A DNA stretch of 64,000 nucleotides from an uncultured delta proteobacterium (GTDB taxonomy: Bacteria; Desulfobacterota; Binatia; UBA9968), in NCBI GenBank assembly GCA_963816145.1, contig CAWFJP010000009.1, positions 64,001 to 128,000 of the forward strand, given 5' to 3'. This document shows positions 1 to 64,000 of this stretch, in pieces (position 1 is the first letter of the stretch; the number at the start of each line of letters is the position of its first letter). Position numbers and translations under genes: made by a program. The notes beneath the pieces were generated by a model, which made no database searches, was not told the origin of the DNA, and was given only the letters and a program-made list of their open reading frames with translations.

Positions 1-2
1 TC

Positions 3-602
3 AGCGCCGGATTTATCGTCGGCTTCGATAACGACGATGAGTCGATCTTCGAGGATCAGTTTCGCTTCATTCAAGATAACGGGATTGTCTTGGCGATGGT
101 CGGCATGCTCACGGCGATACCGAAAACGCCGCTTTATGAACGCTTGAGAAAAGACGGCCGTCTACGGCTACACGACTTTAATTGTAATTTCGTGCCAAAA
201 AACATGACACCGGAACGACTCCAGAGCGGCTACTGGGAGCTGCTTCGGCGGCTCTATGCGCCGGAAGCCTTTCTCGAGCGCTATTTCAAAATCTATAACT
301 ATCCTGAATTCCGGCGACGCCGGGCGGCGATCATCGCCCGAGCCAACGAGGGCAAGACCAGTAGGACGCTCATTTACGGGCTAATCTTGACGTGGAACCT
401 ATTCTGGGCGCTGGTCAGGGAAAAGCGTTTGAAAACCATGGGAACTGCGTACTGGCGTTTGTTCATGCAGCACCGCCGGCTGTACCAAAAAGGGATTGTC
501 GGCTTCACGCAATTCGTCAATCGCTGCGTGGCACACTGGCATTTCTGGAAATTCACCGAAGAAGGTACCACCGGAAAGCTGCGCATGTTTAACTCTGGGT
601 GA
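3..602 (+). CDS. B12-binding radical SAM protein, C-terminal part (DUF4070/HpnP-like family); 5'-truncated by window edge
   Basis: Frame is open from base 3: SAGFIVGFDNDDESIFEDQFRFIQDNGIVLAMVGMLTAIPKTPLYERLRKDGRL, a typical C-terminal half of B12-dependent radical SAM proteins. The CxxxCxxC motif lies outside the window. Confidence 0.75.
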   Translation, partial: SAGFIVGFDNDDESIFEDQFRFIQDNGIVLAMVGMLTAIPKTPLYERLRKDGRLRLHDFNCNFVPKNMTPERLQSGYWELLRRLYAPEAFLERYFKIYNYPEFRRRRAAIIARANEGKTSRTLIYGLILTWNLFWALVREKRLKTMGTAYWRLFMQHRRLYQKGIVGFTQFVNRCVAHWHFWKFTEEGTTGKLRMFNSG

Positions 603-650
603 GCCGGCGTGGGCTGATTTTGAACGACAGTCGAGGACCGAAAGCGTTGG

Positions 651-1670
651 ATGAAAATTATATTGAAAATACTGGCGGGCGCGGGGATTTTCGCGATCAC
701 ACTCTGGGGTGTTGGCGTATTGTATTTTTCCCCGCTTTTGCCGGCGGGGGTGCGCCCGTTTGGCGCTGGCATTTACGCGCTGTTGACACTTCTGGCTTTT
801 ATCTGTCTGCCGCGCCGCGGCAGGACAGCGCTCGGAGCGCTCGCCGTCTTCGGAATTCTCGTTTTGTTGTTTCTGCGAATTCCCGCGGCCAATGACCGCG
901 ATTGGCAACCTGACGTCGCGAATGCGCCTTATGCGACGATCAACGGCGATCTGATTACGATCCACAATATAAGAAATTTCGACTATCGAACCGAAACCGA
1001 CTTCAAGGCGCGCTGGGAAACCCGCACCTACGATTTCAGCAAGCTCGATTCCGCGGACATCATTGCGGTCTACTGGGCCGGCAAAGCGATTGCCCATGTC
1101 ATGGTCAGCTTCGGCTTCGCGGGTAAAGATTTTCTCACGGTGTCGATCGAGACGCGCAAAGAAAAAGGCGAGAGCTATTCGACGCTCGCCGGCTTCTTCA
1201 GACAATACGAACTCTATTACGTCGTCGCCGATGAGCGCGACGTGATCGGCGTTCGGACGACCTATCGGCAACCCCAGGAGGATGTCTATATTTATCGGAC
1301 GCGCGGGCCACTCAGAAACCTCCGCAGGATTTTTCTTGATTACATAAAGTCGATTAATGAGCTGCACGAGCGACCGAGCTATTACAATACGCTGACGACC
1401 AACTGCACGACCACTATTTTGATGCACACGCGCATGAACCCGGAGTCGCCGCCGATGTCTTGGAAAGTCCTGCTCAGCGGCTATGTGCCGGATTATCTCT
1501 ATGAACTTAGCCGGATCGACACCTCCCGGCCTTTCGTCGAGCTGGAAAAACTTTCCCATGTCAATGCGCGCGCGCACGCGGCCGATAAGGATCCCGCGTT
1601 CTCGCAGCGCATCCGCGAGGGGTTGCCCATGCCTCGACCACTACAGAGCGAAGTCGGCAAGGGCAAGTAG
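651..1670 (+). CDS. DUF4105 (Lnb N-terminal-like) membrane-anchored protein
   Basis: Three N-terminal TM segments; motifs NIRNFDYR, IAHVMVSFGF, SIETRKEKGESYS, YNTLTTNCTT (His/Cys papain-like residues). Confidence 0.8.
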   Translation: MKIILKILAGAGIFAITLWGVGVLYFSPLLPAGVRPFGAGIYALLTLLAFICLPRRGRTALGALAVFGILVLLFLRIPAANDRDWQPDVANAPYATINGDLITIHNIRNFDYRTETDFKARWETRTYDFSKLDSADIIAVYWAGKAIAHVMVSFGFAGKDFLTVSIETRKEKGESYSTLAGFFRQYELYYVVADERDVIGVRTTYRQPQEDVYIYRTRGPLRNLRRIFLDYIKSINELHERPSYYNTLTTNCTTTILMHTRMNPESPPMSWKVLLSGYVPDYLYELSRIDTSRPFVELEKLSHVNARAHAADKDPAFSQRIREGLPMPRPLQSEVGKGK

Positions 1671-1722
1671 AAGTAGCATCGCTGGCAATATCTAAAAACC
1701 TTCCTCTGCTTTCTTACGATAA

Positions 1723-4700
1723 ATGAACACGCCGCGCGTCATCCGATGGGTTGCGCTTTTTTCGGGATTTGTCCTGGTATCGTTGTTTGCCCTGGTGTGG
1801 GTTGTTCCGAGAATCGTCGATGGCGAAGCGGTTAAATCAAAAGCTCGTGTCTTTGTCGCCGAACGGGCCAACGGCATGGCAACGATCGAAAAGATCGCTC
1901 TCTTTTGGTTTCCTCGGCCTGGCGTCGTGATTCGGAATGTGTCGATCTCGTTCGACAAGGAGATCGAGGGTAACATTCAGCAGTTGACGCTCTATCCATC
2001 GATTGGTCACATGCTGACGGGGCGCTTAGCTTTCTCCAGCGTGACGGTGGATGGCGCCGCCTGGATCGTGCGGTTGCCGGCGCGTAAGGATGAGCCTTTC
2101 AATCTCGACGAATTAGAGGAAAAAATTCGCCAGATCGTTAAAAATCTCGGATTAGGTTTTCCAGGAATGAATTTGCGGGTGCGCCGCGGCATGGCGGATA
2201 TTAGCCTTGCCGGTGGATCTTCGCTAAGGATTACGGACATCGATGCGAACCTCAGTGGAACCCTCGATAAATTGGTTTTGACAATGACCGCCGGCGCGAA
2301 CGTCGCCGAGCAAATCCGGCTTGCGGGTGAGTTAGCGACAAATAGCCTGGCGTCGGAGGCGCGGCTCTCGGTGGCAAATTTGCGCCTGCGCAAGATATTA
2401 GATGTTTATTCCCCTGGTATGGCCGCATGGATTACTGACGGCGCAGCGACGCTGACTGTTAAATTTAAAGCCGCGGGAGTAAAGAGCGCTAGCGCTGAAG
2501 TTGCCGGGTCGTTTCCCTCGCTAATTTTGGCGCGAGGCGCCCGAACGGCGCCGATTGCGGCCGAAGATTTCAAAGCTATCTTTACCGCCGATGAAAAAGG
2601 GTTTCGCGTTGCCATCGAGTCTTTGGATCTGGTGTCGCCGCCGCTCAAGGCCGCCGGGGAACTTGTCTACAATCAGCCGTCGTCATTGTTCTCGATAATG
2701 CTCACAGGGCGCGATCTAGACGTCGGGTCGTTGAGAAAATCGGCGCTACTCTTGGCCGATGACGTCACACCTGTGCACAACGTTTTCCGCTATCTTCAAG
2801 ACGGTGCCATTGCCGATATCCGTGTCGAAGCTCGCGGCCGGTCACTTGCCGAAGCGCTCGAAAGCAAGCAAGCCGTGGCGTCGGCAAACATGCGCGGCGT
2901 GAAGATGTTTGTTCCTGGCCCCGATCTTGATCTGGCGAACGTCAGCGGATCGGTGCTGATCTCAGCTGGAGTTCTCGAATGTAGGAGCTGTTCCGCAACG
3001 TTGGGTAAAACCAAGGGGCGGGATGGCGCGCTGCGCGTCGGTCTAGCCGGTGGCGGCGCGCCATTTCATATGGACATCATGGTCGACGCAGACGCCCGGG
3101 AACTGCAAACGTTGCTCGTCCGGCTTGTCAAAGACGAGGCGTTACGCAAGGAAGTTTCCCGGGTTCACAATGTCAATGGCGCCCTATCGGGGCGACTGGT
3201 GCTCGGCGAAACTCTTGACGCGATTTCAGCGCAAGTTTTGGCCGTGCAACCAGCACTGACTGCTACCTATGCGGCAGTGCCGTATGCCGTTTCGCTAAAG
3301 GGTGGTCGTTTCAATTATGACAACGGTAAGATCGAGGCTGAGGGTCTGGAAGGGGCGATCGGCCACTCTTCGTTCTCCGGGCTTACCGGATCGGTGCGCG
3401 CTGACCGTTCGGGACAGTTAAACATCAAGTCAGCGAGTTTGCAGTTGGATCTGCAAGAGACCGAAGTCTTGCTTCGCAAAGTTGAAACCTTGCAGGCTAA
3501 GCTCGGCCCAGACAGCGCCGCGCGAGGGAAGATTAGCTTTACCTTGCTCTCGCTTAACGGCCCGCTCGATGATCCAAGTCGATGGGATTTCACTGGCAGG
3601 GGGAAAGTTGACCGGATATTGATAAAGCATGCGCAGCTACCGGCGGCTGTGGCCATTACCGAGGGAACTTTTGACGCAAGCCATGAAAAACTTATGTTTG
3701 CCGACGCGAAAGTGGCGCTGCTCGACGCATCCCTGTCGGCTGGCGGCGTGGTCGAGAACTGGCGCAAAGCGCCGCGCCGTTTAGAAGCAACGGTAAGTGG
3801 TGTCACCGGGGAAAAAATGCTGGAGTGGGTGCGGCGACGAATGGAAATTCCCGCGGATTATATGCTGCGGTCGCCATTGGAGTTTCCCGCCGGCCGCGTT
3901 TCCTGGCGCGACGATGGCGAGTTTTCATTCAACGGAAAACTAACCGTTGCCCATGGGCCGCGACTTTCCATCGACATGGCGCGCAATCTTCGTAGCTTCA
4001 CGATCAAAGAGCTGTTGATCGATGACGCTGGACGATCGGCTCGCGCGACTTTTGAGTCGGATAGAGACAAGTGGGGCCTTGGCTTCCGCGGCACCCTGGA
4101 CCAGCAGACGTTGGACAAAGTCTTTTTGACCGCGCCGATGCCGGTCGGCCTGCTGCAAGGTGATTTCGCCGTGAATGTTTTTAGCAAACCACCCTATCGA
4201 TTGACGGCGCGCGGAACACTGGCGGGTAAAGACATTGTCTCGCGCTTGAAGGGTGAGGATGCGGTCATCGAACAATTTGTCATGCAAGGAGATCAGGCCG
4301 GCCTTAATATTCGCTCTGCGGACCTGCGCTGGCGGCGCAGCCGGATTTCACTCTCGGGTAAGCTGGCGGCGGCGCAGGAGTCCTTGCAAGTCGATATGGA
4401 TGTTGCCGCCGACCGTCTGGTGTGGGAAGAGTTCAGCGCGATTGTCGGCAGCGGCGATAGTCAAGGGAATAAAAGTAAAGCCGACGTTCAACTACCAACT
4501 CTGGTGGGCGTCATCCGGCTGAAGACCGACAACTTCGTTGTCGGTGGTTTGTCCTGGAACCCGCTCCGGGTCACGGCAGGACTCACAGCTAACGGGATCA
4601 CCGGCGAAGTCGAGGATAGCGTTGTCTGCGGCATCCGCACGACGGGAAGCTTCGCCGTCCAAGAGAATGATCAGATCGACGTTGATGTGCGGCTTTCGGT

Positions 4701-5358
4701 ACGGGATGGCGACCTTGACTTGACCAGCCGCTGCCTCTCATCCGACAAGTCCAATGTGAGCGGCACCTACTCCCTCAATGCGCGTTTGACCGGCAGCGGC
4801 AATAGGGAACGGCTAGCGCAGACCCTGTCTGGCGGTTTTGATTTCGTCGCGCGTGAAGGCAAGTTCATTCGCTCGCCGGGTATCGATGCGACGTTCGATT
4901 ACCTGAACGCCAGCGGTGATTTCAAGGTGGCATTTCCCGATCTCAACAGAGAAACCTTCCCGTACCGTCTTATCGGTATCAAGGGAAGGATCGACGGTAA
5001 GATGCTCATAGCCGATGAAGTCAATGTCAATTCACCCCAGGTCAACTTGAGCGGCCAAGGCGAAGTCGACATGGAAAGAAAGCTGATCGAAGGCAAGGGA
5101 CTCGTCGCCGTCCTCAAACCTGTCGATGAGGTCTTGGCTCGAATCCCGGTGATCAGCTCTATGTTAACCGGGTCTCTGGTCGGGATTCCTATCCGCGTCG
5201 CCGGATCCATCGACCGGCCCGAGGTCACCTACTTGTCGCCTGCGGACGTCGGCGTGGAGCTGTTAAGTATCCCCTTGAGGATTCTCGGCATGCCCCTCGG
5301 AGCGATGCGCCTTTTTACTCCGAGTGGCAATCTGCAAGATCAGGACATTAGCAAGTGA
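1723..5358 (+). CDS. AsmA-like/YhdP-like large periplasmic protein
   Basis: 1211 aa, single N-terminal TM anchor, long beta-rich body, AsmA-like C-terminus (LSGQGEVDM...PIRVAGSIDRPEV). Confidence 0.75.
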   Translation: MNTPRVIRWVALFSGFVLVSLFALVWVVPRIVDGEAVKSKARVFVAERANGMATIEKIALFWFPRPGVVIRNVSISFDKEIEGNIQQLTLYPSIGHMLTGRLAFSSVTVDGAAWIVRLPARKDEPFNLDELEEKIRQIVKNLGLGFPGMNLRVRRGMADISLAGGSSLRITDIDANLSGTLDKLVLTMTAGANVAEQIRLAGELATNSLASEARLSVANLRLRKILDVYSPGMAAWITDGAATLTVKFKAAGVKSASAEVAGSFPSLILARGARTAPIAAEDFKAIFTADEKGFRVAIESLDLVSPPLKAAGELVYNQPSSLFSIMLTGRDLDVGSLRKSALLLADDVTPVHNVFRYLQDGAIADIRVEARGRSLAEALESKQAVASANMRGVKMFVPGPDLDLANVSGSVLISAGVLECRSCSATLGKTKGRDGALRVGLAGGGAPFHMDIMVDADARELQTLLVRLVKDEALRKEVSRVHNVNGALSGRLVLGETLDAISAQVLAVQPALTATYAAVPYAVSLKGGRFNYDNGKIEAEGLEGAIGHSSFSGLTGSVRADRSGQLNIKSASLQLDLQETEVLLRKVETLQAKLGPDSAARGKISFTLLSLNGPLDDPSRWDFTGRGKVDRILIKHAQLPAAVAITEGTFDASHEKLMFADAKVALLDASLSAGGVVENWRKAPRRLEATVSGVTGEKMLEWVRRRMEIPADYMLRSPLEFPAGRVSWRDDGEFSFNGKLTVAHGPRLSIDMARNLRSFTIKELLIDDAGRSARATFESDRDKWGLGFRGTLDQQTLDKVFLTAPMPVGLLQGDFAVNVFSKPPYRLTARGTLAGKDIVSRLKGEDAVIEQFVMQGDQAGLNIRSADLRWRRSRISLSGKLAAAQESLQVDMDVAADRLVWEEFSAIVGSGDSQGNKSKADVQLPTLVGVIRLKTDNFVVGGLSWNPLRVTAGLTANGITGEVEDSVVCGIRTTGSFAVQENDQIDVDVRLSVRDGDLDLTSRCLSSDKSNVSGTYSLNARLTGSGNRERLAQTLSGGFDFVAREGKFIRSPGIDATFDYLNASGDFKVAFPDLNRETFPYRLIGIKGRIDGKMLIADEVNVNSPQVNLSGQGEVDMERKLIEGKGLVAVLKPVDEVLARIPVISSMLTGSLVGIPIRVAGSIDRPEVTYLSPADVGVELLSIPLRILGMPLGAMRLFTPSGNLQDQDISK

Positions 5359-5421
5359 AGTCGACGCGCCACTTTGCCAGGGTGCAACCGTCAGTATCGA
5401 GGCAAATTAGCGGATGACGTC

Positions 5422-5910
5422 ATGGCTAAATCATTGAGTTTGAAAATCGTCATGCTATTGGCGCTGGCGCAAAGGATTACCGGCCTGCTACGCGGTTTTT
5501 ATCTTTGTGCGGTTAATTTCCCGCAGCTTGCTGCGATTGTTTGACCGGTTCGATCTGATACCCCACTGCTTGCGGCGGGATTCTTCATTTGGGTGCAGGT
5601 CGGCGTTGACATTCTTGGCCAGGGACTTTTGCTTTTGCCTTTTATCGGCGTGGTCGCCGTCATGCGCGGATTGCTTATTGCGGTTGTAGCGTTACTGTAT
5701 GTGTTGTTCGCTGGCGCAGCGCTCCTGCGGCGAAGCTGGGCGCGCGGGATTGGCCTCGCGGCAGCGATCGTCAACCTGCTCCTTGTAGTGAGCATGTTGA
5801 GCCAAGGTTCGCCCGTGGCTCAAACGATCGCGTGGGCAGCGATACCGGTAATATTAATTTGTTATCTATTTTCACCGACGGGGCGTGACGCCCTCAAGGG
5901 CGCCGACTAG
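5422..5910 (+). pseudogene. Small integral membrane protein interrupted by an in-frame stop within an apparent ~90-nt insert
   Basis: ATG at 5422 (MAKSLSLKIVMLLALAQRITGLLRGF) is in frame with hydrophobic ORF 5593-5910; TGA at 5542-5544 lies between them. Confidence 0.5.
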
Positions 5911-5993
5911 GGATTGCGCGCGGTATGTGCTCCCCATCGAAGAGGGGCCGCCACTGCCGCAACCCTTGACGTAATGGCGCACGGACACTTGCC

Positions 5994-8555
5994 ATGAATC
6001 CAACTGATAAAAAGCCCAGATGCTGGTTGCCACACGCGGTTCTTCTCTTTGTATTCTGGATAGTTTCGTCCGAGTTTGTCAGCCAAACTTTGCTTTGGGC
6101 CGCGGCGCCGGCCAAGGCCGCGCCGCAAACCAGCGAGACCAAGCCAGCGCCCCCTCAACCGGTTGCGATAAACGCTTCAGAAATCATCCCTCGGGCTGAA
6201 CAAACTCTCAGAGCGCTGCAAGAAATCAGATTCGACCTCGCCGCCGATTCTGAAAGCGCGTTGAATTCCCTTGGGAAAGAAATTGCCGCCTTCGCGGAAA
6301 AATCCGACAGGCGCTGGCAAGGCGAAGTGGCAAGTATCGGCGCATTGCACTCGGTGCAGCGGCTCAATGATGTCCTGCGCGAATGGAGTGTCGAGCAGAG
6401 CCAACTTGACGGTTGGGACCGGGCTTTGGCGAGGCGGTCGCAGATTCTGGTCGCGCAAGAAGACGATGTCAGACAAATCTACGAGACCTGGCAAGCCACC
6501 CGTGACGCGGGCAAGCAGCAAGCCTTCCCCAAGGTGGCGCTGCAAAAAATCGCTGAAGTCTTGCGCGAGGCCGATGCAGTGCGCGGGCTGATCCGCGATG
6601 GCATGGCGAAGTTGCTGAACCTGCAAATTCAGCTCGCCAATCGACGGGAGTTTCTCGCCAAGATCCGTAGCGATCTCGATAAAGCCCGCGAAGAATCCGG
6701 CAAGCAACTTTTTGTTCTCGACAGCCTGCCTCTCTGGCGGGCGATATTCAGCGCTGAATCTCAGGAGGTCATGCTTGCGCAGGTCACCCAGAGTTCCCGA
6801 AGTTTCGCCGCGGATTTGTCGGAGTTTAGTACTAAATACCGCGATCGAATCCTCTGGCACGCGCTCTTTCTGGCCGCAATGGTGCTGCTCTTTCGCTCAC
6901 TTCGCCGTGATTCGACCGCGCCGGCGGTCGAACCACTGGGTGGATTCGCACTGTTTATCCGTGAGCGGTTTGTGACCACCTCTTTCCTGCTTGCCTTGAT
7001 CACCGTGCCGCTATTTTATCCCAATGCGGGGACATCGATTTTGCGCATCGCCATACTGCCAAGTCTGATTCCGGTTAGCAGGATCTTACCTAAATTGATG
7101 CCGAAAATGTTTCGCCGTGGGGTTTACTGGTTGGCGGCGATTTATGTTGTCAATTTTTTGCGTTACCTCTTGCCCGCCGATTGGCTATTGGCCCGGCTGC
7201 TTTTATTGCTGATCGCTGCCGGCGGATGCATCGGATTTGGCTTGTTTTTGCGCTCGCACGGCGCGGAGCTGTCGGCATTGGGCTCCAGGGAACGGGTTAT
7301 CTTGCTGGCAGTTCGGCTCCTATGCCTGCTATTTGCCGCTTCCGTCGTCAGCAATGTTGTCGGCAACATGTCCCTCGCCGAGATTCTCGTCGATATGCCG
7401 GTGCGCAGCGCGTATATCGCTGCATTGATTTTTGCCAGCGCCCAAGTATTAACGACACTCGCCGCGGTTGCGCTGCAGTCGCGGCCGGCGCAGTGGTTGC
7501 GTTCCGTGCGCGAACATGGCGCGCTAATCGCGCGCCGCTGCCGAACACTTATTCGGGTCAGTGCGATCCTGTTGTGGGCTGGCGTTTCTCTAAACGTGTT
7601 TGGCGTTCTTGGCGCCGTTGCTAGCGCGGGATTGAGCTTGCTGCAATGGCGCTGGAGGTTGGGAGCGGCGGAGATTTCCATCCAAGACTTGGCGGTCTTC
7701 TTTGCGGTGTTTCTTAGCGCAGTAATTTTTTCGCGAATGCTCCGTTTTGTCTTGACCGAGGAATTATTGCCGCGCTTTCGTTTGCCTCGTGGTGTGCCCG
7801 GAGCCGTGGATGTCCTTTGCCGCTACGGCGTGCTGCTGGTGGGGTTTCTGATGGCCTTGGCCGCGGCGGGTGTCGACTTTAGCAGAGTCACGCTTTTGAT
7901 CAGCGCTCTCGGCGTCGGCATCGGATTCGGTTTGCAAAACTTGGTGAACAATTTTGTCTCGGGTCTGATTCTGGTATTTGAGCATCCGGTCCAGTTCGGC
8001 GACTATGTCGAGGTCGGGTCGGTCTCCGGTGAGGTCCGTAAAATAGGTTTTCGCGCGAGCATACTGCGCACGCCGGATGGCGCCGATGTCATCGTTCCCA
8101 ATAGCGAGCTTATTGGTTCGCGGGTTATGAATTGGTCGCTTACCGATCAGCTGCGCAGAATCAGCATCCCGGTTAGCGTCGCTTATGGGACCGATCCCAA
8201 TCGCGTCATGGATGTTCTGATTGGAATCGCGAACAAGCATCCGGCGGTCTTGGCTGATCCAGCACCGATGGTGGTATTCGATCGCCTCGCTGACAGCTCG
8301 CTTAATTTCACTCTGCTCTGCTGGTCCTTGGTACAAAGGTGGTTCCTTACTCGAAGCGAACTCACGATCGCGATCAACAACGCTTTTAAAGAAGCCGGCA
8401 TTGAAATACCGTTCCCGCAACAGGATGTTCATGTTCACTGGTCAGATTCCGAAAGCGCACGAGACAACGCGATGCCAGCAAGAGATCTGCGAGGGAGCAA
8501 GGTTGCGGAGCCGTCGACGGTTGCTTCCGCAGGGGTGTCTCGTTCGAACAAGTGA
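5994..8555 (+). CDS. Large MscS-family mechanosensitive channel (MscK-like)
   Basis: Signal peptide, periplasmic coiled coil, multiple TMs, C-terminal MscS signature ALGVGIGFGLQNLVNNFVSGLILVFEHP...IPFPQQDVH. Confidence 0.9.
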   Translation: MNPTDKKPRCWLPHAVLLFVFWIVSSEFVSQTLLWAAAPAKAAPQTSETKPAPPQPVAINASEIIPRAEQTLRALQEIRFDLAADSESALNSLGKEIAAFAEKSDRRWQGEVASIGALHSVQRLNDVLREWSVEQSQLDGWDRALARRSQILVAQEDDVRQIYETWQATRDAGKQQAFPKVALQKIAEVLREADAVRGLIRDGMAKLLNLQIQLANRREFLAKIRSDLDKAREESGKQLFVLDSLPLWRAIFSAESQEVMLAQVTQSSRSFAADLSEFSTKYRDRILWHALFLAAMVLLFRSLRRDSTAPAVEPLGGFALFIRERFVTTSFLLALITVPLFYPNAGTSILRIAILPSLIPVSRILPKLMPKMFRRGVYWLAAIYVVNFLRYLLPADWLLARLLLLLIAAGGCIGFGLFLRSHGAELSALGSRERVILLAVRLLCLLFAASVVSNVVGNMSLAEILVDMPVRSAYIAALIFASAQVLTTLAAVALQSRPAQWLRSVREHGALIARRCRTLIRVSAILLWAGVSLNVFGVLGAVASAGLSLLQWRWRLGAAEISIQDLAVFFAVFLSAVIFSRMLRFVLTEELLPRFRLPRGVPGAVDVLCRYGVLLVGFLMALAAAGVDFSRVTLLISALGVGIGFGLQNLVNNFVSGLILVFEHPVQFGDYVEVGSVSGEVRKIGFRASILRTPDGADVIVPNSELIGSRVMNWSLTDQLRRISIPVSVAYGTDPNRVMDVLIGIANKHPAVLADPAPMVVFDRLADSSLNFTLLCWSLVQRWFLTRSELTIAINNAFKEAGIEIPFPQQDVHVHWSDSESARDNAMPARDLRGSKVAEPSTVASAGVSRSNK

Positions 8556-8617
8556 TTTGTCCGGTAGACGATGAAAATTTACCGCTCTGTCGATTGGAAT
8601 TGAAAAGGAACCGATAA

Positions 8618-10501
8618 GTGACATCCAAAATTACCGCAATCTTGCGCGCTCGATCCTCCCAGCTGGCGGTTTTACTAACACTAGTTTTTTTCGTGACTGG
8701 ATGTAGCACGCCGATCGGCGTGGTCCGCGGTACAACCCAAGATGTTTATTACGCATTGACGGCAAACGTACTATCAGCGGGAGAACCCAGCAGCTTGTCG
8801 AAACAGGTCCTCCAGCGTACCAACATGGTCGAACGTTTCGACGCGGACGCGACAGCCGCGCTGGCTGAATTACATAAGTCGCTCGCGGCGCTCGTCGGCA
8901 ATGAGCTGGCAACTCAATATCGACTCTTTGCGCTTTCAGAGCTGTCCTTTTATCACGCGGAGCAGTCGGGAAAAAGTGAAGACTATCTTGCGTCAGCGAT
9001 TTATGCTTACGCCTTTCTCTTTCCTGAGGAAGGCGCGCCGCAGCTTGATCCTCTCGATCCGCGGGTGCGCCTAGCCGCGGATTTATATAATCTGGGTCTG
9101 GTCCGCGGCCTCGCCGCACCCGCCGGCGAAGAGGTCGTATTGCGAGAAGGCAAATTGTCGTTGCCCTTCGGCGAACTGGACTTGTCGGTGGATCAAAATA
9201 GTTTTCTATGGAGCGGTTTTCGATTCAATCGGTTCATCCCCGTGGGCGATTTTTTAGTCCGGGGCTTTAGCAACCGGTATCGCCAAGCCGGCATCGGCGC
9301 GCCACTGGCCGCCGAGTTGGAGCCGATTGGCTCCGGACCTGCCGCTGAAGAGGCGCGCAAGCGGATCCCGCCACGGTTAAAGGTGCCGGTGACAGCGATT
9401 GTGCAGATCCATGAACCGCGGCGCACGGTCGTTAGCGGAAAACTTAAAGGGAAGCTGGAAGTCTACGCCGCCGATCGCACCTCCACGGTCAAGATTGACG
9501 GGCGCGAAGTGCCACTGGAGCTCGAGCCAACTGCGGCACTCGCATATACGCTCGAGGGCTCGCCGGTCTGGGACTTCGAATTTGCCGGTTTCCGCTTTGC
9601 CGACAAACAGCAAATATTGGGCGACGGGCTGATTATGATGCAGCCTTATCGTCCAGGGCGTATCCCCGTCGTGCTGGTGCACGGCACGGCGTCGAGCCCG
9701 GCGCGTTGGGCCGATATGATCAATGAACTCACGCATGACCCTGTTATCGAAGGGCGTTATCAGTTCTGGTTATTTCAATACAACACGGGGCAGCCGATTC
9801 TCTACTCCGCGATGCTTTTCCGCCGCGCTCTCAATAATATTGTCAAGGAGCTAGACCCGCAAGGCAAAGACCCGGCGTTGCAGCAGATGGTTATCGCCGG
9901 TCACAGCCAGGGTGGTTTGTTGACCAAGCTCATGACTATTAAGAGCGGTAACCGTTTCTGGAAAAACGTTAGCGATGTGCCGTTCGATCAAGTAGAAATG
10001 CCATCGGAGACGCGGCAATTATTGCGTGAAGCTATGTTCTTTGATCCTGTCCCCACTGTGACAGAGGTGATTTTTATCGCGACGCCGCACCGCGGGAGCT
10101 ACCAGGCCAGCGGTTGGGTTGTTAATCTGGTCAGTCGGCTGATCAACCTTCCGGGTAACTTGTTTTCACAGCTTGGAGATCTGTTGGCGCAACCTGCTTT
10201 CGCTCAACTGCAATCGACCCGGCTGCCGACTTCCATCGACAATATGAGTCCCGGGCATCCGTTCCTGCGAGCGTTAAATGATCTTCCCATCGATCCTTCG
10301 ATATCCGCCCATTCGATCATCGCCGTGCTTGGTGAAGGACCTATAACCGGAAAAACCGACGGTGTGGTGGCTTACGAAAGCGCGCACATAGACGGTGTGG
10401 CTTCAGAGAAGGTCGTGCGCTCCGGCCACTCGACACAATCCCATCCTGAAACGATTATGGAAATGCGGCGAATACTGCGCGAGCATATCGGCGTCCGGTA
10501 A
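8618..10501 (+). CDS. Lipoprotein alpha/beta hydrolase (esterase/lipase family)
   Basis: Lipobox-like VTGC; PVVLVHGTASS, nucleophile elbow GHSQGG, IATPHRGS, DGVV, C-terminal GHS. Confidence 0.85.
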   Translation: MTSKITAILRARSSQLAVLLTLVFFVTGCSTPIGVVRGTTQDVYYALTANVLSAGEPSSLSKQVLQRTNMVERFDADATAALAELHKSLAALVGNELATQYRLFALSELSFYHAEQSGKSEDYLASAIYAYAFLFPEEGAPQLDPLDPRVRLAADLYNLGLVRGLAAPAGEEVVLREGKLSLPFGELDLSVDQNSFLWSGFRFNRFIPVGDFLVRGFSNRYRQAGIGAPLAAELEPIGSGPAAEEARKRIPPRLKVPVTAIVQIHEPRRTVVSGKLKGKLEVYAADRTSTVKIDGREVPLELEPTAALAYTLEGSPVWDFEFAGFRFADKQQILGDGLIMMQPYRPGRIPVVLVHGTASSPARWADMINELTHDPVIEGRYQFWLFQYNTGQPILYSAMLFRRALNNIVKELDPQGKDPALQQMVIAGHSQGGLLTKLMTIKSGNRFWKNVSDVPFDQVEMPSETRQLLREAMFFDPVPTVTEVIFIATPHRGSYQASGWVVNLVSRLINLPGNLFSQLGDLLAQPAFAQLQSTRLPTSIDNMSPGHPFLRALNDLPIDPSISAHSIIAVLGEGPITGKTDGVVAYESAHIDGVASEKVVRSGHSTQSHPETIMEMRRILREHIGVR

Positions 10502-10578
10502 GAGACCTTTTGGGCGTTGCGGTGAAACTTGGTTATCTCGAAGCGTCGCAATTGAAATTTGCGCGCATTCTTCGCGAT

Positions 10579-10710
10579 GAGGCTGTGTCGTAATGTGCAG
10601 ATGCCCCACATCGGTCATCCCGAGCGGAGCGAGGGGTCTCGTATTTTCGGCCACATACGAAGAAGAGATTCCTCGGCTTCACCTCGGAATGACAGTTGCG
10701 ACACAGTCTC
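10579..10710. mobile_element. 132-bp MITE-like element, copy 1
   Basis: Terminal inverted repeats GAGGCTGTGTCGTAA...TTGCGACACAGTCTC, flanked by GAT on both sides; about 12 mismatches versus the copy at 62588-62719. Confidence 0.85.
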
Positions 10711-10859
10711 GATACACGGAAGGGAAATTTGGACGCCGGTTCTTCATGACTCCGGCAATTCAACTTGTTATATCACCCCTCAGTCTAGTATGACGTTGCC
10801 ATCGGAAACCCGAGACCGAACGATCATGATTAACTGACGAAATGAATCGAAGAGTAAGA

Positions 10860-10898
10860 GTTCAAAATGTTCAAGCCGTTCAAAAAGTTCAAATCGTT
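10860..10898. repeat. Short tandem GTTCAA-core 9-mer repeat
   Basis: GTTCAAAAT GTTCAAGCC GTTCAAAAA GTTCAAATC. Confidence 0.7.
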
Positions 10899-10941
10899 TC
10901 GGAAAGACCGAGGTCGATGGATTCAACTGGTTACACCAATC

Positions 10942-11922
10942 ATGATGCGAATCACTGAAATCATCTTCGTGCTGTTCGTGCTGATGTCACAAACCGTTCA
11001 TGCCGCCGACAAGCTTCGGATCGGCTACTCTGGACTGAGCCCGGCGACGGCGATGCTGTGGGTGACGCAGGAAGGGAAGCTCTTCGAGAAAAACGGGCTC
11101 ACTCCCGAGGTACTGTTTCTGCGCAATAATCTTGGCCAGTCGGCGATGATCGCCGGCGAGATCGAGATGTGCAGTTACTCGGCGAGCCTGATGGCGCCGG
11201 CGCGCGTGCAAGGGGCGGATCTGGTAATGATCGTGAGCTTTCAACAAAAGCTCAACTACCGGCTGGTGGTCCGCCCAGAGATTCGCACGCTGGCGGATCT
11301 TAAAGGCAAGGTCCTCGGCGTGACCCGTTACGGCACGGTCAATGATGCGACCATGCGTCTACTGATCAATAAGCTCGGCCTCGATCCCGATCGCGATGTT
11401 AGATTGATTCAGGTCGGTGATTCGGCGCCGGTGGTCGCTACCTCGTTAATCGCCGGCAAGACTTTCGATGGCGCGCTGCTGCAGCCGCCCTACTACAACA
11501 AAGCGGTGGAGTCCGGGTTTCGCGTGTTCGCCAACATGGAAGAAATGGACATCCCTTTTCAACAGGTGGGCCTGAACACGACGCAGCGCTTGATTGCAAG
11601 AAGTCCGGATGTAGTTCGCCGCGTGGTCAAATCCATCATCGAAGGCGTGCAGCTCATTCGTAACAATCCCGGCGTTGCTAAGCGCGCCATCGCTCGCTAT
11701 ATGCAGATCAAGGATGAGAAAGTCTTGGAAGATTCCTATCAGCAGTTGAAAGGGACTGCGGAAATTAAACCCTATCCGTCCGCGGAGGGCTTCAAGACGA
11801 TCCTCGATGACTTGGCGAAAAAACTCCCGGCCGCGCGCACGGCCAACCCGCGCGAATTCATGGACGTGCATTTCATCCAGGAGTTGGATAAGTCGGGGTA
11901 TATAGACGGGCTGTATCGGTAA
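10942..11922 (+). CDS. ABC-type solute-binding protein, SsuA/THI5(NMT1)-like
   Basis: Signal peptide MMRITEIIFVLFVLMSQTVHA; KLRIGYS, LFEKNGL, DLKGKVLGV, ELDKSGYIDGLY. The upstream extension of the ORF is repeat-derived. Confidence 0.85.
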   Translation: MMRITEIIFVLFVLMSQTVHAADKLRIGYSGLSPATAMLWVTQEGKLFEKNGLTPEVLFLRNNLGQSAMIAGEIEMCSYSASLMAPARVQGADLVMIVSFQQKLNYRLVVRPEIRTLADLKGKVLGVTRYGTVNDATMRLLINKLGLDPDRDVRLIQVGDSAPVVATSLIAGKTFDGALLQPPYYNKAVESGFRVFANMEEMDIPFQQVGLNTTQRLIARSPDVVRRVVKSIIEGVQLIRNNPGVAKRAIARYMQIKDEKVLEDSYQQLKGTAEIKPYPSAEGFKTILDDLAKKLPAARTANPREFMDVHFIQELDKSGYIDGLYR

Positions 11923-12066
11923 TCTAGATTCGGTGAATTCCGGCACTTCCTCAAACCCGACAGAACCGCGGCTGTCTCTATTATGATCATCGACAGCGAG
12001 ACGCGAATAATGGTAAGTTTTTTGCGCATGCAGTGACCTTCAGGGTATCGATATAGGAGCAAGACT

Positions 12067-13324
12067 ATGACCAGATATTTTCTTACGTCCATTTTGGGAC
12101 TCTATCTCGTGTCGATGGCGCCGGTGGCTCATGGTGCTCAGGCGCCGGTGCAGTTGCCGGACGGGGAGGGCAAGCCGCACGTGCAAGGCTTGTGTGCGAC
12201 ATGTCACGAGCTCAACCTGATACCGCGGAGTTCGGGATATACGCGCGCCGGCTGGCGAGAGTTGATCGGCAATATGATCAATATCGCCGGCACGCCGGCC
12301 GAGGATGCCATCACGCAGTATCTGGCGACTCACTTTCCACCTAACACGAATTTGCAACCGAAGTTGGTACCGGGTCCCATCTCGATAAGTTTTCGCGAAT
12401 GGAAAGTACCCCAGCTCGGCCAACGCGCCCGCGACCCGGTGCAGAGCTGCCGATGGTTCGATCTGGTATTGCGGGCAGTTCGGCAACGTGGTCGGACGGA
12501 TCAATCCGAAAACCGGCGAAGTTTGGGAGTACACATTGCCGGACAAAGCGCTGCCGCACAGCGTCACGCCGGATCGTGATGGGAATATTTGGTACACCGG
12601 CAACGGCAACGGTACCATTGGCAAACTCGATCCGAAGACGGGAGCAATCACTGAATACAAGATGCCCGATCCCAATGCCAAAGATCCCCACACAGCGGAA
12701 TTCGATCAGAAGGGCCGAATGTTTTTCACGCTGCAGGTGAGCAACATGATCGGTCGCTTGATTCCAGCCACCGGTGAAATCAAGTTGGTGACGCTGGCGC
12801 GGAAAAATTCTCGTCCCTACGGCATCAAGGTGGCCCGCGACGGCTCGCTCTGGGTCTCGTGCAACGGCAGCAATTGTGTGCTCAATGTCGATCCGGAAAC
12901 GTTGGCGGTCAAGGAATTCAATTTGCCCGAAGGGACGACTGTACGCCGCCTCGATCTCGCGGACGATGGCATGATCTGGTACGTCAATTCCGGTTTGGGG
13001 CGACTCGGTCGCTTGGACCCGAAGACCGGACAGTACAAAGAGTGGGCGTCGCCCAGCGGCCCGAAGTCTCATCCCTACGCCATCGCGGTTGTCGACGGCG
13101 TCGTCTGGTATAACGAGTCGACGCAGCGTCCTGACGCGATCGTGCGCTTCGACCCTGCCATGGAAAAATTCCAAAGCTGGCCGATTCCGTCGGGAAGTAT
13201 CTACGGCGGCATCTTGCGACATATGCGGCCGACGCGAGACGGTAATCTGCTGATCCATCAGACCAGTACCAATCGGATTTACGAAGTAAATGTGAAGGCA
13301 GGGACGCGGCGGGTATCGAATTAG
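12067..13324 (+). CDS. Secreted cytochrome c domain fused to Vgb-lyase-like beta-propeller (one +1 frameshift near 12445)
   Basis: Signal peptide and CATCH heme motif. Removing one A at ~12445 joins RDPVQ to AADGSIWYCGQFGNVVGRINPKTG, followed by Vgb-type repeats (DGNIWYT..IGKLDPKTG). Confidence 0.8.
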
Positions 13325-13559
13325 CGGCGGATGGGAATGACATTGGGTGGCGGATGATCGAATAATAATGGGCTGATCGTAGCCGTGCCGTCGTTATCCC
13401 GCCATCCCAATGCCAATCAGCTTTAAGGATTTCAAAGCCATTGGGGCGGTGCGAGCGGTAATACGTTGGAGAAAGCGCGGCATTTTCAGCCAGTCTAGTT
13501 GGCGGTGTCTGCTATTCGGTTTGCCGCCATTATTGCGATTAAGCTGAGGAAGGATAACC

Positions 13560-14621
13560 GTGGGTGCGATTGACGCCGATGCGCATGTGATCGAGACCGT
13601 TCAGACCTGGAGTTATCTGGAAGGGGACGAGCGCCGTTTTACGCCGCAACTGATGACCCAGTCTTTCGGCGCGGAGTTGCTCAGCAACGAAGGAGATGCC
13701 GTGCGCGATTTTTGGGTGATCGAAGGACGCGCCCATGGCAAGGACCGCAATGTCGGCACCAACACCACCAAAGAATCGCGCGAGATGCTCAGCGTCGAGG
13801 CGCGGCTGGCGCATATGGACAAACTCGCCATCGAAGTTCAGGTGCTTTACCCGACGCTGTTTTTGCGGCCCATCGTGCAGGATGGCGAGCGCGAGCGGGC
13901 GCTGTGCAAATCTTATAACCGCTGGATGGGCGAGCTTTGGCGCCAGGGCCACGGCCGGCTGCGCTGGGTCGCCAAGCCGCCGCTGCAATATTTGGAAAAA
14001 TCACCGGCGGTCGTGCGCAACGAATTGGAGTGGGCCAAGCGGAACGGAGCCTGTGGCATCTTCATGCGCGGATTGGAGTGCGAGCGCGCCCTCGGTCACC
14101 CCTTTTTCTATCCGCTCTGGGAGATGTCGGCGGATCTCGATTTGCCGGTGTGCGTCCACTCGGCCAACGGCAGTTTCCTGCACCATGATTTTTTCGCCGA
14201 TGACACCAGCTTTACCAAATTCAAGCTCGCCGTCGTCGGCGCATTTCACACGCTCATGGAAAAACAGCTGGCGAAAAAATTCCCCAAGGTCCGCTGGGGT
14301 TTCGTCGAGGTCAGCGCCCAGTGGGTGCCCTATGTGCTCAATGATATGGCCGATCGCTACCGGCGCCAAGGCAAGGCCTTTCCCAATGATGCTCTCGCGG
14401 TCAACAACATGTGGGTCGCCTGCGAAAATAAAGACGATCTCCCGTACGTGTTGAGCTACGCGGGGGAGGATCGTTTGATGATCGGCACCGACTACGGCCA
14501 CCACGATCCATCGACGGAGCTCAACGCGGTGCATCTGCTGCGCAACGACAAGCGCTTGTCAGCCGATGTGGTGCAGCAAATTCTTGAGACCAATCCGCGC
14601 AAGTTTTACGGACTGGCGTGA
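13560..14621 (+). CDS. Amidohydrolase family 2 protein
   Basis: IDADAHVIE, QVLYPT, PVCVHS, GTDYGHHD, NPRKFYGL; GAGGAAGG RBS upstream. Confidence 0.9.
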   Translation: MGAIDADAHVIETVQTWSYLEGDERRFTPQLMTQSFGAELLSNEGDAVRDFWVIEGRAHGKDRNVGTNTTKESREMLSVEARLAHMDKLAIEVQVLYPTLFLRPIVQDGERERALCKSYNRWMGELWRQGHGRLRWVAKPPLQYLEKSPAVVRNELEWAKRNGACGIFMRGLECERALGHPFFYPLWEMSADLDLPVCVHSANGSFLHHDFFADDTSFTKFKLAVVGAFHTLMEKQLAKKFPKVRWGFVEVSAQWVPYVLNDMADRYRRQGKAFPNDALAVNNMWVACENKDDLPYVLSYAGEDRLMIGTDYGHHDPSTELNAVHLLRNDKRLSADVVQQILETNPRKFYGLA

Positions 14622-14672
14622 CGGTCAATTAGCTCGGAAGCGGGTGTAAGACGATGACGCGCGCGGCATCCG

Positions 14673-15620
14673 TCACGCCGAGCGCAGCGGCGTTTGGGCG
14701 GCGTTGTTTCCTTCCTTGCGAATCACATTCATGGCCAGGGCGATCATCGAGCCGACGTCGCTCAAGGTTGCCGGCAGAATCAGGGTGTTGCCTTGCTGGG
14801 CGAGTTTGCCGAACTGCGTGAGGTAATTGTCTGCCACGCGCAACTGCACGGCTTCGAAACCGCCTGGTTGTTGAATCGCCTCGGCAACTTTGCGGATACC
14901 GTTGGCGGTGGCGTCGGCGATGGACAGAATGGCTGCCGCTTCGCCTTCGGCCTCATTGATCTGTTGCTGCTTTTTTGCTTCCGACGCCTTGATGACTTGC
15001 TGCTTGTCGCCCTCGGCGCTGTTGATCGCCGCGTCCCGTTGGCCTTCGGAGGTTAGGATCAGGGCGCGCTTTTCGCGCTCGGCGCGCATCTGCTTTTCCA
15101 TCGCGGCCAAGATATCCTGCGGCGGTGTAATGTTTTTGATTTCGTAGCGCATCACTTTGATGCCCCAGGGCTCCGAAGCCTTGTCCAGTTCGCTGACCAC
15201 CTGGATGTTGATGTTGCTGCGTTCCTCGAAGGTACGATCGAGTTCGATTTTGCCCAACTCGCTGCGCAAAGTCGTTTGAGCGAGCTGGGTGATGCCGAAC
15301 GTATAATCGCCGATGCCGTAGGATGCGCGTTCGGGGTTGAGCACTTTGAGATAGAGCACGCCGTCCACGGACACTTGGACGTTGTCCCGGGTGATGCAGA
15401 CTTGCGGCGGGATATCGATGGCCTGCTCTTTCAATGAATGCTTGTAGCGAACGACATCGAAAAACGGCACGAGAATGTGAAATCCGGCGCCCAAAGAACC
15501 ACTGAACTTACCCAATCGCTCGACCACGTAAGCGCTTTGCTGGGGTACGACGACGGCGGTTTTGGCGACGATTATGATGATGAGCAAGGCCAGGACGACG
15601 ACAACAACGAACCCACCCAT
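14673..15620 (-). CDS. SPFH/band-7 stomatin-like protein (slipin/QmcA-like)
   Basis: VVERLGKF, ITRDNVQVSVDG, AQTTLRSELG, MEKQMRAEREKRA; GGAGG RBS before the ATG at 15620. Confidence 0.92.
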   Translation of the reverse strand: MGGFVVVVVLALLIIIIVAKTAVVVPQQSAYVVERLGKFSGSLGAGFHILVPFFDVVRYKHSLKEQAIDIPPQVCITRDNVQVSVDGVLYLKVLNPERASYGIGDYTFGITQLAQTTLRSELGKIELDRTFEERSNINIQVVSELDKASEPWGIKVMRYEIKNITPPQDILAAMEKQMRAEREKRALILTSEGQRDAAINSAEGDKQQVIKASEAKKQQQINEAEGEAAAILSIADATANGIRKVAEAIQQPGGFEAVQLRVADNYLTQFGKLAQQGNTLILPATLSDVGSMIALAMNVIRKEGNNAAQTPLRSA

Positions 15621-15635
15621 TGAAACCTCCATCGC

Positions 15636-16070
15636 TCAGCGATTCTCCGCACGGACAAAGAGAGTCAACCCTTCGACCCGTTCGACCAAGCAGCGCCCGC
15701 CGGTGGACAGCGCGGTTGCGCCAATATTGCGCGCGCTCCACGAGGTGCCGCGTAATTCGACTTTGCCGACGCCGTTCACGGCGATCTCGTCGACCACATG
15801 GGCGGTCTCGCCGATGAAGCTGTCGACCGGAACCTGCGCTTTTCCTTGAAACGTTTGCATTAACTTTTCGCGAAATAGCCAAAGCGCACACACGGAAATG
15901 ACGGAGAATAGCAAAACTTGCAGCCAAGCCGGGCCGGTGACATCGGCGAGCGCCAAAAGTCCGACGATTAGCCCGCCAATGCCGAAGAAGAGCAGGTAAA
16001 AGCCGCCCGGAGTGACGACTTCAGCGAAGACCAGCAACAAGCCGATTAGAATCCAGATCCACCAACTCAT
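15636..16070 (-). CDS. NfeD-family (YbbJ-like) membrane protein
   Basis: WWIWILIGLLLVFAEVVTPGGF, C-terminal OB fold GKVELRGTSWSA...VEGLTLFV; canonical partner of the SPFH gene. Confidence 0.9.
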   Translation of the reverse strand: MSWWIWILIGLLLVFAEVVTPGGFYLLFFGIGGLIVGLLALADVTGPAWLQVLLFSVISVCALWLFREKLMQTFQGKAQVPVDSFIGETAHVVDEIAVNGVGKVELRGTSWSARNIGATALSTGGRCLVERVEGLTLFVRAENR

Positions 16071-16281
16071 GGTTTGTGTCGACAAAATGTCGGCTGAACC
16101 TATCGAAGGTGACGAGGTTTTTCAAGGAAACTTTCTCAAAAATCGCGGCAACCTGCGGTCGGGAAGCTGCAGGATTCGCTGCGATCCCGGCAAGACCAGC
16201 AGCTCGGCACCCTGACGAAACCGGCGACATTGCCCAAGGGCGCATTGAGTCACCCTGCGGTGATGGGGTTTGGCGGCGTTT

Positions 16282-17544
16282 TCAATCGCTTTTTAACCGG
16301 CGGTGTTCGTCCTTGCGGCAGAGCGACAGGATAAACGCCGCGCAGCAGACCCCGGCGGCGCTGAGGAAAACGTCCTGAAGCGCCGGCAGCATTCCACTGA
16401 TAGCCACCGAGGATTTAATGGAAACTGGCACCGAATAGGACTGCTGACGCCGTTCGAAGAGCAGGCTCCAGCCGGTGGCGCCAAGGACGATGCCCAGGGG
16501 CCGCATCATGGCGGCGATGCTGCCGGCGACGCCTTGGTGCGAACGGGGGATGGAGCCCATGATAAAACTCATGTTGGGCGCTTCGAATATGCCGAGGCCC
16601 AAGCCGACGACTCCGAGAGCGAGAGCCAGCGAGAAATAGTCGGTTTGCCCATCCAAGCGGCTGAGCATCCACAGACCGAAACCTTGCACGGCCAGCCCCA
16701 GTGAACTGAGCCGCGCAGTGCCGATGCGGTCGGATAATTTTCCCGCCAGCGGCGCGGCGAGGATTGTCAGTAAGTATGTTGCCAGCATCAGCGTCCCACC
16801 GGTGGTGGCGGGATAGCGCAGCACGTTGATCACGTAATACGGCAGCAATAGACCGATGGCGAATCTGGCGCAGTTGGCCAGCACCGAAAGAAAGTTGGCG
16901 ATGATGAACGGTGGTAGGTGCGCAACGCTCAATACCGCCCAGGGCGGCTTGCCGCGTTGCCCCGTGCTCGGTTGCTCGCGCGTGGGAAGTTTGAAGGCCG
17001 CTAGCGCAGCGAGCAACACCGCGGGGGCCACTCTGAACAAGAAAGTGGCCCGCCAACCAAAGATGTCGATGAGCATGCCGCCGAGTAACGGACCGACGGC
17101 ATAGCCGACGGCGTTGCACATTTGATAGATTCCCAGCGCCCGGCCGCGGCTCTCAGCACTGACCGTCAAAGTGACTAACGCAGGAGCGGTGGCGAAAACG
17201 AGCGCGGCACCCGCGCCCTGGATGATTCTTCCGACGACGAGCCAGGCAAAGGTCGGCGCGATGCCGCAACAGGTAAACCCAACGGCACTTACTAACAATC
17301 CGTAGGCCAACAAGCGGTCGTGACCCCAGCGGTCGGCAAGGGCGCCACAGACGATCAGCAAGCTCGCATGGGTCAGCACATAGCCGACGATGACCCATTG
17401 GATCGCTGTGACCTCGAGAGAAAATGCCACGGTGATCGCCGGAAAGCCGATGTTGATGGCGCTATCGAGAGAACCTAACAGCGCGCTGAGACAGGCGATG
17501 ACGACTGACATTTGCCAGAGCGGCGAGCGACGGTCCTTTTTCAA
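16282..17544 (-). CDS. MFS transporter (DHA2/EmrB-like motifs)
   Basis: LDSAINIGFP, GALADRWG, GRIIQGAGAA, GPLLGG..FGWR, GKLSDRIG. Confidence 0.88.
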   Translation of the reverse strand: MKKDRRSPLWQMSVVIACLSALLGSLDSAINIGFPAITVAFSLEVTAIQWVIVGYVLTHASLLIVCGALADRWGHDRLLAYGLLVSAVGFTCCGIAPTFAWLVVGRIIQGAGAALVFATAPALVTLTVSAESRGRALGIYQMCNAVGYAVGPLLGGMLIDIFGWRATFLFRVAPAVLLAALAAFKLPTREQPSTGQRGKPPWAVLSVAHLPPFIIANFLSVLANCARFAIGLLLPYYVINVLRYPATTGGTLMLATYLLTILAAPLAGKLSDRIGTARLSSLGLAVQGFGLWMLSRLDGQTDYFSLALALGVVGLGLGIFEAPNMSFIMGSIPRSHQGVAGSIAAMMRPLGIVLGATGWSLLFERRQQSYSVPVSIKSSVAISGMLPALQDVFLSAAGVCCAAFILSLCRKDEHRRLKSD

Positions 17545-17577
17545 GAAACATCCTGGGGCAGGTCTTCTTTCGGATTA

Positions 17578-17662
17578 TTCACCACAGAGACGCAGAGACG
17601 CAGAGAACGCAGAGAAAATAAATTGCTCCCTTCCTCTGTGACCTCAGGGCCTCTGCGGTGCA
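17578..17662. repeat. Palindromic intergenic element (CACCACAGAGACGCAGAG type)
   Basis: TTCACCACAGAGACGCAGAGACGCAGAG...CTCTGTGACCTCAGGGCCTCTGCGGTG; structurally analogous to the CACCACGAAG elements. Confidence 0.65.
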
Positions 17663-17680
17663 AACTCCGAAGCTTTCGTT

Positions 17681-18778
17681 TCAGATCTGATAAAACTGCC
17701 GAGGATTGTCGCACAAGATCTTTTCGATCAATGCCGGGGCGACATCTTCACGCGACTGCATCTGCTTGACCAGTTGGGCTTGCTCGGCGGGATCGTTGTG
17801 GCCGTAGTCGGAACCGCTGATCAGGTGATCGGCGCCGGCGTATTCGATCAAGTAGTTCAAATCCTCATCGGCTTCGCAGGCGACGTAAAAGCGGCAGTCG
17901 TCGAACAAATCCCGCGGCGATTTCCACGATGTTTTCCAACGCTTGGTATTGTCCCGTTTCAGTTTGTGAATCAAGAATGGGATCCAGCTTGCCGAAGCTT
18001 CGAGAAAGCCGAAGCGTAGCTTCGGAAACATGTCGGGGATCCGGTTCAGCACGAGATCGCGGAACGCGTGCAGCGGCGGAAACGCCGAGTGGGACCACTG
18101 GCGGTTGCGTTCGAGGTCGAACATGGCGCTGATCGCCGGCGTGCTCGATCCGGTGTGGACGCAGATCGGCAGGTCGAGGTCGCTGGCGGCTTGGTAGGTA
18201 GGGTGGAACCGTGGGTTGTCGAGCGTGTATTCGCCTTCCATACCACGGAAGAATACGCCGACGGCGCCGTTCTGTTTGGCCCACTGTAATTCTTTGACCG
18301 ACTCGGCGATGTCGCGCAGCGGCGGTATCGCCACCCAATGAATGCGACCGTTACTCCGGGCGCAGGCTTGGGCGATGAAGCGGTTGTAAGCGCGGCTGAG
18401 CGCGACGTCGAGTTCGGGATCGTCGGTGAGGTAGACCAGAAACAGCGTCGGGTAGACGACCTGAGTGGCAATGCCGAGGCGGTCCATGTCGGCTAGCCGG
18501 CTGGGGATGTCGGTCATGTCGCGGCAGGCGACAGTCAAGTCTTTGCGATTGGATTGGATCTTCGACGCCGACGGCGTGATCAAGCGGAAGCCGCCTTTGC
18601 CGGCCGGCTTGGGAAAAATATTACCGTCGATGAGCCAGGTCTTGTTCCAGTTGCCGTAGAGAGTATTGTCCGGCAGCGACAGCAGCACGGGACGGCGGCC
18701 GTACATTTCTTTATCAAACATCGCCCACATCTCTTCGGATTCAGAAATGTGAGTATCGGCGTCGATGATCGGTTGCAT
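17681..18778 (-). CDS. Amidohydrolase family 2 protein
   Basis: IIDADTHISE, QVVYPT, PICVHTG, GSDYGHND, NPRQFYQI; paralog of 13560-14621. Confidence 0.9.
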   Translation of the reverse strand: MQPIIDADTHISESEEMWAMFDKEMYGRRPVLLSLPDNTLYGNWNKTWLIDGNIFPKPAGKGGFRLITPSASKIQSNRKDLTVACRDMTDIPSRLADMDRLGIATQVVYPTLFLVYLTDDPELDVALSRAYNRFIAQACARSNGRIHWVAIPPLRDIAESVKELQWAKQNGAVGVFFRGMEGEYTLDNPRFHPTYQAASDLDLPICVHTGSSTPAISAMFDLERNRQWSHSAFPPLHAFRDLVLNRIPDMFPKLRFGFLEASASWIPFLIHKLKRDNTKRWKTSWKSPRDLFDDCRFYVACEADEDLNYLIEYAGADHLISGSDYGHNDPAEQAQLVKQMQSREDVAPALIEKILCDNPRQFYQI

Positions 18779-18802
18779 AAAAACCTCCGGTTTGTTTTGG
18801 TT

Positions 18803-18856
18803 TGGCGTCTAGGGTTGGATTCGAGAACGCTAGACGCCAGACTCTAGACTCTAAAC
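18803..18856. repeat. Short inverted heptamer-type repeat
   Basis: TGGCGTCTAG...CTAGACGCCAGACTCTAGACTCTAAAC. Confidence 0.55.
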
Positions 18857-18863
18857 GAAACAT

Positions 18864-19851
18864 CTACGGCAAGAAACTCAAATCGATCAGTTGCTGCACG
18901 GTTAGACTCTTCGCTTTTGCATTCTCCTTCGCGATATCGTCGAGCGCCAATTGCATGCCTTTGATACTCGGCTTGCCGTCGTCGGGTAAGGATCGGATAC
19001 GCTGGATGTAATCGAATTCCGCTATGGCGCGGTCGTTGGTGCGCAGCCGCTTCATGGTTTCGCGGATGGCGACCTCTTTTTGCGTCTTATAATAGCGCAC
19101 GCTGTCGAGATAGGCCTTCATGAAACGGCGCACCAGGTCGGCGCGTGATCTTGAGCATATCGTCGCGGGCGATGATCGCCACCTGCTGGTACTCGATATC
19201 TTTCTCGATGAAGTCGAGCAGCAGGTTGAGGCCGCTCTTCTGGCCGATCTGGACCAAACCGAGGGTGAGAACGGCGGCGTCGATACTGCCCGCCTGCAGC
19301 GCGGTTAATCGGGTGGCGGCGCTGCCGACCTGAGTGATGCTGACATCAGTCTTGGGATTCAAGCCGAATTGTGACAATGCCAGCTTGACGGCGAAGTCAT
19401 CCGTGCTGCCGAAGCGGCTGATACCGATGCGTTTGCCTTTGAGCTGGGCCGGCGTCTTGATGTTGGCCAGGGAGACAAAGCCATAGGGGAGTTTGTTATT
19501 CACGCCGCCGATCATTTTTGTCTGGGCGCCTTCGAGATAGGCGACGATGTAGGGCGTGCCGCCGGTGCACAGGAAGTCCAAACTCTTGCCGATGAGCGCC
19601 TGCATGGACAGCGTGCCGCCGGCGATAAAGATCACTTCGACGTCGAGCTGGTTCTGTTTGAGCACGCCGGCGTCCCTGGCGATGCTGAACAACACCGACT
19701 CGGCGCTCGCCGGCGAATTGGTGCCGACGCGCAGGGTTGGCACTTGCGCCCACAGCGGGCAGGCTAGTGCAAGGCTGGCGATGACGATGGCGAGCCGGCA
19801 AGGCCAGTGTTCAGGCGTTACGGCAAGTAGAGGGGGAGATGAGTTCTTCAT
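18864..19851 (-). CDS. ABC-type solute-binding protein, SsuA/THI5-like (one +1 frameshift near 19149)
   Basis: LKGKRIGISRFGS. Removing one base joins ARDDMLK to SRADLVRRFMKAYLDS...LIDLSFLP. Confidence 0.85.
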
Positions 19852-19994
19852 CGGCGTCGTTAGAGCTAATGCAAAGCCACCCGGCTGTCAACGTGAAAGA
19901 TTGCCATTGGCGGTTGCAGGCCCAGCGCGAGTTTGCGTATATAAGCTAAACCAGCGGGAAAGTCTGACGGCATTTTTGAGGAGGAAAGAGCTAG

Positions 19995-20603
19995 ATGGCG
20001 ACTATCAAATTTCTCGATCCGCGGGCAGCGGTTAATCCCAAGGAGCAACCATTGGTGCCGGGCTTGGATTCGCTCGAAGGCAAGGTCATCGGCATCATCG
20101 ATAACGGCCAGTCCAATTCGACGGACATGTTCAAGGAGCTGAGCAAATTGCTGCAGGAACGGCTCCACGTCAAAGCAGTGTTGTTCAAGACCAAGCCGAC
20201 GCATATGCAAGGCGCTCCCAAGCCGATCATGGAGGAAATCGTAAACCAGTGTGACGCGGTCATTACCGGTTTAGGCGCTTGAGGTTCATGCACATCGTGG
20301 AGTGTCCACGATGCCATCGATCTGCAAAAGAAAGGCAAACCGACGGTGACGCTGTGCCAGTCGATTTTTATGGAATTGGCGCGCACCGAAGCGAAGTTCT
20401 TCGGTCTCGCTAAACTGCCGCTAGTCGAGATCCCGCATCATCCGAGCGGCGGCGCGCGCGAAGGAGAGCATCGGGCGGACGCCGAAGGGGCGATCGGGTT
20501 GGTTAACGAGCAGCTGAGCTTGAGCAGCGCTGGAGGAGGCAAGCAGGCGAAGACGGGTGATCCCTCTCCTAAATCCCCCCGCAAGCGGGGTAGGAAATTG
20601 TAG
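19995..20603 (+). CDS. UGSC-family selenoprotein (Sec at codon 96, UGA 20280-20282), 202 aa
   Basis: ORFs 19995-20282 and 20346-20603 are in frame. Read-through gives AVITGLGA-U-GSCTSWSVHDAIDLQKKGKPTVTLC...LPLVEIPHHP. GAGG RBS upstream and a SECIS-like hairpin downstream. Confidence 0.88.
20293..20313 (+). promoter_or_regulatory. Putative bacterial SECIS element
   Basis: CATCGTGGA-GTG-TCCACGATG: perfect 9-bp stem starting at +11 after the UGA, with G as first loop base. Confidence 0.8.
20562..20596 (+). repeat. C/G-rich REP-like palindrome, copy a
   Basis: CCCTCTCCTAAATCCCCCCGCAAGCGGGGTAGGAA; same family as 20651, 21027 and 41794. Confidence 0.6.
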
Positions 20604-20635
20604 AATTCGCGCTGACGAGAGCGTGTGAGAATTCC

Positions 20636-21140
20636 ATGTCGGAGTCTTTATTCCTTCCCCCGACTCGGGGGAAGGCTAGGATGGGGGGCGTGGCCACTAC
20701 AATCCAGAAAGCGCGTACGTTAAGAAGCAATTTGACGGATGCGGAACAGTTTCTCTGGCGGCGCTTGCGATTGCGTCAACTCGATGGCCACAAATTTAGA
20801 CGACAACGACCACTTGGACCATACATCGTCGATTTTGTCTGTTTGGAGAAAAAATTAGTAATCGAAGTCGATGGTGGCCAGCATAGCGACAATAAAGTCT
20901 ACGATTCGAGAAGCGCGATCGACTGGACTTAAGACACAAGGTTATCGAATCGTAAGATTTTGGAACAACGAAGTGCTGAAAAACATCGAAGGTGTGATCG
21001 AGATTATTCAGTGTGCTGCGAATGAACCCCCACCTGTATCCTCCCCCGGTTTCGGGGGAGGAAGGTACACCCGTGGCGCGGTGCTAGATAAGCTTGGCGG
21101 GAGTAAATCTATGACAAAGCGGAGTCTTAATAAGCGATGA
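20636..21140 (+). CDS. DUF559 (Vsr/PD-(D/E)xK-like) endonuclease-domain protein (one +1 frameshift near 20927)
   Basis: ARTLRSNLTDAEQFLWRRLR, KFRRQRPLGPYIVDF, LVIEVDGGQH. Removing A20927 continues DWLKTQGYRIVRFWNNEVL. True start may be 20681 or 20690. Confidence 0.85.
20651..20688 (-). repeat. C/G-rich REP-like palindrome, copy b
   Basis: TTCCTTCCCCCGACTCGGGGGAAGGCTAGGATGGGGGG; inverted relative to the copy at 21027. Confidence 0.7.
21027..21064 (+). repeat. C/G-rich REP-like palindrome, copy c
   Basis: CCCCCACCTGTATCCTCCCCCGGTTTCGGGGGAGGAAG. Confidence 0.75.
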
Positions 21141-22202
21141 ACCTCACCTCAAACCTAATCGAAGTCGAAGATAGTTGGGAAGCGGTCAATGACTGGTTCT
21201 TGAAGGAAAAGCTCAGCGACGGCTTGCCCATCGTGCCGCCGACGGCGGCGCGGGTGGAGAAAATGCTCGCGGCGACGGCGCGCGATCCGGCGCAGGTCAT
21301 TGGGCCGATTCCGCCGAAGTGGGCGCCTTGCTCGATCGAGAAGATCGCCATTAACGCCGTCATGGCGGGCTGTTTGCCGGAATATTTGCCGGTGATCATC
21401 GCCGCGGTGGAAGCGATCTGCGAGCCGCGCTTCAATCTTTACGGCGTCCAGGCGACCACCGGTTACGTCGGCCCGGCGCTGCTGCTCAATGGACCGATTC
21501 GCACGGCGCTGAACGTCAACTGCGACTCGGGAGTGTTCGGTCCTGGTTTTCGATCCAATGCGACCATCGGCCGGGCGATTCGCTTGATTCTCATCACGGT
21601 GGGCGGCGGCTATCCCGGCGATACCGATCGCTCTACTTTCGGCTGGCCGGGAAAGTATACCATGTGTTTCGGCGAGAACCAGGAGAAAAGTCCCTGGGAA
21701 CCCTATCACGTCGAGTTCGGTTTCAAACCTGACGAGAGCACGGTCACGGTCTTCGGCATCAACGGATTTCTGCCGATCCACACCGCCGGCAATCGCGGCG
21801 AGCAGGCGCTGGCTTCATTGGCCGAAGTGATCAGGATGCATCATGGTGTCAGCCATCTGGACGTCGGCAGCTTCGGCGGTGGTACGCCGCTGATCGCGCT
21901 GGGCATCGAGGACGCCGAGATCATGGCGCGGGACGGTATCACCAAGAAGCAGGTCAAAGATTATCTCTGGGAGCATGCGTCGCTCAAGTTCGAAGAAATC
22001 CCGGCGCGGCGCAAAGGGCACAAGTCCGATGACGAATTGATGCGCGAGTCGATCAACATGACGCCGGACGGCGTGGTGCATCTATCCGACCAAGGCGGAA
22101 GACATCATGGTGATCGTCATCGGCGGCAAGCATCGCCATTCGGTGTTTCTGCCGATGTGGACGGGGCGCAATACGTTGTGTGTGATCAAAGGAATTGAGT
22201 AA
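21137..22202 (+). CDS. Conserved uncharacterised protein, probable UGSC partner (one +1 frameshift near 22086)
   Basis: SDGLPIVPPT, EKIAINAVMAGC, GVQATT, NGPI, NATIGRA, ENQEKSPWEP. Removing one C restores HLSTKAEDIMVIVIGGKHRHSVFLPMW...IE*. Confidence 0.75.
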
Positions 22203-22219
22203 GGCGTCAGGAGTAAAGG

Positions 22220-23239
22220 GTGAGGCGTAAGGCGTTAGGAGTGAGGAGTCGCGAGTTGGGGCGGGCACTGCTCGCTCTATCCTTTGTCTTAGTGCAATGC
22301 GCCATCGCTAGCCTGGCACCAGCCCAGGAAAAGGTTCGTTTCCCCATCGGGGCTTCTTCGAAGACCTTCAGTTATGGACCGTTGTGGCTGGCGCAGAAGC
22401 TCGGTTACTTCGAGCGCGAGGGGTTGGACGTACAGATAGTCGTCATGCGCGGCACGCCGATCACGCTGCAAGCGCTTGCGACCGAGTCGATTTATGCCGC
22501 TAATGCCGGCACCGATGGTGTCATTACGGCCGTGGATAAAGGTTTGGATTTCGCCATGGTCGGTAGCTTGCTCAACAACCTGAGCATGAGCCTGGTCGCC
22601 GCCAAGCCGTACAAGACTTTCGACGATCTGCGCGGCAAGACTATCGGTTCGCAAACCCTCACCACGGGCACCGGGTTTGCGCTGCGCTTGGTGTTGCGCG
22701 CGCATGGGCTTGAATACCCGCGCGACTACCAGATTTTTAATGTCGGCGGCGTCACTGACCGCTATCTCGCGCTGCAATCCGGACAAATCGCCGCGACGCC
22801 GCTGAGCGTGCCGCTCGATAACGACGCCAAACAAAAGGGGTTCAATGTCATAGGTTACTTCGCCGACGATCTACCGACTTATTTTTTCAATCCCTATATC
22901 GTCAAGCGCTCTTGGGCCGAGAAAAATCGACCGCTAGTGGTGCGCTATATGAAGACGATCACGCAAACCCACCGCTGGCTGTTCGACAACCGCGACCCGG
23001 CCTGCGCGTATCTGGCGAAGGAAATGTCGATGACCGTGGAGAACTGCCGTATTGCCTGGGAATACAGCGTCAAGAATCGCGTGTGGGATCGCAACGCCGA
23101 GCTCAATGTGGACGGCGTGCGCACCATGATCAAGATCGTCGCCGAGATCAACGGCCAGAAGGAGCCGCTGGCACAGCCGGCGAAATATATCGATCCGAGT
23201 TATTTGAAGCAAGCGCTGGGAGAGTTGGCGAAGAAGTAA
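22220..23239 (+). CDS. ABC-type solute-binding protein, SsuA/THI5-like
   Basis: Signal peptide, YGPLWLAQKLGYFEREGL, DLRGKTIG, KYIDPSYL. Confidence 0.88.
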   Translation: MRRKALGVRSRELGRALLALSFVLVQCAIASLAPAQEKVRFPIGASSKTFSYGPLWLAQKLGYFEREGLDVQIVVMRGTPITLQALATESIYAANAGTDGVITAVDKGLDFAMVGSLLNNLSMSLVAAKPYKTFDDLRGKTIGSQTLTTGTGFALRLVLRAHGLEYPRDYQIFNVGGVTDRYLALQSGQIAATPLSVPLDNDAKQKGFNVIGYFADDLPTYFFNPYIVKRSWAEKNRPLVVRYMKTITQTHRWLFDNRDPACAYLAKEMSMTVENCRIAWEYSVKNRVWDRNAELNVDGVRTMIKIVAEINGQKEPLAQPAKYIDPSYLKQALGELAKK

Positions 23240-23278
23240 GATAGTCAGGAGCAAGTAGTCAGGAGTTAGGAGTTTCAG

Positions 23279-24259
23279 ATGATGAGACGAATCGTCGCCG
23301 GCTGCTTACTAATGTTCGGTCTGCTCGCGGGACGTATCGACGCCCAGGAAAGGTTTCGCTTCCCCATCGGCGAGTCATCGAAGACCTTGAGCTATGGGCC
23401 ACTGTGGGTGGCGGCGAAGATGGGTTTCTTTGAGAAGGAGGGGTTAGAAGTTCCGATCGTTACCATGCGCGGTTCGCCCCTGACCATTCAAGCGCTGACG
23501 GCCGATTCCATTTACGTCGCCAGCGCCACCGTCGACACGCTCATCAACGCGTACGAGAGAGGCGCGGATATCACCATGATCGGCGGCTTGATCAATGGAC
23601 TTGGGTTGAGCATGATCGGCGCCAAGCAGTACAAGACCTACGGAGACCTGCGCGGCACGACTATCGGTTCCCAGACGCTAACCTCCGGCACCGGCTTCGC
23701 CCTGCGGCTGGTGATGAAAGTCCACGGCCTTGAATATCCGCGAGACTATAAGCTCCTGAACATCGGCAGCGCGCCGGATCGCTTTCGGGCGTTGGCTTCG
23801 GGGCAGATCTCATCCGCGCCCGTGGGTGTGCCACTCGACCTCGTCGCAAAGCAACAAGGTTTCAACATCATCGGCTATTTCGCCGACGATCAGCCCAATT
23901 TTCAGTTCAACGTCTATATCGTCAAGCGTTCTTGGGCGGAAAAAAACCGGACGTTGGTGGTGCGCTTCATGAAAGCGATGGTCGCGACGATGCGTTGGAT
24001 GGCTGACAACCGCGACGCGGCCTGTGCTTATCTGACCAAGGAGATGTCCATCGGCATGGACGATTGCCGCTATGCCTACGATTATAACTGGAAAAACCGT
24101 ATATGGGATCGCAATGCCGATCTCAACGTCGAAGGCGTGCGCACGATCATCAATTTAACCGCGGACCAAGGGGTCTTGAAAGAGCCTCTGCCCCAACCGT
24201 CGAAATACGTCGATCCCAGCTATCTCAAACAGGCCCTCGCGGAAGTGGGCAAGCCGTGA
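23279..24259 (+). CDS. ABC-type solute-binding protein, SsuA/THI5-like (tandem paralog of preceding gene)
   Basis: Shares RFPIG.SSKT.SYGPLW, GSQTLT.GTGFALRLV, HGLEYPRDY and WDRNA.LNV.GVRT with 22220-23239. Confidence 0.88.
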   Translation: MMRRIVAGCLLMFGLLAGRIDAQERFRFPIGESSKTLSYGPLWVAAKMGFFEKEGLEVPIVTMRGSPLTIQALTADSIYVASATVDTLINAYERGADITMIGGLINGLGLSMIGAKQYKTYGDLRGTTIGSQTLTSGTGFALRLVMKVHGLEYPRDYKLLNIGSAPDRFRALASGQISSAPVGVPLDLVAKQQGFNIIGYFADDQPNFQFNVYIVKRSWAEKNRTLVVRFMKAMVATMRWMADNRDAACAYLTKEMSIGMDDCRYAYDYNWKNRIWDRNADLNVEGVRTIINLTADQGVLKEPLPQPSKYVDPSYLKQALAEVGKP

Positions 24260-24308
24260 AAGGTGAGGCGAGCAACTTGAGGCGCGAGACAGAAAAATAG
24301 GAGTAAGT

Positions 24309-25310
24309 ATGGATAAGTCAATTCGCTTGGCTGCTTTGATTTCGTTATTGAGCGTGGCATCTCTGGCCGCTTCTGTCAGCGCCCAGGACAAGATTCGCAT
24401 GGGCTTGAGTTCGGTGAGCGGGTTACACACCGCTGTCTGGGTGGCTGAAACAAAAGGGCTCTTTCGTAAACACGGATTGGATGTCGAAGTGATCGTCACC
24501 GGCCAGGGCGGCACTGCGGGCATTAGCGCGCTAATTGCGAACGACGTGCAAATGGTGAACTCAGCCGGCGATGTCTTGGTCGCGGCTGCACTGCGCGGCG
24601 GCGATACCGTGATGGTCGCCGGTGTCGTCAACAAGGGGCTGCAGCGGTTGATCACCAAGCCCGACATAAAAACTCCCGCGGATCTAAAGGGCAAACGAGT
24701 CGGCGTCACCCGCATTGGCGCGGTGTCCCATTCCGTGTTGTTGATGATGCTGCAGCGCTGGAAGATGAGCGTCAACGACGTCCAGGTCATGCAGCTCGGC
24801 TCGTCGCCGAGCATGCTGGCGACCCTGGACAAGGGAGGCATCGAAGGAGCTGTGGTGACGATTCCTTCGATGTTCGTCGCCGAAGACCGCGGATATCGAG
24901 TGTTGCTCGATATGGCCGATACCGACATTTACTATTTGCATACGATGGTCGCGACAACGCGCCAATACATCAAAAATAATCGCGACAAGGTGCTGCGCTT
25001 TCTCAAGGGTTATGTCGAAGGAATTGCGTTTGTCAAACATAACAGGCAGGAAAGTGTGGACATCGTCAAGAAGAAGCTTCGCATCGGTCCCGAGCAGGAG
25101 AAGACTCTGGAACGCTCGATAGATTTATTAGTCGCGAAATACTACGAGTCGGTGCCCTATCCATCGTTGCGCGGCGTTGAAACGGTGCTCGGCTTCATCG
25201 AAAAGGACAATCCCAAGGCGAAGACCGCCGATCCGAAGTCGTTCGTCGACGACAGTTTGCTGCGCGAGATCGAGCAGAGCGGGTTTGTGAAGACGCTTTA
25301 TGCGAAATAG
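24309..25310 (+). CDS. ABC-type solute-binding protein, SsuA/THI5-like
   Basis: Signal peptide, GLFRKHGLDVE, DLKGKRVGVTRIG, REIEQSGFVKTLY. Confidence 0.88.
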   Translation: MDKSIRLAALISLLSVASLAASVSAQDKIRMGLSSVSGLHTAVWVAETKGLFRKHGLDVEVIVTGQGGTAGISALIANDVQMVNSAGDVLVAAALRGGDTVMVAGVVNKGLQRLITKPDIKTPADLKGKRVGVTRIGAVSHSVLLMMLQRWKMSVNDVQVMQLGSSPSMLATLDKGGIEGAVVTIPSMFVAEDRGYRVLLDMADTDIYYLHTMVATTRQYIKNNRDKVLRFLKGYVEGIAFVKHNRQESVDIVKKKLRIGPEQEKTLERSIDLLVAKYYESVPYPSLRGVETVLGFIEKDNPKAKTADPKSFVDDSLLREIEQSGFVKTLYAK

Positions 25311-25343
25311 CGCTTGCCGAGGGAAACTATTACTGTAATCCGC

Positions 25344-25374
25344 TTGACAGCTTCCCAACGGCTCGAATAAGAAT
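25344..25374 (+). promoter_or_regulatory. Possible sigma70-type promoter
   Basis: Perfect TTGACA at 25344 and TAAGAAT about 18 nt later, upstream of the AGGAGG RBS of ech. The -10 match is imperfect. Confidence 0.35.
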
Positions 25375-25403
25375 TGAATAAATTAACCTAGGAGGTACGA
25401 AAA

Positions 25404-26243
25404 GTGGCTGCAACATTATGGAAAGAATATAAGACCGTTAGGGTTGAAAAAGAAGACGGGACGACCTGGTGTATTCTCAATCGGCCTGAGAAAAGAAACG
25501 CCATGAACCCGCAGCTTCATTATGACATGCTCGAAGCCCTGACCGAACTGGAAGTCGACAAGGAAACTCAGGTGCTGGTGCTGACCGGAGCCGGGCCGAG
25601 CTGGTGCGCCGGCCAGGACTTGCGCGAATATTTCCGCGGGACGGATAACAATGCCCTTGAGCGGCGCAAAGCCAGCTGGGCGTCGCAAGAATGGCGCTGG
25701 CGCCGGCTGTTCTATTTTCCCAAGCCGACCATTGCCATGGTCAACGGCTTTTGCTTCGGCGGCGCGTTCACGCCGCTGATCGCTTGCGACTTTGCGATTG
25801 CTGCTGAAGATGCGACCTTCGGCTTGAGCGAAATCAATTGGGGTATTTTCCCGGGCGGGTTGGTCAGCCGCGTGTTGGCGGACGCCATGAGTTATCGCGA
25901 CGCCATGTGGTACATCATGACCGGCGATCCTTTTGACGGCAAAAGAGCCGCGGAAGTGAAGTTGGTCAATTTTGCCGTGCCGAAAGACAAGCTGCGCGAA
26001 GAGACCATGAAGCTCGCCGACAAGCTGAAGAAGAAGAATCCTCAGGTGCTGCGCGCTGCTAAGGAAGTCTACAAACACTGCCGCACCATGGAATACAGCC
26101 AGGCCGAAGAATACATGTCGGCCAAGGGAACGGCGCTGCGTCTCACCGACCCGGAAAAGGGGCGCGAGACCGGCATGGAGCAGTTCCTCGACAAAAAGAC
26201 CTACCGTCCAGGCTTGGGCGAGTACAAGCGGGACGCGAAGTAG
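25404..26243 (+). CDS. ech: p-hydroxycinnamoyl-CoA hydratase/lyase (feruloyl-CoA hydratase-lyase, crotonase fold)
   Basis: HCHL-diagnostic motifs AGQDLREYFR, SQEWRWRRL, CFGGAFTPLIACD, FGLSEINWGIFPG, QFLDKKTYRPGLGEY. Confidence 0.88.
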   Translation: MAATLWKEYKTVRVEKEDGTTWCILNRPEKRNAMNPQLHYDMLEALTELEVDKETQVLVLTGAGPSWCAGQDLREYFRGTDNNALERRKASWASQEWRWRRLFYFPKPTIAMVNGFCFGGAFTPLIACDFAIAAEDATFGLSEINWGIFPGGLVSRVLADAMSYRDAMWYIMTGDPFDGKRAAEVKLVNFAVPKDKLREETMKLADKLKKKNPQVLRAAKEVYKHCRTMEYSQAEEYMSAKGTALRLTDPEKGRETGMEQFLDKKTYRPGLGEYKRDAK

Positions 26244-26379
26244 TTAGAGAGGATAATGGAAAACAGAATGGGGAAGTCGGAGGGAATTGCTGATGTACGT
26301 GAGCAGGGTTTCCGAATTATCTATTCTTTTCATTATCCTACTCCTGATCATTCTGAAGTCTATTTACCGAGTGACCACG

Positions 26380-27540
26380 ATGGATTTCAATCTTCCCGAA
26401 GAGCTGCAGCTTTTAAAAGACACGGTTCGTAAATTCGTCGACCGCGAGCTGATTCCGCTGGAGCGAGAGTGCCGGCCGGAAGGCGAGGACATGCCGGAGC
26501 AGTTTATTAAACCGCTCCAGGAAAAGGCCAAGGCGATCGGCCTCTGGCTGCTCGACGTGCCCCAAGAATACGGCGGTGCCGGGCTCGACCTGATGAGCCG
26601 CTGCGTGATCATGGAAGAGGTCGCGCGCACCATCGCGATTCCGTTTCGCTACGCGCCGATCTTCGGGCCGGAAGTGCGGCCGGTGCTATTTCACTGCAAC
26701 GACGAACAGAAAAAGCGTTTCCTGCAGCCGGTGATCGACGGTAAAATCAAAATTTGCTTTGCCCAGACCGAGCCCGATGCGGGAAGCGATCCGGCCGGCA
26801 TGAAGACCCGGGCAATCAAAGACGGTGACTCCTACGTCATCAACGGCACTAAAAGATTTATCACCGGCGCCAAGAGCGCCGATTACGCCCAGGTCATCGC
26901 GGTCACCGATCCGGCCAAGGGCGCGCGCGGCGGCGTGAGTTGTTTCATGGTCAGCATGAAGGCGCCCGGCGTGACGCTGGAAAAATTGTGGCCAACCATG
27001 ATGGGCGACACCCCGGGACAAATTCATTTTGAAAATGTCCGCGTATCGGCGGCCGATATGATCGGCGGCGAGGGACAGGGCTTTTCCATCGCGCAGAAGT
27101 GGATCGAAGAGGGGCGCGTGCGCGGCCACGGCGCACGGCCGGTGGGTATCGCTTCGCGCGCCCTCGACATGATGATCGAATACTCAAAAGTGCGCACGAC
27201 CTTCGGCCAGCCGCTGGCCAATCGCCAAGCGATTCAATTCATGATCGCCGACTCGGCGATGGAGCTGCACGCTTGCCGTTTGATGGTTTACGAATGCGCC
27301 TGGCGCCATGACCGCGGCGAAGATATTCGCCAACTCTCTTACATGACGAAGATCCAGTGCGCCGAGATGGCCAGCCGCGTGGTCGACCGCTCGATCCAGG
27401 TCCACGGCGGTCTAGGCCTCATGCGCGAACTGCCGTTGGAATGGTGGTACCGCCAAGTGCGCAGCCTGCGCATCACCGAAGGCACGCCGGAAGTGCTGCG
27501 CTGGCGGCTGGCGGAGCATATCATCAGAAATCACAAGTGA
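26380..27540 (+). CDS. Acyl-CoA dehydrogenase
   Basis: MDFNLPEE, FAQTEPDAGSD, INGTKRFIT, RTTFGQPLANRQAIQ, QVHGGLG, RITEGTPEV. Confidence 0.93.
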   Translation: MDFNLPEELQLLKDTVRKFVDRELIPLERECRPEGEDMPEQFIKPLQEKAKAIGLWLLDVPQEYGGAGLDLMSRCVIMEEVARTIAIPFRYAPIFGPEVRPVLFHCNDEQKKRFLQPVIDGKIKICFAQTEPDAGSDPAGMKTRAIKDGDSYVINGTKRFITGAKSADYAQVIAVTDPAKGARGGVSCFMVSMKAPGVTLEKLWPTMMGDTPGQIHFENVRVSAADMIGGEGQGFSIAQKWIEEGRVRGHGARPVGIASRALDMMIEYSKVRTTFGQPLANRQAIQFMIADSAMELHACRLMVYECAWRHDRGEDIRQLSYMTKIQCAEMASRVVDRSIQVHGGLGLMRELPLEWWYRQVRSLRITEGTPEVLRWRLAEHIIRNHK

Positions 27541-27552
27541 CGAAGTTCGGGT

Positions 27553-27612
27553 CGAGGATGGAGGATTGAAGATTGACGATAGCCATCCTCGATCCTCCAT
27601 CATCCATCCTCG
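27553..27612. repeat. Inverted heptamer-type repeat
   Basis: GAGGATG GAGGATT GAAGATT GACGATA / CATCCTC GATCCTC CATCATC CATCCTC. Confidence 0.7.
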
Positions 27613-27649
27613 AAGTCGGTATCATTAATGCTTCGATCAAACCCTGCAC

Positions 27650-28860
27650 ATGATTGAAATCGACAACACCACATCGCTTCTCTCCGGCTACCGTGTCCTC
27701 GACTTGAGTTCGTCCATGGGATCGTTTTGCGGCAAGGTGCTGCGTGATCTGGGCATGAACGTGATCAAGATCGAGCCGCCCGGCGGCGATGCCGGCCGGT
27801 TGGAACCGCCGTTTGCCAAAGGTCATGCGCACCGCGAGGGCAGTTTGCGGTTCGCCTATCTCAATGCCGGTAAGAAGAGCGTCACCCTCGATATCGCCAA
27901 GGACAGCGGGCGCAAAATCTTTCTCGATCTGGTGGCGAAATCGGATATTGTCCTTGAAACCTTCGAGCCGGGCGAGCTCGCCGCGCGCGGTCTCGGCTAC
28001 GCGCAGCTGCTAGAAAAGCAGAGCAAGTTGATCCTGGTTTCGCTCACTGGTTTCGGCCAGGACGGGCCCTACGCCCATTACAAAGCGCCGGACATCGTCG
28101 GCAACGCCATGGGCGCGCTGCTTTACATCAGCGGCGATCCGAAGATGACGCCGTGCAATCCGCCGGAGACCCAGGCGTACTATTATGCGAGCTTGATGGC
28201 GTGCTATGGCACGATGCTGGCGCTGTGGCAGCGCGAGATGCGCGGCATCGGCGCGTGGATCGACGGCTCGGTGCAGGCGAGCATGGCGCTGCACGAGCAT
28301 GTGGCCTTCAACTACGCGGCGGAGAAGCGTGTCATGAAACGCGCCGGCAGCCAGCACCAGCACAACGCGCCGGCGAATCTATTCCAGTGCAAGAACGGCT
28401 GGATCGCGCTCTTTGTCACGCAAACTCATTGGCCGCTGCTGCTCAAAGTTTGGGACAATCACGAGCCGGGGCTGGACGATCCCAAGTGGATCAACAGCAA
28501 TCTGCGGCGCAAGGAAGCCGACTACATCAACGCTCAGGTGACCTCTTTCACGATGCGTTATACCAAGGAAGATCTCGCCGAGCTGATGCAAAAAAACGGC
28601 ATCCCCGGTTTACCGGTGAATTCGCCGGCGGATTTCATGAAGGACCCGCATATCCAGGCGCGCAACTTCTTTAGCCAGGTGACCCATCCGGTGCTGGGCA
28701 CGTTTAACGCGCCAGGGAGTTTCTTCACCGTGGACAGCAAACGCGCCGCGCCCGCTCCGGCGCCGCTTTTGGGACAACATAATCATCGGAGGTGCTCGGC
28801 GGCGAGTTGGGGTTCAGCGCCGAGAAGCTGGCCGCGCTGACGGCGGAAAGAATAATCTAG
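27650..28860 (+). CDS. Family III (CaiB/BaiF) CoA-transferase subunit, catalytic Asp apparently absent (frameshift near 28787)
   Basis: LSGYRVLDL, VIKIEPPGGD, NAGKKSVTLD, GFGQDGPY, APLLGQHN. The alternate frame supplies EVLGGELGFSAEKLAALTAERII*. Confidence 0.88.
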
Positions 28861-28861
28861 A

Positions 28862-28975
28862 AAATGGATAATGGATAATTGAGAATGGATAACGTGAAGA
28901 GCAAATCGGATCGAGCTGAGTAAGTTCAATTGAGCTGTCCGAAAATTATCAATTCTCCATTATCCATTTTCAATT
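28862..28975. repeat. Inverted heptamer-type repeat
   Basis: AATGGAT AATGGAT AATTGAG AATGGAT ... TTATCAATTCTCCATTATCCATTTTCAATT. Confidence 0.7.
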
Positions 28976-28983
28976 AATCAGAA

Positions 28984-30198
28984 ATGACTACAGCAAACGA
29001 AATACTCAAAGGCGTGCGCATATTGGCTTTCACCACCGGCTACGCCGGCCCCTACGCCGGCAGGTTGCTGGCCAACTATGGCGCCGAGGTGATCAAGATC
29101 GAGTCGCGCAAGGGAGGACTCGATACCTTTCGCCACTACGGTCAGCATAAGGACATCGACGAGGCGCCGCGCTTCATCGAGTGCAATCTGGGCGTGCGTT
29201 CTTTGGCGATCAATCTGAAAAATCCCACGGGCGCTAAACTGATCCGCGAGCTCGCCGGAAAATCGCATGCGATCTTGCAGAATTTTCGTCCTAGAGTGTT
29301 GGATAAACTCGGTTTGGGGGATGAGGAGCTGCGCAAAATTAATCCTAAGCTTGTGATTGTGAAATTGCCTGGGTTCGGCACCGAAGGACCCAAGAGCAGC
29401 TACGGGACGTGGGGCTTCAATCTTACGGCTTTCTCCGGCATCACCTATTTATGGAATCATCCCGAGCAGGACCGGCCGATCGGCAGCCAGGGCGTCTATC
29501 CCGATCATCTAGGCTTCGTTCTTGGGCCGACCATGATGATCGCGGCGCTTTTGAATAGCCGGCGCAGCGGCAAAGGCGTGACCATCGACCTGGCGCAAAT
29601 CGAAGGCACCGCAGCAGTGTTGGGCACGACTTATCTGGAAACTTCGGTGAACGGCGACGATCCCAAACCCCGGGGCAATCATTATGCATTGGCCGCGCCC
29701 CACGGCGTCTACCGCTGCCAGGGCGACGACCGTTGGTGTGTGATCTCGGTGCGCGACGATACCGAGTGGCGGAACTTTTGCCGCGTCATTGGCCGGGCTG
29801 AATTGGTGAGCGATGGGCGCTTTACCTCGCTTCAATCACGTATCGACAACCGCACTGAACTCGACGGCATTGTCAGCGCATGGACCGCGAGGCGCCCGGC
29901 GGAAGAGGTGATGACCAAGTGTCAGTCCGCCGGCGTGCCGGCCAGCGTCGTCCAATCCGGCGCGGATTTGCTGAAAGATCCGCAGCTGCGCCATCGCAAT
30001 TATTTCTCGGCGTTTCCCGAATCGCTGATCGGCCCTTTCGAAATACCGCGCAGTGGTTTTGTCTTCAAAGGCGTGCCGGAAGATCCGCTTAAATTGCCGG
30101 CGCGCTTCGGGTCGGACAACGATCAGATTCTTGGCGAGCTTTTAGGCTACGACAAAGCGACCATCGAGCAGTGGCGCCAGGAAGAAGTGCTGGCCTAG
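28984..30198 (+). CDS. Family III (CaiB/BaiF) CoA-transferase, catalytic subunit
   Basis: LKGVRILAFT, AGPYAGRLLANYGAEVIKIES, NFRP, GVYPDH (catalytic Asp position), DPQLRHR. Confidence 0.9.
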   Translation: MTTANEILKGVRILAFTTGYAGPYAGRLLANYGAEVIKIESRKGGLDTFRHYGQHKDIDEAPRFIECNLGVRSLAINLKNPTGAKLIRELAGKSHAILQNFRPRVLDKLGLGDEELRKINPKLVIVKLPGFGTEGPKSSYGTWGFNLTAFSGITYLWNHPEQDRPIGSQGVYPDHLGFVLGPTMMIAALLNSRRSGKGVTIDLAQIEGTAAVLGTTYLETSVNGDDPKPRGNHYALAAPHGVYRCQGDDRWCVISVRDDTEWRNFCRVIGRAELVSDGRFTSLQSRIDNRTELDGIVSAWTARRPAEEVMTKCQSAGVPASVVQSGADLLKDPQLRHRNYFSAFPESLIGPFEIPRSGFVFKGVPEDPLKLPARFGSDNDQILGELLGYDKATIEQWRQEEVLA

Positions 30199-30254
30199 AT
30201 TTTTCGGGTCTTCAGGTGTTTTTGTGGCTTATGTTTCACGTTCGGTTTGTTTTG

Positions 30255-30338
30255 TTCACCACGAAGAGCACGAAGGACACGAAGGGTTAGGAAAATTAAG
30301 ACTCCGAACTTCGCGATCTTCGTGTCCTTCGTGGTGAA
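30255..30338. repeat. Palindromic CACCACGAAG element, copy 1
   Basis: TTCACCACGAAGAGCACGAAGGACACGAAG...CTTCGCGATCTTCGTGTCCTTCGTGGTGAA. Confidence 0.85.
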
Positions 30339-30410
30339 ATCATCCTTACAGTAAACCCGGAAGAAGCAATCCATTTAGCTACTGTTCTTAGCCCATCGGG
30401 AGGAGGAACC

Positions 30411-31379
30411 ATGCTAACCAAGATCTCTACCATCGCTTTAGCTGTCGTCTTCGTCCTTCAATACAGTGCCGCAGATGCTCAGGAGCGGGTCAAGCTGCGC
30501 ATCAGTTCGGCGGCCAAGACGCTCGGCTACGGGCCGTTATGGATCGCTTCGCGCATGGGATTCTTCGAGCGCCAGGGATTGGATGTCGATGTCGTGGTGA
30601 TCCGCGCTTCCGACGTGGGCGTGCAAGCGCTCGCCGGCGGCTCCCTGGAGATCGCCGGCAGCGCGTCCGATGCGCCGATCGCCGCCATCGAAAAGGGGCT
30701 CGATCTGGTGATCGTCGGTGGAATCATCAACGGCTTGACGCAGTCGATCATGGCGGCCAAGAGATTCAAGACCTACAACGATCTGCGCGGCGCGACTTTC
30801 GGCGCCATCAGTCTCACCTCCGGGGTCACCTTCGCGCTGCGCCAAGTGCTCAAGCTAAAGGGGCTGGAGTATCCGCGCGATTACAAGCTACTGGTCATCG
30901 GCGGCACGCCGCAAACCTATGCGGCTCTGGTCGCCGGCTCCATCGATGCGGCGGCGCTTTCGCTGCCGGTCAACTATGCCGCGGAAGAGCACGGCTTCAA
31001 TGAGATCGGCCGTTTTGTCGATGTGATGCCCAATTACCAACTGGCCGCGCTGTCGACCAAGCGGACGTGGGCGGAAAAAAACCGGCCGGTGCTGGTGCGC
31101 GTCATGCGCGCCATGGCGCAGACGATGCGCTGGATTCATCAGAACAAGGAGCCGGCGGCGAACTATCTTGCCAAGGAGATGAATTTGAAACTGGACCACG
31201 CCCGGCGTGGTTGGGACTTCTACACGGCGACCAAGATGTGGCATCCCGACGGCGATGTGAATCTCGAAGGGTTGCAAAACGTCACGCAAATCTACTGGGA
31301 GCAAAGCCAGTCCAAAGGCCCGGTGCCAAGCGCAGCCAAATATGTCGATCAGAGTTATTTGCGCGAAGCGTTGAAGTAG
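30411..31379 (+). CDS. ABC-type solute-binding protein, SsuA/THI5-like
   Basis: Signal peptide; YGPLW, GLEYPRDYKLL, WAEKNRP; same subfamily as 22220 and 23279. Confidence 0.88.
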   Translation: MLTKISTIALAVVFVLQYSAADAQERVKLRISSAAKTLGYGPLWIASRMGFFERQGLDVDVVVIRASDVGVQALAGGSLEIAGSASDAPIAAIEKGLDLVIVGGIINGLTQSIMAAKRFKTYNDLRGATFGAISLTSGVTFALRQVLKLKGLEYPRDYKLLVIGGTPQTYAALVAGSIDAAALSLPVNYAAEEHGFNEIGRFVDVMPNYQLAALSTKRTWAEKNRPVLVRVMRAMAQTMRWIHQNKEPAANYLAKEMNLKLDHARRGWDFYTATKMWHPDGDVNLEGLQNVTQIYWEQSQSKGPVPSAAKYVDQSYLREALK

Positions 31380-31394
31380 ATTTAAGAAGGCACC

Positions 31395-31474
31395 AGGCAA
31401 TAGGCAATAGGCAACAGAAGGTTGCTGGAGGTATTTTTCTAAACTCTTGCCTATTGCCTTATGCCTATTGCCTT
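31395..31474. repeat. Inverted heptamer-type repeat (AGGCAAT)
   Basis: AGGCAAT AGGCAAT AGGCAAC ... TTGCCTA TTGCCTT ATGCCTA TTGCCTT; the same unit recurs at 33509-33539. Confidence 0.75.
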
Positions 31475-31527
31475 ACCTATCTCTTGAATATTTCCCCGAG
31501 TGACCCTAAAGTTGAAAATCATGCGCG

Positions 31528-32079
31528 TTGGACCTTCCTAGAGTGATAAACCCACCCACGATACTTAAAACCGAACGCCTACGACTCAGAAAAGCTAAAC
31601 TCGCGGATGCCGAAGCGATTTTCCGCCAATACGCGACAGATCCGGAAGTGACCAAGTATGTCAGCTGGCGCGCCCATCGGAACCTTGAGGAGACACGAGA
31701 GTACATGCGCATGTGTTCGCTGGCTTGGGACGTCGGCAAAGCCTTTCACTGGGTGATCGAGACTCAAGAAAGCAAGCAAGTCATCGGCATGGTGATCGCG
31801 CGTGTGAGCGACGAGAAATGGGAGCTGGGGTTTGTCTTGACGCGGGCTTATTGGGGGCGCGGTTACATGACCGAATCCATCACAGCGCTGATCGCCTGGG
31901 CGCTCAAGCAGAAAGAGATCTTCCGCATCTGGGCGGTGTGCGACGTCGACAACAAGGCCTCGGCGCGGGTGATGGAAAAGGCCGGCATGCAGCGCGAGGG
32001 GATTCTGAAGCGCTGGTCGGTGCATCCGAACATTAGCCCCGAGCCGCGCGACTCATATTGCTACGCGATTACCAAGTAG
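31528..32079 (+). CDS. GNAT N-acetyltransferase (RimJ/RimL-like)
   Basis: LKTERLRLR, YWGRGYMTE, NKASARVMEKAGMQREG. Confidence 0.9.
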   Translation: MDLPRVINPPTILKTERLRLRKAKLADAEAIFRQYATDPEVTKYVSWRAHRNLEETREYMRMCSLAWDVGKAFHWVIETQESKQVIGMVIARVSDEKWELGFVLTRAYWGRGYMTESITALIAWALKQKEIFRIWAVCDVDNKASARVMEKAGMQREGILKRWSVHPNISPEPRDSYCYAITK

Positions 32080-32126
32080 AAGAGCAAGAGTTGGAGTGCT
32101 GGAGTAGAGGAGTGTTGGGTAATCCA

Positions 32127-32477
32127 ATGCGACCAGGAGGTTTTACGGTGACGCTTCGGCGGTGGTTCTTGCTTCTGAGCTTCGTCTCAATCTTCGTTAA
32201 TCAACCGTCGAACGCTGCCAGCGATCCTGTCGGTGTCTTGGAAAGAAACGAAATCGTCGTCGCCTATCCGCAGGCGAGTGGTGTTTTCACGCCGCTGTTT
32301 GTCGCCAACGAAGCCGGCCTGTTCAAGAAATACGGTCTCAGCGTTAAACTCCAGCAGCTCAACCCGCAGCTATCGGTTCAATCCGTTATCTCCGGCTCGG
32401 CCGATATGTCGGTGGCGGCGGGGGATCTTGTCAACGCTTCGTTGCAGGGTGCCAAGATCAAACGTGCGCCGGAATGA
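32127..32477 (+). pseudogene. 3'-truncated SsuA/THI5-like solute-binding protein
   Basis: Signal peptide and PLFVANEAGLFKKYGL...ISGSAD...LQGAKIK, then an abrupt stop at about one third of normal length. The next gene starts 58 nt later. Confidence 0.75.
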
Positions 32478-32534
32478 CGGATCTAATACTATCGGACGAG
32501 AGCGCATGGCGCGGTCGTCTCGACGAGGTAAATC

Positions 32535-33539
32535 ATGTTTAAGAGTTTCATGGTCTCAGTTGCTTTTCTAGTTCTCGTCTTATCGGTCCATCTGGTCTCC
32601 GCCCAGGAGCGTGTTCGCGTCGGTTGGGCGGCGATGACGGCGTCGCATACGCCGTTGTGGGTGGCGCAGGAACGCGGCTTTTTCGCCAAGCAGGGATTAG
32701 TCACCGAGCCGATTTTCTTCGGCGCCGGTCCGCCGGCAATGCAGGCGTTGGTGGCCGGCGATTTGGACATTGTCATTACTTCGGCGCCCAACGTCGTTAA
32801 CCCGCGGCTGGGCGGCGCCGATTTGGTCATGATCCTGTCGATCATTCCGACATTCATCGATCACATCATCAGCGCCGCGAATATCACGACCGTGGAGCAA
32901 CTGCGTGGCAAGACCGGTTCGGTCAATCGCGCCGGCAGCATCTCCGACATGGGGATGAAGCTCTCGCTCAGACGCTTGGGGATAGATCCGGACAAAGACG
33001 TCAAGATCGTCCCCGCCGGCGGTAATCCCGAACGGCTGGCGTCGATCTCGAAGGGCATTACGCAATTCACGATCATGAACGAGCCGTTCATCAAGGAGGC
33101 GGAGCGGTTGGGTTTCCGTGACTTGGTCAACATGGCGACCTTGAAGATTCCGCTCCATGGCAACGGCGTCGTCACGCGCGAGGCGAGCGTCAAATCGCGG
33201 CGACCGATGTTGAGCCGGTTTGTTCGGGCGATATCCGAAGCGATCCACTGGATCAAAGCCGATAGAGAAGGCACCAAAGCGATCATCGGCAAGTATACCC
33301 GACTCACCGATCCGGAAGGCTTGGAACGAACCTACCGCAACTATACGTCGGTGCTGCTCGACACGCCGTACCCCGATCCCGCCGGCATCAAAACATTGCT
33401 CGACGATATGGCGCCGAAAAATCCCAAGGCCGGAGCTGCCGATCCGCGGAGCTTTGTCGATCCGAGTTTTATCCAGGAGATGGAGGCGTCGGGGTTCATT
33501 AAGGCACTTAGGCAACAGGCGTCAGGCAATAGGCAATAG
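32535..33539 (+). CDS. ABC-type solute-binding protein, SsuA/THI5-like
   Basis: Signal peptide, PLWVAQERGFFAKQGL, QLRGKTG, QEMEASGFI; the C-terminal tail QQASGNRQ is encoded by AGGCAA repeats. Confidence 0.88.
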   Translation: MFKSFMVSVAFLVLVLSVHLVSAQERVRVGWAAMTASHTPLWVAQERGFFAKQGLVTEPIFFGAGPPAMQALVAGDLDIVITSAPNVVNPRLGGADLVMILSIIPTFIDHIISAANITTVEQLRGKTGSVNRAGSISDMGMKLSLRRLGIDPDKDVKIVPAGGNPERLASISKGITQFTIMNEPFIKEAERLGFRDLVNMATLKIPLHGNGVVTREASVKSRRPMLSRFVRAISEAIHWIKADREGTKAIIGKYTRLTDPEGLERTYRNYTSVLLDTPYPDPAGIKTLLDDMAPKNPKAGAADPRSFVDPSFIQEMEASGFIKALRQQASGNRQ

Positions 33540-33556
33540 TCAGAAAGGGGACCATA

Positions 33557-34558
33557 ATGGAGCGGCGAACCATGCTTCGATCGACCTTATGTGTGTGCAT
33601 ATTTCTCGGCGGTTTGGTTGGGCGCATCGCGGCCGCGGCCGAAAAGCTGGTCGGTCTTCAGTCGGCGCCGAGCATCGCCATGGCGGTGCCTTGGTTCGCC
33701 GAGGAGGCGCGGCTGTATCCGAAGTACGACCTCGACTTTCAGCTGGTCTATATCGCCTCTTCGGGCATCGTGACCGCGGCGATGAGCAGCGGCAACGGCA
33801 GCGTGGCCATCGTCGGTGGCGAAGGGCCGATCCGCGCGTACTTGAGCGGCAATACCGATTTCGTTTTTATCGGTTCGGTAAAAAATGTCCTTACCCATAG
33901 CATCATGGGCAAGCCGGAGATCAAACGACCGGAGGATTTAAAAGGCAAAAGGATCGGCGTCGGCCGCATCGGCGGCAACTCGCACTATTTCACGCAATTG
34001 GCACTGCGCCTGAAGGGTCTCGATCCGCTCAAGGACGTGAACATGATTCAAACCGGCGGCGCGCCGGAAACCTTTTTGGCGCTCGCCACGGGCGCCGTCG
34101 ACGCGGCTTCGATAACGACACCGCAGGACACACGCGCGGCGTTTCAAGGCTTTAACTACGTCATCGACGGCCGGGAGATCAAACCACCGTACGTGGCGAC
34201 CGGGTTCGTTACGCTCCGCTCGATCATCGCCAAACGGCCGAAGGTGATCAGCCAGTTCATGCACATGATGACCGAGTCGTACAAAATCATGCGGACGGAC
34301 CGCGAGTTGGCGTTTAGACTCATGGCGAAGAAGATCGGTCTCACCGACCGCAAGGTTTTTGACGCCGCCTACACGGCTGAAATGAAAGTGCTCGAGCCCA
34401 AGTTGGACATCAAACCCATCGCGATCCAGACAAACCTCGACGAAATCGCTAAAACCGACCCGCGCGCCAAGCAGGTGAAGGCGGAGCAGCTGATCGACCG
34501 ACGCTTTCTCGACGAGATGGAGAAGGACGGGACGTTCGATAAGTTGGGGCTGCGATAG
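33557..34558 (+). CDS. ABC-type solute-binding protein, SsuA/THI5-like
   Basis: Signal peptide, DLKGKRIGVGRIGGNSHYF, GGAPET, LDEMEKDG. Confidence 0.88.
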   Translation: MERRTMLRSTLCVCIFLGGLVGRIAAAAEKLVGLQSAPSIAMAVPWFAEEARLYPKYDLDFQLVYIASSGIVTAAMSSGNGSVAIVGGEGPIRAYLSGNTDFVFIGSVKNVLTHSIMGKPEIKRPEDLKGKRIGVGRIGGNSHYFTQLALRLKGLDPLKDVNMIQTGGAPETFLALATGAVDAASITTPQDTRAAFQGFNYVIDGREIKPPYVATGFVTLRSIIAKRPKVISQFMHMMTESYKIMRTDRELAFRLMAKKIGLTDRKVFDAAYTAEMKVLEPKLDIKPIAIQTNLDEIAKTDPRAKQVKAEQLIDRRFLDEMEKDGTFDKLGLR

Positions 34559-34569
34559 CTCCAACTGCG

Positions 34570-34647
34570 GTTCAAAGTTCAAGGTTCAAAGGTTAAACGA
34601 TCTATCCCGATCCACCTTGAACTTTTGAACCTGGAACCTTTGAACTG
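34570..34647. repeat. Inverted GTTCAA heptamer/octamer repeat between convergent genes
   Basis: GTTCAAAGTTCAAGGTTCAAAGG...CCTTGAACTTTTGAACCTGGAACCTTTGAAC. Confidence 0.75.
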
Positions 34648-34658
34648 CTTGCCCTGCT

Positions 34659-35672
34659 TCATTGCAGGGCAAGCCCCACCACCTTCGCCGGATTCCGCGT
34701 GCACACCGTATACAGTTCGTCCTGATTCAAACCAAAGGCCTCCATGTAGCCGCGCACCAGGCGCATCGCTTCGACGGAGTCGGGGAAGAGCGGTTCGCCG
34801 GCGTCGCTGGACAAAGTGAAGTGCGCGACGCCGACTTCGCGGATGGTGTTGTACATGATTTGCGGGTCGACGCCCAGGAGCGGCGAGAGTTCGTCCCAGG
34901 TGAAATTGAACAGCACGCCGGTGCCGCGGAGTTGTTTCATCATGTCCGGTGAGACATTCAAGAACGGGCTGAAGGGGTGATCGATGACGGCGCGTTTCAA
35001 GCCGGCTTTCTCGACTTCTTCGGCGAGCTGGTAAATCTCGGCGTGGGTGGCGTGGCCGAAAAAGAGCGCGACGTTTCTATCGGCGCAAAGGTGGACAATG
35101 TCGCGGATCTCGGGCTTGAGCTTGCCGTTCTCATCGAGATCGTAGTGGCCGGTTTTGAGCGCTTCGTCCCAAGGGATCGGCCCGACCCAGCCGGCGTTTT
35201 CGCGACCGCGGACGAAGCGACCGTAGGTGCCGACGGTGCTCATGGTGATCACATGGGTGAACACCGGGAGCCAAATCGCGGTCACGCCGCGGTCGATCAT
35301 GTCGCCGACGATCTTTGCCGTCACCGGCGCCATTTGCCTGCCGCAGACATAGGCCGACCAGCAGGTGATCGGCTTGACACCTTCTTGTGTTTCCGCCCAA
35401 CGATTGACGTCGTCCTGGACGGCCTGGGTCGCCTTGACTGGATCGTCGCCAGGTATGCTTTTGAACAACAGGCCTTTCATCTCGGCGAGGGACGCCCGCC
35501 GCGCCAGGTCGTAAGGATCCTGCTGGCCTTCATGAGCATGGCAATGGATGTCGATGGCGTCTGTGACTTTTATGTGCGGCGGATGGACCGTGCCCGGTTT
35601 GTACTGGGTGCGCGCGGCGTAGGATGTGACGCAGCGTTCATGCGTCGGGGTCGAAACGATATGGGTGCTCAT
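34659..35672 (-). CDS. Metal-dependent amidohydrolase-superfamily protein (DUF6282-like)
   Basis: IDIHCH, LLFKS, IWLP, FGH, VIDHP, LSSDAG, NPAKVVGL; AAGGAGG RBS before MSTH at 35672. Confidence 0.75.
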   Translation of the reverse strand: MSTHIVSTPTHERCVTSYAARTQYKPGTVHPPHIKVTDAIDIHCHAHEGQQDPYDLARRASLAEMKGLLFKSIPGDDPVKATQAVQDDVNRWAETQEGVKPITCWSAYVCGRQMAPVTAKIVGDMIDRGVTAIWLPVFTHVITMSTVGTYGRFVRGRENAGWVGPIPWDEALKTGHYDLDENGKLKPEIRDIVHLCADRNVALFFGHATHAEIYQLAEEVEKAGLKRAVIDHPFSPFLNVSPDMMKQLRGTGVLFNFTWDELSPLLGVDPQIMYNTIREVGVAHFTLSSDAGEPLFPDSVEAMRLVRGYMEAFGLNQDELYTVCTRNPAKVVGLALQ

Positions 35673-35869
35673 CGATTTGGCCTCCTTGGACTGGCTGTGG
35701 GGGGATGTTGCTACAATCTGGACGACAATGTCAAAGGCAATGGACAGTAATAGGCGTGAGGCTTGAGGCACGAGGCGGGAGTCAGATCTGAAAAATTCGT
35801 TTGGTTTCCGGGGTTTGATTGTTGTAAGAACTTGGCAATCTGGTTCTTGTCTATCAGGGAGGGGCAGAG

Positions 35870-36880
35870 ATGATGCTTCGACTGTTCGCGCGAGTCGCGT
35901 ATCGCGCTTGTTTCATTGTGCTCGTCGCTGCGATGCTGCCGGCGGGAATATTAACCGCGGCGGACCGCGTCAATATGATTTACACCGCGCGGGTGATGTC
36001 GCAGGCCTACCCCTGGATCGCGCAAGAGGCGGGACTTTTCAAGAAATACGATTTGGATGTGCCGATGGTGTTCGTCACGCCGGGCGCCCCATCGGTGGCA
36101 GCGATTCTTTCCGGCGACAGCGAGGTGGCGGTGATCGGTGCGGCGAGCATTACCCGCCCATGGGTGCAGGGCAACAAGGACCCGGTTTTTGTCGGCGGCA
36201 TCAAGAGCCTGTTAACCCACAGCGTGATCGCCAAACCCGAGATCGCGCGGCCTGAACAATTGAAGGGCAAACGCATCGGTGTGTCGCGCATCGGCAGCAA
36301 TCCGCACTATTTCGCCGTGCAGGCGCTGCGCCATTACAACATCGATCCGCGCGAAGTGAGCTTTATCCAAGCCGGCGGCGCGCCGGAGACCCTGGCGGCG
36401 TTGGTCGCCCAAGGCATCGATGCCGCGGTGCTGACGGTTCCCACGGACGCTCAGGCACTCAAGCTTGGTTATCACTACGTGGTCTATGGTCCCGACTTGA
36501 AAATCGCTTACGCGGCGACGACCTTCATCACCCGCCGCACGATCATCGCCAAGCGCGGACCGGTGATCGGCCGTTTTATGCGCGCCATGGCCGAAGCGGC
36601 GCGTATCATGCACGTCGACCGAGAATACACTTACAAGGTTTTGGAGAAATATTTGCGGGTCGACGATCGCAAGCTGTTGGAGGCCAGCTACAATGTCGAG
36701 ATCAAAGCCTTGGAGCCGCGCCTGGCGATGAAGACCGAAGGCTTCCAGTCGACGCTAGAGGAAATCGCTCCCACCGAACCGCGCGCCAAGGCGGTCAAGC
36801 CGCAAGAGATGATCGATACCCGCTATCTCGACGAGATGGAGAAGAGCGGCTTCTTCGAACAGATTTGGGGGAAGAAATAG
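35870..36880 (+). CDS. ABC-type solute-binding protein, SsuA/THI5-like
   Basis: Signal peptide, QLKGKRIGVSRIGSNPHYF, GGAPET; paralog of 33557. Confidence 0.88.
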   Translation: MMLRLFARVAYRACFIVLVAAMLPAGILTAADRVNMIYTARVMSQAYPWIAQEAGLFKKYDLDVPMVFVTPGAPSVAAILSGDSEVAVIGAASITRPWVQGNKDPVFVGGIKSLLTHSVIAKPEIARPEQLKGKRIGVSRIGSNPHYFAVQALRHYNIDPREVSFIQAGGAPETLAALVAQGIDAAVLTVPTDAQALKLGYHYVVYGPDLKIAYAATTFITRRTIIAKRGPVIGRFMRAMAEAARIMHVDREYTYKVLEKYLRVDDRKLLEASYNVEIKALEPRLAMKTEGFQSTLEEIAPTEPRAKAVKPQEMIDTRYLDEMEKSGFFEQIWGKK

Positions 36881-36983
36881 GCATGAGGCTTGAGGCGAGA
36901 GGCACGAGTAAAGTCGGGAATGGACGACCTCTGGATGCAAGCAGGAAGCGCTTCGCTTGCGATCGGCGAACGCCCTGCCGAGG

Positions 36984-37460
36984 TTAGGTTCTCTTAACCG
37001 TCAATCGCCGGCCCATGCGCAGGGCGGGTTCGACGCCTTGGTAATAGCCGGGGAGTTGGACGAGGGTTCGGTAACCCATGCCTTCGTAGAATCGTTGTGC
37101 ACCGGTGTTGCTGGCGCGCACTTCGAGGGAGATGGCAACGTTGCCCGCCACCGACGCGCATCGTTCCAACCAGTGCAGCAGTTGGCGACCGATGCCGGCG
37201 CGGCGGCAGTCGGGGGCGACGGCGAAGAGATTGAGATGGGCGACCCGATCGCCGTATTTCATAATGCCAAAACCGGCGAGGCGATTGTCGAGGCGGGCGA
37301 CGAGCACGTTGGTATTTTCGGCATTGATGCTCGCTACCACCCGTTGTGCCGTCCAGCGCCAGAGCAATCCGTTCTCGATCAATTCCCGTGACATGTCGGC
37401 GATGGCGGTGGCATCCGCCGGTCGCGCTAGACGCAAGGAAAGATCGGAGCTTGTTTTCAT
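36984..37460 (-). CDS. GNAT acetyltransferase, RimI-like
   Basis: AHLNLFAV, RRAGIGRQLL, LEVRASNTGAQRFYEGMGY, PGYY. Start uncertain. Confidence 0.85.
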   Translation of the reverse strand: MKTSSDLSLRLARPADATAIADMSRELIENGLLWRWTAQRVVASINAENTNVLVARLDNRLAGFGIMKYGDRVAHLNLFAVAPDCRRAGIGRQLLHWLERCASVAGNVAISLEVRASNTGAQRFYEGMGYRTLVQLPGYYQGVEPALRMGRRLTVKRT

Positions 37461-37553
37461 ATTTTCGGCAAAGTCTCTGGTGATTGTCATGCCGGTTTGA
37501 TGGTATGTCAAGAAAGTTTTACCGAGGTTATTGCAAGTTGCGCGAGGCGTTCG

Positions 37554-38584
37554 TCAATTCGCCAACATTTTTTTCACCCGCTCGATCGACCTCCGGCGGC
37601 TGAACAATAATCTCTTTGGCAATTTTCTCCAAATCTTCACCGCCTAAGGGTTCGATGTCCCAGCCGCGTTTCTTGGCGCCGGCCAGGAGATCAGGATCGG
37701 TCATGGCTGTAATGAATGCGCTGCGCAGAAGTGTGACCCGATCGGGCGGCGTGCCGGGATGGGCGATGAAGGGACGGCCGAGGTCGCCTGAGGCAAGGAT
37801 CACCTTGGCGACGCGTTTGGTGGCGTCGGCTGCTTTATAGGTTTCCAACAATTCGTGAAGCGTCGGCACGTCGGCGAGCTTGGCATAACGTGTCGCGCCG
37901 CTCTGCACCAAGGCGCGGATAAAGCCATTTTTGATCCAGCTGCGAGTCGGTTCGCGGGAGACATAGGCCGAAGCGGTGCCGGCGCGGCAATGCACTTCGC
38001 CTTTTTCGATGGCAAGATTCATCTCACCGCCACCGCCGTAACCGGCGACGATGTTGATTTTCAAACCGAGTCCTTCCTCCAAGAGTTTCGGTAAGAAATA
38101 ACCCAAGCCGGTGCGGCCCAGACTGGCGCAACGTGGCGGCTCAGCGGCTTTGCGAATATCTTCGAGGGTCTTGTAAGGACTGTCGGTGCGGATGTAAAGA
38201 ACCTGATCGATCTTCTCGGGTGAGCCGATCCAGGCGAACTTCGACCAGTCGTATTTGACTTCCTTGGCGCCGAGCAGTTGATCGATGTAGATCGCCGGAT
38301 TGATCAGTCCGAGGGTCAAACCGTCTGGTTTGCCGACGTTGTAGACATGATTGGCGGCGATGATGCTGGCGGCGCCGGGCATGTTTTGCACCAAGATGTC
38401 TGGATTTCCCGGAATATGTTTGCCGAGATAAAGCGCGATGAAACGCGCCCAGTCGTCCATCGCCCCGCCCACTGAATTACCGACGACAATGCGCAGCGTC
38501 TTGCCTTTATAAAACTCCTGTGCGGTCAACGGCGATATCGTCGAATCCATAAACAAGCATTGCGAGGATGAGCAATCTTTTCAT
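37554..38584 (-). CDS. Tripartite tricarboxylate transporter (TctC/Bug) substrate-binding protein (two +1 frameshifts near 38544 and 37588)
   Basis: FYKGKTLRIVVG, KHIPGNP..VQNMPGA, GYGGGGE. The repaired gene starts MKRLLILAML and ends PPEVIERVKKMLAN*. Confidence 0.82.
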
Positions 38585-38618
38585 TGGGGCCTCACTCCGA
38601 GTTTTTGCACTTAAAGAC

Positions 38619-39290
38619 TCATACGATGCCCGTCGAATGCAGCAGCGACTGAGTCGCCGAAGTAGCCAAGTGGTCAAGGAAGCAGGCCGCGTCGTCGCCG
38701 GCATTCAAGTGCGACGCTGCGGCGTATTCCGTAAAGTTCTGAATCGCCGCCGGCAGCGGCCCGGCGGACCGCACGCCTTTGCCGGCATTCTCGATAATCA
38801 CCGTCGTCGCGCCAAAACCGATCTCGCTGCCGCAGCCTTTGGCGATATGGTCGCGCACCGCCGCGAAGTCTGGATATCGGATGATTTTTGCCGCCACCTC
38901 GGCGGCGATGCCGAGCCGGGGGAATAGACCATCGAGATAGCTGCCGGTGGAGGCCTGGTTATAGATGATGCGATCGGCCCGCAATAGGGCTTGCGTCAAT
39001 TCGGCGGCATCGGTGATCCGCGGCACCGGCGCATCGTCACGCACTAAGATGCCGACACCGATACGACCGAGCGCGATGCGCCGCTTGGTTAAGGTGCCCG
39101 CGGCCACGAGTTCATCAAGCAATGCCGCCGGAGCGATCACCACATCGGCATATTCATCGGCGGCAAGTTTCCTGCGGATCTCTGGCGCGGTGGCGAAAGC
39201 TAGTTTGATCTCGGCACAGGTTTGCCGCTGGAACATGTCGATAACTTTAGTAAGCCCCGGCGCTACCGCACCAGCACTAAGTATCTTCAT
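38619..39290 (-). CDS. ModA-like substrate-binding-fold protein without signal peptide
   Basis: ILSAGAV, DVVIAP, GRIGVGILVR, ASTGSYL, GPLPAAIQNFTEYAA. Confidence 0.75.
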   Translation of the reverse strand: MKILSAGAVAPGLTKVIDMFQRQTCAEIKLAFATAPEIRRKLAADEYADVVIAPAALLDELVAAGTLTKRRIALGRIGVGILVRDDAPVPRITDAAELTQALLRADRIIYNQASTGSYLDGLFPRLGIAAEVAAKIIRYPDFAAVRDHIAKGCGSEIGFGATTVIIENAGKGVRSAGPLPAAIQNFTEYAAASHLNAGDDAACFLDHLATSATQSLLHSTGIV

Positions 39291-39523
39291 ATTTGTTGCG
39301 AAGCCTATGCGATCAGGTCCGCTACTGTCAAATCGATTTCGCCGTGCCTTGGAGCTCTAGGTTCTCATGCTACCGGCCGTGCGGCGAACTATGCTAAGCA
39401 AGACAGAAGCGGCGGTGCCCGCAACACTCCTCGAGCAACGTTTTGTTGGGTATTGCAGTGAGCCTCGGGAATCGCCGCGATATGTTGATTCGCAACATTC
39501 GATTACGCTAAAACAATGGCAAC

Positions 39524-40576
39524 TTGCGAGGTTTCATGGTCTGGAAAGTTCTATTGCTATTGGCTTTGATGGCGCTGCCTGTGATCGTCGGTGCCCAAGC
39601 TCCGTCATTCAAAGACAAATCGGTGCGGGTCATTGTCGGATTCCCACCGGGCGGCGGCTCGGACGCGGAGGGGCGGGTGATTGCGCGCCATCTGGGCAAA
39701 TACATTCCAGGAAACCCTTCGCTCATCGTGCAAAACATGCCGGGAGCGGGCGGCATCATCGCGTCGAACTATTTTGAAGATCTGGCCAAGGCCGACGGTT
39801 TGACGCTTTATTATTGCGTCGGTAGCACGGCGATCACCCAGCAGGCGTTCGGCGTCGAAGGCGTTAAGTACGACATGCGCGGCTGGGAGGTCCTGGGCAG
39901 CGTTGACCGCGCTTCGTCGGTGGTGCTTGTCCGCGCCGACAAACTCGATCGGCTAACCGGGCGCGACAAGCAGCCGCTTGGCATTGCCGCACGCACCGGT
40001 GACGATAGCTGGAGCACGATTTTTCTCTGGGGCGCGGAGTATCTCAATTGGAATGTGCGTTGGATACTCGGCTATCGCGGCGGCGGCGAGATGCGCGTCG
40101 CCTTCGAGCGCGGCGAGGCCGACCTCTATGCGACTGCCAATCTGTTGACGTTGCGTGAATTGATTGGCTCCGGCTTCCGTCCGCTAACGCAGCAGGGAAA
40201 GTTGACGGCCAAAGGGACATTCGTCAGACGGCCTGAGTTTCCCGAGGTACCGACGTTCGACGAGATGATGGGGAGCCGCAAGCCCAGCGGCGAGCCGTGG
40301 ACCGCTTATGTGACTTGGGCCGGGTCGGATGCCGCGGGTCGACCGCTATTCGCGCCGCGTAAGACGCCGCAACCGATCGTGCAGATGCTGCGCGCATCCT
40401 TCGATAATTTAGAAAATGACAAGCAGTTCATGAGCGACTTGCGAAATGTCGGCGGCGAAGATGCGGAGATGATGTCCGCCGCGAAGATTCAACCGCTGGT
40501 GAGGCAGTTGTTGGTGATTTCGCCGGGCGCGCGCGATTTCACCAAAAGGATCACCGCTAAATATTTGCAACGATAG
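39524..40576 (+). CDS. Tripartite tricarboxylate transporter (TctC/Bug) substrate-binding protein
   Basis: Signal peptide; VIVGFPPGGGSD, KYIPGNP, QNMPGAGG, GYRGGGE. Confidence 0.88.
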   Translation: MRGFMVWKVLLLLALMALPVIVGAQAPSFKDKSVRVIVGFPPGGGSDAEGRVIARHLGKYIPGNPSLIVQNMPGAGGIIASNYFEDLAKADGLTLYYCVGSTAITQQAFGVEGVKYDMRGWEVLGSVDRASSVVLVRADKLDRLTGRDKQPLGIAARTGDDSWSTIFLWGAEYLNWNVRWILGYRGGGEMRVAFERGEADLYATANLLTLRELIGSGFRPLTQQGKLTAKGTFVRRPEFPEVPTFDEMMGSRKPSGEPWTAYVTWAGSDAAGRPLFAPRKTPQPIVQMLRASFDNLENDKQFMSDLRNVGGEDAEMMSAAKIQPLVRQLLVISPGARDFTKRITAKYLQR

Positions 40577-40591
40577 GAGAGGCACGTATCG

Positions 40592-41770
40592 ATGGCTAGG
40601 CATTACCGTTTCATTTCCGCCGACAGTCACTATGAATCACCGCCGGAGCAATGGACCCATCGGGTCGCTAAACAGTATCGCGATCGAGCGCCGCGGCGTA
40701 TCAAATTAGCCAACGGCAAAGACGCCTTGGCATTGGAAGGCAAACCGCTCGTTTACGGCGGTACCAGTCTTTACGGCGGGCGTGCCCCGGAGACTTTCGA
40801 CCCGACGCAGTTGGACTACGACAACACGCCGGGCTGTGGTCCTGCCGAGCAACGTTTGCGCGAGCAGGATCAAGACGGCATAGATGCCGAGGTGTTGTTT
40901 GCTCTCGACGTGCGCAACTCGGCGATCCGCGACAAAGCGGCGCGCATCGGCGTGGTCCAGGGCTTCAACGATTTTTTTGCCGAAGAATATTGCGCTGTCG
41001 ATCCGGACCGGCTGATCGGCATGGCGGTGTTGCCCAACAGCGGCGTGGCTGAAGACATCGCTGAGATGGAGCGCTGCCGACGCATGGGTCTCAAGGGCGC
41101 ATGGCTAAGCACGTTCCCGAGCGGCAAAGGATTTCCCACGCCGGAGGACGATCGCTTCTGGGCGGCGGCGTTGGACCTCGGCATGCCGCTGGTAATTCAC
41201 ACGAGCTTCCCGACAAAGGTTGGGTCGCGCGAAACGCCGCTCTTCAAGTACCCGAAGGAACCGGAAGGCGAGCGGCGGCCGCCGACGGATTTTGTCCAGC
41301 GTTTTGCGCGCCAAGCGCCGCACCATTCTGGCTCGGTGGAAATTAGCCAGTTTATTGTCGCCGGTATTTTTGACCGTTTTCCCAAATTGCAAATATACTG
41401 GGCGGAAAACAACGTAGGCTGGCTGCCGTACTTCGGCGAGCAGATCGACAAGGAGTACGAAACCAATCATTTTTGGGCCGAGCGGGAAATGGGGTTGCCG
41501 CGCCTGAAGCGATTGCCGAGCGAATATTTGAAGCAGAACGCCCACTGGGGCTTCTTCGAAGATCGCATCGGGATGAAGCTGCGCCACGAGATCGGCGTCG
41601 ACCGGATCATGTGGTCGACGGATTTTCCCCATGTCGTCACGCGCTGGCCGAATTCCCTCATGACGTTGGAGACGCAGACGGCCGGCGTGCCGGCCGACGA
41701 GAAGCGCAAGATGGTGGCGGATAACGCCATCAAGTTCTTTAAGTTGAATCATTCAGCAGCTAGCGCTTAG
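40592..41770 (+). CDS. Amidohydrolase family 2 protein
   Basis: ISADSHYE, QDQDGIDAEVLF, LVIHT, GWLPY, WSTDFPH, NAIKFFKL. Confidence 0.9.
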   Translation: MARHYRFISADSHYESPPEQWTHRVAKQYRDRAPRRIKLANGKDALALEGKPLVYGGTSLYGGRAPETFDPTQLDYDNTPGCGPAEQRLREQDQDGIDAEVLFALDVRNSAIRDKAARIGVVQGFNDFFAEEYCAVDPDRLIGMAVLPNSGVAEDIAEMERCRRMGLKGAWLSTFPSGKGFPTPEDDRFWAAALDLGMPLVIHTSFPTKVGSRETPLFKYPKEPEGERRPPTDFVQRFARQAPHHSGSVEISQFIVAGIFDRFPKLQIYWAENNVGWLPYFGEQIDKEYETNHFWAEREMGLPRLKRLPSEYLKQNAHWGFFEDRIGMKLRHEIGVDRIMWSTDFPHVVTRWPNSLMTLETQTAGVPADEKRKMVADNAIKFFKLNHSAASA

Positions 41771-41793
41771 ATCGTTTGAGGGCCATTGGTTCG

Positions 41794-41841
41794 CCCCCAC
41801 CTGCATCCTCCCCCGCGCGCGGGGGAGGAATGAGGAGGGGG
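41794..41841. repeat. C/G-rich REP-like palindrome, copy d
   Basis: CCCCCACCTGCATCCTCCCCCGCGCGCGGGGGAGGAATGAGGAGGGGG; near-identical left arm to 21027. Confidence 0.8.
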
Positions 41842-41925
41842 CCGCAAAGAACGCAATACAGGGTTTAGATCACGTGAGACCGCGCTGCGATTGCACAGGT
41901 AGTTGCTACCGTAAAGGAGCCCGCC

Positions 41926-42942
41926 ATGCTTCCAATTCGAATGCCGGCAACGTTAATGGCGATTTCGTTGTTCGCGGTCTTTCTTCCGCCACGCATACTT
42001 GCCCAGACCAAAATCACCATCGGTGTTGCGGCGATGAGCCCGCGGACGATTCCGTTGCTGATTGCCCAGGAGCAGGGGCTGTTCGCTAAGCACGGCCTCG
42101 AAGCGCGCATCGTACTGATCCGCGGCGCGCCCACGCTGGTGGCCAGTCTGATCTCGGGCGATCTCGAAGTCGGGTATACCGGCGGCCCCGCGGTGGTCGG
42201 CGCGGCGGCCCAAGGGATCTATCTACGAATCCTTTCTTCGATATCGAGCCGGCTCACCCACACTTTGATCGCCAATCCCAGCATCAAAACTGCCGAGCAG
42301 CTGCGCGGCAAGCGCATGGGTATTCAAAGCATCGGCGGCAGCACTTGGATGCACACCATGCTGGCGCTCGAACATCTCGGCCTCGAGCCGAAGCGCGACA
42401 ACGTCAGCTTGTTGGTGATCGGCGATTCGGTATTGATCGGCCAATCCCTCGAAGTCGGGCGGATTGACGCGGCAACGCTTGACGGCGCCCTGGTGCGCCG
42501 GTTGCGCAGCAAAGGATTCAGCGCCATTGTCGACCTGACGCCGCACAATATTCCAATGGTAAACCAAGCGATTGTTGTGTCACCGGAGTTCCTACAAAAG
42601 CGTGGCGATGTCGCCGAGCGAATACTCATGGCTCTGGTCGATAGCCTGGCGTTCACGCTGGCGCCGCAAAACAAGGCGGTGGTGACGAAGACGATGATGA
42701 AGCGATTCCAGTTCAGCGATCCCGCGGTCGGCGAGGAGGGTTATCAAGATTTACAAATAAGCATCGAGCGCAAACCGTTCCCATCGATCGATGCCTTGCG
42801 CAACGTCCGCCGCCTGATGGCCACACAGAATCCCAAGGTCGCCAACGTGAAGATTGAAGAGCTGATCGATAATCGGATTATCCGCAAACTGGATGAGAAC
42901 GGTTACATCGACAAAGTGGCGGCGGGATATGGACTCAAGTGA
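41926..42942 (+). CDS. ABC-type solute-binding protein, SsuA/THI5-like
   Basis: Signal peptide, [35 protein letters not shown]. Confidence 0.88.
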
Positions 42943-42949
42943 GTCGCGG

Positions 42950-43304
42950 TTACGGTCCGAATCGACTGCGACATTGGAAATGACGCGGCCCACAAATGAT
43001 GACGATCATGCCAGTGAAGCACAGACCGACTCGAACCCAATCCGCCATACTTGGTCGAACAGAATTGACCGCCCATAACCAAACAACCGCGACATTGATG
43101 TAGACAACAATACGCTGCGTACACACGACCTGCGGGCTGGGGATGCAGTGTCAAGAGCCAAGCAAACGCTAGTAAACTAAACGCCGCCGGCACAAGCAGC
43201 CAAGCCGAACGGCCATGCTTCAACCAGAGACGGGGTTAGTAGCAGCGGATGATCTCAGCAAGAGTGGTAACGATTAACCGAGCAGAGGTTTTGAGGATTT
43301 CCAT
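42950..43304 (-). pseudogene. ynfA: Degraded YnfA (UPF0060, SMR-like) gene
   Basis: MEILKT...[48 protein letters not shown]. In-frame TAA at 43236-43238, and a frameshift precedes [13 protein letters not shown]. Confidence 0.8.
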
Positions 43305-43395
43305 TTAGCATCTACGGCATCTCCCTGCCGCCGCTTTCTGCGCTAACCGTAGCTGCGCTGCTCTTGCGCAGCGCTGCACCGAATCGGCGGCGATT

Positions 43396-45327
43396 TCATA
43401 TAAATTGAGATCTCGGCCGACAGTGCATCCATTCCCATGCGATGATCGTGGCCCCGAGCGCCAATCCCGCGAAATCGGCAAATACCAGCAACGTGGTTGT
43501 CGATGGCAATAGCAAAAGCAAGCTGGCGATCCAGAGTAAGCCGCGCTTGGTCAAGGTTAGTGGACGAAATAAGTAGCCGGCGCAGCCGGCACTGAGCAGG
43601 ATTACGCCGATGCTGGCGGTGACGATGGCGATGACAACTTCGCGGGCTGTGCCGATAAAAATGAGCGGAGGGTGGAGCGCGAAGATGAACGGCACGAGGT
43701 AAGCGGCGATGCCCAAGCGCATGGCGGTCCAGCCGGTTTGCCAGAAGTTGGCATGGGCAATGGACGCGGCGATGTAGACGGGCAAACAGTCCGGCGGCGT
43801 GATCAGTGACACCATGCCGAAGTAAAAAAGAAACAAATGCGCGGCCAGCGGTGGAATTCCGAGTTGGATGAGCGCCGGTGCCGCCAGGACGGCAAGGGTG
43901 ATGTAGACGACGGTAGTCGGCAGCGGCAAACCGAGGAACAGGCAGCCGACGGCTGTGATGAGCAGCAACAGATAGATATTGTTGCCGGAAAGGGTGACCA
44001 GCAGAAGAGAGATCTTGAATGTGAAGCCGGACAGATGGAGGGCGCCGATGACGATGCCGGCCAGCGCGGTGATGACGGCGATATCGAGCAAAGTCTTGCC
44101 CGTTTCTTCGAATGCCGCAACGATTTTCTTGAAGGACGGACGGGTTTCCTTTTGCAGTGCGCCGACGACGAGGACGCCGATGACCGCCACCATGCCGGCT
44201 TTGCCGGCTTCCCAGTTCTCGATCATCAGGGTGTAGACGAGAATCGACAGCGGAATCAGGAACACCCATCCCAAGCGGATCACGCTGAGAAATTTCGGGA
44301 TTTGCTCTCTAGGGAGTCCTACCAGGCCGCGTTTTGCAGCTTCCAAATCGATTTGCGTGAACAGGGCGAGATAGTAAAGCGCCGCCGGGATCGAAGCGGC
44401 CAGGGCGATTTGTCCGTAGGGAATATTTAAAAATTCGGCCATGAGAAATGCCGCGGCGCCCATCACCGGCGGTGTGATCTGGCCGCCGTTCGAGGCGACC
44501 GCTTCGATTGCGGCAGCGAGATGGCCGGGAAATCCCGTGCTCTTCATCAACGGGATGGTGATGGCGCCGTCAACCACGACGTTGGCCACTGCGCTGCCGG
44601 ACACCGTGCCGAACAGGGCTGACGAGACCACCGATACTTTAGCCGGGCCGCCGCGATAGCGACCGGTGGCGATGAGCGCGAGGTCAGTGAGAAATTTGTC
44701 GCCGCCGACCGCGTAGAGTGCTTGGCCAAATAGGATGAATGCGACAACCACGCCGGCGGCGACGTCGAGGGGCAGGCCGAGCATGCCGTTGGAGTCCAAA
44801 TACAAATAACTGGCGATACGCGCCCAGGACGGACTCTTGGAATAGAATATGCCAGGCATGTATTCGGCGAATCTGGTGTAAAGAATTACCCCGAGCGCGA
44901 GCCAGGCGAGTGTGCCGCCGGCGACGCGGCGGGTCGCTTCGAGCAGAAGGAGGATCGCCAGGCCGCCGAAGATCCAGCGGTCGGGTGAGAGAATGCCAAG
45001 ACGATAGGCGATGGTCGGATAGAGGATCGTGACGTAAAGTCCGATCGCCATACCGCCGACGGCAAGCAGCCAGTCGTACCATGGAACTCGATTGCCGGTT
45101 TGTTTGGGAAAAGCTTTGACGGCGAGAAACACACTTCCGAGGCCGAGGGCGAGAAACAACGCGAGATATTGCTGCTTGAAGAACGTGACTTCGAAGTGGT
45201 GGTGAATTTCCAGTGCCCACAATGAACCGAGCACGGTGATCGTGATCAGCAAGGTGCGCAGGATCGCGGCCGGCGCGCCGCTTAGATTGCGGAATCTCCC
45301 TGGTGTAGCGGCGAGCTCGTCACTCAT
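43396..45327 (-). CDS. TRAP transporter fused 4TM/12TM permease (TAXI-type)
   Basis: LLEATRR, GGPAKVSVVSSALFGTVSGSAVANV, EAVASNGGQITPPVMGAAAFLMAE, AAHLFLFYFG. Confidence 0.93.
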   Translation of the reverse strand: MSDELAATPGRFRNLSGAPAAILRTLLITITVLGSLWALEIHHHFEVTFFKQQYLALFLALGLGSVFLAVKAFPKQTGNRVPWYDWLLAVGGMAIGLYVTILYPTIAYRLGILSPDRWIFGGLAILLLLEATRRVAGGTLAWLALGVILYTRFAEYMPGIFYSKSPSWARIASYLYLDSNGMLGLPLDVAAGVVVAFILFGQALYAVGGDKFLTDLALIATGRYRGGPAKVSVVSSALFGTVSGSAVANVVVDGAITIPLMKSTGFPGHLAAAIEAVASNGGQITPPVMGAAAFLMAEFLNIPYGQIALAASIPAALYYLALFTQIDLEAAKRGLVGLPREQIPKFLSVIRLGWVFLIPLSILVYTLMIENWEAGKAGMVAVIGVLVVGALQKETRPSFKKIVAAFEETGKTLLDIAVITALAGIVIGALHLSGFTFKISLLLVTLSGNNIYLLLLITAVGCLFLGLPLPTTVVYITLAVLAAPALIQLGIPPLAAHLFLFYFGMVSLITPPDCLPVYIAASIAHANFWQTGWTAMRLGIAAYLVPFIFALHPPLIFIGTAREVVIAIVTASIGVILLSAGCAGYLFRPLTLTKRGLLWIASLLLLLPSTTTLLVFADFAGLALGATIIAWEWMHCRPRSQFI

Positions 45328-45342
45328 TACATAAAACCAGGC

Positions 45343-45399
45343 GGTTCAACCGCTGGGCTCTGTTCAAACCGTTCAACCGCTTTACTCCGTTCAAGACGC
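45343..45399. repeat. GTTCAA-core short repeat cluster
   Basis: CGGTTCAACCGC...GTTCAAACCGTTCAACCGC...CCGTTCAAGACG. Confidence 0.6.
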
Positions 45400-45445
45400 T
45401 CCGGTCGTTACCGTCCGCCAGGAACGCAAGACTCCGGACACCTGA

Positions 45446-46498
45446 CTACGGATTCACCGCTAGTAGCCGTTTCTGTGCCTCGTCCATCTTGGCGTTCCAG
45501 AGATTTTTTTCCTTGTAGAATTGCACCGCCGCCGGATGATACGGAATCGTCACGTCGGCGGAGGCGGCGCGCTCGCGCGTCCATTCCTGAAACTGCGGGT
45601 GCAGCGGCGGCAGCTTTTCGATATTGTCCCAGATCGATTTGAGCGAGTGAGCGACGACTTCGTTGGACAGGCCTTTATGGCCGATCCAGTAAAGATCGTA
45701 GGACAGCACGCAGGTGTCACCAATGATTCCGGTCGAGGCTCCCGATTTTATCGTGACGATGGAATAGCCGGGAACCGCTTTTCTGACCCGCGCGTCGCCC
45801 TGGGGCGTGCAGTCGAGGGATAGATAGCGGACACCGACGGCGGCGTCGGCTTCTTTGACTTTGGCGGCGCCGATGGAGTGATTGGTGACGTCGGCGCGGC
45901 CTTGCACGACCGCGTCGACCCCTTCGTTCAATGCCGGAACCGGCACGATCTTGACGTCGTCCCAGGTTAGATTGGCGCTCGCGAGCCCGGCATAGAGGTG
46001 GTACCAGATTGCGATGTTGGCCGGATATTCTCCGGTCACCCGCTTTCCTTTCACGTCGTGCGCGGTTTTAATTGGCGAGTCTTTGCGCACGATCATACTC
46101 ACAGTCAATGGTGATCCGCGCATGATTAGGCGGGCGCCAGGGACATGCGGCAGGGGATTGCGCCCGCCGATTTTGAGCTTCGCCGGTCCCTGATATGCGA
46201 GGTTGATCTCGACGGCGTTGATGATGGCGAAGTCTAGCTCGCCGCTTTCGATTAGCGGCAAGAGCGTGCTCGAGCCGGTGTAAGGTTGAAGGATCAATTG
46301 CATCGGACCGGCGCCAGTGATGACTTTACCGAGGCCGGCGCCGATGGCGTAGAATGCCGTGCCGGCGGGGTTCGTGCCGATGGTGGTCGAAGCCGGAAGC
46401 TTTTGAGCGCGGGCGTTACTCGAGGTCCCGAACAGCAGAAGAACGGCGATTAATTTACTCAGCTTGCGCCGCAAAACAAATCTCATCTTGCCCTCCAA
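45446..46498 (-). CDS. TAXI-family TRAP solute-binding protein
   Basis: IGTNPAGTAFY, DVKGKRVT, IPYHPAAVQFYKEKNLW. Confidence 0.9.
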   Translation of the reverse strand: MEGKMRFVLRRKLSKLIAVLLLFGTSSNARAQKLPASTTIGTNPAGTAFYAIGAGLGKVITGAGPMQLILQPYTGSSTLLPLIESGELDFAIINAVEINLAYQGPAKLKIGGRNPLPHVPGARLIMRGSPLTVSMIVRKDSPIKTAHDVKGKRVTGEYPANIAIWYHLYAGLASANLTWDDVKIVPVPALNEGVDAVVQGRADVTNHSIGAAKVKEADAAVGVRYLSLDCTPQGDARVRKAVPGYSIVTIKSGASTGIIGDTCVLSYDLYWIGHKGLSNEVVAHSLKSIWDNIEKLPPLHPQFQEWTRERAASADVTIPYHPAAVQFYKEKNLWNAKMDEAQKRLLAVNP

Positions 46499-46554
46499 TA
46501 GTTTGCGCCCGTGCTGTAACTGAGTCCAAAACCCGGCGCGCGAAATTCATGTCC

Positions 46555-47580
46555 TCACGGCCTCCAGGCTAATAGTTTTTTCTGCGCCTCGTCCATTTTC
46601 GCCGACCAAACGCCGGCGTCTTTGAAATAGCGAACCGCGGCCGGATGGTAGGGGATTGTCACTTCGGGGTCGACGGCCCGGGCCTTAGTCCACTCGACGA
46701 AGCCCGGGTGGAACTGCGGCAATTTATCGATATTGACCCAGATCGCTTGCAACACGCTGCGCACAACGGGGTCAGGCAGTTTGGCGTGGCCGACCAGATA
46801 AATGTCATAGGTATAGGCGCAGATATCTTCGAGGATGCCATTCGACGAGCCGGCCTTTACCGTCGACAGATAGTAGCCGGGTATAGCTTTCTTGATCCGT
46901 TCTTCGCCCAGCTTGGAGCAGTCTAGTGATAGGAAGCGAATGCCGATTGCGGCATCGGCTTCTTTCAACTTCGCCGAACCGATGGCGTGGGTGGTGACAT
47001 CGGCACGGCCTTGAATTAGGGCGTCTACGCCTTCGTTGACGGCGGGAACCGGCACGACTTTGACATCATTCCAGCCGAGGCCGGCGTTCGAGAGCGCGCC
47101 GAACATGTTGTACCAGACCGCAAGCTGGGCCGGATACTCCCCTGTGGCGCGCTTGCCTCTGACATCGGCCAAGGTTTTGATCGGCGAATCTTTGCGCACG
47201 ATAAAACTGCTGCGCAGCGGCGAGCCGCGCATAATCAGCCGTGAACTGGCGACATGAGGAAATGGATTGCGGCCGCCGACTTTAAAATTGACGCCGCGGT
47301 AAACCATACCCATGTCGACGGCGTTGACCACGCCGAAATCGAGTTCAGCGCTGTCGAACAGCGGCACGAAGGTGCTGGTGCCGGCATAGGGTTGGACCTG
47401 CGCTTGTATCGCTGCCGCATCGCTCACCACCTTCGCCAAACCGCTAGCCAAGGAGTAGAACAGCGAACCTGGCGGGTTGGAGCCGATGGCGACGGATTTT
47501 GGTAGTTGCTGGGCTTGGCTACCGGTGACGACGATTAGAAAAGCGCTGGCGATCAAATGACAAACAAAACCTCGACGCAT
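46555..47580 (-). CDS. TAXI-family TRAP solute-binding protein (tandem paralog)
   Basis: IGSNPPGSLFY, DVRGKRAT, IPYHPAAVRYFKDAGVW. Confidence 0.9.
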   Translation of the reverse strand: MRRGFVCHLIASAFLIVVTGSQAQQLPKSVAIGSNPPGSLFYSLASGLAKVVSDAAAIQAQVQPYAGTSTFVPLFDSAELDFGVVNAVDMGMVYRGVNFKVGGRNPFPHVASSRLIMRGSPLRSSFIVRKDSPIKTLADVRGKRATGEYPAQLAVWYNMFGALSNAGLGWNDVKVVPVPAVNEGVDALIQGRADVTTHAIGSAKLKEADAAIGIRFLSLDCSKLGEERIKKAIPGYYLSTVKAGSSNGILEDICAYTYDIYLVGHAKLPDPVVRSVLQAIWVNIDKLPQFHPGFVEWTKARAVDPEVTIPYHPAAVRYFKDAGVWSAKMDEAQKKLLAWRP

Positions 47581-47726
47581 GAAACCTCCTCGGCAAATCG
47601 CCGGTCACTGTAATGCGAACCGGTGACAGCGTCAACGATATTGTCGGTAATTTGCGAGAATGAATGATAGCGTCGGCTATCGCCATATTGAGGCGACCGG
47701 CTGGTCACCCCATCATTTGGCCGAAC

Positions 47727-48878
47727 TTACTTCCCCCACAACTCTTTGGTCGCCAGCCTGGCCCCTTCGGCCATGGCTTCGAATTTGGCCCAGCAGATTT
47801 GCGGGCTGCCGACTCGCGGGCCCAAGCCGCAGTCGGTGCCAGCCATGATGTTTTCTTTGCCGACGATCTTGGCGTAGCGGATCAATCGGTCGGCGATTGC
47901 CTGCGGATGTTCGACGATATCAGTGGCGTGGCCAACGACACCGGGGACCAGGACTTTGCCGGCAGGGAGTTTTACTTCCTCCCAGACGCGCCATTCGTGT
48001 TCGTGGCGCGGGTTAGCCGCTTCGATCGATATCGTGTTGGCGTTCACCTTCAGAATGATGTCGATGATGTCGCGCAGCGGGATGTCGTATTTGTGCGGGC
48101 CATGATAGCTGCCCCAGCAGGTGTGAAAGCGCACGCGGTCGGGAGGGACGTCACGCAAGCCGTGATTGAGCGCTTCGACGCGCAGTTCGGCATACTTGCG
48201 ATACTCCGGCACCGACATGTTGGACATGAACTGCCAGCCGTCCGGCAGATCCGGGTCGTCGATTTGCAGCAAGAAGCCGGCGCCGGCGATGGCTTTGTAT
48301 TCTTCGTGCATGGCATCGGCGATGGCAACCAGATAGGCCTCGTCGCTCGGGTAATAGTCGTTTTTCATCCAGTGCTCGATGGTCCCTGGAGCGACGGCGG
48401 GAAGAAACGCTTCTTCGTACTTCTGATCTTGCAGACCGGCCTTGAAGTCGGCAATCTCCGCGGTCAACGATGCATGGCCGACGTATTTCAACGGCGCGTT
48501 ACAAAATACCCGTTTGACGTTGTCGCCACGATGGGATGTGCGCGCGTTGAAGTAATCGCTGAACTCGGTCAAATCCCTGGCGAAGATCGTTGAGGTGTGG
48601 TCGCTGGCTTTAACTTCGCGCTCGATGAAGCCGCTCAACCGGTCGCGGGCGTAGCGTGAGAAGTTGGATTTGCCCTGTTCGCCGTCGTTGATGATGTCAA
48701 GGCCGCAGGCGATTTGTTTCTTAACGATATCGGCGACGGCGCCGGTGACGCGTCTGCTAAACGCCTGCTCGTCTACGGGAGTCCCAGCGGTGCGCGCATT
48801 GTGCAGTTCTTTTAAGTCGGCCGGCAGCGGCAGGGCGCCGGCGTGGGTAGTTAAAATTCTGTCGGTACTGTATATCAT
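47727..48878 (-). CDS. Cobalamin-independent methionine synthase II (single-barrel MetE-like) family protein
   Basis: ILTTHAGALP, DIINDGE, LQIDDP, Zn ligands HTCWG, IEAANPRH, TDCGLG. Confidence 0.88.
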   Translation of the reverse strand: MIYSTDRILTTHAGALPLPADLKELHNARTAGTPVDEQAFSRRVTGAVADIVKKQIACGLDIINDGEQGKSNFSRYARDRLSGFIEREVKASDHTSTIFARDLTEFSDYFNARTSHRGDNVKRVFCNAPLKYVGHASLTAEIADFKAGLQDQKYEEAFLPAVAPGTIEHWMKNDYYPSDEAYLVAIADAMHEEYKAIAGAGFLLQIDDPDLPDGWQFMSNMSVPEYRKYAELRVEALNHGLRDVPPDRVRFHTCWGSYHGPHKYDIPLRDIIDIILKVNANTISIEAANPRHEHEWRVWEEVKLPAGKVLVPGVVGHATDIVEHPQAIADRLIRYAKIVGKENIMAGTDCGLGPRVGSPQICWAKFEAMAEGARLATKELWGK

Positions 48879-48902
48879 TTACAATTCTACTTTCTTAAAA
48901 CC

Positions 48903-48982
48903 GATTGGAACCTGTGGAACATTTGGAACGATTGGAACAGACCGCGCGGTTCCATAGGTTCCAGTCGTTCCAATTGTTCCAA
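48903..48982. repeat. Inverted TGGAAC-core 9-mer repeat
   Basis: GATTGGAAC CTGTGGAAC ATTTGGAAC GATTGGAAC / GTTCCATAG GTTCCAGTC GTTCCAATT GTTCCAA; half copy at 60218-60255. Confidence 0.8.
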
Positions 48983-49004
48983 ATAGATTCGGAACTCAAG
49001 ATTT

Positions 49005-49985
49005 TCATTTGAACGATTCCCCGGGCTTTTGCGCAAAGCTGAAATCGAACACCCGCTCCGGCGGTGGCGGTTGGGCGAGTTTCGTGCGCTGGGCGGCGGT
49101 GACGATCATTTCGCGCTGGAGTTTTTCATCGACGATGCCCGAGGTCGACAAGTAACCCACCGCAGCCTCGTAAACGCGCTCGGCATACTTGTCGCGGTCT
49201 TTACCCATATCGAGAAACGGTCCGCGAATGAACTCAATGCCATACTTTTTATCGTTGCGGAACAGTCGGAGTGCTTTCTGCGTGGCGCGGATGACCTTGG
49301 TCACCAGTTCCGGTTTCTCATTGATGACCGCTTTGGTGGTCGTAAGACCCCCCTGCACGGCGCGATAGACATCGGCGCCCGCGGCGATCTTGCGAAAACC
49401 CTCGTCGACGGCGATAAAATTCTGCGGAATTTGCAGCATGGTGGCTTCGATGGTGCCGGCTTTCAAAGCCACCCAGGTAATGTCGCTGGTGCCGAGGGGC
49501 AGCATCGTTACCTGATCTAGCGGGATTTTGTTGGCGATCAAAATCTGCCGGGCAATGATCTCGGTCAGCGATCCTGGCGCGGAAATGCCGATTTTTTTGC
49601 CGCGCAGCTGCGCCACGCCGGTAATGCTCGGCAGGGAGATCATATCAAAGGATGGCTTGTCGGAGAGCGCGAAGACGACCCGGACATCGGCGCCGTTTAC
49701 AGCGGCACTGATGGCGGTACCGGTGGCGGTGCCGAAGTCGACACCGCCGGCGAGCATTGCCTGAACCGTTTGGATCGCCTTCATGAAAATAAACTCCGGC
49801 TCGAGGCCTTCCTCGCGGAAGAAGCCGCGGTCGCGGGCAATGATAAACGGCATATCGAGAGTGCTACGCGACACGTAGGCGATGCGGAAGGTCGAGAGCT
49901 TGGCGGATCTCTCCGCCGACCATAGCGTTCCCGGACATATGATGAGTACAGCTACCAAAGCGGTCAGAATCCGTGATCGTTTCAT
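49005..49985 (-). CDS. ABC-type solute-binding protein, SsuA/THI5-like
   Basis: Signal peptide, ARDRGFFREEGL, QLRGKKIGIS, VFDFSF; GGAGG RBS before MKRS. Confidence 0.88.
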   Translation of the reverse strand: MKRSRILTALVAVLIICPGTLWSAERSAKLSTFRIAYVSRSTLDMPFIIARDRGFFREEGLEPEFIFMKAIQTVQAMLAGGVDFGTATGTAISAAVNGADVRVVFALSDKPSFDMISLPSITGVAQLRGKKIGISAPGSLTEIIARQILIANKIPLDQVTMLPLGTSDITWVALKAGTIEATMLQIPQNFIAVDEGFRKIAAGADVYRAVQGGLTTTKAVINEKPELVTKVIRATQKALRLFRNDKKYGIEFIRGPFLDMGKDRDKYAERVYEAAVGYLSTSGIVDEKLQREMIVTAAQRTKLAQPPPPERVFDFSFAQKPGESFK

Positions 49986-50053
49986 GGCTAACCCCTCCAT
50001 GGCTCAGCGAGGCTGGCGAACCTTTGCCTCCACACCCCGGACGCTAAACGATC

Positions 50054-50719
50054 TCAAGCATAGGTGTCGTATATCCCGTCGAACTTGTTGATCTTGAAGC
50101 GCACCATATTCTTCGCCGCGGCCCGAACCACTTCTTTGTCGCGATCGGTGATGGCGAACTTCGCCACGGTGTCGGCCGCCATGGCGGTGTGTTCCATATC
50201 GACTTTACCGTGAACCGTGAAGAATGTCCGCGCCCGAGCGTCGAGGCCATAGTGTTTCCCCAAGGCCTCATCGAATTCTTCGGAGTAGCGTTGCACCATG
50301 GTTTCATTGACCAGCGCGCCAACGCGGGTTTCTGCCGGCGCGCCGACGAGCATGCCGCGGACGATCGCTCCGGTATGGGCGACGCATTCAAAAATCATGA
50401 TGCCGTCGTCGAAGTCGGCGTCGGTGAGCCCCATGGCCAAACCGAAGCGTCGCATGAGACCGGGATGAGATTGCTCCTCGGTGAACAGCTCGATGAACTG
50501 CTCGTACATGGCCTGGTTGTTGGCGTTGCGGACCATCGAAAAGGCCAGTCCTTTGTTGATCACGTGGTTCGACAAGTAGTGCTGGACGGCAAAGCCTTGC
50601 AGCCGTTTCTTCGACAACTTGCCGGCGCGCAGCTCGGTGAAGAAGCGCGTGTTCATCAACTGATCCACGCCTGGGCGGATGATTTCCTTGAGAACCGATT
50701 CGACGAATGGGTTGGACAT
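50054..50719 (-). CDS. Heme-oxygenase-like (TenA/PqqC/CADD superfamily) iron-containing redox enzyme
   Basis: RFFTELRAGKL, EEQSH, VNE, FFTVHGKVDMEH (HxxxDxxH). Confidence 0.8.
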   Translation of the reverse strand: MSNPFVESVLKEIIRPGVDQLMNTRFFTELRAGKLSKKRLQGFAVQHYLSNHVINKGLAFSMVRNANNQAMYEQFIELFTEEQSHPGLMRRFGLAMGLTDADFDDGIMIFECVAHTGAIVRGMLVGAPAETRVGALVNETMVQRYSEEFDEALGKHYGLDARARTFFTVHGKVDMEHTAMAADTVAKFAITDRDKEVVRAAAKNMVRFKINKFDGIYDTYA

Positions 50720-50851
50720 AAGCGTTCCCCTCGTTAAATATTTTGTATGCAAACACTGGCAGAGGGAGGGATGAACTGTCAAGCCGGGCAGAATTGGTTT
50801 GACAGAGAACTGTGCGGCGACTAAACGTTAGAACGTTGTCTGGATGTGGAT

Positions 50852-51694
50852 ATGCCAATCGCAAAGTTGGCCGGCCTACAAATCTATTACGAAACGCAGG
50901 GTAGCGGCGAGCCCGTGCTGCTCGCGCCGGCGTCCTGGTGGCCGTCCGATACTTGGAACGTCGGTGTCGTGCCGTTTCTATCGAAGCGTTTCAAAACCAT
51001 CGTTTTTGACTGCCGCGGCACCGGTCGAAGCAGCCAGCCGAAGGACGGTTACACGGTGGCGCAGTTCGCGCAGGATTGCCTTGGCTTGTTAGCGCACCTC
51101 GGCATATCGCGTTGCCACGCCGTTGGCTTTGCGCTCGGTGGGCAGATGATGCAAGCCATGGCGATCGAGCGGCCCGATGTGGTTGCTACGCTGACCATCG
51201 CCGCATCGGGGGCAGGCACGAAGACGCTTGCAGGCGGGCAAAGAAGTTTGTCGCCGGACACGGAACGGGAAATTCGCGTGATCGGTTTCGAGCGCTACAT
51301 TCGCAACTATATCGAGAACGACACCATGGCATTCAATCCGCAATTCTACCGCGGGCACGGCGAGGTAGTGGCGGCGTTGGCGGATGCGGTGTGGTCGGGC
51401 CAGAGCACCGTGGAATTGTTTCGCCGCCATGAAGACGCGCGGCTTACTTGGGACACATTGGGAAAGGCGGTCGAAGTCAAAGTGCCGACGCTGATTCTAT
51501 GCGGTGCGGACGATGATGTGGCGCGCCGCGGCAGCACGCCGGTGGGCACGGCCAAGCGCCTCGCCGAACTGACAGCGGGCAGTGAATTGTTTCTAATTCC
51601 TAATACCAAGCATATGACGTTCTGGGAGGGCAGCGGTGGGCTGATTGCGTTGGAAGATTTCTTCTTGCGTCATCCGATTGGCACTCAGCGATAA
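50852..51694 (+). CDS. Alpha/beta-hydrolase-fold protein lacking nucleophile (GFALGG), paralog 1
   Basis: IYYETQGSGEPV, FDCRGTGRS, GFALGG, VPTLILCGADD, KHMTFW. Confidence 0.85.
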   Translation: MPIAKLAGLQIYYETQGSGEPVLLAPASWWPSDTWNVGVVPFLSKRFKTIVFDCRGTGRSSQPKDGYTVAQFAQDCLGLLAHLGISRCHAVGFALGGQMMQAMAIERPDVVATLTIAASGAGTKTLAGGQRSLSPDTEREIRVIGFERYIRNYIENDTMAFNPQFYRGHGEVVAALADAVWSGQSTVELFRRHEDARLTWDTLGKAVEVKVPTLILCGADDDVARRGSTPVGTAKRLAELTAGSELFLIPNTKHMTFWEGSGGLIALEDFFLRHPIGTQR

Positions 51695-51738
51695 CATTTC
51701 GTTTGAGATCGAAGTGGCTCTCGCGCTACAAACTAAGA

Positions 51739-51856
51739 AGGGCGACCGACCGGTCGCCCCTACGGCGGAATCGGATATTTAACCGCAGAGTACGCAAAGT
51801 ACGCAAAATAAATCCGACGATGAAATTCCGAGGTAGGGGCGTATGGCATACGCCCT
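51739..51856. repeat. Inverted pair of GTAG-type REP palindromes
   Basis: AGGGCGACCGACCGGTCGCCCCTAC (51739-51763) and GTAGGGGCGTATGGCATACGCCCT (51833-51856); third copy at 57123. Confidence 0.75.
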
Positions 51857-51947
51857 GGTGGGTGGAGCAGCGGTCCAGTGGCTTGATGATTCACGATGGC
51901 ACGACATGTTTAAAGTTTTGCGAAATGAACGACTGGTGAGGTGAACG

Positions 51948-52787
51948 ATGCCGAAGGCGGATTTAGGCGATGTGACGATTTACTACGAAAGCCAGGGTGC
52001 CGGTGACACGGTCCTGCTCTGCCCGCCGTCCTGGTGGCCTTGCGATACTTGGAATGTCGGTGTGGTGCCGTTTCTTGCCAAGAAGTTTCGCACGATCATT
52101 TTCGACTGCCGCGGCACCGGTAATTCCAGCAAGCCCGACCATGGCTACACCATCGAGCAGTTCGCCAAGGATTGCGCCGGCCTGTTGGAGTTTCTAAAAA
52201 TTTCGCGTTGCCACGCCGCTGGTTTCGCGCTTGGCGGTCAGATCGCCCAAGCTCTGGCGATTCAGCGCCCCGATCTGGTCGCGACCTTGACCATTGCCGC
52301 TGCCGGTGCGGGGGCGAAGGCGACCGACGGCGGGCCGCGGGTGGTGCGAAATACCGACGAAGAGGAGATTCGCGAGCATGGCTTCGAGAAGTTCATCCGC
52401 GGCCATATCGAGAACACCCATATGGCGTTCGACGACAAGTTCTTTGGGGCGCATCGGGACGTCGTCAAAGCCCTGTCCGATGCGTTGTGGAAACGGCAAA
52501 CCAGTCCGGAACAGCATCGCTATCATTTCGAGGCCCGGCGCACTTGGGATACTTTGGGCAACGCGCCCAAGGTGACGGTTCCGGCCTTGATCCTGTGCGG
52601 CGCCGGCGACGATGTGAACCGCGGCGGCAGTACGCCGGTGGGCACGGCGCGCAAGTTAGCCGAATTGGTTCCAGGTTGCGAGCTTGCATTGGTGCCCAAC
52701 GTCAAGCATATGACCTTTTGGGATGGCGATGGGGCGCTGCACGCGCTAGAAGAATTTTTGTTGCGCCATTCGATCGGTGGCATTTAG
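51948..52787 (+). CDS. Alpha/beta-hydrolase-fold protein lacking nucleophile (GFALGG), paralog 2
   Basis: PPSWWP, FDCRGTG, GFALGG, LCGAGDD, KHMTFW. Confidence 0.85.
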   Translation: MPKADLGDVTIYYESQGAGDTVLLCPPSWWPCDTWNVGVVPFLAKKFRTIIFDCRGTGNSSKPDHGYTIEQFAKDCAGLLEFLKISRCHAAGFALGGQIAQALAIQRPDLVATLTIAAAGAGAKATDGGPRVVRNTDEEEIREHGFEKFIRGHIENTHMAFDDKFFGAHRDVVKALSDALWKRQTSPEQHRYHFEARRTWDTLGNAPKVTVPALILCGAGDDVNRGGSTPVGTARKLAELVPGCELALVPNVKHMTFWDGDGALHALEEFLLRHSIGGI

Positions 52788-52850
52788 TTCCGGAAACCGT
52801 TGAACCTTGAAACCTTGAACTTTGAACCAGCGCGATTCAGGAGATTCAAA

Positions 52851-53901
52851 ATGAAGCAGACTCCAGATTATTGGGAACGGTTGTTTTGCTATTGCGGTGA
52901 TCTTGTTGTTGACCAGCGCTGCCGGAGCTCAGCAGGACAAAGCCGCAATCGATAAGCTATACAATGCGGCGAAGAAAGAAGGCAGGGTGGTGATCTGGGG
53001 ACCCACCGACGGGATTGTTTATGAGAAGATGCAGGAATTGCTCGACAAACAGTATCCGGGTATCAAGATCGAGTCCTTTGAGAGCATTCCCGAACCGCTG
53101 GTGCAGCGCATCATCGCCGAGAACCAGGCGGGCAAGCCGGCGGCGGTCGATATTATCCAGTCCGGCTCGCTGCGCGCGCTGCGGCCGTTGATCGATCGCG
53201 ACCTGTTGGCGTCCTATCCAGGGTGGGAAAAAGAATTTGGTTTAGACGCTGTGTACGCCAACCACCGATTCGTCGGCGCCTATAATCTAGCTCTACCGAT
53301 CGCTTACAACTCAAAAGCAGTCAGCGCCAAGGACGCGCCGAAAAGCTGGGAAGATCTCGCCGAGGCGAAGTGGAAGGGCAAGAAAATAATTATCGAGGCC
53401 CGGTTGGTGCCGTTCGCCATGCTCGGCACGGAGTGGGGTAAGGAAAAGGCGATGGATTTGGTCAAAAGAATTCTTGCCCAGCAGCCGCTCATCGTGCAAG
53501 GCGGCACGACCGTCGCCAATGCGCTCGCCGGCGGTCAAGTGTCGATCGCCGTCGGCACCTATGCTTTTACGATCGAGGGCCTGAAAAAGCGCGGCGCATC
53601 GGTGGACTGGATCGGACCTTCGCCGCTACCCGTGCTGACCTCGGCAGAGGGCGTTCTCAAGACCGCGCCCCATCCTAACGCAGGGCGTTTCTTTGCCGGT
53701 TGGATGGGCACCGCCGAGGCGCAGAAGATTCGCTACTCGATTCGAGGACAATCCATGGAGGTCGGGAAAAACGCCATCGGCAACGTGGCCGATCGGATCA
53801 GGAGCGAGAAACCGGCGGTCATCTTGGAAACCGAAAAGACTTTTGCCGGTATTTTGGAGATTCAACGAGAAATGGGCAAGTTGCTCGGCGCGCTCAGGTG
53901 A
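52851..53901 (+). CDS. ABC solute-binding protein, Fe3+/thiamine/AfuA-like (probable +1 frameshift near 52857)
   Basis: AAKKEGRVVIW, IAYNS, PKSWEDL, APHPNAG. The AGGAG RBS and ATG 52851 join the ORF if one base is removed (MKRLQIIG...). Confidence 0.82.
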
Positions 53902-54079
53902 AAACGGCGTGATGCTAACCCGAGGATATTACTCGTCGCTAGCGGGTTCTTCGTGGACCTAAACCGTGGCGCGGGATCTTGCATGGGGCCGAGATTCTTT
54001 GCCGGCGGCTCAGACTGATACAAGAACGAGGAAGCCCGCCGCGACCGAGCCCGGCGACCATTAATCAATCGTATCGTCA

Positions 54080-55858
54080 ATGAATTTTACGCCCACCACG
54101 ATCGCCGAGAGCGTGAAGCTGAGACCTTGGTCTTCGGTTGGGAAATTATCGTTTCGCGCCCTCACCCTCGGCTTGACGATCGGTGTCGTTTCTTATCTCG
54201 TTCTTGTGCCGCTGTTCATGTTGCTCTACGCCAGCGTCAAGAGCACCGAAGACAAGCTGCCTTTCGAGTCGACGGTCATCACGCTATCCAATTACGCCGC
54301 CGTGCTAACCAGCCCGGCGACGCTGCCGATTTTTCTCAACACGATGCTATTCACCGTGGGCTCTTTGGCGGTGGGCCTGCCGCTGGCGATCTTATTGGCT
54401 TGGTTATGCGAACGCACGGCGATTCCTGGGCGCAGCTGGATTGCCGCATTGATACTGGTGCCGATGACGATCCCTTCGTTGCTTTCGGCGATCGCCTGGA
54501 TCCAGCTGCTCGATCCACGCAATGGGCTTATCAACGTTGTGCTCCGCGGTGTGTTCGGCGTGGCGTCGGACATCGGCCCTTTCGATATCTATACGATTTA
54601 CGGTATGTGTTTTGTGCAGGGGCTGCGGCTGGTGCCGTCGGCCTATCTGATGATCGCGGCGTCGTTTCGCGCCATGGACCCGTCCTTGGAAGAGCAGAGC
54701 GCCATGGCCGGACGCGGAGTCGCCCAGACCACCATGCGCGTGACCTTGCCGATCATGCGGCCGGCGCTGCTCGCCGCGCTGATTTATTTCATTATCGTTG
54801 TCATCGAATCCTTCGATATTCCCGGCCTGCTCGGTTTTACCGCGCGCATTCGCGTGCTCAGCACGGCAATTTATTGGGCGACCCATTCCGAAGTCGGGCT
54901 TCCCGATTACGGGTTGGCGTCGGCGCTCGGAACGATTATTCTTTTTGCGGCGCTGCTGCTCATGTGGGGCTATCAGCGCTTGACCGCGCATCAGGAGCGC
55001 TTCGCCACGATCACCGGCAAGGGCTATCGACCGCGTCAAGTCGCTCTCGGTATCTGGTCGGCGCCGGCCGCTGGCTTCTGCACAGTCTATGTCTTGATCG
55101 CGGTGTTATTGCCGTTTCTCATGTTGCTGTGGACCAGCGTGCAGCCGTTTTATTCCACCCCATCGGTGGATTCGCTGGCGCGAGTGAGCTTTGAAGGCTA
55201 CGCCAATATCTGGAATGACGGCAGTGTCGTGCGCGCCATCTGGAATACCGCGCAGCTTGCGGTGATTACTTCGGTAGCGACTATCGTGCTCGCTTTGCTG
55301 GTCAGTTGGTTCGTGGTGCGGCGCCGGCGCGGCGACAACGGCGTGGCCAATTATTTAGCGACGGTATCGTTTTTGCCGCAGTGCGTGCCGAGCATCGTCA
55401 TCGGCTTGGCGTTTATCTTCGTCTATGTGCGGTTCCCGATCCCAATCTACGGCACGCTGTGGATCATTGCTTTGGCGATGACCACGCGCTATCTCGCTTA
55501 CAGTTCGCGGGCGACCACTTCGGCGCTCATGCAGGTTCACGGCGAGCTCGAAGAGGCGTCGCAAATGGCCGGCGCGCCGTGGACGCGCACCATCCGGCGG
55601 ATCACCGTGCCGCTTTTGGCTCCGGCATTGATCAATGTGTTTTTCTGGGTCGCGGTGCACGCGATGCAGGAGCTGTCGATGGCCTTGATGCTTTACAATC
55701 CGGACACGGTGGTGGTGTCGACGATGATCTGGAGCATGTGGCAGAACGGCCGAACCGCCGACGCGGCGGTGCTCGGGGTCCTGCTCACCCTGCTATCCGC
55801 GGTGTTGCTGCTTGGCGGCTACCTGGTTTCGCGCTTGCGGCGGCAAGCGGATACCTGA
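54080..55858 (+). CDS. ABC transporter permease, two fused TM domains (FbpB/ThiP-like)
   Basis: Two EAA loops: MDPSLEEQSAMAG and HGELEEASQMAGA; TITGKGYRP linker. Confidence 0.92.
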   Translation: MNFTPTTIAESVKLRPWSSVGKLSFRALTLGLTIGVVSYLVLVPLFMLLYASVKSTEDKLPFESTVITLSNYAAVLTSPATLPIFLNTMLFTVGSLAVGLPLAILLAWLCERTAIPGRSWIAALILVPMTIPSLLSAIAWIQLLDPRNGLINVVLRGVFGVASDIGPFDIYTIYGMCFVQGLRLVPSAYLMIAASFRAMDPSLEEQSAMAGRGVAQTTMRVTLPIMRPALLAALIYFIIVVIESFDIPGLLGFTARIRVLSTAIYWATHSEVGLPDYGLASALGTIILFAALLLMWGYQRLTAHQERFATITGKGYRPRQVALGIWSAPAAGFCTVYVLIAVLLPFLMLLWTSVQPFYSTPSVDSLARVSFEGYANIWNDGSVVRAIWNTAQLAVITSVATIVLALLVSWFVVRRRRGDNGVANYLATVSFLPQCVPSIVIGLAFIFVYVRFPIPIYGTLWIIALAMTTRYLAYSSRATTSALMQVHGELEEASQMAGAPWTRTIRRITVPLLAPALINVFFWVAVHAMQELSMALMLYNPDTVVVSTMIWSMWQNGRTADAAVLGVLLTLLSAVLLLGGYLVSRLRRQADT

Positions 55859-55970
55859 CGTGATTCGATCGAGTGGGACTGGGGAAATCGCGTTCGTAAT
55901 CGTGGACGTGTTGGCGTTGAACATGCTCATGTGACAGGAACTTGATTCCCAACTGAAGCTAGGATCGATT

Positions 55971-57065
55971 GTGATAATCGTTAAAGACTTGGTCAAATCC
56001 TTCCCCGGCGCGAAGGGTGAGGTGCGCGCCCTCAACGGCGTCTCTTTCGCAGTTGGCAAGGGCGAATTGTTTACGCTCCTCGGACCAAGCGGCTGCGGTA
56101 AAACGACGACGCTACGCTGCATCGCCGGGCTCGAACAACCGGTAGCCGGCGAGATCGTAATCAACGACCGCGCCGTGTATCGCGCCGCTGACGGCACCTT
56201 TGTGCCGCCGGAGCGACGCGAGATCGGCATGGTGTTCCAATCCTATGCGATCTGGCCGCATATGACCGTGTTTAAAAACGTCGCTTATCCGCTGGCGGGC
56301 GGCAACGGCCGCGATGACGTCAACCAGCGCGTCGGCGCTGTACTCGAACGGCTGAGCCTGGGAAGTTTAGCCGACCGGCTGGCGCCCAATCTGAGCGGCG
56401 GCCAACAACAGCGCGTCGCCCTGGCGCGGGCGCTCGTGGCGCAGCCCCAGGTGCTGCTGCTCGACGAACCGCTTAGCAACCTCGACGCCAAATTGCGCGA
56501 GCAGATGCGCTTCGAATTGAAGTCGTTGCAAGAGTCCTTCGGCATTACCACGGTGTACGTAACCCACGATCAGGAAGAAGCGCTGGCATTGTCCGATCGC
56601 ATCGGGCTGATGCATGAGGGCGCGCTCTTGGAAGTCGGCAGCCCGAGCGACCTCTATATCCGTCCGGCACACCGGATCACCGCCGACTTTCTTGGCACGG
56701 CGAATTTTATCGCCGCTCAGGTCGAAAAGCCGGGAAGCGAGGCTTGGGATGAAATGTTGATTGCGACGCCGATGGGCAAATTCGCCGCGCGGCGCAGTGT
56801 CGAATGGCAGCCAGGCATGGCGGCGGAGCTGTTTTTTCGACCGGAGAGCATCGAGCTGTTGGATGGCAATAGGTCCGGCGGGGAGGCGAATTGCGGTTTA
56901 GCCCAGGTTGAGCGCGTGACTTTTCTCGGCAACTCGGCGGATGTGATATTGCGCAGCGGCGAAGTGCGCATTCGCTTGCGCGCCCATCCGGCGCGGATTC
57001 CCAGCGTCGGTACGAAGGTGAGCTTTTCAGTTCCGGCGGAGTCGTGCATCGTGTTTCCGGCGTGA
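55971..57065 (+). CDS. ABC transporter ATP-binding protein (FbpC/PotA-like)
   Basis: GPSGCGKT, VFQSYAIWPHM, LSGGQQQ, LLLDEPLSNLD, VTHDQEEA, TOBE-like C-terminus. Confidence 0.95.
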   Translation: MIIVKDLVKSFPGAKGEVRALNGVSFAVGKGELFTLLGPSGCGKTTTLRCIAGLEQPVAGEIVINDRAVYRAADGTFVPPERREIGMVFQSYAIWPHMTVFKNVAYPLAGGNGRDDVNQRVGAVLERLSLGSLADRLAPNLSGGQQQRVALARALVAQPQVLLLDEPLSNLDAKLREQMRFELKSLQESFGITTVYVTHDQEEALALSDRIGLMHEGALLEVGSPSDLYIRPAHRITADFLGTANFIAAQVEKPGSEAWDEMLIATPMGKFAARRSVEWQPGMAAELFFRPESIELLDGNRSGGEANCGLAQVERVTFLGNSADVILRSGEVRIRLRAHPARIPSVGTKVSFSVPAESCIVFPA

Positions 57066-57122
57066 GATGTAAATCTTTTTCCTCGCCCAGTCCGATGGAA
57101 TCGGGAAGCGCGAGTGATCATA

Positions 57123-57145
57123 TAGGGGCGACCGGCGGTCGCCCT
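57123..57145. repeat. GTAG-type REP palindrome
   Basis: TAGGGGCGACCGGCGGTCGCCCT. Confidence 0.7.
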
Positions 57146-57189
57146 CTTTGGGCTTGTTTGGACTAGGAGATCTTGATGAGGAATGGATC

Positions 57190-58137
57190 ATGAACAATGC
57201 AGCTGTTTCAATAAACAACCATCAGGCCAATCGAATCGAATGGCAGCTTTACACAAAGATGTTGACCACCCGCGTTTTCGAAGAAGCGCTGGTGCGTTGG
57301 GAACATGAGGGGAAACACTCGGCGCAGACCTTTCCGAGCAAGGGACAAGAAGCGATCGCCATCGGCACTTGCCTGGCCTTGGAAAGAGGCGACGACGTGC
57401 TGCCATCGTTTCGCACCCGCGGCGCGATGATCGCCATGGGAATCAGTCTCGATGAGCAGCTCCGCGAGTTTCTACACACGCCGCTAGCTGCCGGCGATTC
57501 GCGCGACGCGCCGCATCATGCGTCATGGCCGGAACGCGGCGTGCTGCCCGGTTCGACCATGATCGGCGGCCATCTGGCGATGGCCGCGGGTGTCGCGCTG
57601 GCCAATCAATGCGATCGCGCCAATAACGTCAGCGTGGCCTTCTTCGGTGATGGCACTTTGGGTTCCGGCGACCTGCATGAGACCATGCATATCGCCGGCG
57701 CCTGGAATCTGCCATTGATCCTGGTCTGCGAGAACAACGGTTGGGAGATGGCGACGCCCTGGCCCAAGGTGCGCAAGCAGCGTTCGTTAATCCCCTATGC
57801 CGCGCCTTTCGGCCTCGCGACCCGTCAGGTCGACGGCAACGATGCTTTGGACGTCTATCACGCGGCGCGCTGGGCGCGTTCGACGGCATTGAAGGGCCAG
57901 CCGGCGTTTCTCGATTGTCTGACTTTTCGCGTCGGCTTGTATAGCTCGCATTTCGGCGAAGTTCGGACCGGCATCGAGAACGATTTAGCCGACGCGGCCA
58001 AACGCGACCCGTTGAAGCGCTTAGGCGATTGGCTGATCGACAACGGGCTGGCGACGGCAGGTGCACTCGAGCAGTTGCAGCACGATGAAGAGCAGCTGGT
58101 TGAAGCGGCATTCAATATCGTTAGGGGTGAAGGGTAA
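57190..58137 (+). CDS. TPP-dependent dehydrogenase E1 alpha-like subunit (divergent)
   Basis: GQEA, TPP motif FFGDG...CENNGW, VDGND, RDPL. Confidence 0.88.
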   Translation: MNNAAVSINNHQANRIEWQLYTKMLTTRVFEEALVRWEHEGKHSAQTFPSKGQEAIAIGTCLALERGDDVLPSFRTRGAMIAMGISLDEQLREFLHTPLAAGDSRDAPHHASWPERGVLPGSTMIGGHLAMAAGVALANQCDRANNVSVAFFGDGTLGSGDLHETMHIAGAWNLPLILVCENNGWEMATPWPKVRKQRSLIPYAAPFGLATRQVDGNDALDVYHAARWARSTALKGQPAFLDCLTFRVGLYSSHFGEVRTGIENDLADAAKRDPLKRLGDWLIDNGLATAGALEQLQHDEEQLVEAAFNIVRGEG

Positions 58138-58193
58138 AGGGTCAGGCGTCCTGAATCCGGAATCGCCTAACCCCCTGACACCTTACCCCTTAC
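58120..58193. repeat. Inverted heptamer-type repeat overlapping the E1 alpha stop
   Basis: TTAGGGG TGAAGGG TAAAGGG TCAGGCG ... GCCTAACCCCCTGACACCTTACCCCTTAC. Confidence 0.7.
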
Positions 58194-58213
58194 GGGTTCA
58201 TGGAGCGATGAAG

Positions 58214-59167
58214 ATGTCCACAATGAATTACCGCGATGCGGTCGGCAAAGCACTACAAGATTCGATGCGCGAAGATAGCCGGCTGATCGTCATCGGCCAG
58301 AATCTCGCGGCTCATGCTCTGAAGCCGCTGGCTGAGACATATGGATTGGATCGGGTGCGCGATTCGGCGATAAGCGAGAGCGCTATGGTCGGCATGGCGG
58401 TGGGCGCGGCGATGAAGGGAATGAAGGCGGTGGTGATGATCGCCTACGCCGACATCGCCTCGGTTTGCCATATGGCGATCGTCCAGAGCGCGGCGAAGCT
58501 GCACTATTTAACCAATGGCCGCTTGCGCTGTCCGATCATTATTCGTTTGCCGATCGCGCGCTTTCGCGGTCATGGCCCGGAGGGCAACGAGGTCGGCGCG
58601 TCGTGGTTCTATAACGTGCCAGATTTGAATATCGCCATGCCCGGTTCGGCAAGTGAAGCGTACTGGAGCTTTCGCGACGCTCTGACCCGGCCGACGCCGA
58701 CGTTGTTTTTCGAGGATCGCTCGATCCATTTGCGCAGCGGCGCGGTGGCGGAAACCAACCCTGGCGGCAAAGCGCAAATCACCCGCACTGGCGACAAGTT
58801 GACGATCGTCGCCGCCGGCCGCACCGCGGCGCTGGCCGAAGACGCCGCCGACGAATTGGCGAAACAAGGCGAGCGTGACGCGGTCGAGGTGGTCAGCTTG
58901 GGATTTATCAAGCCGTTGGATAGCGACACGGTGCTCAAGGCCGCGAGCAAGACCGGTCGCGTCTTGATCATCCAGGACGAACCCGAATGGGCCGGCTATG
59001 CGCCCTATGTGCGTTTCGTGCTCGACCGCTTGCCGGCGGGTAAACTCGCGCTCGCGCCCCGTTTGTTGGTCGGCGTCGATCAGTATTTGCCCTATTGGGA
59101 TGAGCGGCCGTTCGTGCCGTCGCTGGATAGCGTCGTCGCTGCGGCGAAGGATTTACTAAAACAATAA
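58214..59167 (+). CDS. TPP-dependent dehydrogenase E1 beta-like subunit (divergent)
   Basis: YRDAV, RVRDSAISESAMVGMAVGAA, TLFFED, KPLD...SKTGRVLII. Confidence 0.88.
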   Translation: MSTMNYRDAVGKALQDSMREDSRLIVIGQNLAAHALKPLAETYGLDRVRDSAISESAMVGMAVGAAMKGMKAVVMIAYADIASVCHMAIVQSAAKLHYLTNGRLRCPIIIRLPIARFRGHGPEGNEVGASWFYNVPDLNIAMPGSASEAYWSFRDALTRPTPTLFFEDRSIHLRSGAVAETNPGGKAQITRTGDKLTIVAAGRTAALAEDAADELAKQGERDAVEVVSLGFIKPLDSDTVLKAASKTGRVLIIQDEPEWAGYAPYVRFVLDRLPAGKLALAPRLLVGVDQYLPYWDERPFVPSLDSVVAAAKDLLKQ

Positions 59168-59187
59168 CGACGACTGCGGGTGCAAAG

Positions 59188-60207
59188 ATGTCGATGAAAA
59201 TTCAATCCCTCGCACTGGTCTTTCTTTTGACAAAGGTATCTCTGGCGTTGGGTCAGGTTGCCAATCCGGATCTCCTCGCCCAAGCCAAAAAGGAAGGGCG
59301 CGTCACCTGGTACACGACCGTGTCGATCCCGGAGAGCAAGCTATTTATCGACATGTTCGAGAGGCAATATCCGTTCATCAAGGTCGATTTGTTGCGGTCA
59401 GGGGCGGGGGCGTTGATCAATCGCGTCACCAGCGAATACGCGGCACGGAATTATTCCGCCGATGTGCTGCAAGGATTGTCGAGCCGCGGCGGGCTCAGCT
59501 TACTCAAAAAAAGAGAAATCCTTGGCCGCTATGTATCACCGGAGTTCAAAAATTTTCCTGCCGAGTTTAGCGACAAAGCGGGCTATTGGGGGTCAACCTT
59601 TCAAAACACCTTCGTGCTTGCCTACAACAAGCGCAACGTCAAACCGGACGACGTGCCGAAAATCTACGAAGATCTGTTGAAACCGATATGGAAAGGCCGG
59701 CAAATCATCAACGACACGGATAATTTTGAATGGTTCGACGGCTTGTTGCGTTTCTGGGGAAAGGACAAAGGGCTCGCCTACTTCCGCCGCCTGGCGGCGC
59801 AGGATCAGATATTTCAGCGCGGCGCGCGCGGGCGCATCCAACTGGTCGCAGCAGGCGAAGCGCCTTTGGCGATCGGCTACGGACCTCACGCCCAAAGCTT
59901 CGTCAACCAAGGCGCGCCCATCGAGTGGGTTGCGCTTGAACCGGTGGTTGTGATCATCAGCACGACCAGCATCGCGGCGCGCGCTCCCCATCCGGCCGCC
60001 GCGCGGCTGTTCTACGATTTTCTGTTTTCAAGAAGCGCGCAACTGAAACTGCGGGAACTCAGCCGAATTCCGACGCGCAGCGATGTCGACGCCGATCCGC
60101 CACGTCTTAACAAAGGCTTCAAGAAGGTCGTGCAGGATTTGGAGAATGAAAATATGGCCGAGTCGATCAAATTGTTTCAGCAGGTATTCGGTTTGGCGCC
60201 GGGCTGA
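59188..60207 (+). CDS. ABC solute-binding protein, Fe3+/thiamine/AfuA-like
   Basis: Signal peptide, AKKEGRVTWYT, LAYN, YEDLLKPIWKG, APHPAAARLFYDF. Confidence 0.88.
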   Translation: MSMKIQSLALVFLLTKVSLALGQVANPDLLAQAKKEGRVTWYTTVSIPESKLFIDMFERQYPFIKVDLLRSGAGALINRVTSEYAARNYSADVLQGLSSRGGLSLLKKREILGRYVSPEFKNFPAEFSDKAGYWGSTFQNTFVLAYNKRNVKPDDVPKIYEDLLKPIWKGRQIINDTDNFEWFDGLLRFWGKDKGLAYFRRLAAQDQIFQRGARGRIQLVAAGEAPLAIGYGPHAQSFVNQGAPIEWVALEPVVVIISTTSIAARAPHPAAARLFYDFLFSRSAQLKLRELSRIPTRSDVDADPPRLNKGFKKVVQDLENENMAESIKLFQQVFGLAPG

Positions 60208-60292
60208 TTCCCAATGGGTTCCAACCGTTCCAATCGTTCCAGAGGTTCCAATCGTCGAGTTCCCGGGCTACCAGAGGTTTGAGAGTCGATTC

Positions 60293-61132
60293 ATGCCAAC
60301 TGTCAAGCTGAACGGTGTCGAGATTTACTATGAAACTCAGGGGCGCGGCGAACCGGTTCTTCTGGTGCCGCCCAATTGGTGGCCTTGCGCGACTTGGAAG
60401 GTTACCGTGGTGCCGGTGTTGTCCAAGCGATTTCGCACGATCATTTACGACGGCCGCGGTACCGGCCGGAGCGCGCAGCCAAAGGATGGCTACAATGTCC
60501 GGCAGTTCGCGTTGGACGGCATCGAGTTGTTGCAGCAGTTGGGCGTTAGTCGTTGTCACCTCGTTGGATTTGCCATCGGCGGCCAGATCGTTCAGGCGAT
60601 GGCGATCGAGCGGCCGGAGTTGGTCGCGAGTCTGACGATTTCCACCACCGGACCGGGAGTGCGCCGGCTCGATGGCACGCTGCGCGAAGTGGGACCGGAA
60701 GCGCTGCATGAGATCAACAAGATCGGCTTCGAGAAATACATCCTCGAGCATATCGATAACGATCATATGGCCTACAACCCCGAGTTTTATACCAGCCATC
60801 GTCGACAGGCCGCAGAGTTGGCGCGGGCGCTTTGGTCGGGGCAAAGCACGGTGGAGCAGTATCGCATTCACGAACTGGCGCGGCTGACTTGGGACACGTT
60901 GGCGGAAGCGCCGAAGGTAAACGTGCCGACCTTGGTTCTTTGCGGCGCAGATGACGGCGTCGAGCGGCGCGGCAGCACCCCGGAGGCGACGGCGCGGCGA
61001 CTGGCGCCGTTGATTCCCGGCGCTGAATTGGCTTTGATCCCCGGCGTCAGGCATATGACGTTTTGGGATGGCGATGGAGCGTTGAAAGCGTTGCAGGAGT
61101 TCTTAGAGCGTCATGCGATTGGCGCTAAATAG
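60293..61132 (+). CDS. Alpha/beta-hydrolase-fold protein lacking nucleophile (GFAIGG), paralog 3
   Basis: MPTVKLNGVEIYYE, PPNWWP, YDGRGTGRS, GFAIGG, LCGADD, RHMTFW. Confidence 0.85.
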   Translation: MPTVKLNGVEIYYETQGRGEPVLLVPPNWWPCATWKVTVVPVLSKRFRTIIYDGRGTGRSAQPKDGYNVRQFALDGIELLQQLGVSRCHLVGFAIGGQIVQAMAIERPELVASLTISTTGPGVRRLDGTLREVGPEALHEINKIGFEKYILEHIDNDHMAYNPEFYTSHRRQAAELARALWSGQSTVEQYRIHELARLTWDTLAEAPKVNVPTLVLCGADDGVERRGSTPEATARRLAPLIPGAELALIPGVRHMTFWDGDGALKALQEFLERHAIGAK

Positions 61133-61146
61133 ATTGGCAGACTTGT

Positions 61147-61228
61147 TTCACCACGAAGACACGAAGCACACGAAGTTTTCGGCGAATATCAATTCTGAAC
61201 TTCGTGCTCGTCGTGCCTTCGTGGTGAG
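61147..61228. repeat. Palindromic CACCACGAAG element, copy 2 (between convergent genes)
   Basis: TTCACCACGAAGACACGAAGCACACGAAG...CTTCGTGCTCGTCGTGCCTTCGTGGTGAG. Confidence 0.85.
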
Positions 61229-61235
61229 ATGCTCC

Positions 61236-62087
61236 CTAAGCGAATTTCGCGGTTACCACCATTGCCAGATTGCCTTTCCCATCCACCGCCCAGAGAGTGG
61301 CGTCCCGGCCGTCGGCGCTTGGATTGCCATACAGAGTGAACTTGCCGTCGCTGTCATAGACCGAGCGCAGGTTTTGAAAGTCGAAGTTGGTCATGCGCTT
61401 GGCCGGCAATTCTCTGCGGCACATTTCCATTAACAGCTGGGAGATCAGCGAGCTCTGCACCACCAAGCCCGGCAGCTTTTCCACCTTGGTCACGTAATCG
61501 CGGTCGTAGTGAATGCGGTGGCTATTGAAGCGGATCGCCGAGAAGCGGAACAGCAGCGGCGGATTGGGCTCGACGGTCTGGTTCCATTTAGCCGCGCTAG
61601 GAATGGCGGGTGAAGTTTTGGGCGCTGCGTCGGCTCTGGCTTCGCTCAACATGACCGTGTCGCGTTCTTCGACGACGCATAGGCCGCGCGCGGTGGACAT
61701 GCTGTTGCGCTCGACGATGGTCACTTGTTCGCCGCCGTCGTCGATGCGCAGATCGGCGATCTCGGTCTTGCGCGTGACGTCATCACCAATTCGTAAGGGT
61801 TCATGAAACGACACGCGCGTGCCGCCTATTCTTCGTCGCGGTAGCGGGATCGCCGGCATGAAGCCGCCGCCCGCTGCTTGTCCGTCGGTGCGCATTTTGT
61901 CCGGCCGGTGCGAGGCCGGAAACAGTCCGCCGTACCAGCCGGGCGGGATCGCCGCGCCTTTTTCCAGCGGCGGATTCTCCAGACCCAACGTCGCGGCGAA
62001 CTTTACCATTGTCGATGCGGTCACGACATCCGTCGCGCTCTCGCTCTTGCCAATATAGCTTTTGAAGCTCTCAAGCGATTCAGCCAT
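61236..62087 (-). CDS. Double hot-dog (R)-specific enoyl-CoA hydratase, mesaconyl-C4/itaconyl-CoA hydratase (HTD2)-like
   Basis: PPGWY, PLPRRRIGG, LFRFSAIRFNSHRIHYDRDY, PGLVV. Confidence 0.82.
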   Translation of the reverse strand: MAESLESFKSYIGKSESATDVVTASTMVKFAATLGLENPPLEKGAAIPPGWYGGLFPASHRPDKMRTDGQAAGGGFMPAIPLPRRRIGGTRVSFHEPLRIGDDVTRKTEIADLRIDDGGEQVTIVERNSMSTARGLCVVEERDTVMLSEARADAAPKTSPAIPSAAKWNQTVEPNPPLLFRFSAIRFNSHRIHYDRDYVTKVEKLPGLVVQSSLISQLLMEMCRRELPAKRMTNFDFQNLRSVYDSDGKFTLYGNPSADGRDATLWAVDGKGNLAMVVTAKFA

Positions 62088-62167
62088 TGCCCACCTCCGT
62101 GTTTTTGCTTTCGAGTGCAGCGAATTTCGGTCGTCCTGCGCTTGCTAAATCTATGTGCGCATGAACG

Positions 62168-62458
62168 CTAGCGAGTCCGATTATATGTGTAATCCTCGCG
62201 CGCCGTTGTGCCGACGCGCAGCTCTGCCGGCAGCGGCGGCCGGGTAGTGTTTACCTTGGAATGGACATCCAGAGCCGCTTGGTCGGTCCAGCGTTCGAGG
62301 ATCACCAGATGGTCAGGGTTGACGACGCTTTGGAAGACTTCGAATTGTTCGCAACCGGGCTCTTTGACGATGTCTTCGCAGCGGGCTTTGTATAGTTTGC
62401 CGAGTTCGCTGCCTTTGCCGGGTGCCGCGGTGATCGTGACAATGAGTCGAACTGCCAT
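62168..62458 (-). CDS. ABM-family (putative quinol monooxygenase) protein
   Basis: ITAAPGK, EPGCEQFE, ILERWTDQAALDVH; AAGGAG RBS. Confidence 0.88.
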   Translation of the reverse strand: MAVRLIVTITAAPGKGSELGKLYKARCEDIVKEPGCEQFEVFQSVVNPDHLVILERWTDQAALDVHSKVNTTRPPLPAELRVGTTAREDYTYNRTR

Positions 62459-62576
62459 AGGGTACTCCTTGGTGCGCGGTTAATTGGCGCGTGAATTAAT
62501 CGGAACAGCGGCGACTATCGTCCAAATGGCGTGATGGTGTCAAGACGGAATCTATCACACGGTTGATCAATCGACT

Positions 62577-62794
62577 TTCACCACGAAGAGACTGTGTCGC
62601 AATGAGCAAATGCCCCACATCTGTCATCCCGAGCGCAGCGAGGGATCTCGTGTTTTCAGCCACATACGAAGAAGAGATTTCTCGGCTTCACCTCGAAATG
62701 ACAGTTGCGACACAGTCTGGAAGGCACGAAGGACACGAAGCGCTCGGATCAATAAGATTTCCGAACGTCGTGCTCTTCATGCCTTGATGGTGAA
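62577..62794. repeat. Palindromic CACCACGAAG element, copy 3, interrupted by a MITE
   Basis: TTCACCACGAA[132-bp insert]GAAGGCACGAAGGACACGAAG...CGTGCTCTTCATGCCTTGATGGTGAA. Confidence 0.8.
62588..62719. mobile_element. 132-bp MITE-like element, copy 2
   Basis: TIRs GAGACTGTGTCGCAA...TTGCGACACAGTCTG, flanked by GAA on both sides. Confidence 0.85.
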
Positions 62795-62828
62795 ATGAAT
62801 ACTTACACGACTCCCACCCGCGGCTGGA

Positions 62829-63491
62829 TCATTTGCTAGTCAAACTTTGTAGCAGCGGTTCCAATACCTTCCAGACATTGGCGGCGACGATTTCGTGGCC
62901 CTTGGCGGTGGGATGGATGCCATCAGGCAGATTCAATTCGCGAATGCCGCCGACGTGTTCCAGGACAAAGGGGATGAGCAGGGCGTCGTGCTTTTTCGCC
63001 AGGTCCGTGTAGATCGTGGCGAATTTCTTGGCGTAGTCGGCGCCCATATTGGGAGGCACTTTCATGCCGGCCAATATGATTTTGACTTGCGGGTATTTTG
63101 TTCGCGTGAGCTCGATGATCGCTTGGAGATTCTCCCGGGTGGTTTCCGGAGGCAGGCCGCGCAGGCCGTCATTGCCGCCGAGTTCCAAGACTAGGATGTC
63201 GACTCGCGAGCGCAGGAGCCAATCCAAACGGTTCAAACCGCTGGCGCTGGTGTCGCCGCTTTGGCCGGCGTTGACGGTTCGGAACGGCCACTTTTTGGCG
63301 TCGATCTTTTCTTGGATCAGCGCGGGGTAGGCTTGCGACGGTTCCAGGCCGTAGCCGGCGGTGATGCTGTCGCCAAGGAACAGAATGTTCTTTGGTTGAG
63401 GTGCCGCGGCGGTGAGGCCTATCAAGAAGCAAAAAAACAAGCCGACCTGTCCGAGGTTCAAACTTCTCAAACTGTGTTGTGTCGCCATCAT
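62829..63491 (-). CDS. tesA: SGNH/GDSL arylesterase, acyl-CoA thioesterase I-like
   Basis: FLGDSITAG, NAGQSGDTS, ELGGNDGLRG, DGIHP; divergent from a ybbA-like ATPase as in the conserved tesA-ybbAP locus. Confidence 0.85.
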   Translation of the reverse strand: MMATQHSLRSLNLGQVGLFFCFLIGLTAAAPQPKNILFLGDSITAGYGLEPSQAYPALIQEKIDAKKWPFRTVNAGQSGDTSASGLNRLDWLLRSRVDILVLELGGNDGLRGLPPETTRENLQAIIELTRTKYPQVKIILAGMKVPPNMGADYAKKFATIYTDLAKKHDALLIPFVLEHVGGIRELNLPDGIHPTAKGHEIVAANVWKVLEPLLQSLTSK

Positions 63492-63578
63492 ATTAGTTCT
63501 AAATTCGCTCTACTTAGTTTACAATTGCTTCGACGCGGAGCGTTTCGATTCGTTTACTTTCGTCTAAGTGCAACCGGC

Positions 63579-64000
63579 ATGAGCACCGACAATATCCTAA
63601 CAGTAGAGCATTTAAGTAAGGAATTTAAGAGCGGCGACGACACGGTTCACGTCTTGAGCGACGTCTCGTTTGCCATCGAACGCGGTACAAGCTGTGCCGT
63701 TGTCGGCCCTTCGGGCAGTGGCAAGACGACTTTGATCGCCATCTGCGCCGGTCTGGAGCGGCCGAGCCAGGGCGCTGTGGAATTCGACGGCGTAGCCTTG
63801 CACAAGGGGAGCGAAGAGCAGTTAGCCCGCATCCGCAACCAATCCATCGGCTTTATCTTTCAAAGCTTTCAACTGCTGCCATCGCTGACGGCTTTGGAAA
63901 ACGTCATGGTGCCGGCGGAGATCAGTGGCGAACGCATGGTGCGGGCGAGCGCGCTCGAGCTGCTCGGCCGCGTTGGCCTGCGCAATCGCATGTATCATTA
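63579..64000 (+). CDS. ybbA: ABC ATP-binding protein, YbbA/LolD-like; 3'-truncated by window edge
   Basis: Not in the ORF track. Translates MSTDNILTVEHLSKEF...GPSGSGKTT...IGFIFQSFQLLPSLTALENV. Confidence 0.8.
   Translation, partial: MSTDNILTVEHLSKEFKSGDDTVHVLSDVSFAIERGTSCAVVGPSGSGKTTLIAICAGLERPSQGAVEFDGVALHKGSEEQLARIRNQSIGFIFQSFQLLPSLTALENVMVPAEISGERMVRASALELLGRVGLRNRMYH

What the first reader, a model, noticed from the sequence alone, without database searches (positions are those of the whole stretch)
19995..20603. Hidden selenoprotein: in-frame UGA creates a U-G-S-C motif, with a perfect SECIS-like hairpin at +11
Seen: the 95-aa ORF stops at TGA (20280-20282), but the frame stays open to 20603 and reads GLGA-[UGA]-GSCTSWSVHD...GKPTV. 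CATCGTGGA-GTG-TCCACGATG (20293-20313) forms a perfect 9-bp stem with G as first loop base. Established: bacterial SECIS elements lie in the coding region just 3' of the UGA with an apical-loop G. UGSC proteins are a predicted selenoprotein family without a known function, and the UxxC context resembles UGTC in GrdB/PrdB. Inference: this is one 202-aa protein with Sec96/Cys99 that standard gene callers split into two fragments.
Basis: partly seen in the sequence, partly recalled or inferred. Interest (0 to 1): 0.9.

Follow-up and report, generated by a model that had tools for sequence, protein, structure and literature searches.

The report
UGSC-family selenoprotein gene, correctly spotted

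Summary
Observation and interpretation both hold. The frame 19995-20603 reads through TGA 20280-20282. The 202-aa product matches Pfam UGSC (PF24696) at 145.7 bits, across the TGA.

- **Sec column:** 66 of 69 diverse full-length homologues have Cys there. In 61 related genomes, 119 of 122 UGSC matches carry exactly one in-frame TGA.
- **Hairpin:** The hairpin at 20293-20313 is under RNA-level selection. Its synonymous sites are frozen in 29 of 29 loci, while flanking codons vary. Two stem pairs change in a compensatory way.
- **Machinery:** The genome has selA, selB, selD and tRNA-Sec.
- **Novelty:** The family has been in print since 2007-2008 and has its own Pfam and NCBIfam models, so this is a new member of a known kind.

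Results added here:
- The predicted fold is a flavodoxin-like alpha/beta domain.
- The Sec-bearing half is a remote homologue of the Sec module of GrdB/PrdB-type proteins (hhalign probability 94.8%).
- The gene is almost always next to, or fused with, a roughly 355-aa protein with no Pfam family and no solved fold match.
- An Amidohydro_2 gene is often nearby.

The chemistry is inferred, not shown.

The parts
19978..19985 (+). Shine-Dalgarno-like GAGGAGGA, 9 nt before the ATG
   Evidence: Read directly from the sequence.
19995..20606 (+). UGSC-family selenoprotein gene: 202 codons plus TAG stop. The conserved domain is residues 6-174. The tail, residues 175-202, is not conserved.
   Evidence: Translation with TGA=U. 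Pfam PF24696 scores 145.7 bits over residues 6-174. NCBIfam NF041046 scores 109 bits, below its cut-off of 125. In the model the tail has pLDDT 49-77. A related DNA contig (X1) differs by indels at 20557, 20562 and 20575.
20280..20282 (+). In-frame UGA, read as selenocysteine 96
   Evidence: The column is Cys in 66 of 69 homologues. It is TGA in 119 of 122 matches in related genomes.
20289..20291 (+). Cys99 codon (TGC), the C of the U-G-S-C motif and the proposed resolving cysteine
   Evidence: The column is Cys in 65 of 69 homologues.
20293..20313 (+). SECIS-type hairpin: stem 20293-20301 / loop GUG 20302-20304 / stem 20305-20313. The loop G and U are nucleotides 23 and 24 counted from the U of UGA.
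   Evidence: Folded. Stem codons are frozen in 29 of 29 loci, with compensatory changes. Position and loop letters match the E. coli rule quoted in PMC8659212 (passage).
20636..21140 (+). DUF559 reading frame in two pieces (20636-20932 and 20871-21140), lying between the UGSC gene and its partner gene. Not part of the module.
   Evidence: Pfam PF04480 scores 93.8 bits on the first piece and covers only profile positions 4-73 of 109. ORFs. Flanking perfect hairpins at 20653 and 21039. 12-nt direct repeat at 20640 and 21120.
21137..22202 (+). Partner gene: a roughly 355-aa protein with no Pfam or NCBIfam family. In this window it is frameshifted near 22088.
   Evidence: No family hit. At least 7987 homologues, the 120 listed either unnamed or called only 'hypothetical protein'. 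The alignment shows the C-terminus deviating after ...VHLS. The +1 frame restores ...EDIMVIVIGGKHRHSVFLPMWTGRNTLCVIKGIE. DNA contigs of runs X1 and X2 lack one base at 22088.
17681..18778 (-). Amidohydro_2 gene, a recurrent neighbour of UGSC-partner pairs
   Evidence: Pfam PF04909 scores 84.6 bits. A homologue lies within 1.5 kb of the UGSC gene in 17 of 31 loci.
19087..19851 (-). NMT1-like solute-binding protein gene
   Evidence: Pfam PF09084 scores 55.1 bits.
22220..25310 (+). Three tandem NMT1-like solute-binding protein genes (22220-23239, 23279-24259, 24309-25310)
   Evidence: Pfam PF09084 scores 68.0, 69.6 and 89.0 bits.

Best explanation
Positions 19995-20606 encode one 202-residue protein of the UGSC selenoprotein family.

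**Decoding (inferred from the sequence features).** UGA 20280-20282 is read as selenocysteine. While the ribosome sits on the UGA, the hairpin 11 nt downstream, with loop G23-U24, is bound by SelB carrying Sec-tRNA(Sec). The genome encodes that tRNA and selA, selB and selD.

**The protein (predicted).** The model is a flavodoxin-like alpha/beta domain. Sec96 lies at the N-terminal end of a helix, directly after a beta strand, and Cys99 lies one turn later. The two could therefore form a selenenylsulfide.

**Relatives and partner (shown).** This Sec-bearing half is a remote homologue of the Sec module of GrdB/PrdB-type reductase subunits. The protein is almost always encoded next to, or fused with, the roughly 355-aa protein found here at 21137-22202, so the two very likely work together.

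**Chemistry (inferred, about 40% confidence).** The partner binds a small organic substrate. That substrate may be supplied or processed by the neighbouring Amidohydro_2 enzyme and imported through the NMT1-like binding proteins. Sec96 acts as the nucleophile or reductant on it. Cys99 resolves the intermediate to a Se-S bond, which cellular thiol systems then reduce.

The confidence of 0.85 given for this explanation covers the gene's identity as a Sec-decoded UGSC-family gene and its pairing with the partner. It does not cover the chemistry.
For: **Shown**
- The Pfam UGSC match crosses the UGA.
- The Sec column is Cys in 66 of 69 homologues and the Cys99 column is Cys in 65 of 69. These 69 are 24-35% identical to the query and were hand-picked from the 150 listed.
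- 119 of 122 UGSC matches in 61 related genomes have exactly one in-frame TGA. Two of the other three are contig-end fragments that do not reach the column, and one is a remnant.
- All four paralogues in this genome carry the TGA.
- Stem codons are fixed in 29 of 29 distinct loci: Ser TCG, Ser AGT, His CAC and Val/Ile xTC. The invariant Gly and Ser codons just upstream each use 4 synonymous codons.
- The window has ACA...GAT (an A-U pair) where 28 other loci have ACG...GAC (a G-C pair).
- Two divergent members (L029, L030) keep a hairpin at the same place, with the G-C pair turned to C-G and a GUG or GUU loop.
- selA, selB, selD and tRNA-Sec(TCA) are present. selA scores over its cut-off in 56 of 61 related genomes.
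- 7 of 11 neighbouring Pfam-supported genes end in TGA, so TGA is the ordinary stop codon here.
- The UGSC model has pLDDT 90.4, with strand 88-94 followed by helix 97-112.
- hhalign of the UGSC profile against the six GRDB paralogues gives probability 94.8%, E = 5.3e-8, 99 columns, Sec columns aligned. Negative controls give 0.2% and 1.0%.
- A partner homologue follows or is fused to 4 of 4 paralogues and lies within 1.5 kb in 30 of 31 loci.
- 13 of the 150 best cluster representatives are 485-563 aa, and the 5 that were read are UGSC-partner fusions.
Against: - There is no direct evidence of selenium in the protein.
- The NCBIfam equivalog model NF041046 scores 109 bits, below its curated cut-off of 125.
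- The hairpin has no bulged U, unlike the E. coli fdhF element (passage in PMC8659212). The energy of the 71-nt region is not exceptional (z = -1.33).
- Hairpin conservation is partly confounded by the conserved peptide TSWSVHD. The related loci are also kin, so the 29 are not independent.
- The partner gene in this window is frameshifted near 22088, and a DUF559 frame separates the two genes. This particular pair may therefore be impaired, or the assembly may carry indel errors.
- The UGSC fold match is generic: 409 chains reach Z >= 8, the best is Z 11.2, and none stands out. It says nothing about the chemistry.
- The partner's Cys79, invariant in my 32-sequence alignment, is Ala in the fused forms P0182 and P0029. 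It cannot be a universal redox partner.
- The partner is not detectably related to GrdE/PrdA (hhalign probability 0.1%), so the analogy to glycine/proline reductase covers only the Sec module.
- The genome bin has 6.7% estimated contamination, and the Sec genes lie on a different contig (C30) from the window (C9).
Confidence: 0.85

Rival explanations
1. The TGA is a true stop. The locus holds two small unrelated genes (95 aa and 85 aa), or only the first is real.
For: Table 11 gives exactly these two ORFs. TGA is the usual stop codon in neighbouring genes (7 of 11). Public databases hold many such halves as separate proteins.
Against: - A single Pfam domain spans both halves.
- Full-length homologues with Cys at the column are common (66 of 69).
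- The second ORF's GTG start at 20346 would cut off residues 97-117, which include the conserved GSCTSWS..D stretch with the invariant Asp106.
- The TGA is kept at the same column across 119 of 122 matches.
Confidence: 0.02
2. The TGA is a nonsense mutation or a sequencing error in a gene that normally has Cys, making this a pseudogene or an artefact.
For: The same 2.3-kb stretch contains two frames that look shifted: the partner gene near 22088 and DUF559. Indel or base errors, or decay, are therefore plausible locally.
Against: - The TGA is present in all four paralogues of this genome.
- It is present in 119 of 122 matches in 56 of 61 related genomes.
- Synonymous sites in the hairpin after it are under selection.
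- Contigs from other runs, including RNA contigs, match exactly the 33-nt stretch 20280-20312 that starts at the TGA (tables 7 and 8).
Confidence: 0.02
3. The UGA is read through as an ordinary amino acid (Trp, Cys or Gly) by a general or local recoding that does not involve selenocysteine.
For: The database proteins P0001-P0004 show W at this column.
Against: - Those W residues are most simply explained by a gene caller that chose a TGA=Trp code for short contigs of 1.0-1.4 kb (inference).
- TGA ends 7 of 11 neighbouring genes.
- The complete Sec machinery is present.
- The hairpin has the position and the G-U loop of a SelB site.
- In one related genome, G009, neither UGSC nor selA over its cut-off was found. 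This is a single genome, 93% complete.
Confidence: 0.02
4. It is a genuine selenoprotein, but its role is that of a thioredoxin-like thiol/selenol-disulfide oxidoreductase. [quoted passage not shown]
For: - The U-x-x-C motif at a helix N-terminus is the classic redox-motif geometry.
- PMC2398784 (passages) proposes a Trx-like fold and a redox role.
- The protein atlas gives automatic names such as 'Thioredoxin (Fragment) family protein' to partner-like clusters. This is a lead only.
Against: - The model's secondary-structure order is five alternating strand-helix units.
- Its best structural neighbours are flavodoxin-like, receiver-like and periplasmic-binding-protein half-domains. No thioredoxin appears among the 50 rows shown.
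- The only detectable remote homologue is the Sec module of GrdB/PrdB-type proteins. In PrdB (recalled) the Sec is proposed to attack the substrate.
- The partner's conserved Cys is not universal.
Confidence: 0.3

Closest known systems
UGSC family (seleno)protein (Pfam PF24696; NCBIfam NF041046). This is the 'UGSC-containing protein' of Zhang and Gladyshev (PMC1976440 from 2007, PMC2398784 from 2008).
   Same: - The domain matches over residues 6-174 at 145.7 bits.
- The U-G-S-C motif sits at the conserved column.
- The gene is fused or adjacent to a second conserved domain. The 2008 paper reports a UGSC/'Unknown_1' fusion (passages).
- The function is still listed as uncharacterised in a 2026 review (PMC13188914, passages).
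   Different: - The score is below the NCBIfam equivalog cut-off (109 against 125 bits).
- There is an extra non-conserved 28-residue tail.
- The source is a soil/wetland lineage whose closest named homologues are labelled Candidatus Binatia. The family was first described from marine and aquatic data.
- I could not confirm that 'Unknown_1' is the partner found here, because the supplementary figure is closed.
GrdB/PrdB-type selenoprotein subunits of glycine/betaine/sarcosine and D-proline reductases (Pfam PF07355 GRDB)
   Same: - The motif after a beta strand is U-G-[ST]-C/x.
- A profile-profile alignment covers 99 columns with the Sec columns aligned. It runs through the following helix and E..GxP.V strand to the (P)HP.G segment (probability 94.8%).
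- A hairpin follows the UGA at a similar distance.
   Different: - There is no Pfam GRDB match even at E <= 10.
- UGSC lacks the roughly 320-residue N-terminal part of GrdB.
- Its partner is unrelated to the GrdE/PrdA family (PF09338), which sits beside each of the six GRDB paralogues in this genome.
- Whether the chemistry is the same is unknown.
E. coli fdhF-type bacterial SECIS element
   Same: It is a hairpin inside the coding region starting 11 nt after the UGA, with G23 and U24 in the apical loop (PMC8659212 passage; window sequence).
   Different: - It is a perfect 9-bp stem with a 3-nt loop and no bulged U17.
- Binding by this organism's SelB has not been tested.
- No Rfam family matches the region.

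Membership tests
Pfam PF24696 UGSC family | Score over the family's gathering cut-off (25 bits) across the whole domain | tested here: met
   145.7 bits, residues 6-174 matching profile positions 2-170 of 172.
Pfam PF24696 UGSC family | U/C-G-S-C motif at the conserved column | tested here: met
   The window reads U96-G-S-C99. In 69 homologues the four columns are C 66, G 67, S 58 and C 65.
NCBIfam NF041046 UGSC_fam (equivalog) | Score over the curated cut-off of 125 bits | tested here: not met
   109 bits, E = 2e-31, residues 29-174. The window protein was scored with Cys in place of Sec.
Bacterial selenoprotein gene | In-frame UGA aligned with Cys (or UGA) in homologues, with homology on both sides | tested here: met
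Bacterial selenoprotein gene | Stem-loop shortly after the UGA with G in the apical loop (SECIS) | tested here: met
   Hairpin at 20293-20313 with loop GUG at nucleotides 23-25. Synonymous-site conservation and two compensatory pairs. The criteria come from the passage in PMC8659212. The 16-37-nt window of bSECISearch is recalled.
Bacterial selenoprotein gene | selA, selB, selD and tRNA-Sec present in the genome | tested here: met
   All score over their family cut-offs on contig C30. ARAGORN finds tRNA-SeC with anticodon tca.
Bacterial selenoprotein gene | Selenium actually incorporated at the UGA | not testable with these tools
   This needs 75Se labelling or mass spectrometry.
Pfam PF07355 GRDB (GrdB/PrdB) | Match to the family model | tested here: not met
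   The only Pfam family at E <= 10 is PF24696.
Pfam PF07355 GRDB (GrdB/PrdB) | Homology of the Sec-bearing C-terminal module | tested here: met
   hhalign probability 94.8%, E = 5.3e-8, 99 columns. Controls give 0.2% and 1.0%.
Pfam PF07355 GRDB (GrdB/PrdB) | Pairing with a GrdE/PrdA-type (PF09338) subunit | tested here: not met
   The partner has no Pfam family. Against the genome's seven PF09338 proteins it gives hhalign probability 0.1%.
Thioredoxin-like fold (as proposed in PMC2398784) | Fold likeness to thioredoxin-fold structures | tested here: inconclusive
   No thioredoxin-fold chain appears among the rows shown by Foldseek or VIA-align. The model has five alternating strand-helix units. 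A family that is not listed is not excluded.

The most novel reading that the evidence does not exclude
UGSC plus its partner protein, often together with an Amidohydro_2 enzyme, form a previously uncharacterised selenoenzyme system of soil, wetland and aquatic bacteria. In it, a minimal GrdB/PrdB-type Sec module has been recruited to a catalytic subunit whose fold has no solved counterpart. The system would carry out a Sec-dependent reductive bond cleavage on a small imported organic compound. This would be a Stickland-type chemistry outside anaerobic amino-acid fermenters.
Probability: 0.3. Interest if true: 0.65.

Novelty: new member of a known kind. Interest (0 to 1): 0.3.

Why it matters
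**For annotation.** The locus is a clean example of a selenoprotein that table-11 gene callers cut in two. Public protein databases hold the halves, TGA-as-Trp versions and frame-hopping versions of it. This genome carries at least eleven such genes: four UGSC, six GRDB-type and selD.

**For biology.** The UGSC family is one of the most abundant environmental selenoprotein families and still has no known function (PMC2398784 and PMC13188914, passages).
- the Sec module is related to GrdB/PrdB rather than being visibly thioredoxin-like;
- it is nearly always coupled to one partner protein of unknown fold;
- an Amidohydro_2 gene is a frequent neighbour.

None of this makes the finding itself surprising to a selenoprotein specialist.

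Tried and rejected
- **Fold energy of the 71-nt region.** z = -1.33, which is not significant on its own. I relied on comparative evidence instead.
- **Rfam scan of 19800-20800 at E <= 10.** It returned only two chance-level rows and no SECIS family.
- **Sequence searches of the PDB.** There were no hits for the UGSC protein or the partner at E <= 1. The UGSC profile gave only chance-level rows. The GRDB profile gave no hit at E <= 0.01.
- **Fold searches for the partner model (pLDDT 79.6, pTM 0.84).** Foldseek found nothing at E <= 0.001. VIA-align over 48,161 chains gave a best Z of 4.7 and none at 5 or above. A missing match does not show that the fold is new.
- **Fold searches for the UGSC model.** Many generic alpha/beta neighbours appeared and no specific relative.
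- **Partner against GrdE/PrdA paralogues by hhalign.** No relation (probability 0.1%).
- **Protein atlas for the partner.** It returned only unnamed clusters or automatically named ones ('Thioredoxin (Fragment) family protein'). I treated these as a lead.
- **Supplementary Figure S1A of PMC2398784.** The identity of 'Unknown_1' with the partner described here is therefore unverified.
- **Sequencing runs.** No run held more than 0.56 of the sampled words. The RNA runs X15 and X16 held 0.14. Their contigs cover 20432-20557 and 20966-21529 and, as a short piece of a paralogue, 20280-20312. This does not show that the window's gene is expressed, and stretches without cover mean nothing.
- **Partner Cys79 as the redox partner of Sec96.** I considered this and dropped it as a general feature, because P0182 and P0029 have Ala there.
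Full report
**What is in the sequence.**
- An ATG at 19995, preceded by GAGGAGGA at 19978-19985, opens a frame that table 11 closes at TGA 20280-20282 after 95 codons.
- Read with TGA as a residue, the same frame runs to TAG 20604-20606 and gives 202 residues with ...AVITGLGA-U-GSC-TSWSVHDAIDLQKKGKPTV....
- From 20293 to 20313 the DNA reads CATCGTGGA-GTG-TCCACGATG. This is a perfect 9-bp stem with a 3-nt loop, beginning 11 nt after the TGA.
- RNAfold places this hairpin in both the MFE and the centroid structure.

**Is the hairpin more than chance?**
- The energy of the 71-nt region is unremarkable (z = -1.33).
- Perfect hairpins of this quality are scarce. There are 8 distinct ones in 64 kb (12 position/loop hits), against a mean of 2.7 hits in 30 Markov resamples.

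**One protein, a known family.**
- The read-through product matches Pfam PF24696 'UGSC family' at 145.7 bits (cut-off 25), over residues 6-174 and so on both sides of the UGA.
- It matches NCBIfam NF041046 'UGSC family (seleno)protein' at 109 bits, which is below that model's curated cut-off of 125.
- No other Pfam family appears even at E <= 10.
- A scan of 1.84 billion cluster representatives found 986 relatives at E <= 0.001.
- From the 150 listed I picked the 69 of about 170-215 residues whose match spans the motif. I left out fragments, fused forms and a few of intermediate length.
- In their alignment the Sec column is C in 66, and S, H and G in one each. The next columns are G in 67, S in 58 and C in 65.
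- The closest database relatives split as follows:
  - Some stop at ...GLGA (P0007, P0012, P0154).
  - Some begin near residue 118 (P0161, P0170).
  - Some carry W at the column (P0001-P0004). I take these to be TGA read as Trp by a gene caller on contigs of 1.0-1.4 kb; this is an inference.

**The TGA is conserved.**
- This genome (7.8 Mb, 31 contigs, 99.5% complete, 6.7% contamination) has four UGSC matches, each with one in-frame TGA.
- Among 61 genomes of the same order (this one included), 56 have the family.
- Of their 122 matches, 119 have exactly one TGA. Two have none, but they are contig-end fragments covering profile positions 100-171 and 2-80, which miss the Sec column near position 92. 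One is a 61-position remnant with three stops.
- These tallies include two unpublished genomes (G005, G035). Without them the figures are 54 of 59 genomes and 114 of 117 matches.
- In the 33 loci fetched, the TGA sits at the U-G-S-C position in the 31 that my first pattern found. In the other two it sits at U-G-G-C (L030) and U-S-T-C (L024).

**The hairpin is selected as RNA.** I compared 29 distinct loci that encode U-G-S-C-T-S-W-S-[VI]-H-D. From the 33 loci I excluded L040 as unpublished, and L024, L029 and L030 because their peptide differs.
- The codons that form the stem never vary at synonymous sites: Ser TCG 29 of 29, Ser AGT 29 of 29, Val/Ile xTC 29 of 29, His CAC 29 of 29.
- The equally invariant Gly and Ser just after the UGA each use four codons, and an invariant Asp upstream uses GAT 18 times and GAC 11 times.
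- The Thr and Asp third positions pair with each other. They read ACG...GAC in 28 loci and ACA...GAT in the window, which is a compensatory double change.
- In L029 and L030 the peptide differs (SSGSVLD, SSGSLHD). A hairpin remains at the same nucleotides, with the G-C pair next to the closing pair turned to C-G and a GUG or GUU loop.
- Counted from the U of UGA, the loop G and U are nucleotides 23 and 24, and the stem starts 11 nt after the codon.
- A review of the E. coli element gives the same 11-nt spacing and the same G23 and U24. It also gives a bulged U17, which is absent here (PMC8659212, one passage read).
- The loci are kin, so these counts overstate independence. The contrast between stem and flank codons is still clear.

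**The machinery is there.**
- selA (616 bits), selB (417 bits) and selD (380 bits, itself with one in-frame TGA) lie together at C30:562492-566803.
- A tRNA-Sec (74 bits, Rfam cut-off 47; ARAGORN anticodon tca) lies at C30:576761.
- The window is on contig C9, so contamination could in principle separate the gene from the machinery. Against that, selA scores over its cut-off in 56 of 61 related genomes.
- Two individual genomes are worth noting. In G009 (93% complete), neither UGSC nor selA over its cut-off was found. G027 (92% complete) has five UGSC genes but no selA was found.
- TGA ends 7 of 11 neighbouring Pfam-supported genes, so there is no general reassignment of the codon.

**What the protein looks like.**
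- With the 70-row alignment, AlphaFold2 gives pLDDT 90.4 and pTM 0.82. The model has five strand-helix units: E31-36, H40-57, E61-66, H76-85, E88-94, H97-112, E117-122, H123-135, E143-146, H156-175.
- Sec96 lies between strand 88-94 and helix 97-112, and Cys99 lies in the first turn of that helix.
- The tail after residue 175 is poorly predicted and lies outside the Pfam domain.
- Structural neighbours are numerous and generic: flavodoxin-like, receiver, LacI-type and periplasmic-binding half-domains. The best has Z 11.2 and 409 chains reach Z >= 8. The Foldseek picture is similar.
- No thioredoxin-fold chain is among the rows shown. The 'likely Trx-like fold' of the 2008 paper (PMC2398784, passages) is not supported here, but it is not excluded either.

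**A link to GrdB/PrdB.**
- The genome has six full matches to Pfam GRDB (PF07355).
- Each runs into a TGA straight after ...(I/L)LT(S/A)(T/A). The frame continues as U-G-S-C, U-G-T-C, U-G-T-S (twice), U-G-S-S or U-G-T-G, followed by ...E(L/I)E(K/R)xG(I/M)P....
- A profile-profile comparison of the 70-row UGSC alignment with these six proteins aligns 99 columns with the Sec columns matched. UGSC columns 76-181 align to GRDB columns 324-426, at probability 94.8% and E = 5.3e-8.
- The same UGSC profile gives 0.2% against the partner family and 1.0% against the GrdE/PrdA-type proteins.
- I found no statement of this relationship in the passages I read. I did not search for it beyond the two literature searches.

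**A constant partner.**
- The ORF at 21137-22198 (353 aa) has no Pfam or NCBIfam family and no PDB relative by sequence.
- It has at least 7987 database homologues. The 120 listed either carry no name or are called only 'hypothetical protein'. The closest named ones come from bins labelled Candidatus Binatia.
- Its model (pLDDT 79.6, pTM 0.84) has no convincing solved neighbour.
- A homologue follows or is fused to all four UGSC genes of this genome. One lies within 1.5 kb of the UGSC gene in 30 of 31 loci from related genomes; the exception is a locus cut short by a contig end.
- Thirteen of the 150 best UGSC representatives are 485-563 aa. All five that I read are UGSC-partner fusions, with CGAS, SGAP, CGSC, CGNC or CGTS at the motif.
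- The 2008 paper reports a UGSC/'Unknown_1' fusion. I could not open its supplementary figure to confirm that this is the same domain.
- An Amidohydro_2 homologue lies within 1.5 kb in 17 of the 31 loci. In the window it is at 17681-18778.
- NMT1-like binding-protein genes flank the pair in the window and in the C3 locus.

**Mechanism.**
- *Shown:* the gene structure, the conserved UGA, the selected hairpin, the machinery, the partner linkage and the remote homology.
- *Inferred for decoding:* SelB carrying Sec-tRNA(Sec) binds the hairpin and delivers Sec at UGA 20280.
- *Inferred for function:* Sec96 and Cys99 cycle between the selenol/thiol state and a selenenylsulfide. The partner provides the substrate site. 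By analogy with PrdB (recalled, not checked here), Sec may attack the substrate and Cys99 may resolve the adduct.
- *Alternative:* the protein could serve purely as a redox carrier. This remains a serious possibility (about 0.3).

**Caveats specific to this window.**
- The partner's last 40 or so codons are out of frame. The +1 frame restores the conserved C-terminus. Contigs of two DNA runs from different studies lack one base at 22088. The shift is therefore either an assembly error or private to this strain.
- A DUF559 frame, itself in two pieces, sits between the two genes.

**Verdict.** This is a correct and well-argued detection of a real selenoprotein gene, but of a family that already has Pfam and NCBIfam models and about twenty years of literature. 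It is a new member of a known kind.

Noticed in passing
window 22060-22202: The partner gene (21137-22198 as called) loses its frame after ...VHLS. The +1 frame reads the conserved ...EDIMVIVIGGKHRHSVFLPMWTGRNTLCVIKGIE and stops at 22200-22202. Contigs of DNA runs X1 and X2 lack one base at 22088, which would restore the frame. The shift is an assembly error or a strain-private frameshift.
   Followed up: partly
window 20636-21140: A DUF559 (PF04480) frame is split into two overlapping ORFs (20636-20932 and 20871-21140) between the UGSC gene and its partner. It is bounded by GC-rich perfect hairpins at about 20653 and 21039 and by a 12-nt direct repeat (20640 and 21120, 92% identical). It looks like a small inserted element. 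Related contigs differ here by several indels, at 20906, 20921 and 20927.
   Followed up: partly
G000 contigs C27, C5, C31, C8, C29, C4 (loci L058-L063): There are six GRDB-family (PF07355) genes. Each has an in-frame TGA right after the Pfam match, reading U-G-[ST]-[CSG], and each lies beside a GrdE/PrdA-type (PF09338) gene. The search tool reported 'no stops inside' only because the Pfam model ends just before the Sec.
   Followed up: partly
G000 C30:562492-566803 and C30:576761 (L009, L010, L018, L001): selA, selB and selD form one cluster, and selD itself contains an in-frame TGA (a Sec-form SelD). tRNA-Sec lies about 10 kb downstream.
   Followed up: no
G000 C8:25892 (L024): A divergent paralogue is fused to its partner domain in a 560-aa frame. 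It has U-S-T-C instead of U-G-S-C and a different GC-rich hairpin with a 4-nt loop after the UGA.
   Followed up: partly
database proteins P0001-P0006, P0020: Public gene calls of close relatives show W at the Sec column (P0001-P0004) or drift into another frame around it (P0005, P0006, P0020). These are annotation artefacts of an unrecognised Sec codon.
   Followed up: no
related genomes G009 and G027: In G009 (93% complete), neither UGSC nor selA over its cut-off was found. G027 (92% complete) has five UGSC genes with TGA but no selA match. These may reflect co-loss in one case and an assembly gap in the other.
   Followed up: no
window 13560-28840: The neighbourhood is rich in paralogous genes: two Amidohydro_2 genes and four NMT1-like binding-protein genes. 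Further along come an MFS transporter, an enoyl-CoA hydratase, an acyl-CoA dehydrogenase and a family III CoA-transferase.
   Followed up: no

Follow-up and report, generated by a model that had tools for sequence, protein, structure and literature searches.

Three alpha/beta-hydrolase-fold paralogs with alanine at the nucleophile position in an operon of uncultured Binatia

Proteins of the alpha/beta-hydrolase (ABH) superfamily display a nucleophile (Ser, Cys or Asp) within the elbow motif G-x-Nu-x-G. The locus considered here raises the question of what three paralogs (A1, A2 and A3) might do that lack this residue and retain the Asp and His partners. The ABH fold is a standard model for an enzyme scaffold changing its chemistry. 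The genes lie in the window, i.e. the whole stretch of 64,000 nucleotides analysed from contig CAWFJP010000009.1 of an uncultured member of Binatia. Automatic annotation labels such proteins '3-oxoadipate enol-lactonase' or 'pimeloyl-ACP methyl ester carboxylesterase', neither of which is an activity possible for this clade by the usual mechanism. As judged from the conserved residues, the three genes probably carry out chemistry other than ordinary ester hydrolysis. They and their neighbours were arranged as follows:

50054..50719, minus strand: heme-oxygenase-like (CADD/TenA/PqqC-type) protein, transcribed divergently; Pfam Haem_oxygenas_2 1.2e-14; TIGR04305 1.5e-16, below cut-off
50852-51694, plus strand: ABH paralog A1, 280 aa (ORF 50846..51694, ATG at 50852); elbow GFALGG, loop PASWWP, Asp221, Arg225, His254
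51948-52787, plus strand: ABH paralog A2, 279 aa; elbow GFALGG, loop PPSWWP, Asp221, Arg225, His254
52897..53901, plus strand: solute-binding protein 1 (FbpA/PhnS2-like, cluster D); Pfam SBP_bac_1/8/6; weak phnS2 match
54080..55858, plus strand: fused two-domain ABC permease (PhnU2-like); Pfam BPD_transp_1 twice; TIGR03262 PhnU2 6.5e-57 over positions 9-531 of 546, below cut-off
55971..57065, plus strand: ABC ATPase with TOBE_2 domain (PhnT2/PotA-like); TIGR03265 PhnT2 7.4e-95, below cut-off
57190..58137, plus strand: divergent ThDP E1 alpha-like subunit; Pfam E1_dh 1.5e-51; start set from orthologs
58214..59167, plus strand: divergent E1 beta-like subunit; Glu kept at the E59-beta position, Asn125 at the His128-beta position
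59188..60207, plus strand: solute-binding protein 2 (PhnS2/FbpA-like); Pfam SBP_bac_6 3e-17; phnS2 7.7e-22, below cut-off; PDB 7f6s 1.6e-20
60293-61132, plus strand: ABH paralog A3, 279 aa; elbow GFAIGG, loop PPNWWP, Asp221, Arg225, His254
61236..62087, minus strand: MaoC-like double hot-dog protein, convergent; Pfam FAS1_DH_region 1.7e-07; syntenic with the ABH genes

All three ABH reading frames were intact and encoded no additional domain. That of A3 (60083..61132) remained open upstream to 60083, and the starts of its orthologs matched the internal Met at 60293. The paralogs were 58-64 % identical to one another, A2 being the core copy present in nearly all related loci. Ala94, at the elbow, was encoded at 51131-51133 (A1), 52227-52229 (A2) and 60572-60574 (A3). 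The first-pass annotation had pointed to a P-(A/P)-(S/N)-WWP motif in place of the usual oxyanion loop; it occupied residues 26-31 in each paralog (52023-52040 in A2). The two other motifs that it had listed as conserved, CGA-x-D and (K/R)HMTFW, contained Asp221 and His254, respectively, in A1-A3 (in A2, codons 52608-52610 and 52707-52709, with Arg225 at 52620-52622). Soil RNA libraries contained short contigs that matched A1 and A2 exactly, although this counts as weak evidence.

A1-A3 were PcaD/Est1-like alpha/beta-fold proteins. They matched Pfam PF00561 (Abhydrolase_1) with 59-71 bits against a cut-off of 25.8, and the AF2 model of A2 (pLDDT 95.9) displayed a complete ABH fold, with VIA Z values of 34.5 (esterase 8v16) and 32.1 (enol-lactonase 2xua). 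In HMMER alignments with proteins of solved structure, Ala94 was placed at the nucleophile Ser of Est1 (GVSMGG in 6eb3/8v16; E-value 1.8e-30), 5egn (GNSIGG) and enol-lactonase 2xua (GLSMGG), and Asp221 and His254 at the acid (after beta7) and base (after beta8) positions of Est1. The central claim of the first-pass annotation, namely three paralogs devoid of an elbow nucleophile with Asp and His kept, was thereby confirmed. Membership in better-known families was not recovered. The best NCBIfam match, the PcaD equivalog TIGR02427, scored 88.9, 105.7 and 99.5 bits, far under its cut-off of 255.85, and no genes of the beta-ketoadipate pathway (pca, e.g. pcaC) were found among the 12 cluster proteins scanned with Pfam. 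The AcoC-type lipoyl-ABH E2 of acetoin dehydrogenase (NF011457) was likewise rejected, with 40-44 bits against a cut-off of 307 over the ABH part of the model only; a search of the genome with this model gave nothing above cut-off. No curated NCBIfam family claimed A1-A3 above cut-off and the literature searched contained no description of the clade, in agreement with the uncharacterised subfamily that had been proposed.

The absence of Ser was a consistent property of close homologs. An elbow of the form G-F-A-(L/V)-G-G was encountered in 120/120 of the closest database homologs (82-94 % identity). Among the best 150 representatives of 50 % clusters, 17 were at least 50 % identical with the elbow covered, and 16 of these displayed G-F-A-x-G, the 17th (P0124) being a fragment garbled at the elbow. 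Seven further representatives at 31-38 % identity possessed the WWP motif, with Ala in six and Thr in one. A sister clade at ~35-43 % identity was also devoid of Ser, its metagenome loci covering the elbow having Ala in 17 cases out of 17. More distant paralogs from the same genome (25-33 % identity) all kept G-H-S-M-G (10/10), as did the Ser-group rows of the alignment their Ser (100/100). In an IQ-TREE tree of 82 rows, from which the trait columns had been removed, the 31 Ser-less WWP rows formed one single clade (31/31; SH-aLRT 98.8) nested among Ser-bearing rows, and a FastTree tree of 169 rows gave the same picture. On these trees Ser was replaced by Ala once, at the base of the clade, and Ala is ancestral to the whole of it.

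Both subclades (66 rows) retained Asp221 (100 % and 94 %) and His254 (100 % in each). Invariant residues specific to the clade were W29, W30, P31, A94, I150, A179, W181, R225 and M255, together with H193 and R197; Arg225 sits in an insert of five residues. Among Ser, Cys and Asp residues, conservation throughout the clade was limited to S60, D75 and D221, which argues, at the level of the alignment, against a substitute nucleophile. Position 28 of the oxyanion loop was occupied by S, T, N or D. Values of dN/dS ranged from 0.050 to 0.124 across 34 ortholog pairs (0.066-0.102 in the eight pairs with dS <1). By lineage, they were 0.058-0.097 for A1 (orthologs in nine loci), 0.050-0.108 for A2 (21 pairs) and 0.087-0.124 for A3 (four pairs). 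All three paralog lineages were thus under strong purifying selection.

As indicated by related loci, the order ABH-ABH-SBP-permease-ATPase-E1alpha-E1beta-SBP-ABH (SBP, solute-binding protein) recurs in Binatia. PDB matches of solute-binding protein 1 were Fe3+-type SBPs and a PLP-binding SBP. Half of the related loci (12/24) had the heme-oxygenase-like gene beside their ABH genes, and an ABM-family protein was also encoded near A1-A3. A second family (three genomes and metagenome loci L041 and L042) displayed a single ABH gene followed directly by a PotA/PhnT2-type ATPase, the SBP and permease genes being located 6-8 kb from the ABH gene. Contexts in the sister clade varied, including a Rieske/aromatic cluster, an Amidohydro_2 operon and MFS/UbiD neighbours; this diversity points to no one pathway. 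Among the 16 genomes of the class sample with ABH genes, only five encoded the divergent E1, so the link to E1 is not essential to ABH function.

The E1 pair itself resembled heterotetrameric 2-oxo-acid dehydrogenase E1 in its domains (E1_dh, Transket_pyr and Transketolase_C), in its ThDP motif (GDG...NN) and in the Glu at the E59-beta position, which activates ThDP. It differed from canonical E1 at His128-beta, replaced by Asn125 (within GPEGNEV), and at His271-alpha, replaced by Leu or Tyr (reference numbering of G. stearothermophilus E1). These replacements were found in all nine and 11 aligned Binatia orthologs, respectively, whereas HHSQS and RGH are retained by the canonical E1 genes at loci L036, L037 and L039. 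Both histidines for reductive acylation of lipoyl-E2 are therefore absent from the alignment of the neighbour pair, and no E2 or E3 gene was found in the operon (12 cluster proteins scanned with Pfam). His128-beta is described in the available text of PMC2663715 as conserved in all known E1s, an H128N variant being nearly inactive. An E1 pair devoid of this residue suggests that the operon as a whole serves an unfamiliar chemistry in these uncultured Binatia of soils and wetlands.

The reading that we favour, with a probability of about 0.4, is that A1-A3 are non-covalent enzymes in which the His-Asp pair would serve as general base towards an anionic metabolite that has been imported; decarboxylase or tautomerase is the most likely activity. 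With Ala in place of Ser at the elbow, no acyl-enzyme would form. The His254-Asp221 pair would instead provide general base and acid catalysis for a small enolisable anion, covered by a Trp-rich lid (Trp29, Trp30, Trp181 and Met255) and held by the clade-specific cationic residues Arg225, Arg197 and His193. Backbone NH groups of the elbow and of the S/N28-W29 loop could stabilise the enolate or oxyanion. The reaction would be a decarboxylation or a keto-enol or double-bond isomerisation, following the logic of methylketone synthase 1 (MKS1), and not an ester hydrolysis. Uptake of the substrate, or of a precursor, is probably the task of the adjacent PhnS2/T2/U2-like ABC importer; in this Binatia family, the neighbouring lipoyl-independent ThDP E1-like enzyme probably processes the compound further. 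A bolder and rather improbable extension is that the serine-less ABH proteins and the E1 pair form a new lipoyl-independent ThDP pathway degrading a compound imported by the PhnS2/T2/U2-like system, possibly a phosphonate or an amine-type zwitterion. The ABH proteins might then catalyse a reaction new to their fold, e.g. a C-C or C-P lyase or decarboxylase step relying only on His-Asp and the newly gained Arg225, and the three paralogs might handle successive or alternative intermediates.

Other readings have to be weighed against this one. Loss of the nucleophile is a classic mark of a dead hydrolase, and A1-A3 might be pseudo-enzymes heading for loss. This is already contradicted, and barely credible, in view of dN/dS values of 0.05-0.12 in three lineages, intact frames and Ala across a deep clade of single origin; the RNA contigs over A1 and A2 weigh weakly in the same direction. 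The first-pass annotation had argued against decay from three diverged copies, and this argument held: Ala is ancestral to the clade, purifying selection is strong, Asp and His are kept and new clade-specific residues have appeared, which is why decay is not retained. A non-catalytic role as a ligand-binding or regulatory protein working with the ABC importer, either by receiving or chaperoning the imported compound in the cytoplasm or by pairing with the TOBE-domain ATPase, appears doubtful. It draws on the single ABH gene directly before the ATPase in the second family, on conserved pocket residues that fit a binding protein equally well, and on structural matches of the fold to D14, KAI2 and GID1, which are ABH-fold receptors. 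Among known ABH receptors, loss of catalysis is usually accompanied by loss of triad members, but Asp221 and His254 are invariant or nearly so across a clade only ~35-43 % identical, and the presence of three paralogs in one operon is more easily explained by several related reactions than by one regulator.

Two catalytic alternatives were both considered unlikely. In a serine-independent hydrolase, e.g. a lactonase, water would be activated directly by His-Asp and no covalent intermediate would arise, a mechanism with which the sequences are compatible. The clade retains the backbone of the oxyanion hole as well as Asp and His, and its nearest relatives among solved and curated proteins are esterases and an enol-lactonase. 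Since all Ser-bearing relatives considered above keep their Ser, proteins of this branch normally require the nucleophile, and its loss along with a rebuilt WWP loop and new Arg and Met residues looks like a changed reaction, not a changed rate. In a cofactor-independent oxygenase, the pair would deprotonate an enolisable or hydroxylated (hetero)aromatic compound and O2 would be accommodated in the oxyanion hole, next to the hydrophobic Ala elbow, as in HOD/AqdC. According to the available text of PMC10548524, AqdC naturally carries Ala at the elbow, S101A of HOD stabilises O2 at the oxyanion hole and Trp W36 forms this hole, so that the Hod/Qdo precedent invoked by the first-pass annotation is real and stronger than it had stated. 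The invariant Trp-Trp of the present clade occupies the same loop as W36, heme-oxygenase-like and ABM-family proteins are encoded nearby, and one sister-clade member lies within a Rieske/FAD-monooxygenase cluster. Against this, the Asp of HOD is located 25 residues past the elbow (S101/D126/H251) and that of the clade 127 residues past it (A94/D221/H254), in the canonical place after beta7; residues 115-125 of A2 include no acidic one. Neither HOD, QDO nor AqdC was among the best 60 of 117 PDB sequence matches or among the 50 structural matches listed, and the conserved Arg residues point to an anionic substrate, not a neutral one of the quinolone type.

The preferred reading, a non-covalent His-Asp enzyme, finds its place among known systems as follows. 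Est1 (6eb3, 8v16) and PcaD (2xua; TIGR02427) share the fold and lid architecture of A1-A3 (Foldseek TM 0.77-0.90), to which they are ~30 % and 22-24 % identical, respectively. In the present clade the nucleophile Ser is replaced by Ala and the M/H-G-x oxyanion loop by P-x-(S/N)-W-W-P; a five-residue insert with the invariant Arg comes after the Asp, and the His is followed by Met. Enzymes of the alpha/beta fold that lack the serine have precedents (AqdC, MKS1), and it is the clade itself that is undescribed. As reported in the available text of PMC10548524, the His-Asp pair of HOD is a general base and MKS1 is a beta-keto-acid decarboxylase using His without the canonical triad. HOD, QDO and AqdC use the ABH fold without a nucleophile, with a His-Asp base and a Trp at the oxyanion hole; Ala, His, Asp and Trp are present in the clade, where His-Asp may act as a base. 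A1-A3 do not appear to belong to the HOD/QDO family, because their Asp is at the canonical position (D221) and not at the D126-type site. Among the matches listed, no closer kinship to these dioxygenases than to generic ABH enzymes was seen. Tomato MKS1, a plant MES/HNL-type protein, combines an elbow without nucleophile with a retained catalytic His, as do Ala94 and His254 here; no search run recovered a sequence relation between it and the clade. The elbow residue of MKS1 is presumably Ala, and its acid residue presumably also changed, whereas Asp221 is kept in the present clade. To our knowledge, few natural lineages have dropped the nucleophile and yet stayed catalytic, the HOD/AqdC oxygenases and MKS1 being the examples. 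To these the clade would add an independent and deeply conserved loss, with canonical Asp/His geometry, a rebuilt oxyanion loop and a gained Arg, and would offer a clean system for asking what a His-Asp pair can do alone.

The three alpha/beta-hydrolase (ABH) reading frames proposed in the first-pass annotation were all present, and ortholog starts agreed with the Met of those at 50852 and 60293. They lie in the following setting:

8618-10501, 12341-13258, 21137-22198 and 47664-48593: ORFs of 305-627 aa without Pfam family (E <= 1e-5)
10867-50000: 13 NMT1/THI5-like solute-binding protein (SBP) genes, e.g. 22220-23239, 23279-24259, 24309-25310 and 49005-50000
50054-50719, - strand: CADD/TenA/PqqC-type gene, divergent from A1
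50852-51694, + strand: A1, ABH paralog
51948-52787, + strand: A2, ABH paralog
52897-53901, + strand: SBP1, solute-binding protein
57190-59167, + strand: ThDP E1-like alpha/beta pair (57190-58137 and 58214-59167), same operon as the ABH genes
59188-60207, + strand: SBP2, solute-binding protein
60293-61132, + strand: A3, ABH paralog

A1, A2 and A3 were assigned to the ABH fold (Pfam Abhydrolase_1, 59-71 bits versus a cut-off of 25.8) and shared 58-64 % pairwise identity. The motifs read earlier from the sequence were recovered in all three. Their nucleophile elbow was GFALGG (A1 and A2) or GFAIGG (A3), and HMMER placed Ala94 on the Ser of solved structures, namely esterase Est1 (6eb3/8v16, GVSMGG, E 1.8e-30), Est816 (5egn, GNSIGG) and the 3-oxoadipate enol-lactonase PcaD (2xua, GLSMGG). 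Asp221 of the CGA-x-D motif and His254 of (K/R)HMTFW were kept, both falling by HMMER where Est1 has its acid and base, while the oxyanion loop (residues 26-31) was replaced by P-(A/P)-(S/N)-W-W-P. The best curated family was PcaD, far under its cut-off (89-106 bits versus 255.85); public annotation calls these proteins enol-lactonase or pimeloyl-ACP methyl ester esterase. The AF2 model (pLDDT 95.9, pTM 0.94) displayed a complete ABH fold, with Foldseek TM-scores of 0.85-0.90 to Est1 and 0.77-0.82 to PcaD, and VIA Z scores of 34.5 (rmsd 2.2, 260 aligned) and 32.1, respectively. A search of the ESM Atlas matched nothing but Binatota-centred ABH clusters of this same family, and one for longer proteins, which is weak evidence, gave no fused form at E <= 1e-20.

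The subfamily was represented in the 7.8-Mb genome by these three copies only, and all ten other paralogs (25-33 % identity) kept G-H-S-M-G. Conservation of the Ala was checked as proposed: G-F-A-(L/V)-G-G was found in 120 out of the 120 closest database homologs (82-94 % identity, labelled mostly as Deltaproteobacteria or Binatia MAGs), along with the WWP loop in 116, CGAxD in 119 and KHMTFW in 119. HMMER run exhaustively against 1.84 billion cluster representatives retrieved 46 proteins at E <= 1e-30. Among the best 150 representatives, 17 had at least 50 % identity and a covered elbow, and 16 of these displayed G-F-A-x-G, the fragment P0124 being garbled at this place; seven more, at 31-38 % identity, carried W-W-P (six Ala, one Thr), and the other full-length relatives, at ~30 % identity, had Ser. 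A metagenome scan seeded with the distant 'WWPL' group, for which the WWP peptide and not the elbow was the selection criterion, returned 18 loci with Ala in all 17 that covered the elbow.

The dN/dS ratios likewise proposed, calculated (Nei-Gojobori) between the window genes and orthologs from related loci, were 0.050-0.124 over 34 pairs (nine for A1, 21 for A2 and four for A3). The eight pairs with dS below 1 gave 0.066-0.102; dS was saturated in many others. Soil metatranscriptomes contributed only short, low-depth contigs matching the region, with pieces of at most one mismatch over A1 (51168-51748) and A2 (52236-52386). These are a weak hint of expression, as such libraries can contain DNA; sets X15 and X16, with the same figures, possibly represent a single data set, and uncovered stretches are uninformative. 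A depth peak at 56065-56886 was discarded as a sign of expression, being a conserved ATPase motif of other organisms.

A FastTree phylogeny of 169 rows gathered every Ser-less WWP row (65 Ala, two Thr, one gap) in one clade (support 99), sitting within a larger group whose remaining members have Ser. The grouping was recovered by IQ-TREE (quick, LG+C20) with 82 representatives hand-picked from the 169 and the trait columns removed (loop 27-32, elbow 93-95, insert 222-230 and residue 255): the 31 Ser-less WWP rows formed one clade with an SH-aLRT of 98.8. Three changes of the elbow residue were placed on this tree, a basal Ser-to-Ala, one Ala-to-Thr and an independent Ser-to-Ala in P0227. The latter protein belongs to an unrelated ABH branch, reads GFALGG without the WWP loop and has exclusively Ser-bearing nearest neighbours.

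Residues fixed along with the change were sought by comparing 49 Binatia-type rows and 17 rows of the sister clade (WWP-bearing, Ser-less) with 100 Ser-bearing rows. W29, W30 and P31 of the oxyanion loop, A94, I150, A179 and W181 of the lid helices, R225 and M255 were invariant and clade-specific; H193 and R197 were invariant within the clade, whereas just 36 % of Ser-bearing rows have them. Est1 lacks the five-residue insert after the catalytic Asp that carries R225. Position 28 varied (S, N, T or D). The only Ser, Cys or Asp conserved clade-wide were S60, D75 and D221; conservation of S60 and D75 is just as high among Ser-bearing relatives, so no residue stands out in the sequence as a replacement nucleophile. 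The geometry of the pocket is predicted from topology only.

Gene order on the + strand was A1, A2, SBP1, fused permease, ABC ATPase, E1 alpha, E1 beta, SBP2 and A3, with intergenic gaps of 20-253 bp. The cluster was flanked by the divergent heme-oxygenase-like (CADD/TenA-type) gene on one side and by convergent MaoC-like and ABM genes on the other. Related genome loci were fetched for comparison, 24 out of 25 yielding rows (L024 gave none). At least one transporter gene stood beside the ABH gene in 15 of the 24 loci and the E1 pair was found downstream in 12. A2 was the copy found almost everywhere; transporter and E1 genes were absent next to it in the three long loci L002, L011 and L014, the other loci being too short to judge. 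The CADD-like gene was syntenic upstream in 12 of the 24 loci, including some without transporter and E1, and the ORF at 47664-48593 was syntenic with the cluster in many of them (55-71 % identity). Best curated matches of the transporter were PhnS2 (7.7e-22), PhnU2 (6.5e-57) and PhnT2 (7.4e-95), of 'putative 2-aminoethylphosphonate' type, all below cut-offs, and in the PDB the SBPs were related to Fe3+-type binding proteins and to binders of sugar phosphate (4r72) and of PLP, so that candidate ligands are of several kinds. The same 64 kb also held three Amidohydro_2 genes and two family-III CoA-transferases, and with the thirteen NMT1/THI5-like genes, orphan binding proteins are greatly expanded here.

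In the E1 beta protein, Asn125 was aligned by HMMER to His128-beta of the G. stearothermophilus enzyme (1w85_B) while the ThDP-activating Glu (E59-beta) was kept; the His271-alpha position was occupied by Tyr (HMMER) or Leu (MAFFT). Both changes were common to all aligned Binatia orthologs (nine and 11). According to Pei et al. 2008 (PMC2663715), His128-beta is conserved in all known E1s, H128N is nearly inactive, and H128-beta and H271-alpha serve reductive acetylation of lipoate. As both His are replaced and no E2 or E3 gene was found in the operon, the pair probably acts as a ThDP enzyme independent of lipoyl groups. The divergent E1 beta occurred in five of the 201 genomes of a class sample, all five ABH-positive and kin rather than independent; E1 therefore looks like an accessory of one family, and the importer link is more general. 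Two further ideas were abandoned. The E1 genes beside sister-clade ABH genes in L036, L037 and L039 do not support coupling, being canonical (E1_dh ~1e-75, 'HHSQS' and 'RGH' kept), convergent with an Amidohydro_2-ABH operon and drawn from about two related lineages; the ABH protein as an E2-like partner of E1 (the AcoC idea) found no family match above cut-off in the genome and 14 control genomes, and no lipoyl domain.

The ABH family was detected in 16 of 201 genomes of an even class sample, all from one order: six out of 13 in the window's own family and nine out of 11 in a second one (one copy each). A phylum-wide sample gave one of 201, the window's own genome, and shows no more than that the family seldom occurs beyond its order. 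In the second family (L050:9837-10664, L051:9512-10342 and L052:9843-10673), the next gene after the single ABH gene was a PotA/PhnT2-type ATPase with TOBE domain in L050 and L051 (two of three genomes), and likewise in metagenome locus L042, while L052 had no adjacent ATPase reaching the coverage filter. Matching SBP and permease genes lay about 4-8 kb off, with M24/creatinase-like, luciferase-like and OCD-like genes in between in L051, the sole annotated locus. Sister-clade contexts varied, from MFS, NMT1 and UbiD neighbours (L031, L032) to DLH, cupin and CoA-transferase (L035). In L026 (10001-10813) and L027, the Ser-less ABH gene stood amid Rieske oxygenase, ferredoxin, SDR, FAD-monooxygenase and FAA-hydrolase genes, the setting in which one would usually look for a serine meta-cleavage-product hydrolase.

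The nucleophile being absent, an acyl-enzyme cannot form. Our tentative reading, at a probability of roughly 0.4, is that His254-Asp221 would act as general base/acid on a small anionic, enolisable molecule, held by Arg225, Arg197 and His193 beneath the Trp-rich lid, with backbone NH groups stabilising the oxyanion; the outcome may be decarboxylation or keto-enol/double-bond isomerisation. Asp221 and His254 are invariant over a clade of about 35-43 % identity, in which new cationic and aromatic residues also became fixed around the predicted pocket. A role in ligand binding or regulation in connection with the importer is unlikely. A hydrolase working independently of Ser and a cofactor-free oxygenase are about equally unlikely. 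In kinship the proteins are PcaD/Est1-like, yet they lack the defining nucleophile and score under the PcaD cut-off. A decaying relic, as loss of a catalytic residue might suggest, is scarcely credible. The first-pass annotation had already argued against it, and with Ala throughout close homologs, low dN/dS and a single clade, that argument held; the Ser loss in A1, A2 and A3 is not decay.

Precedents for the general base/acid reading are given in PMC10548524, which describes a His-Asp pair as the base in the dioxygenases HOD and AqdC, a naturally occurring Ala at the elbow of AqdC, Ala-bearing dioxygenases in its Fig. S2, and methylketone synthase MKS1 as a His-based beta-keto-acid decarboxylase without canonical triad. 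HOD, QDO, AqdC and MKS1 were absent from the sequence and structural matches listed, and no description of this clade was found in the non-subscription literature searched. HOD has its Asp 25 residues beyond the elbow (S101/D126/H251, same source), whereas A1, A2 and A3 use the canonical site (A94/D221/H254). The proposed mechanism would give these proteins a working principle like that of HOD/AqdC and MKS1, yet they do not appear to belong to either family.
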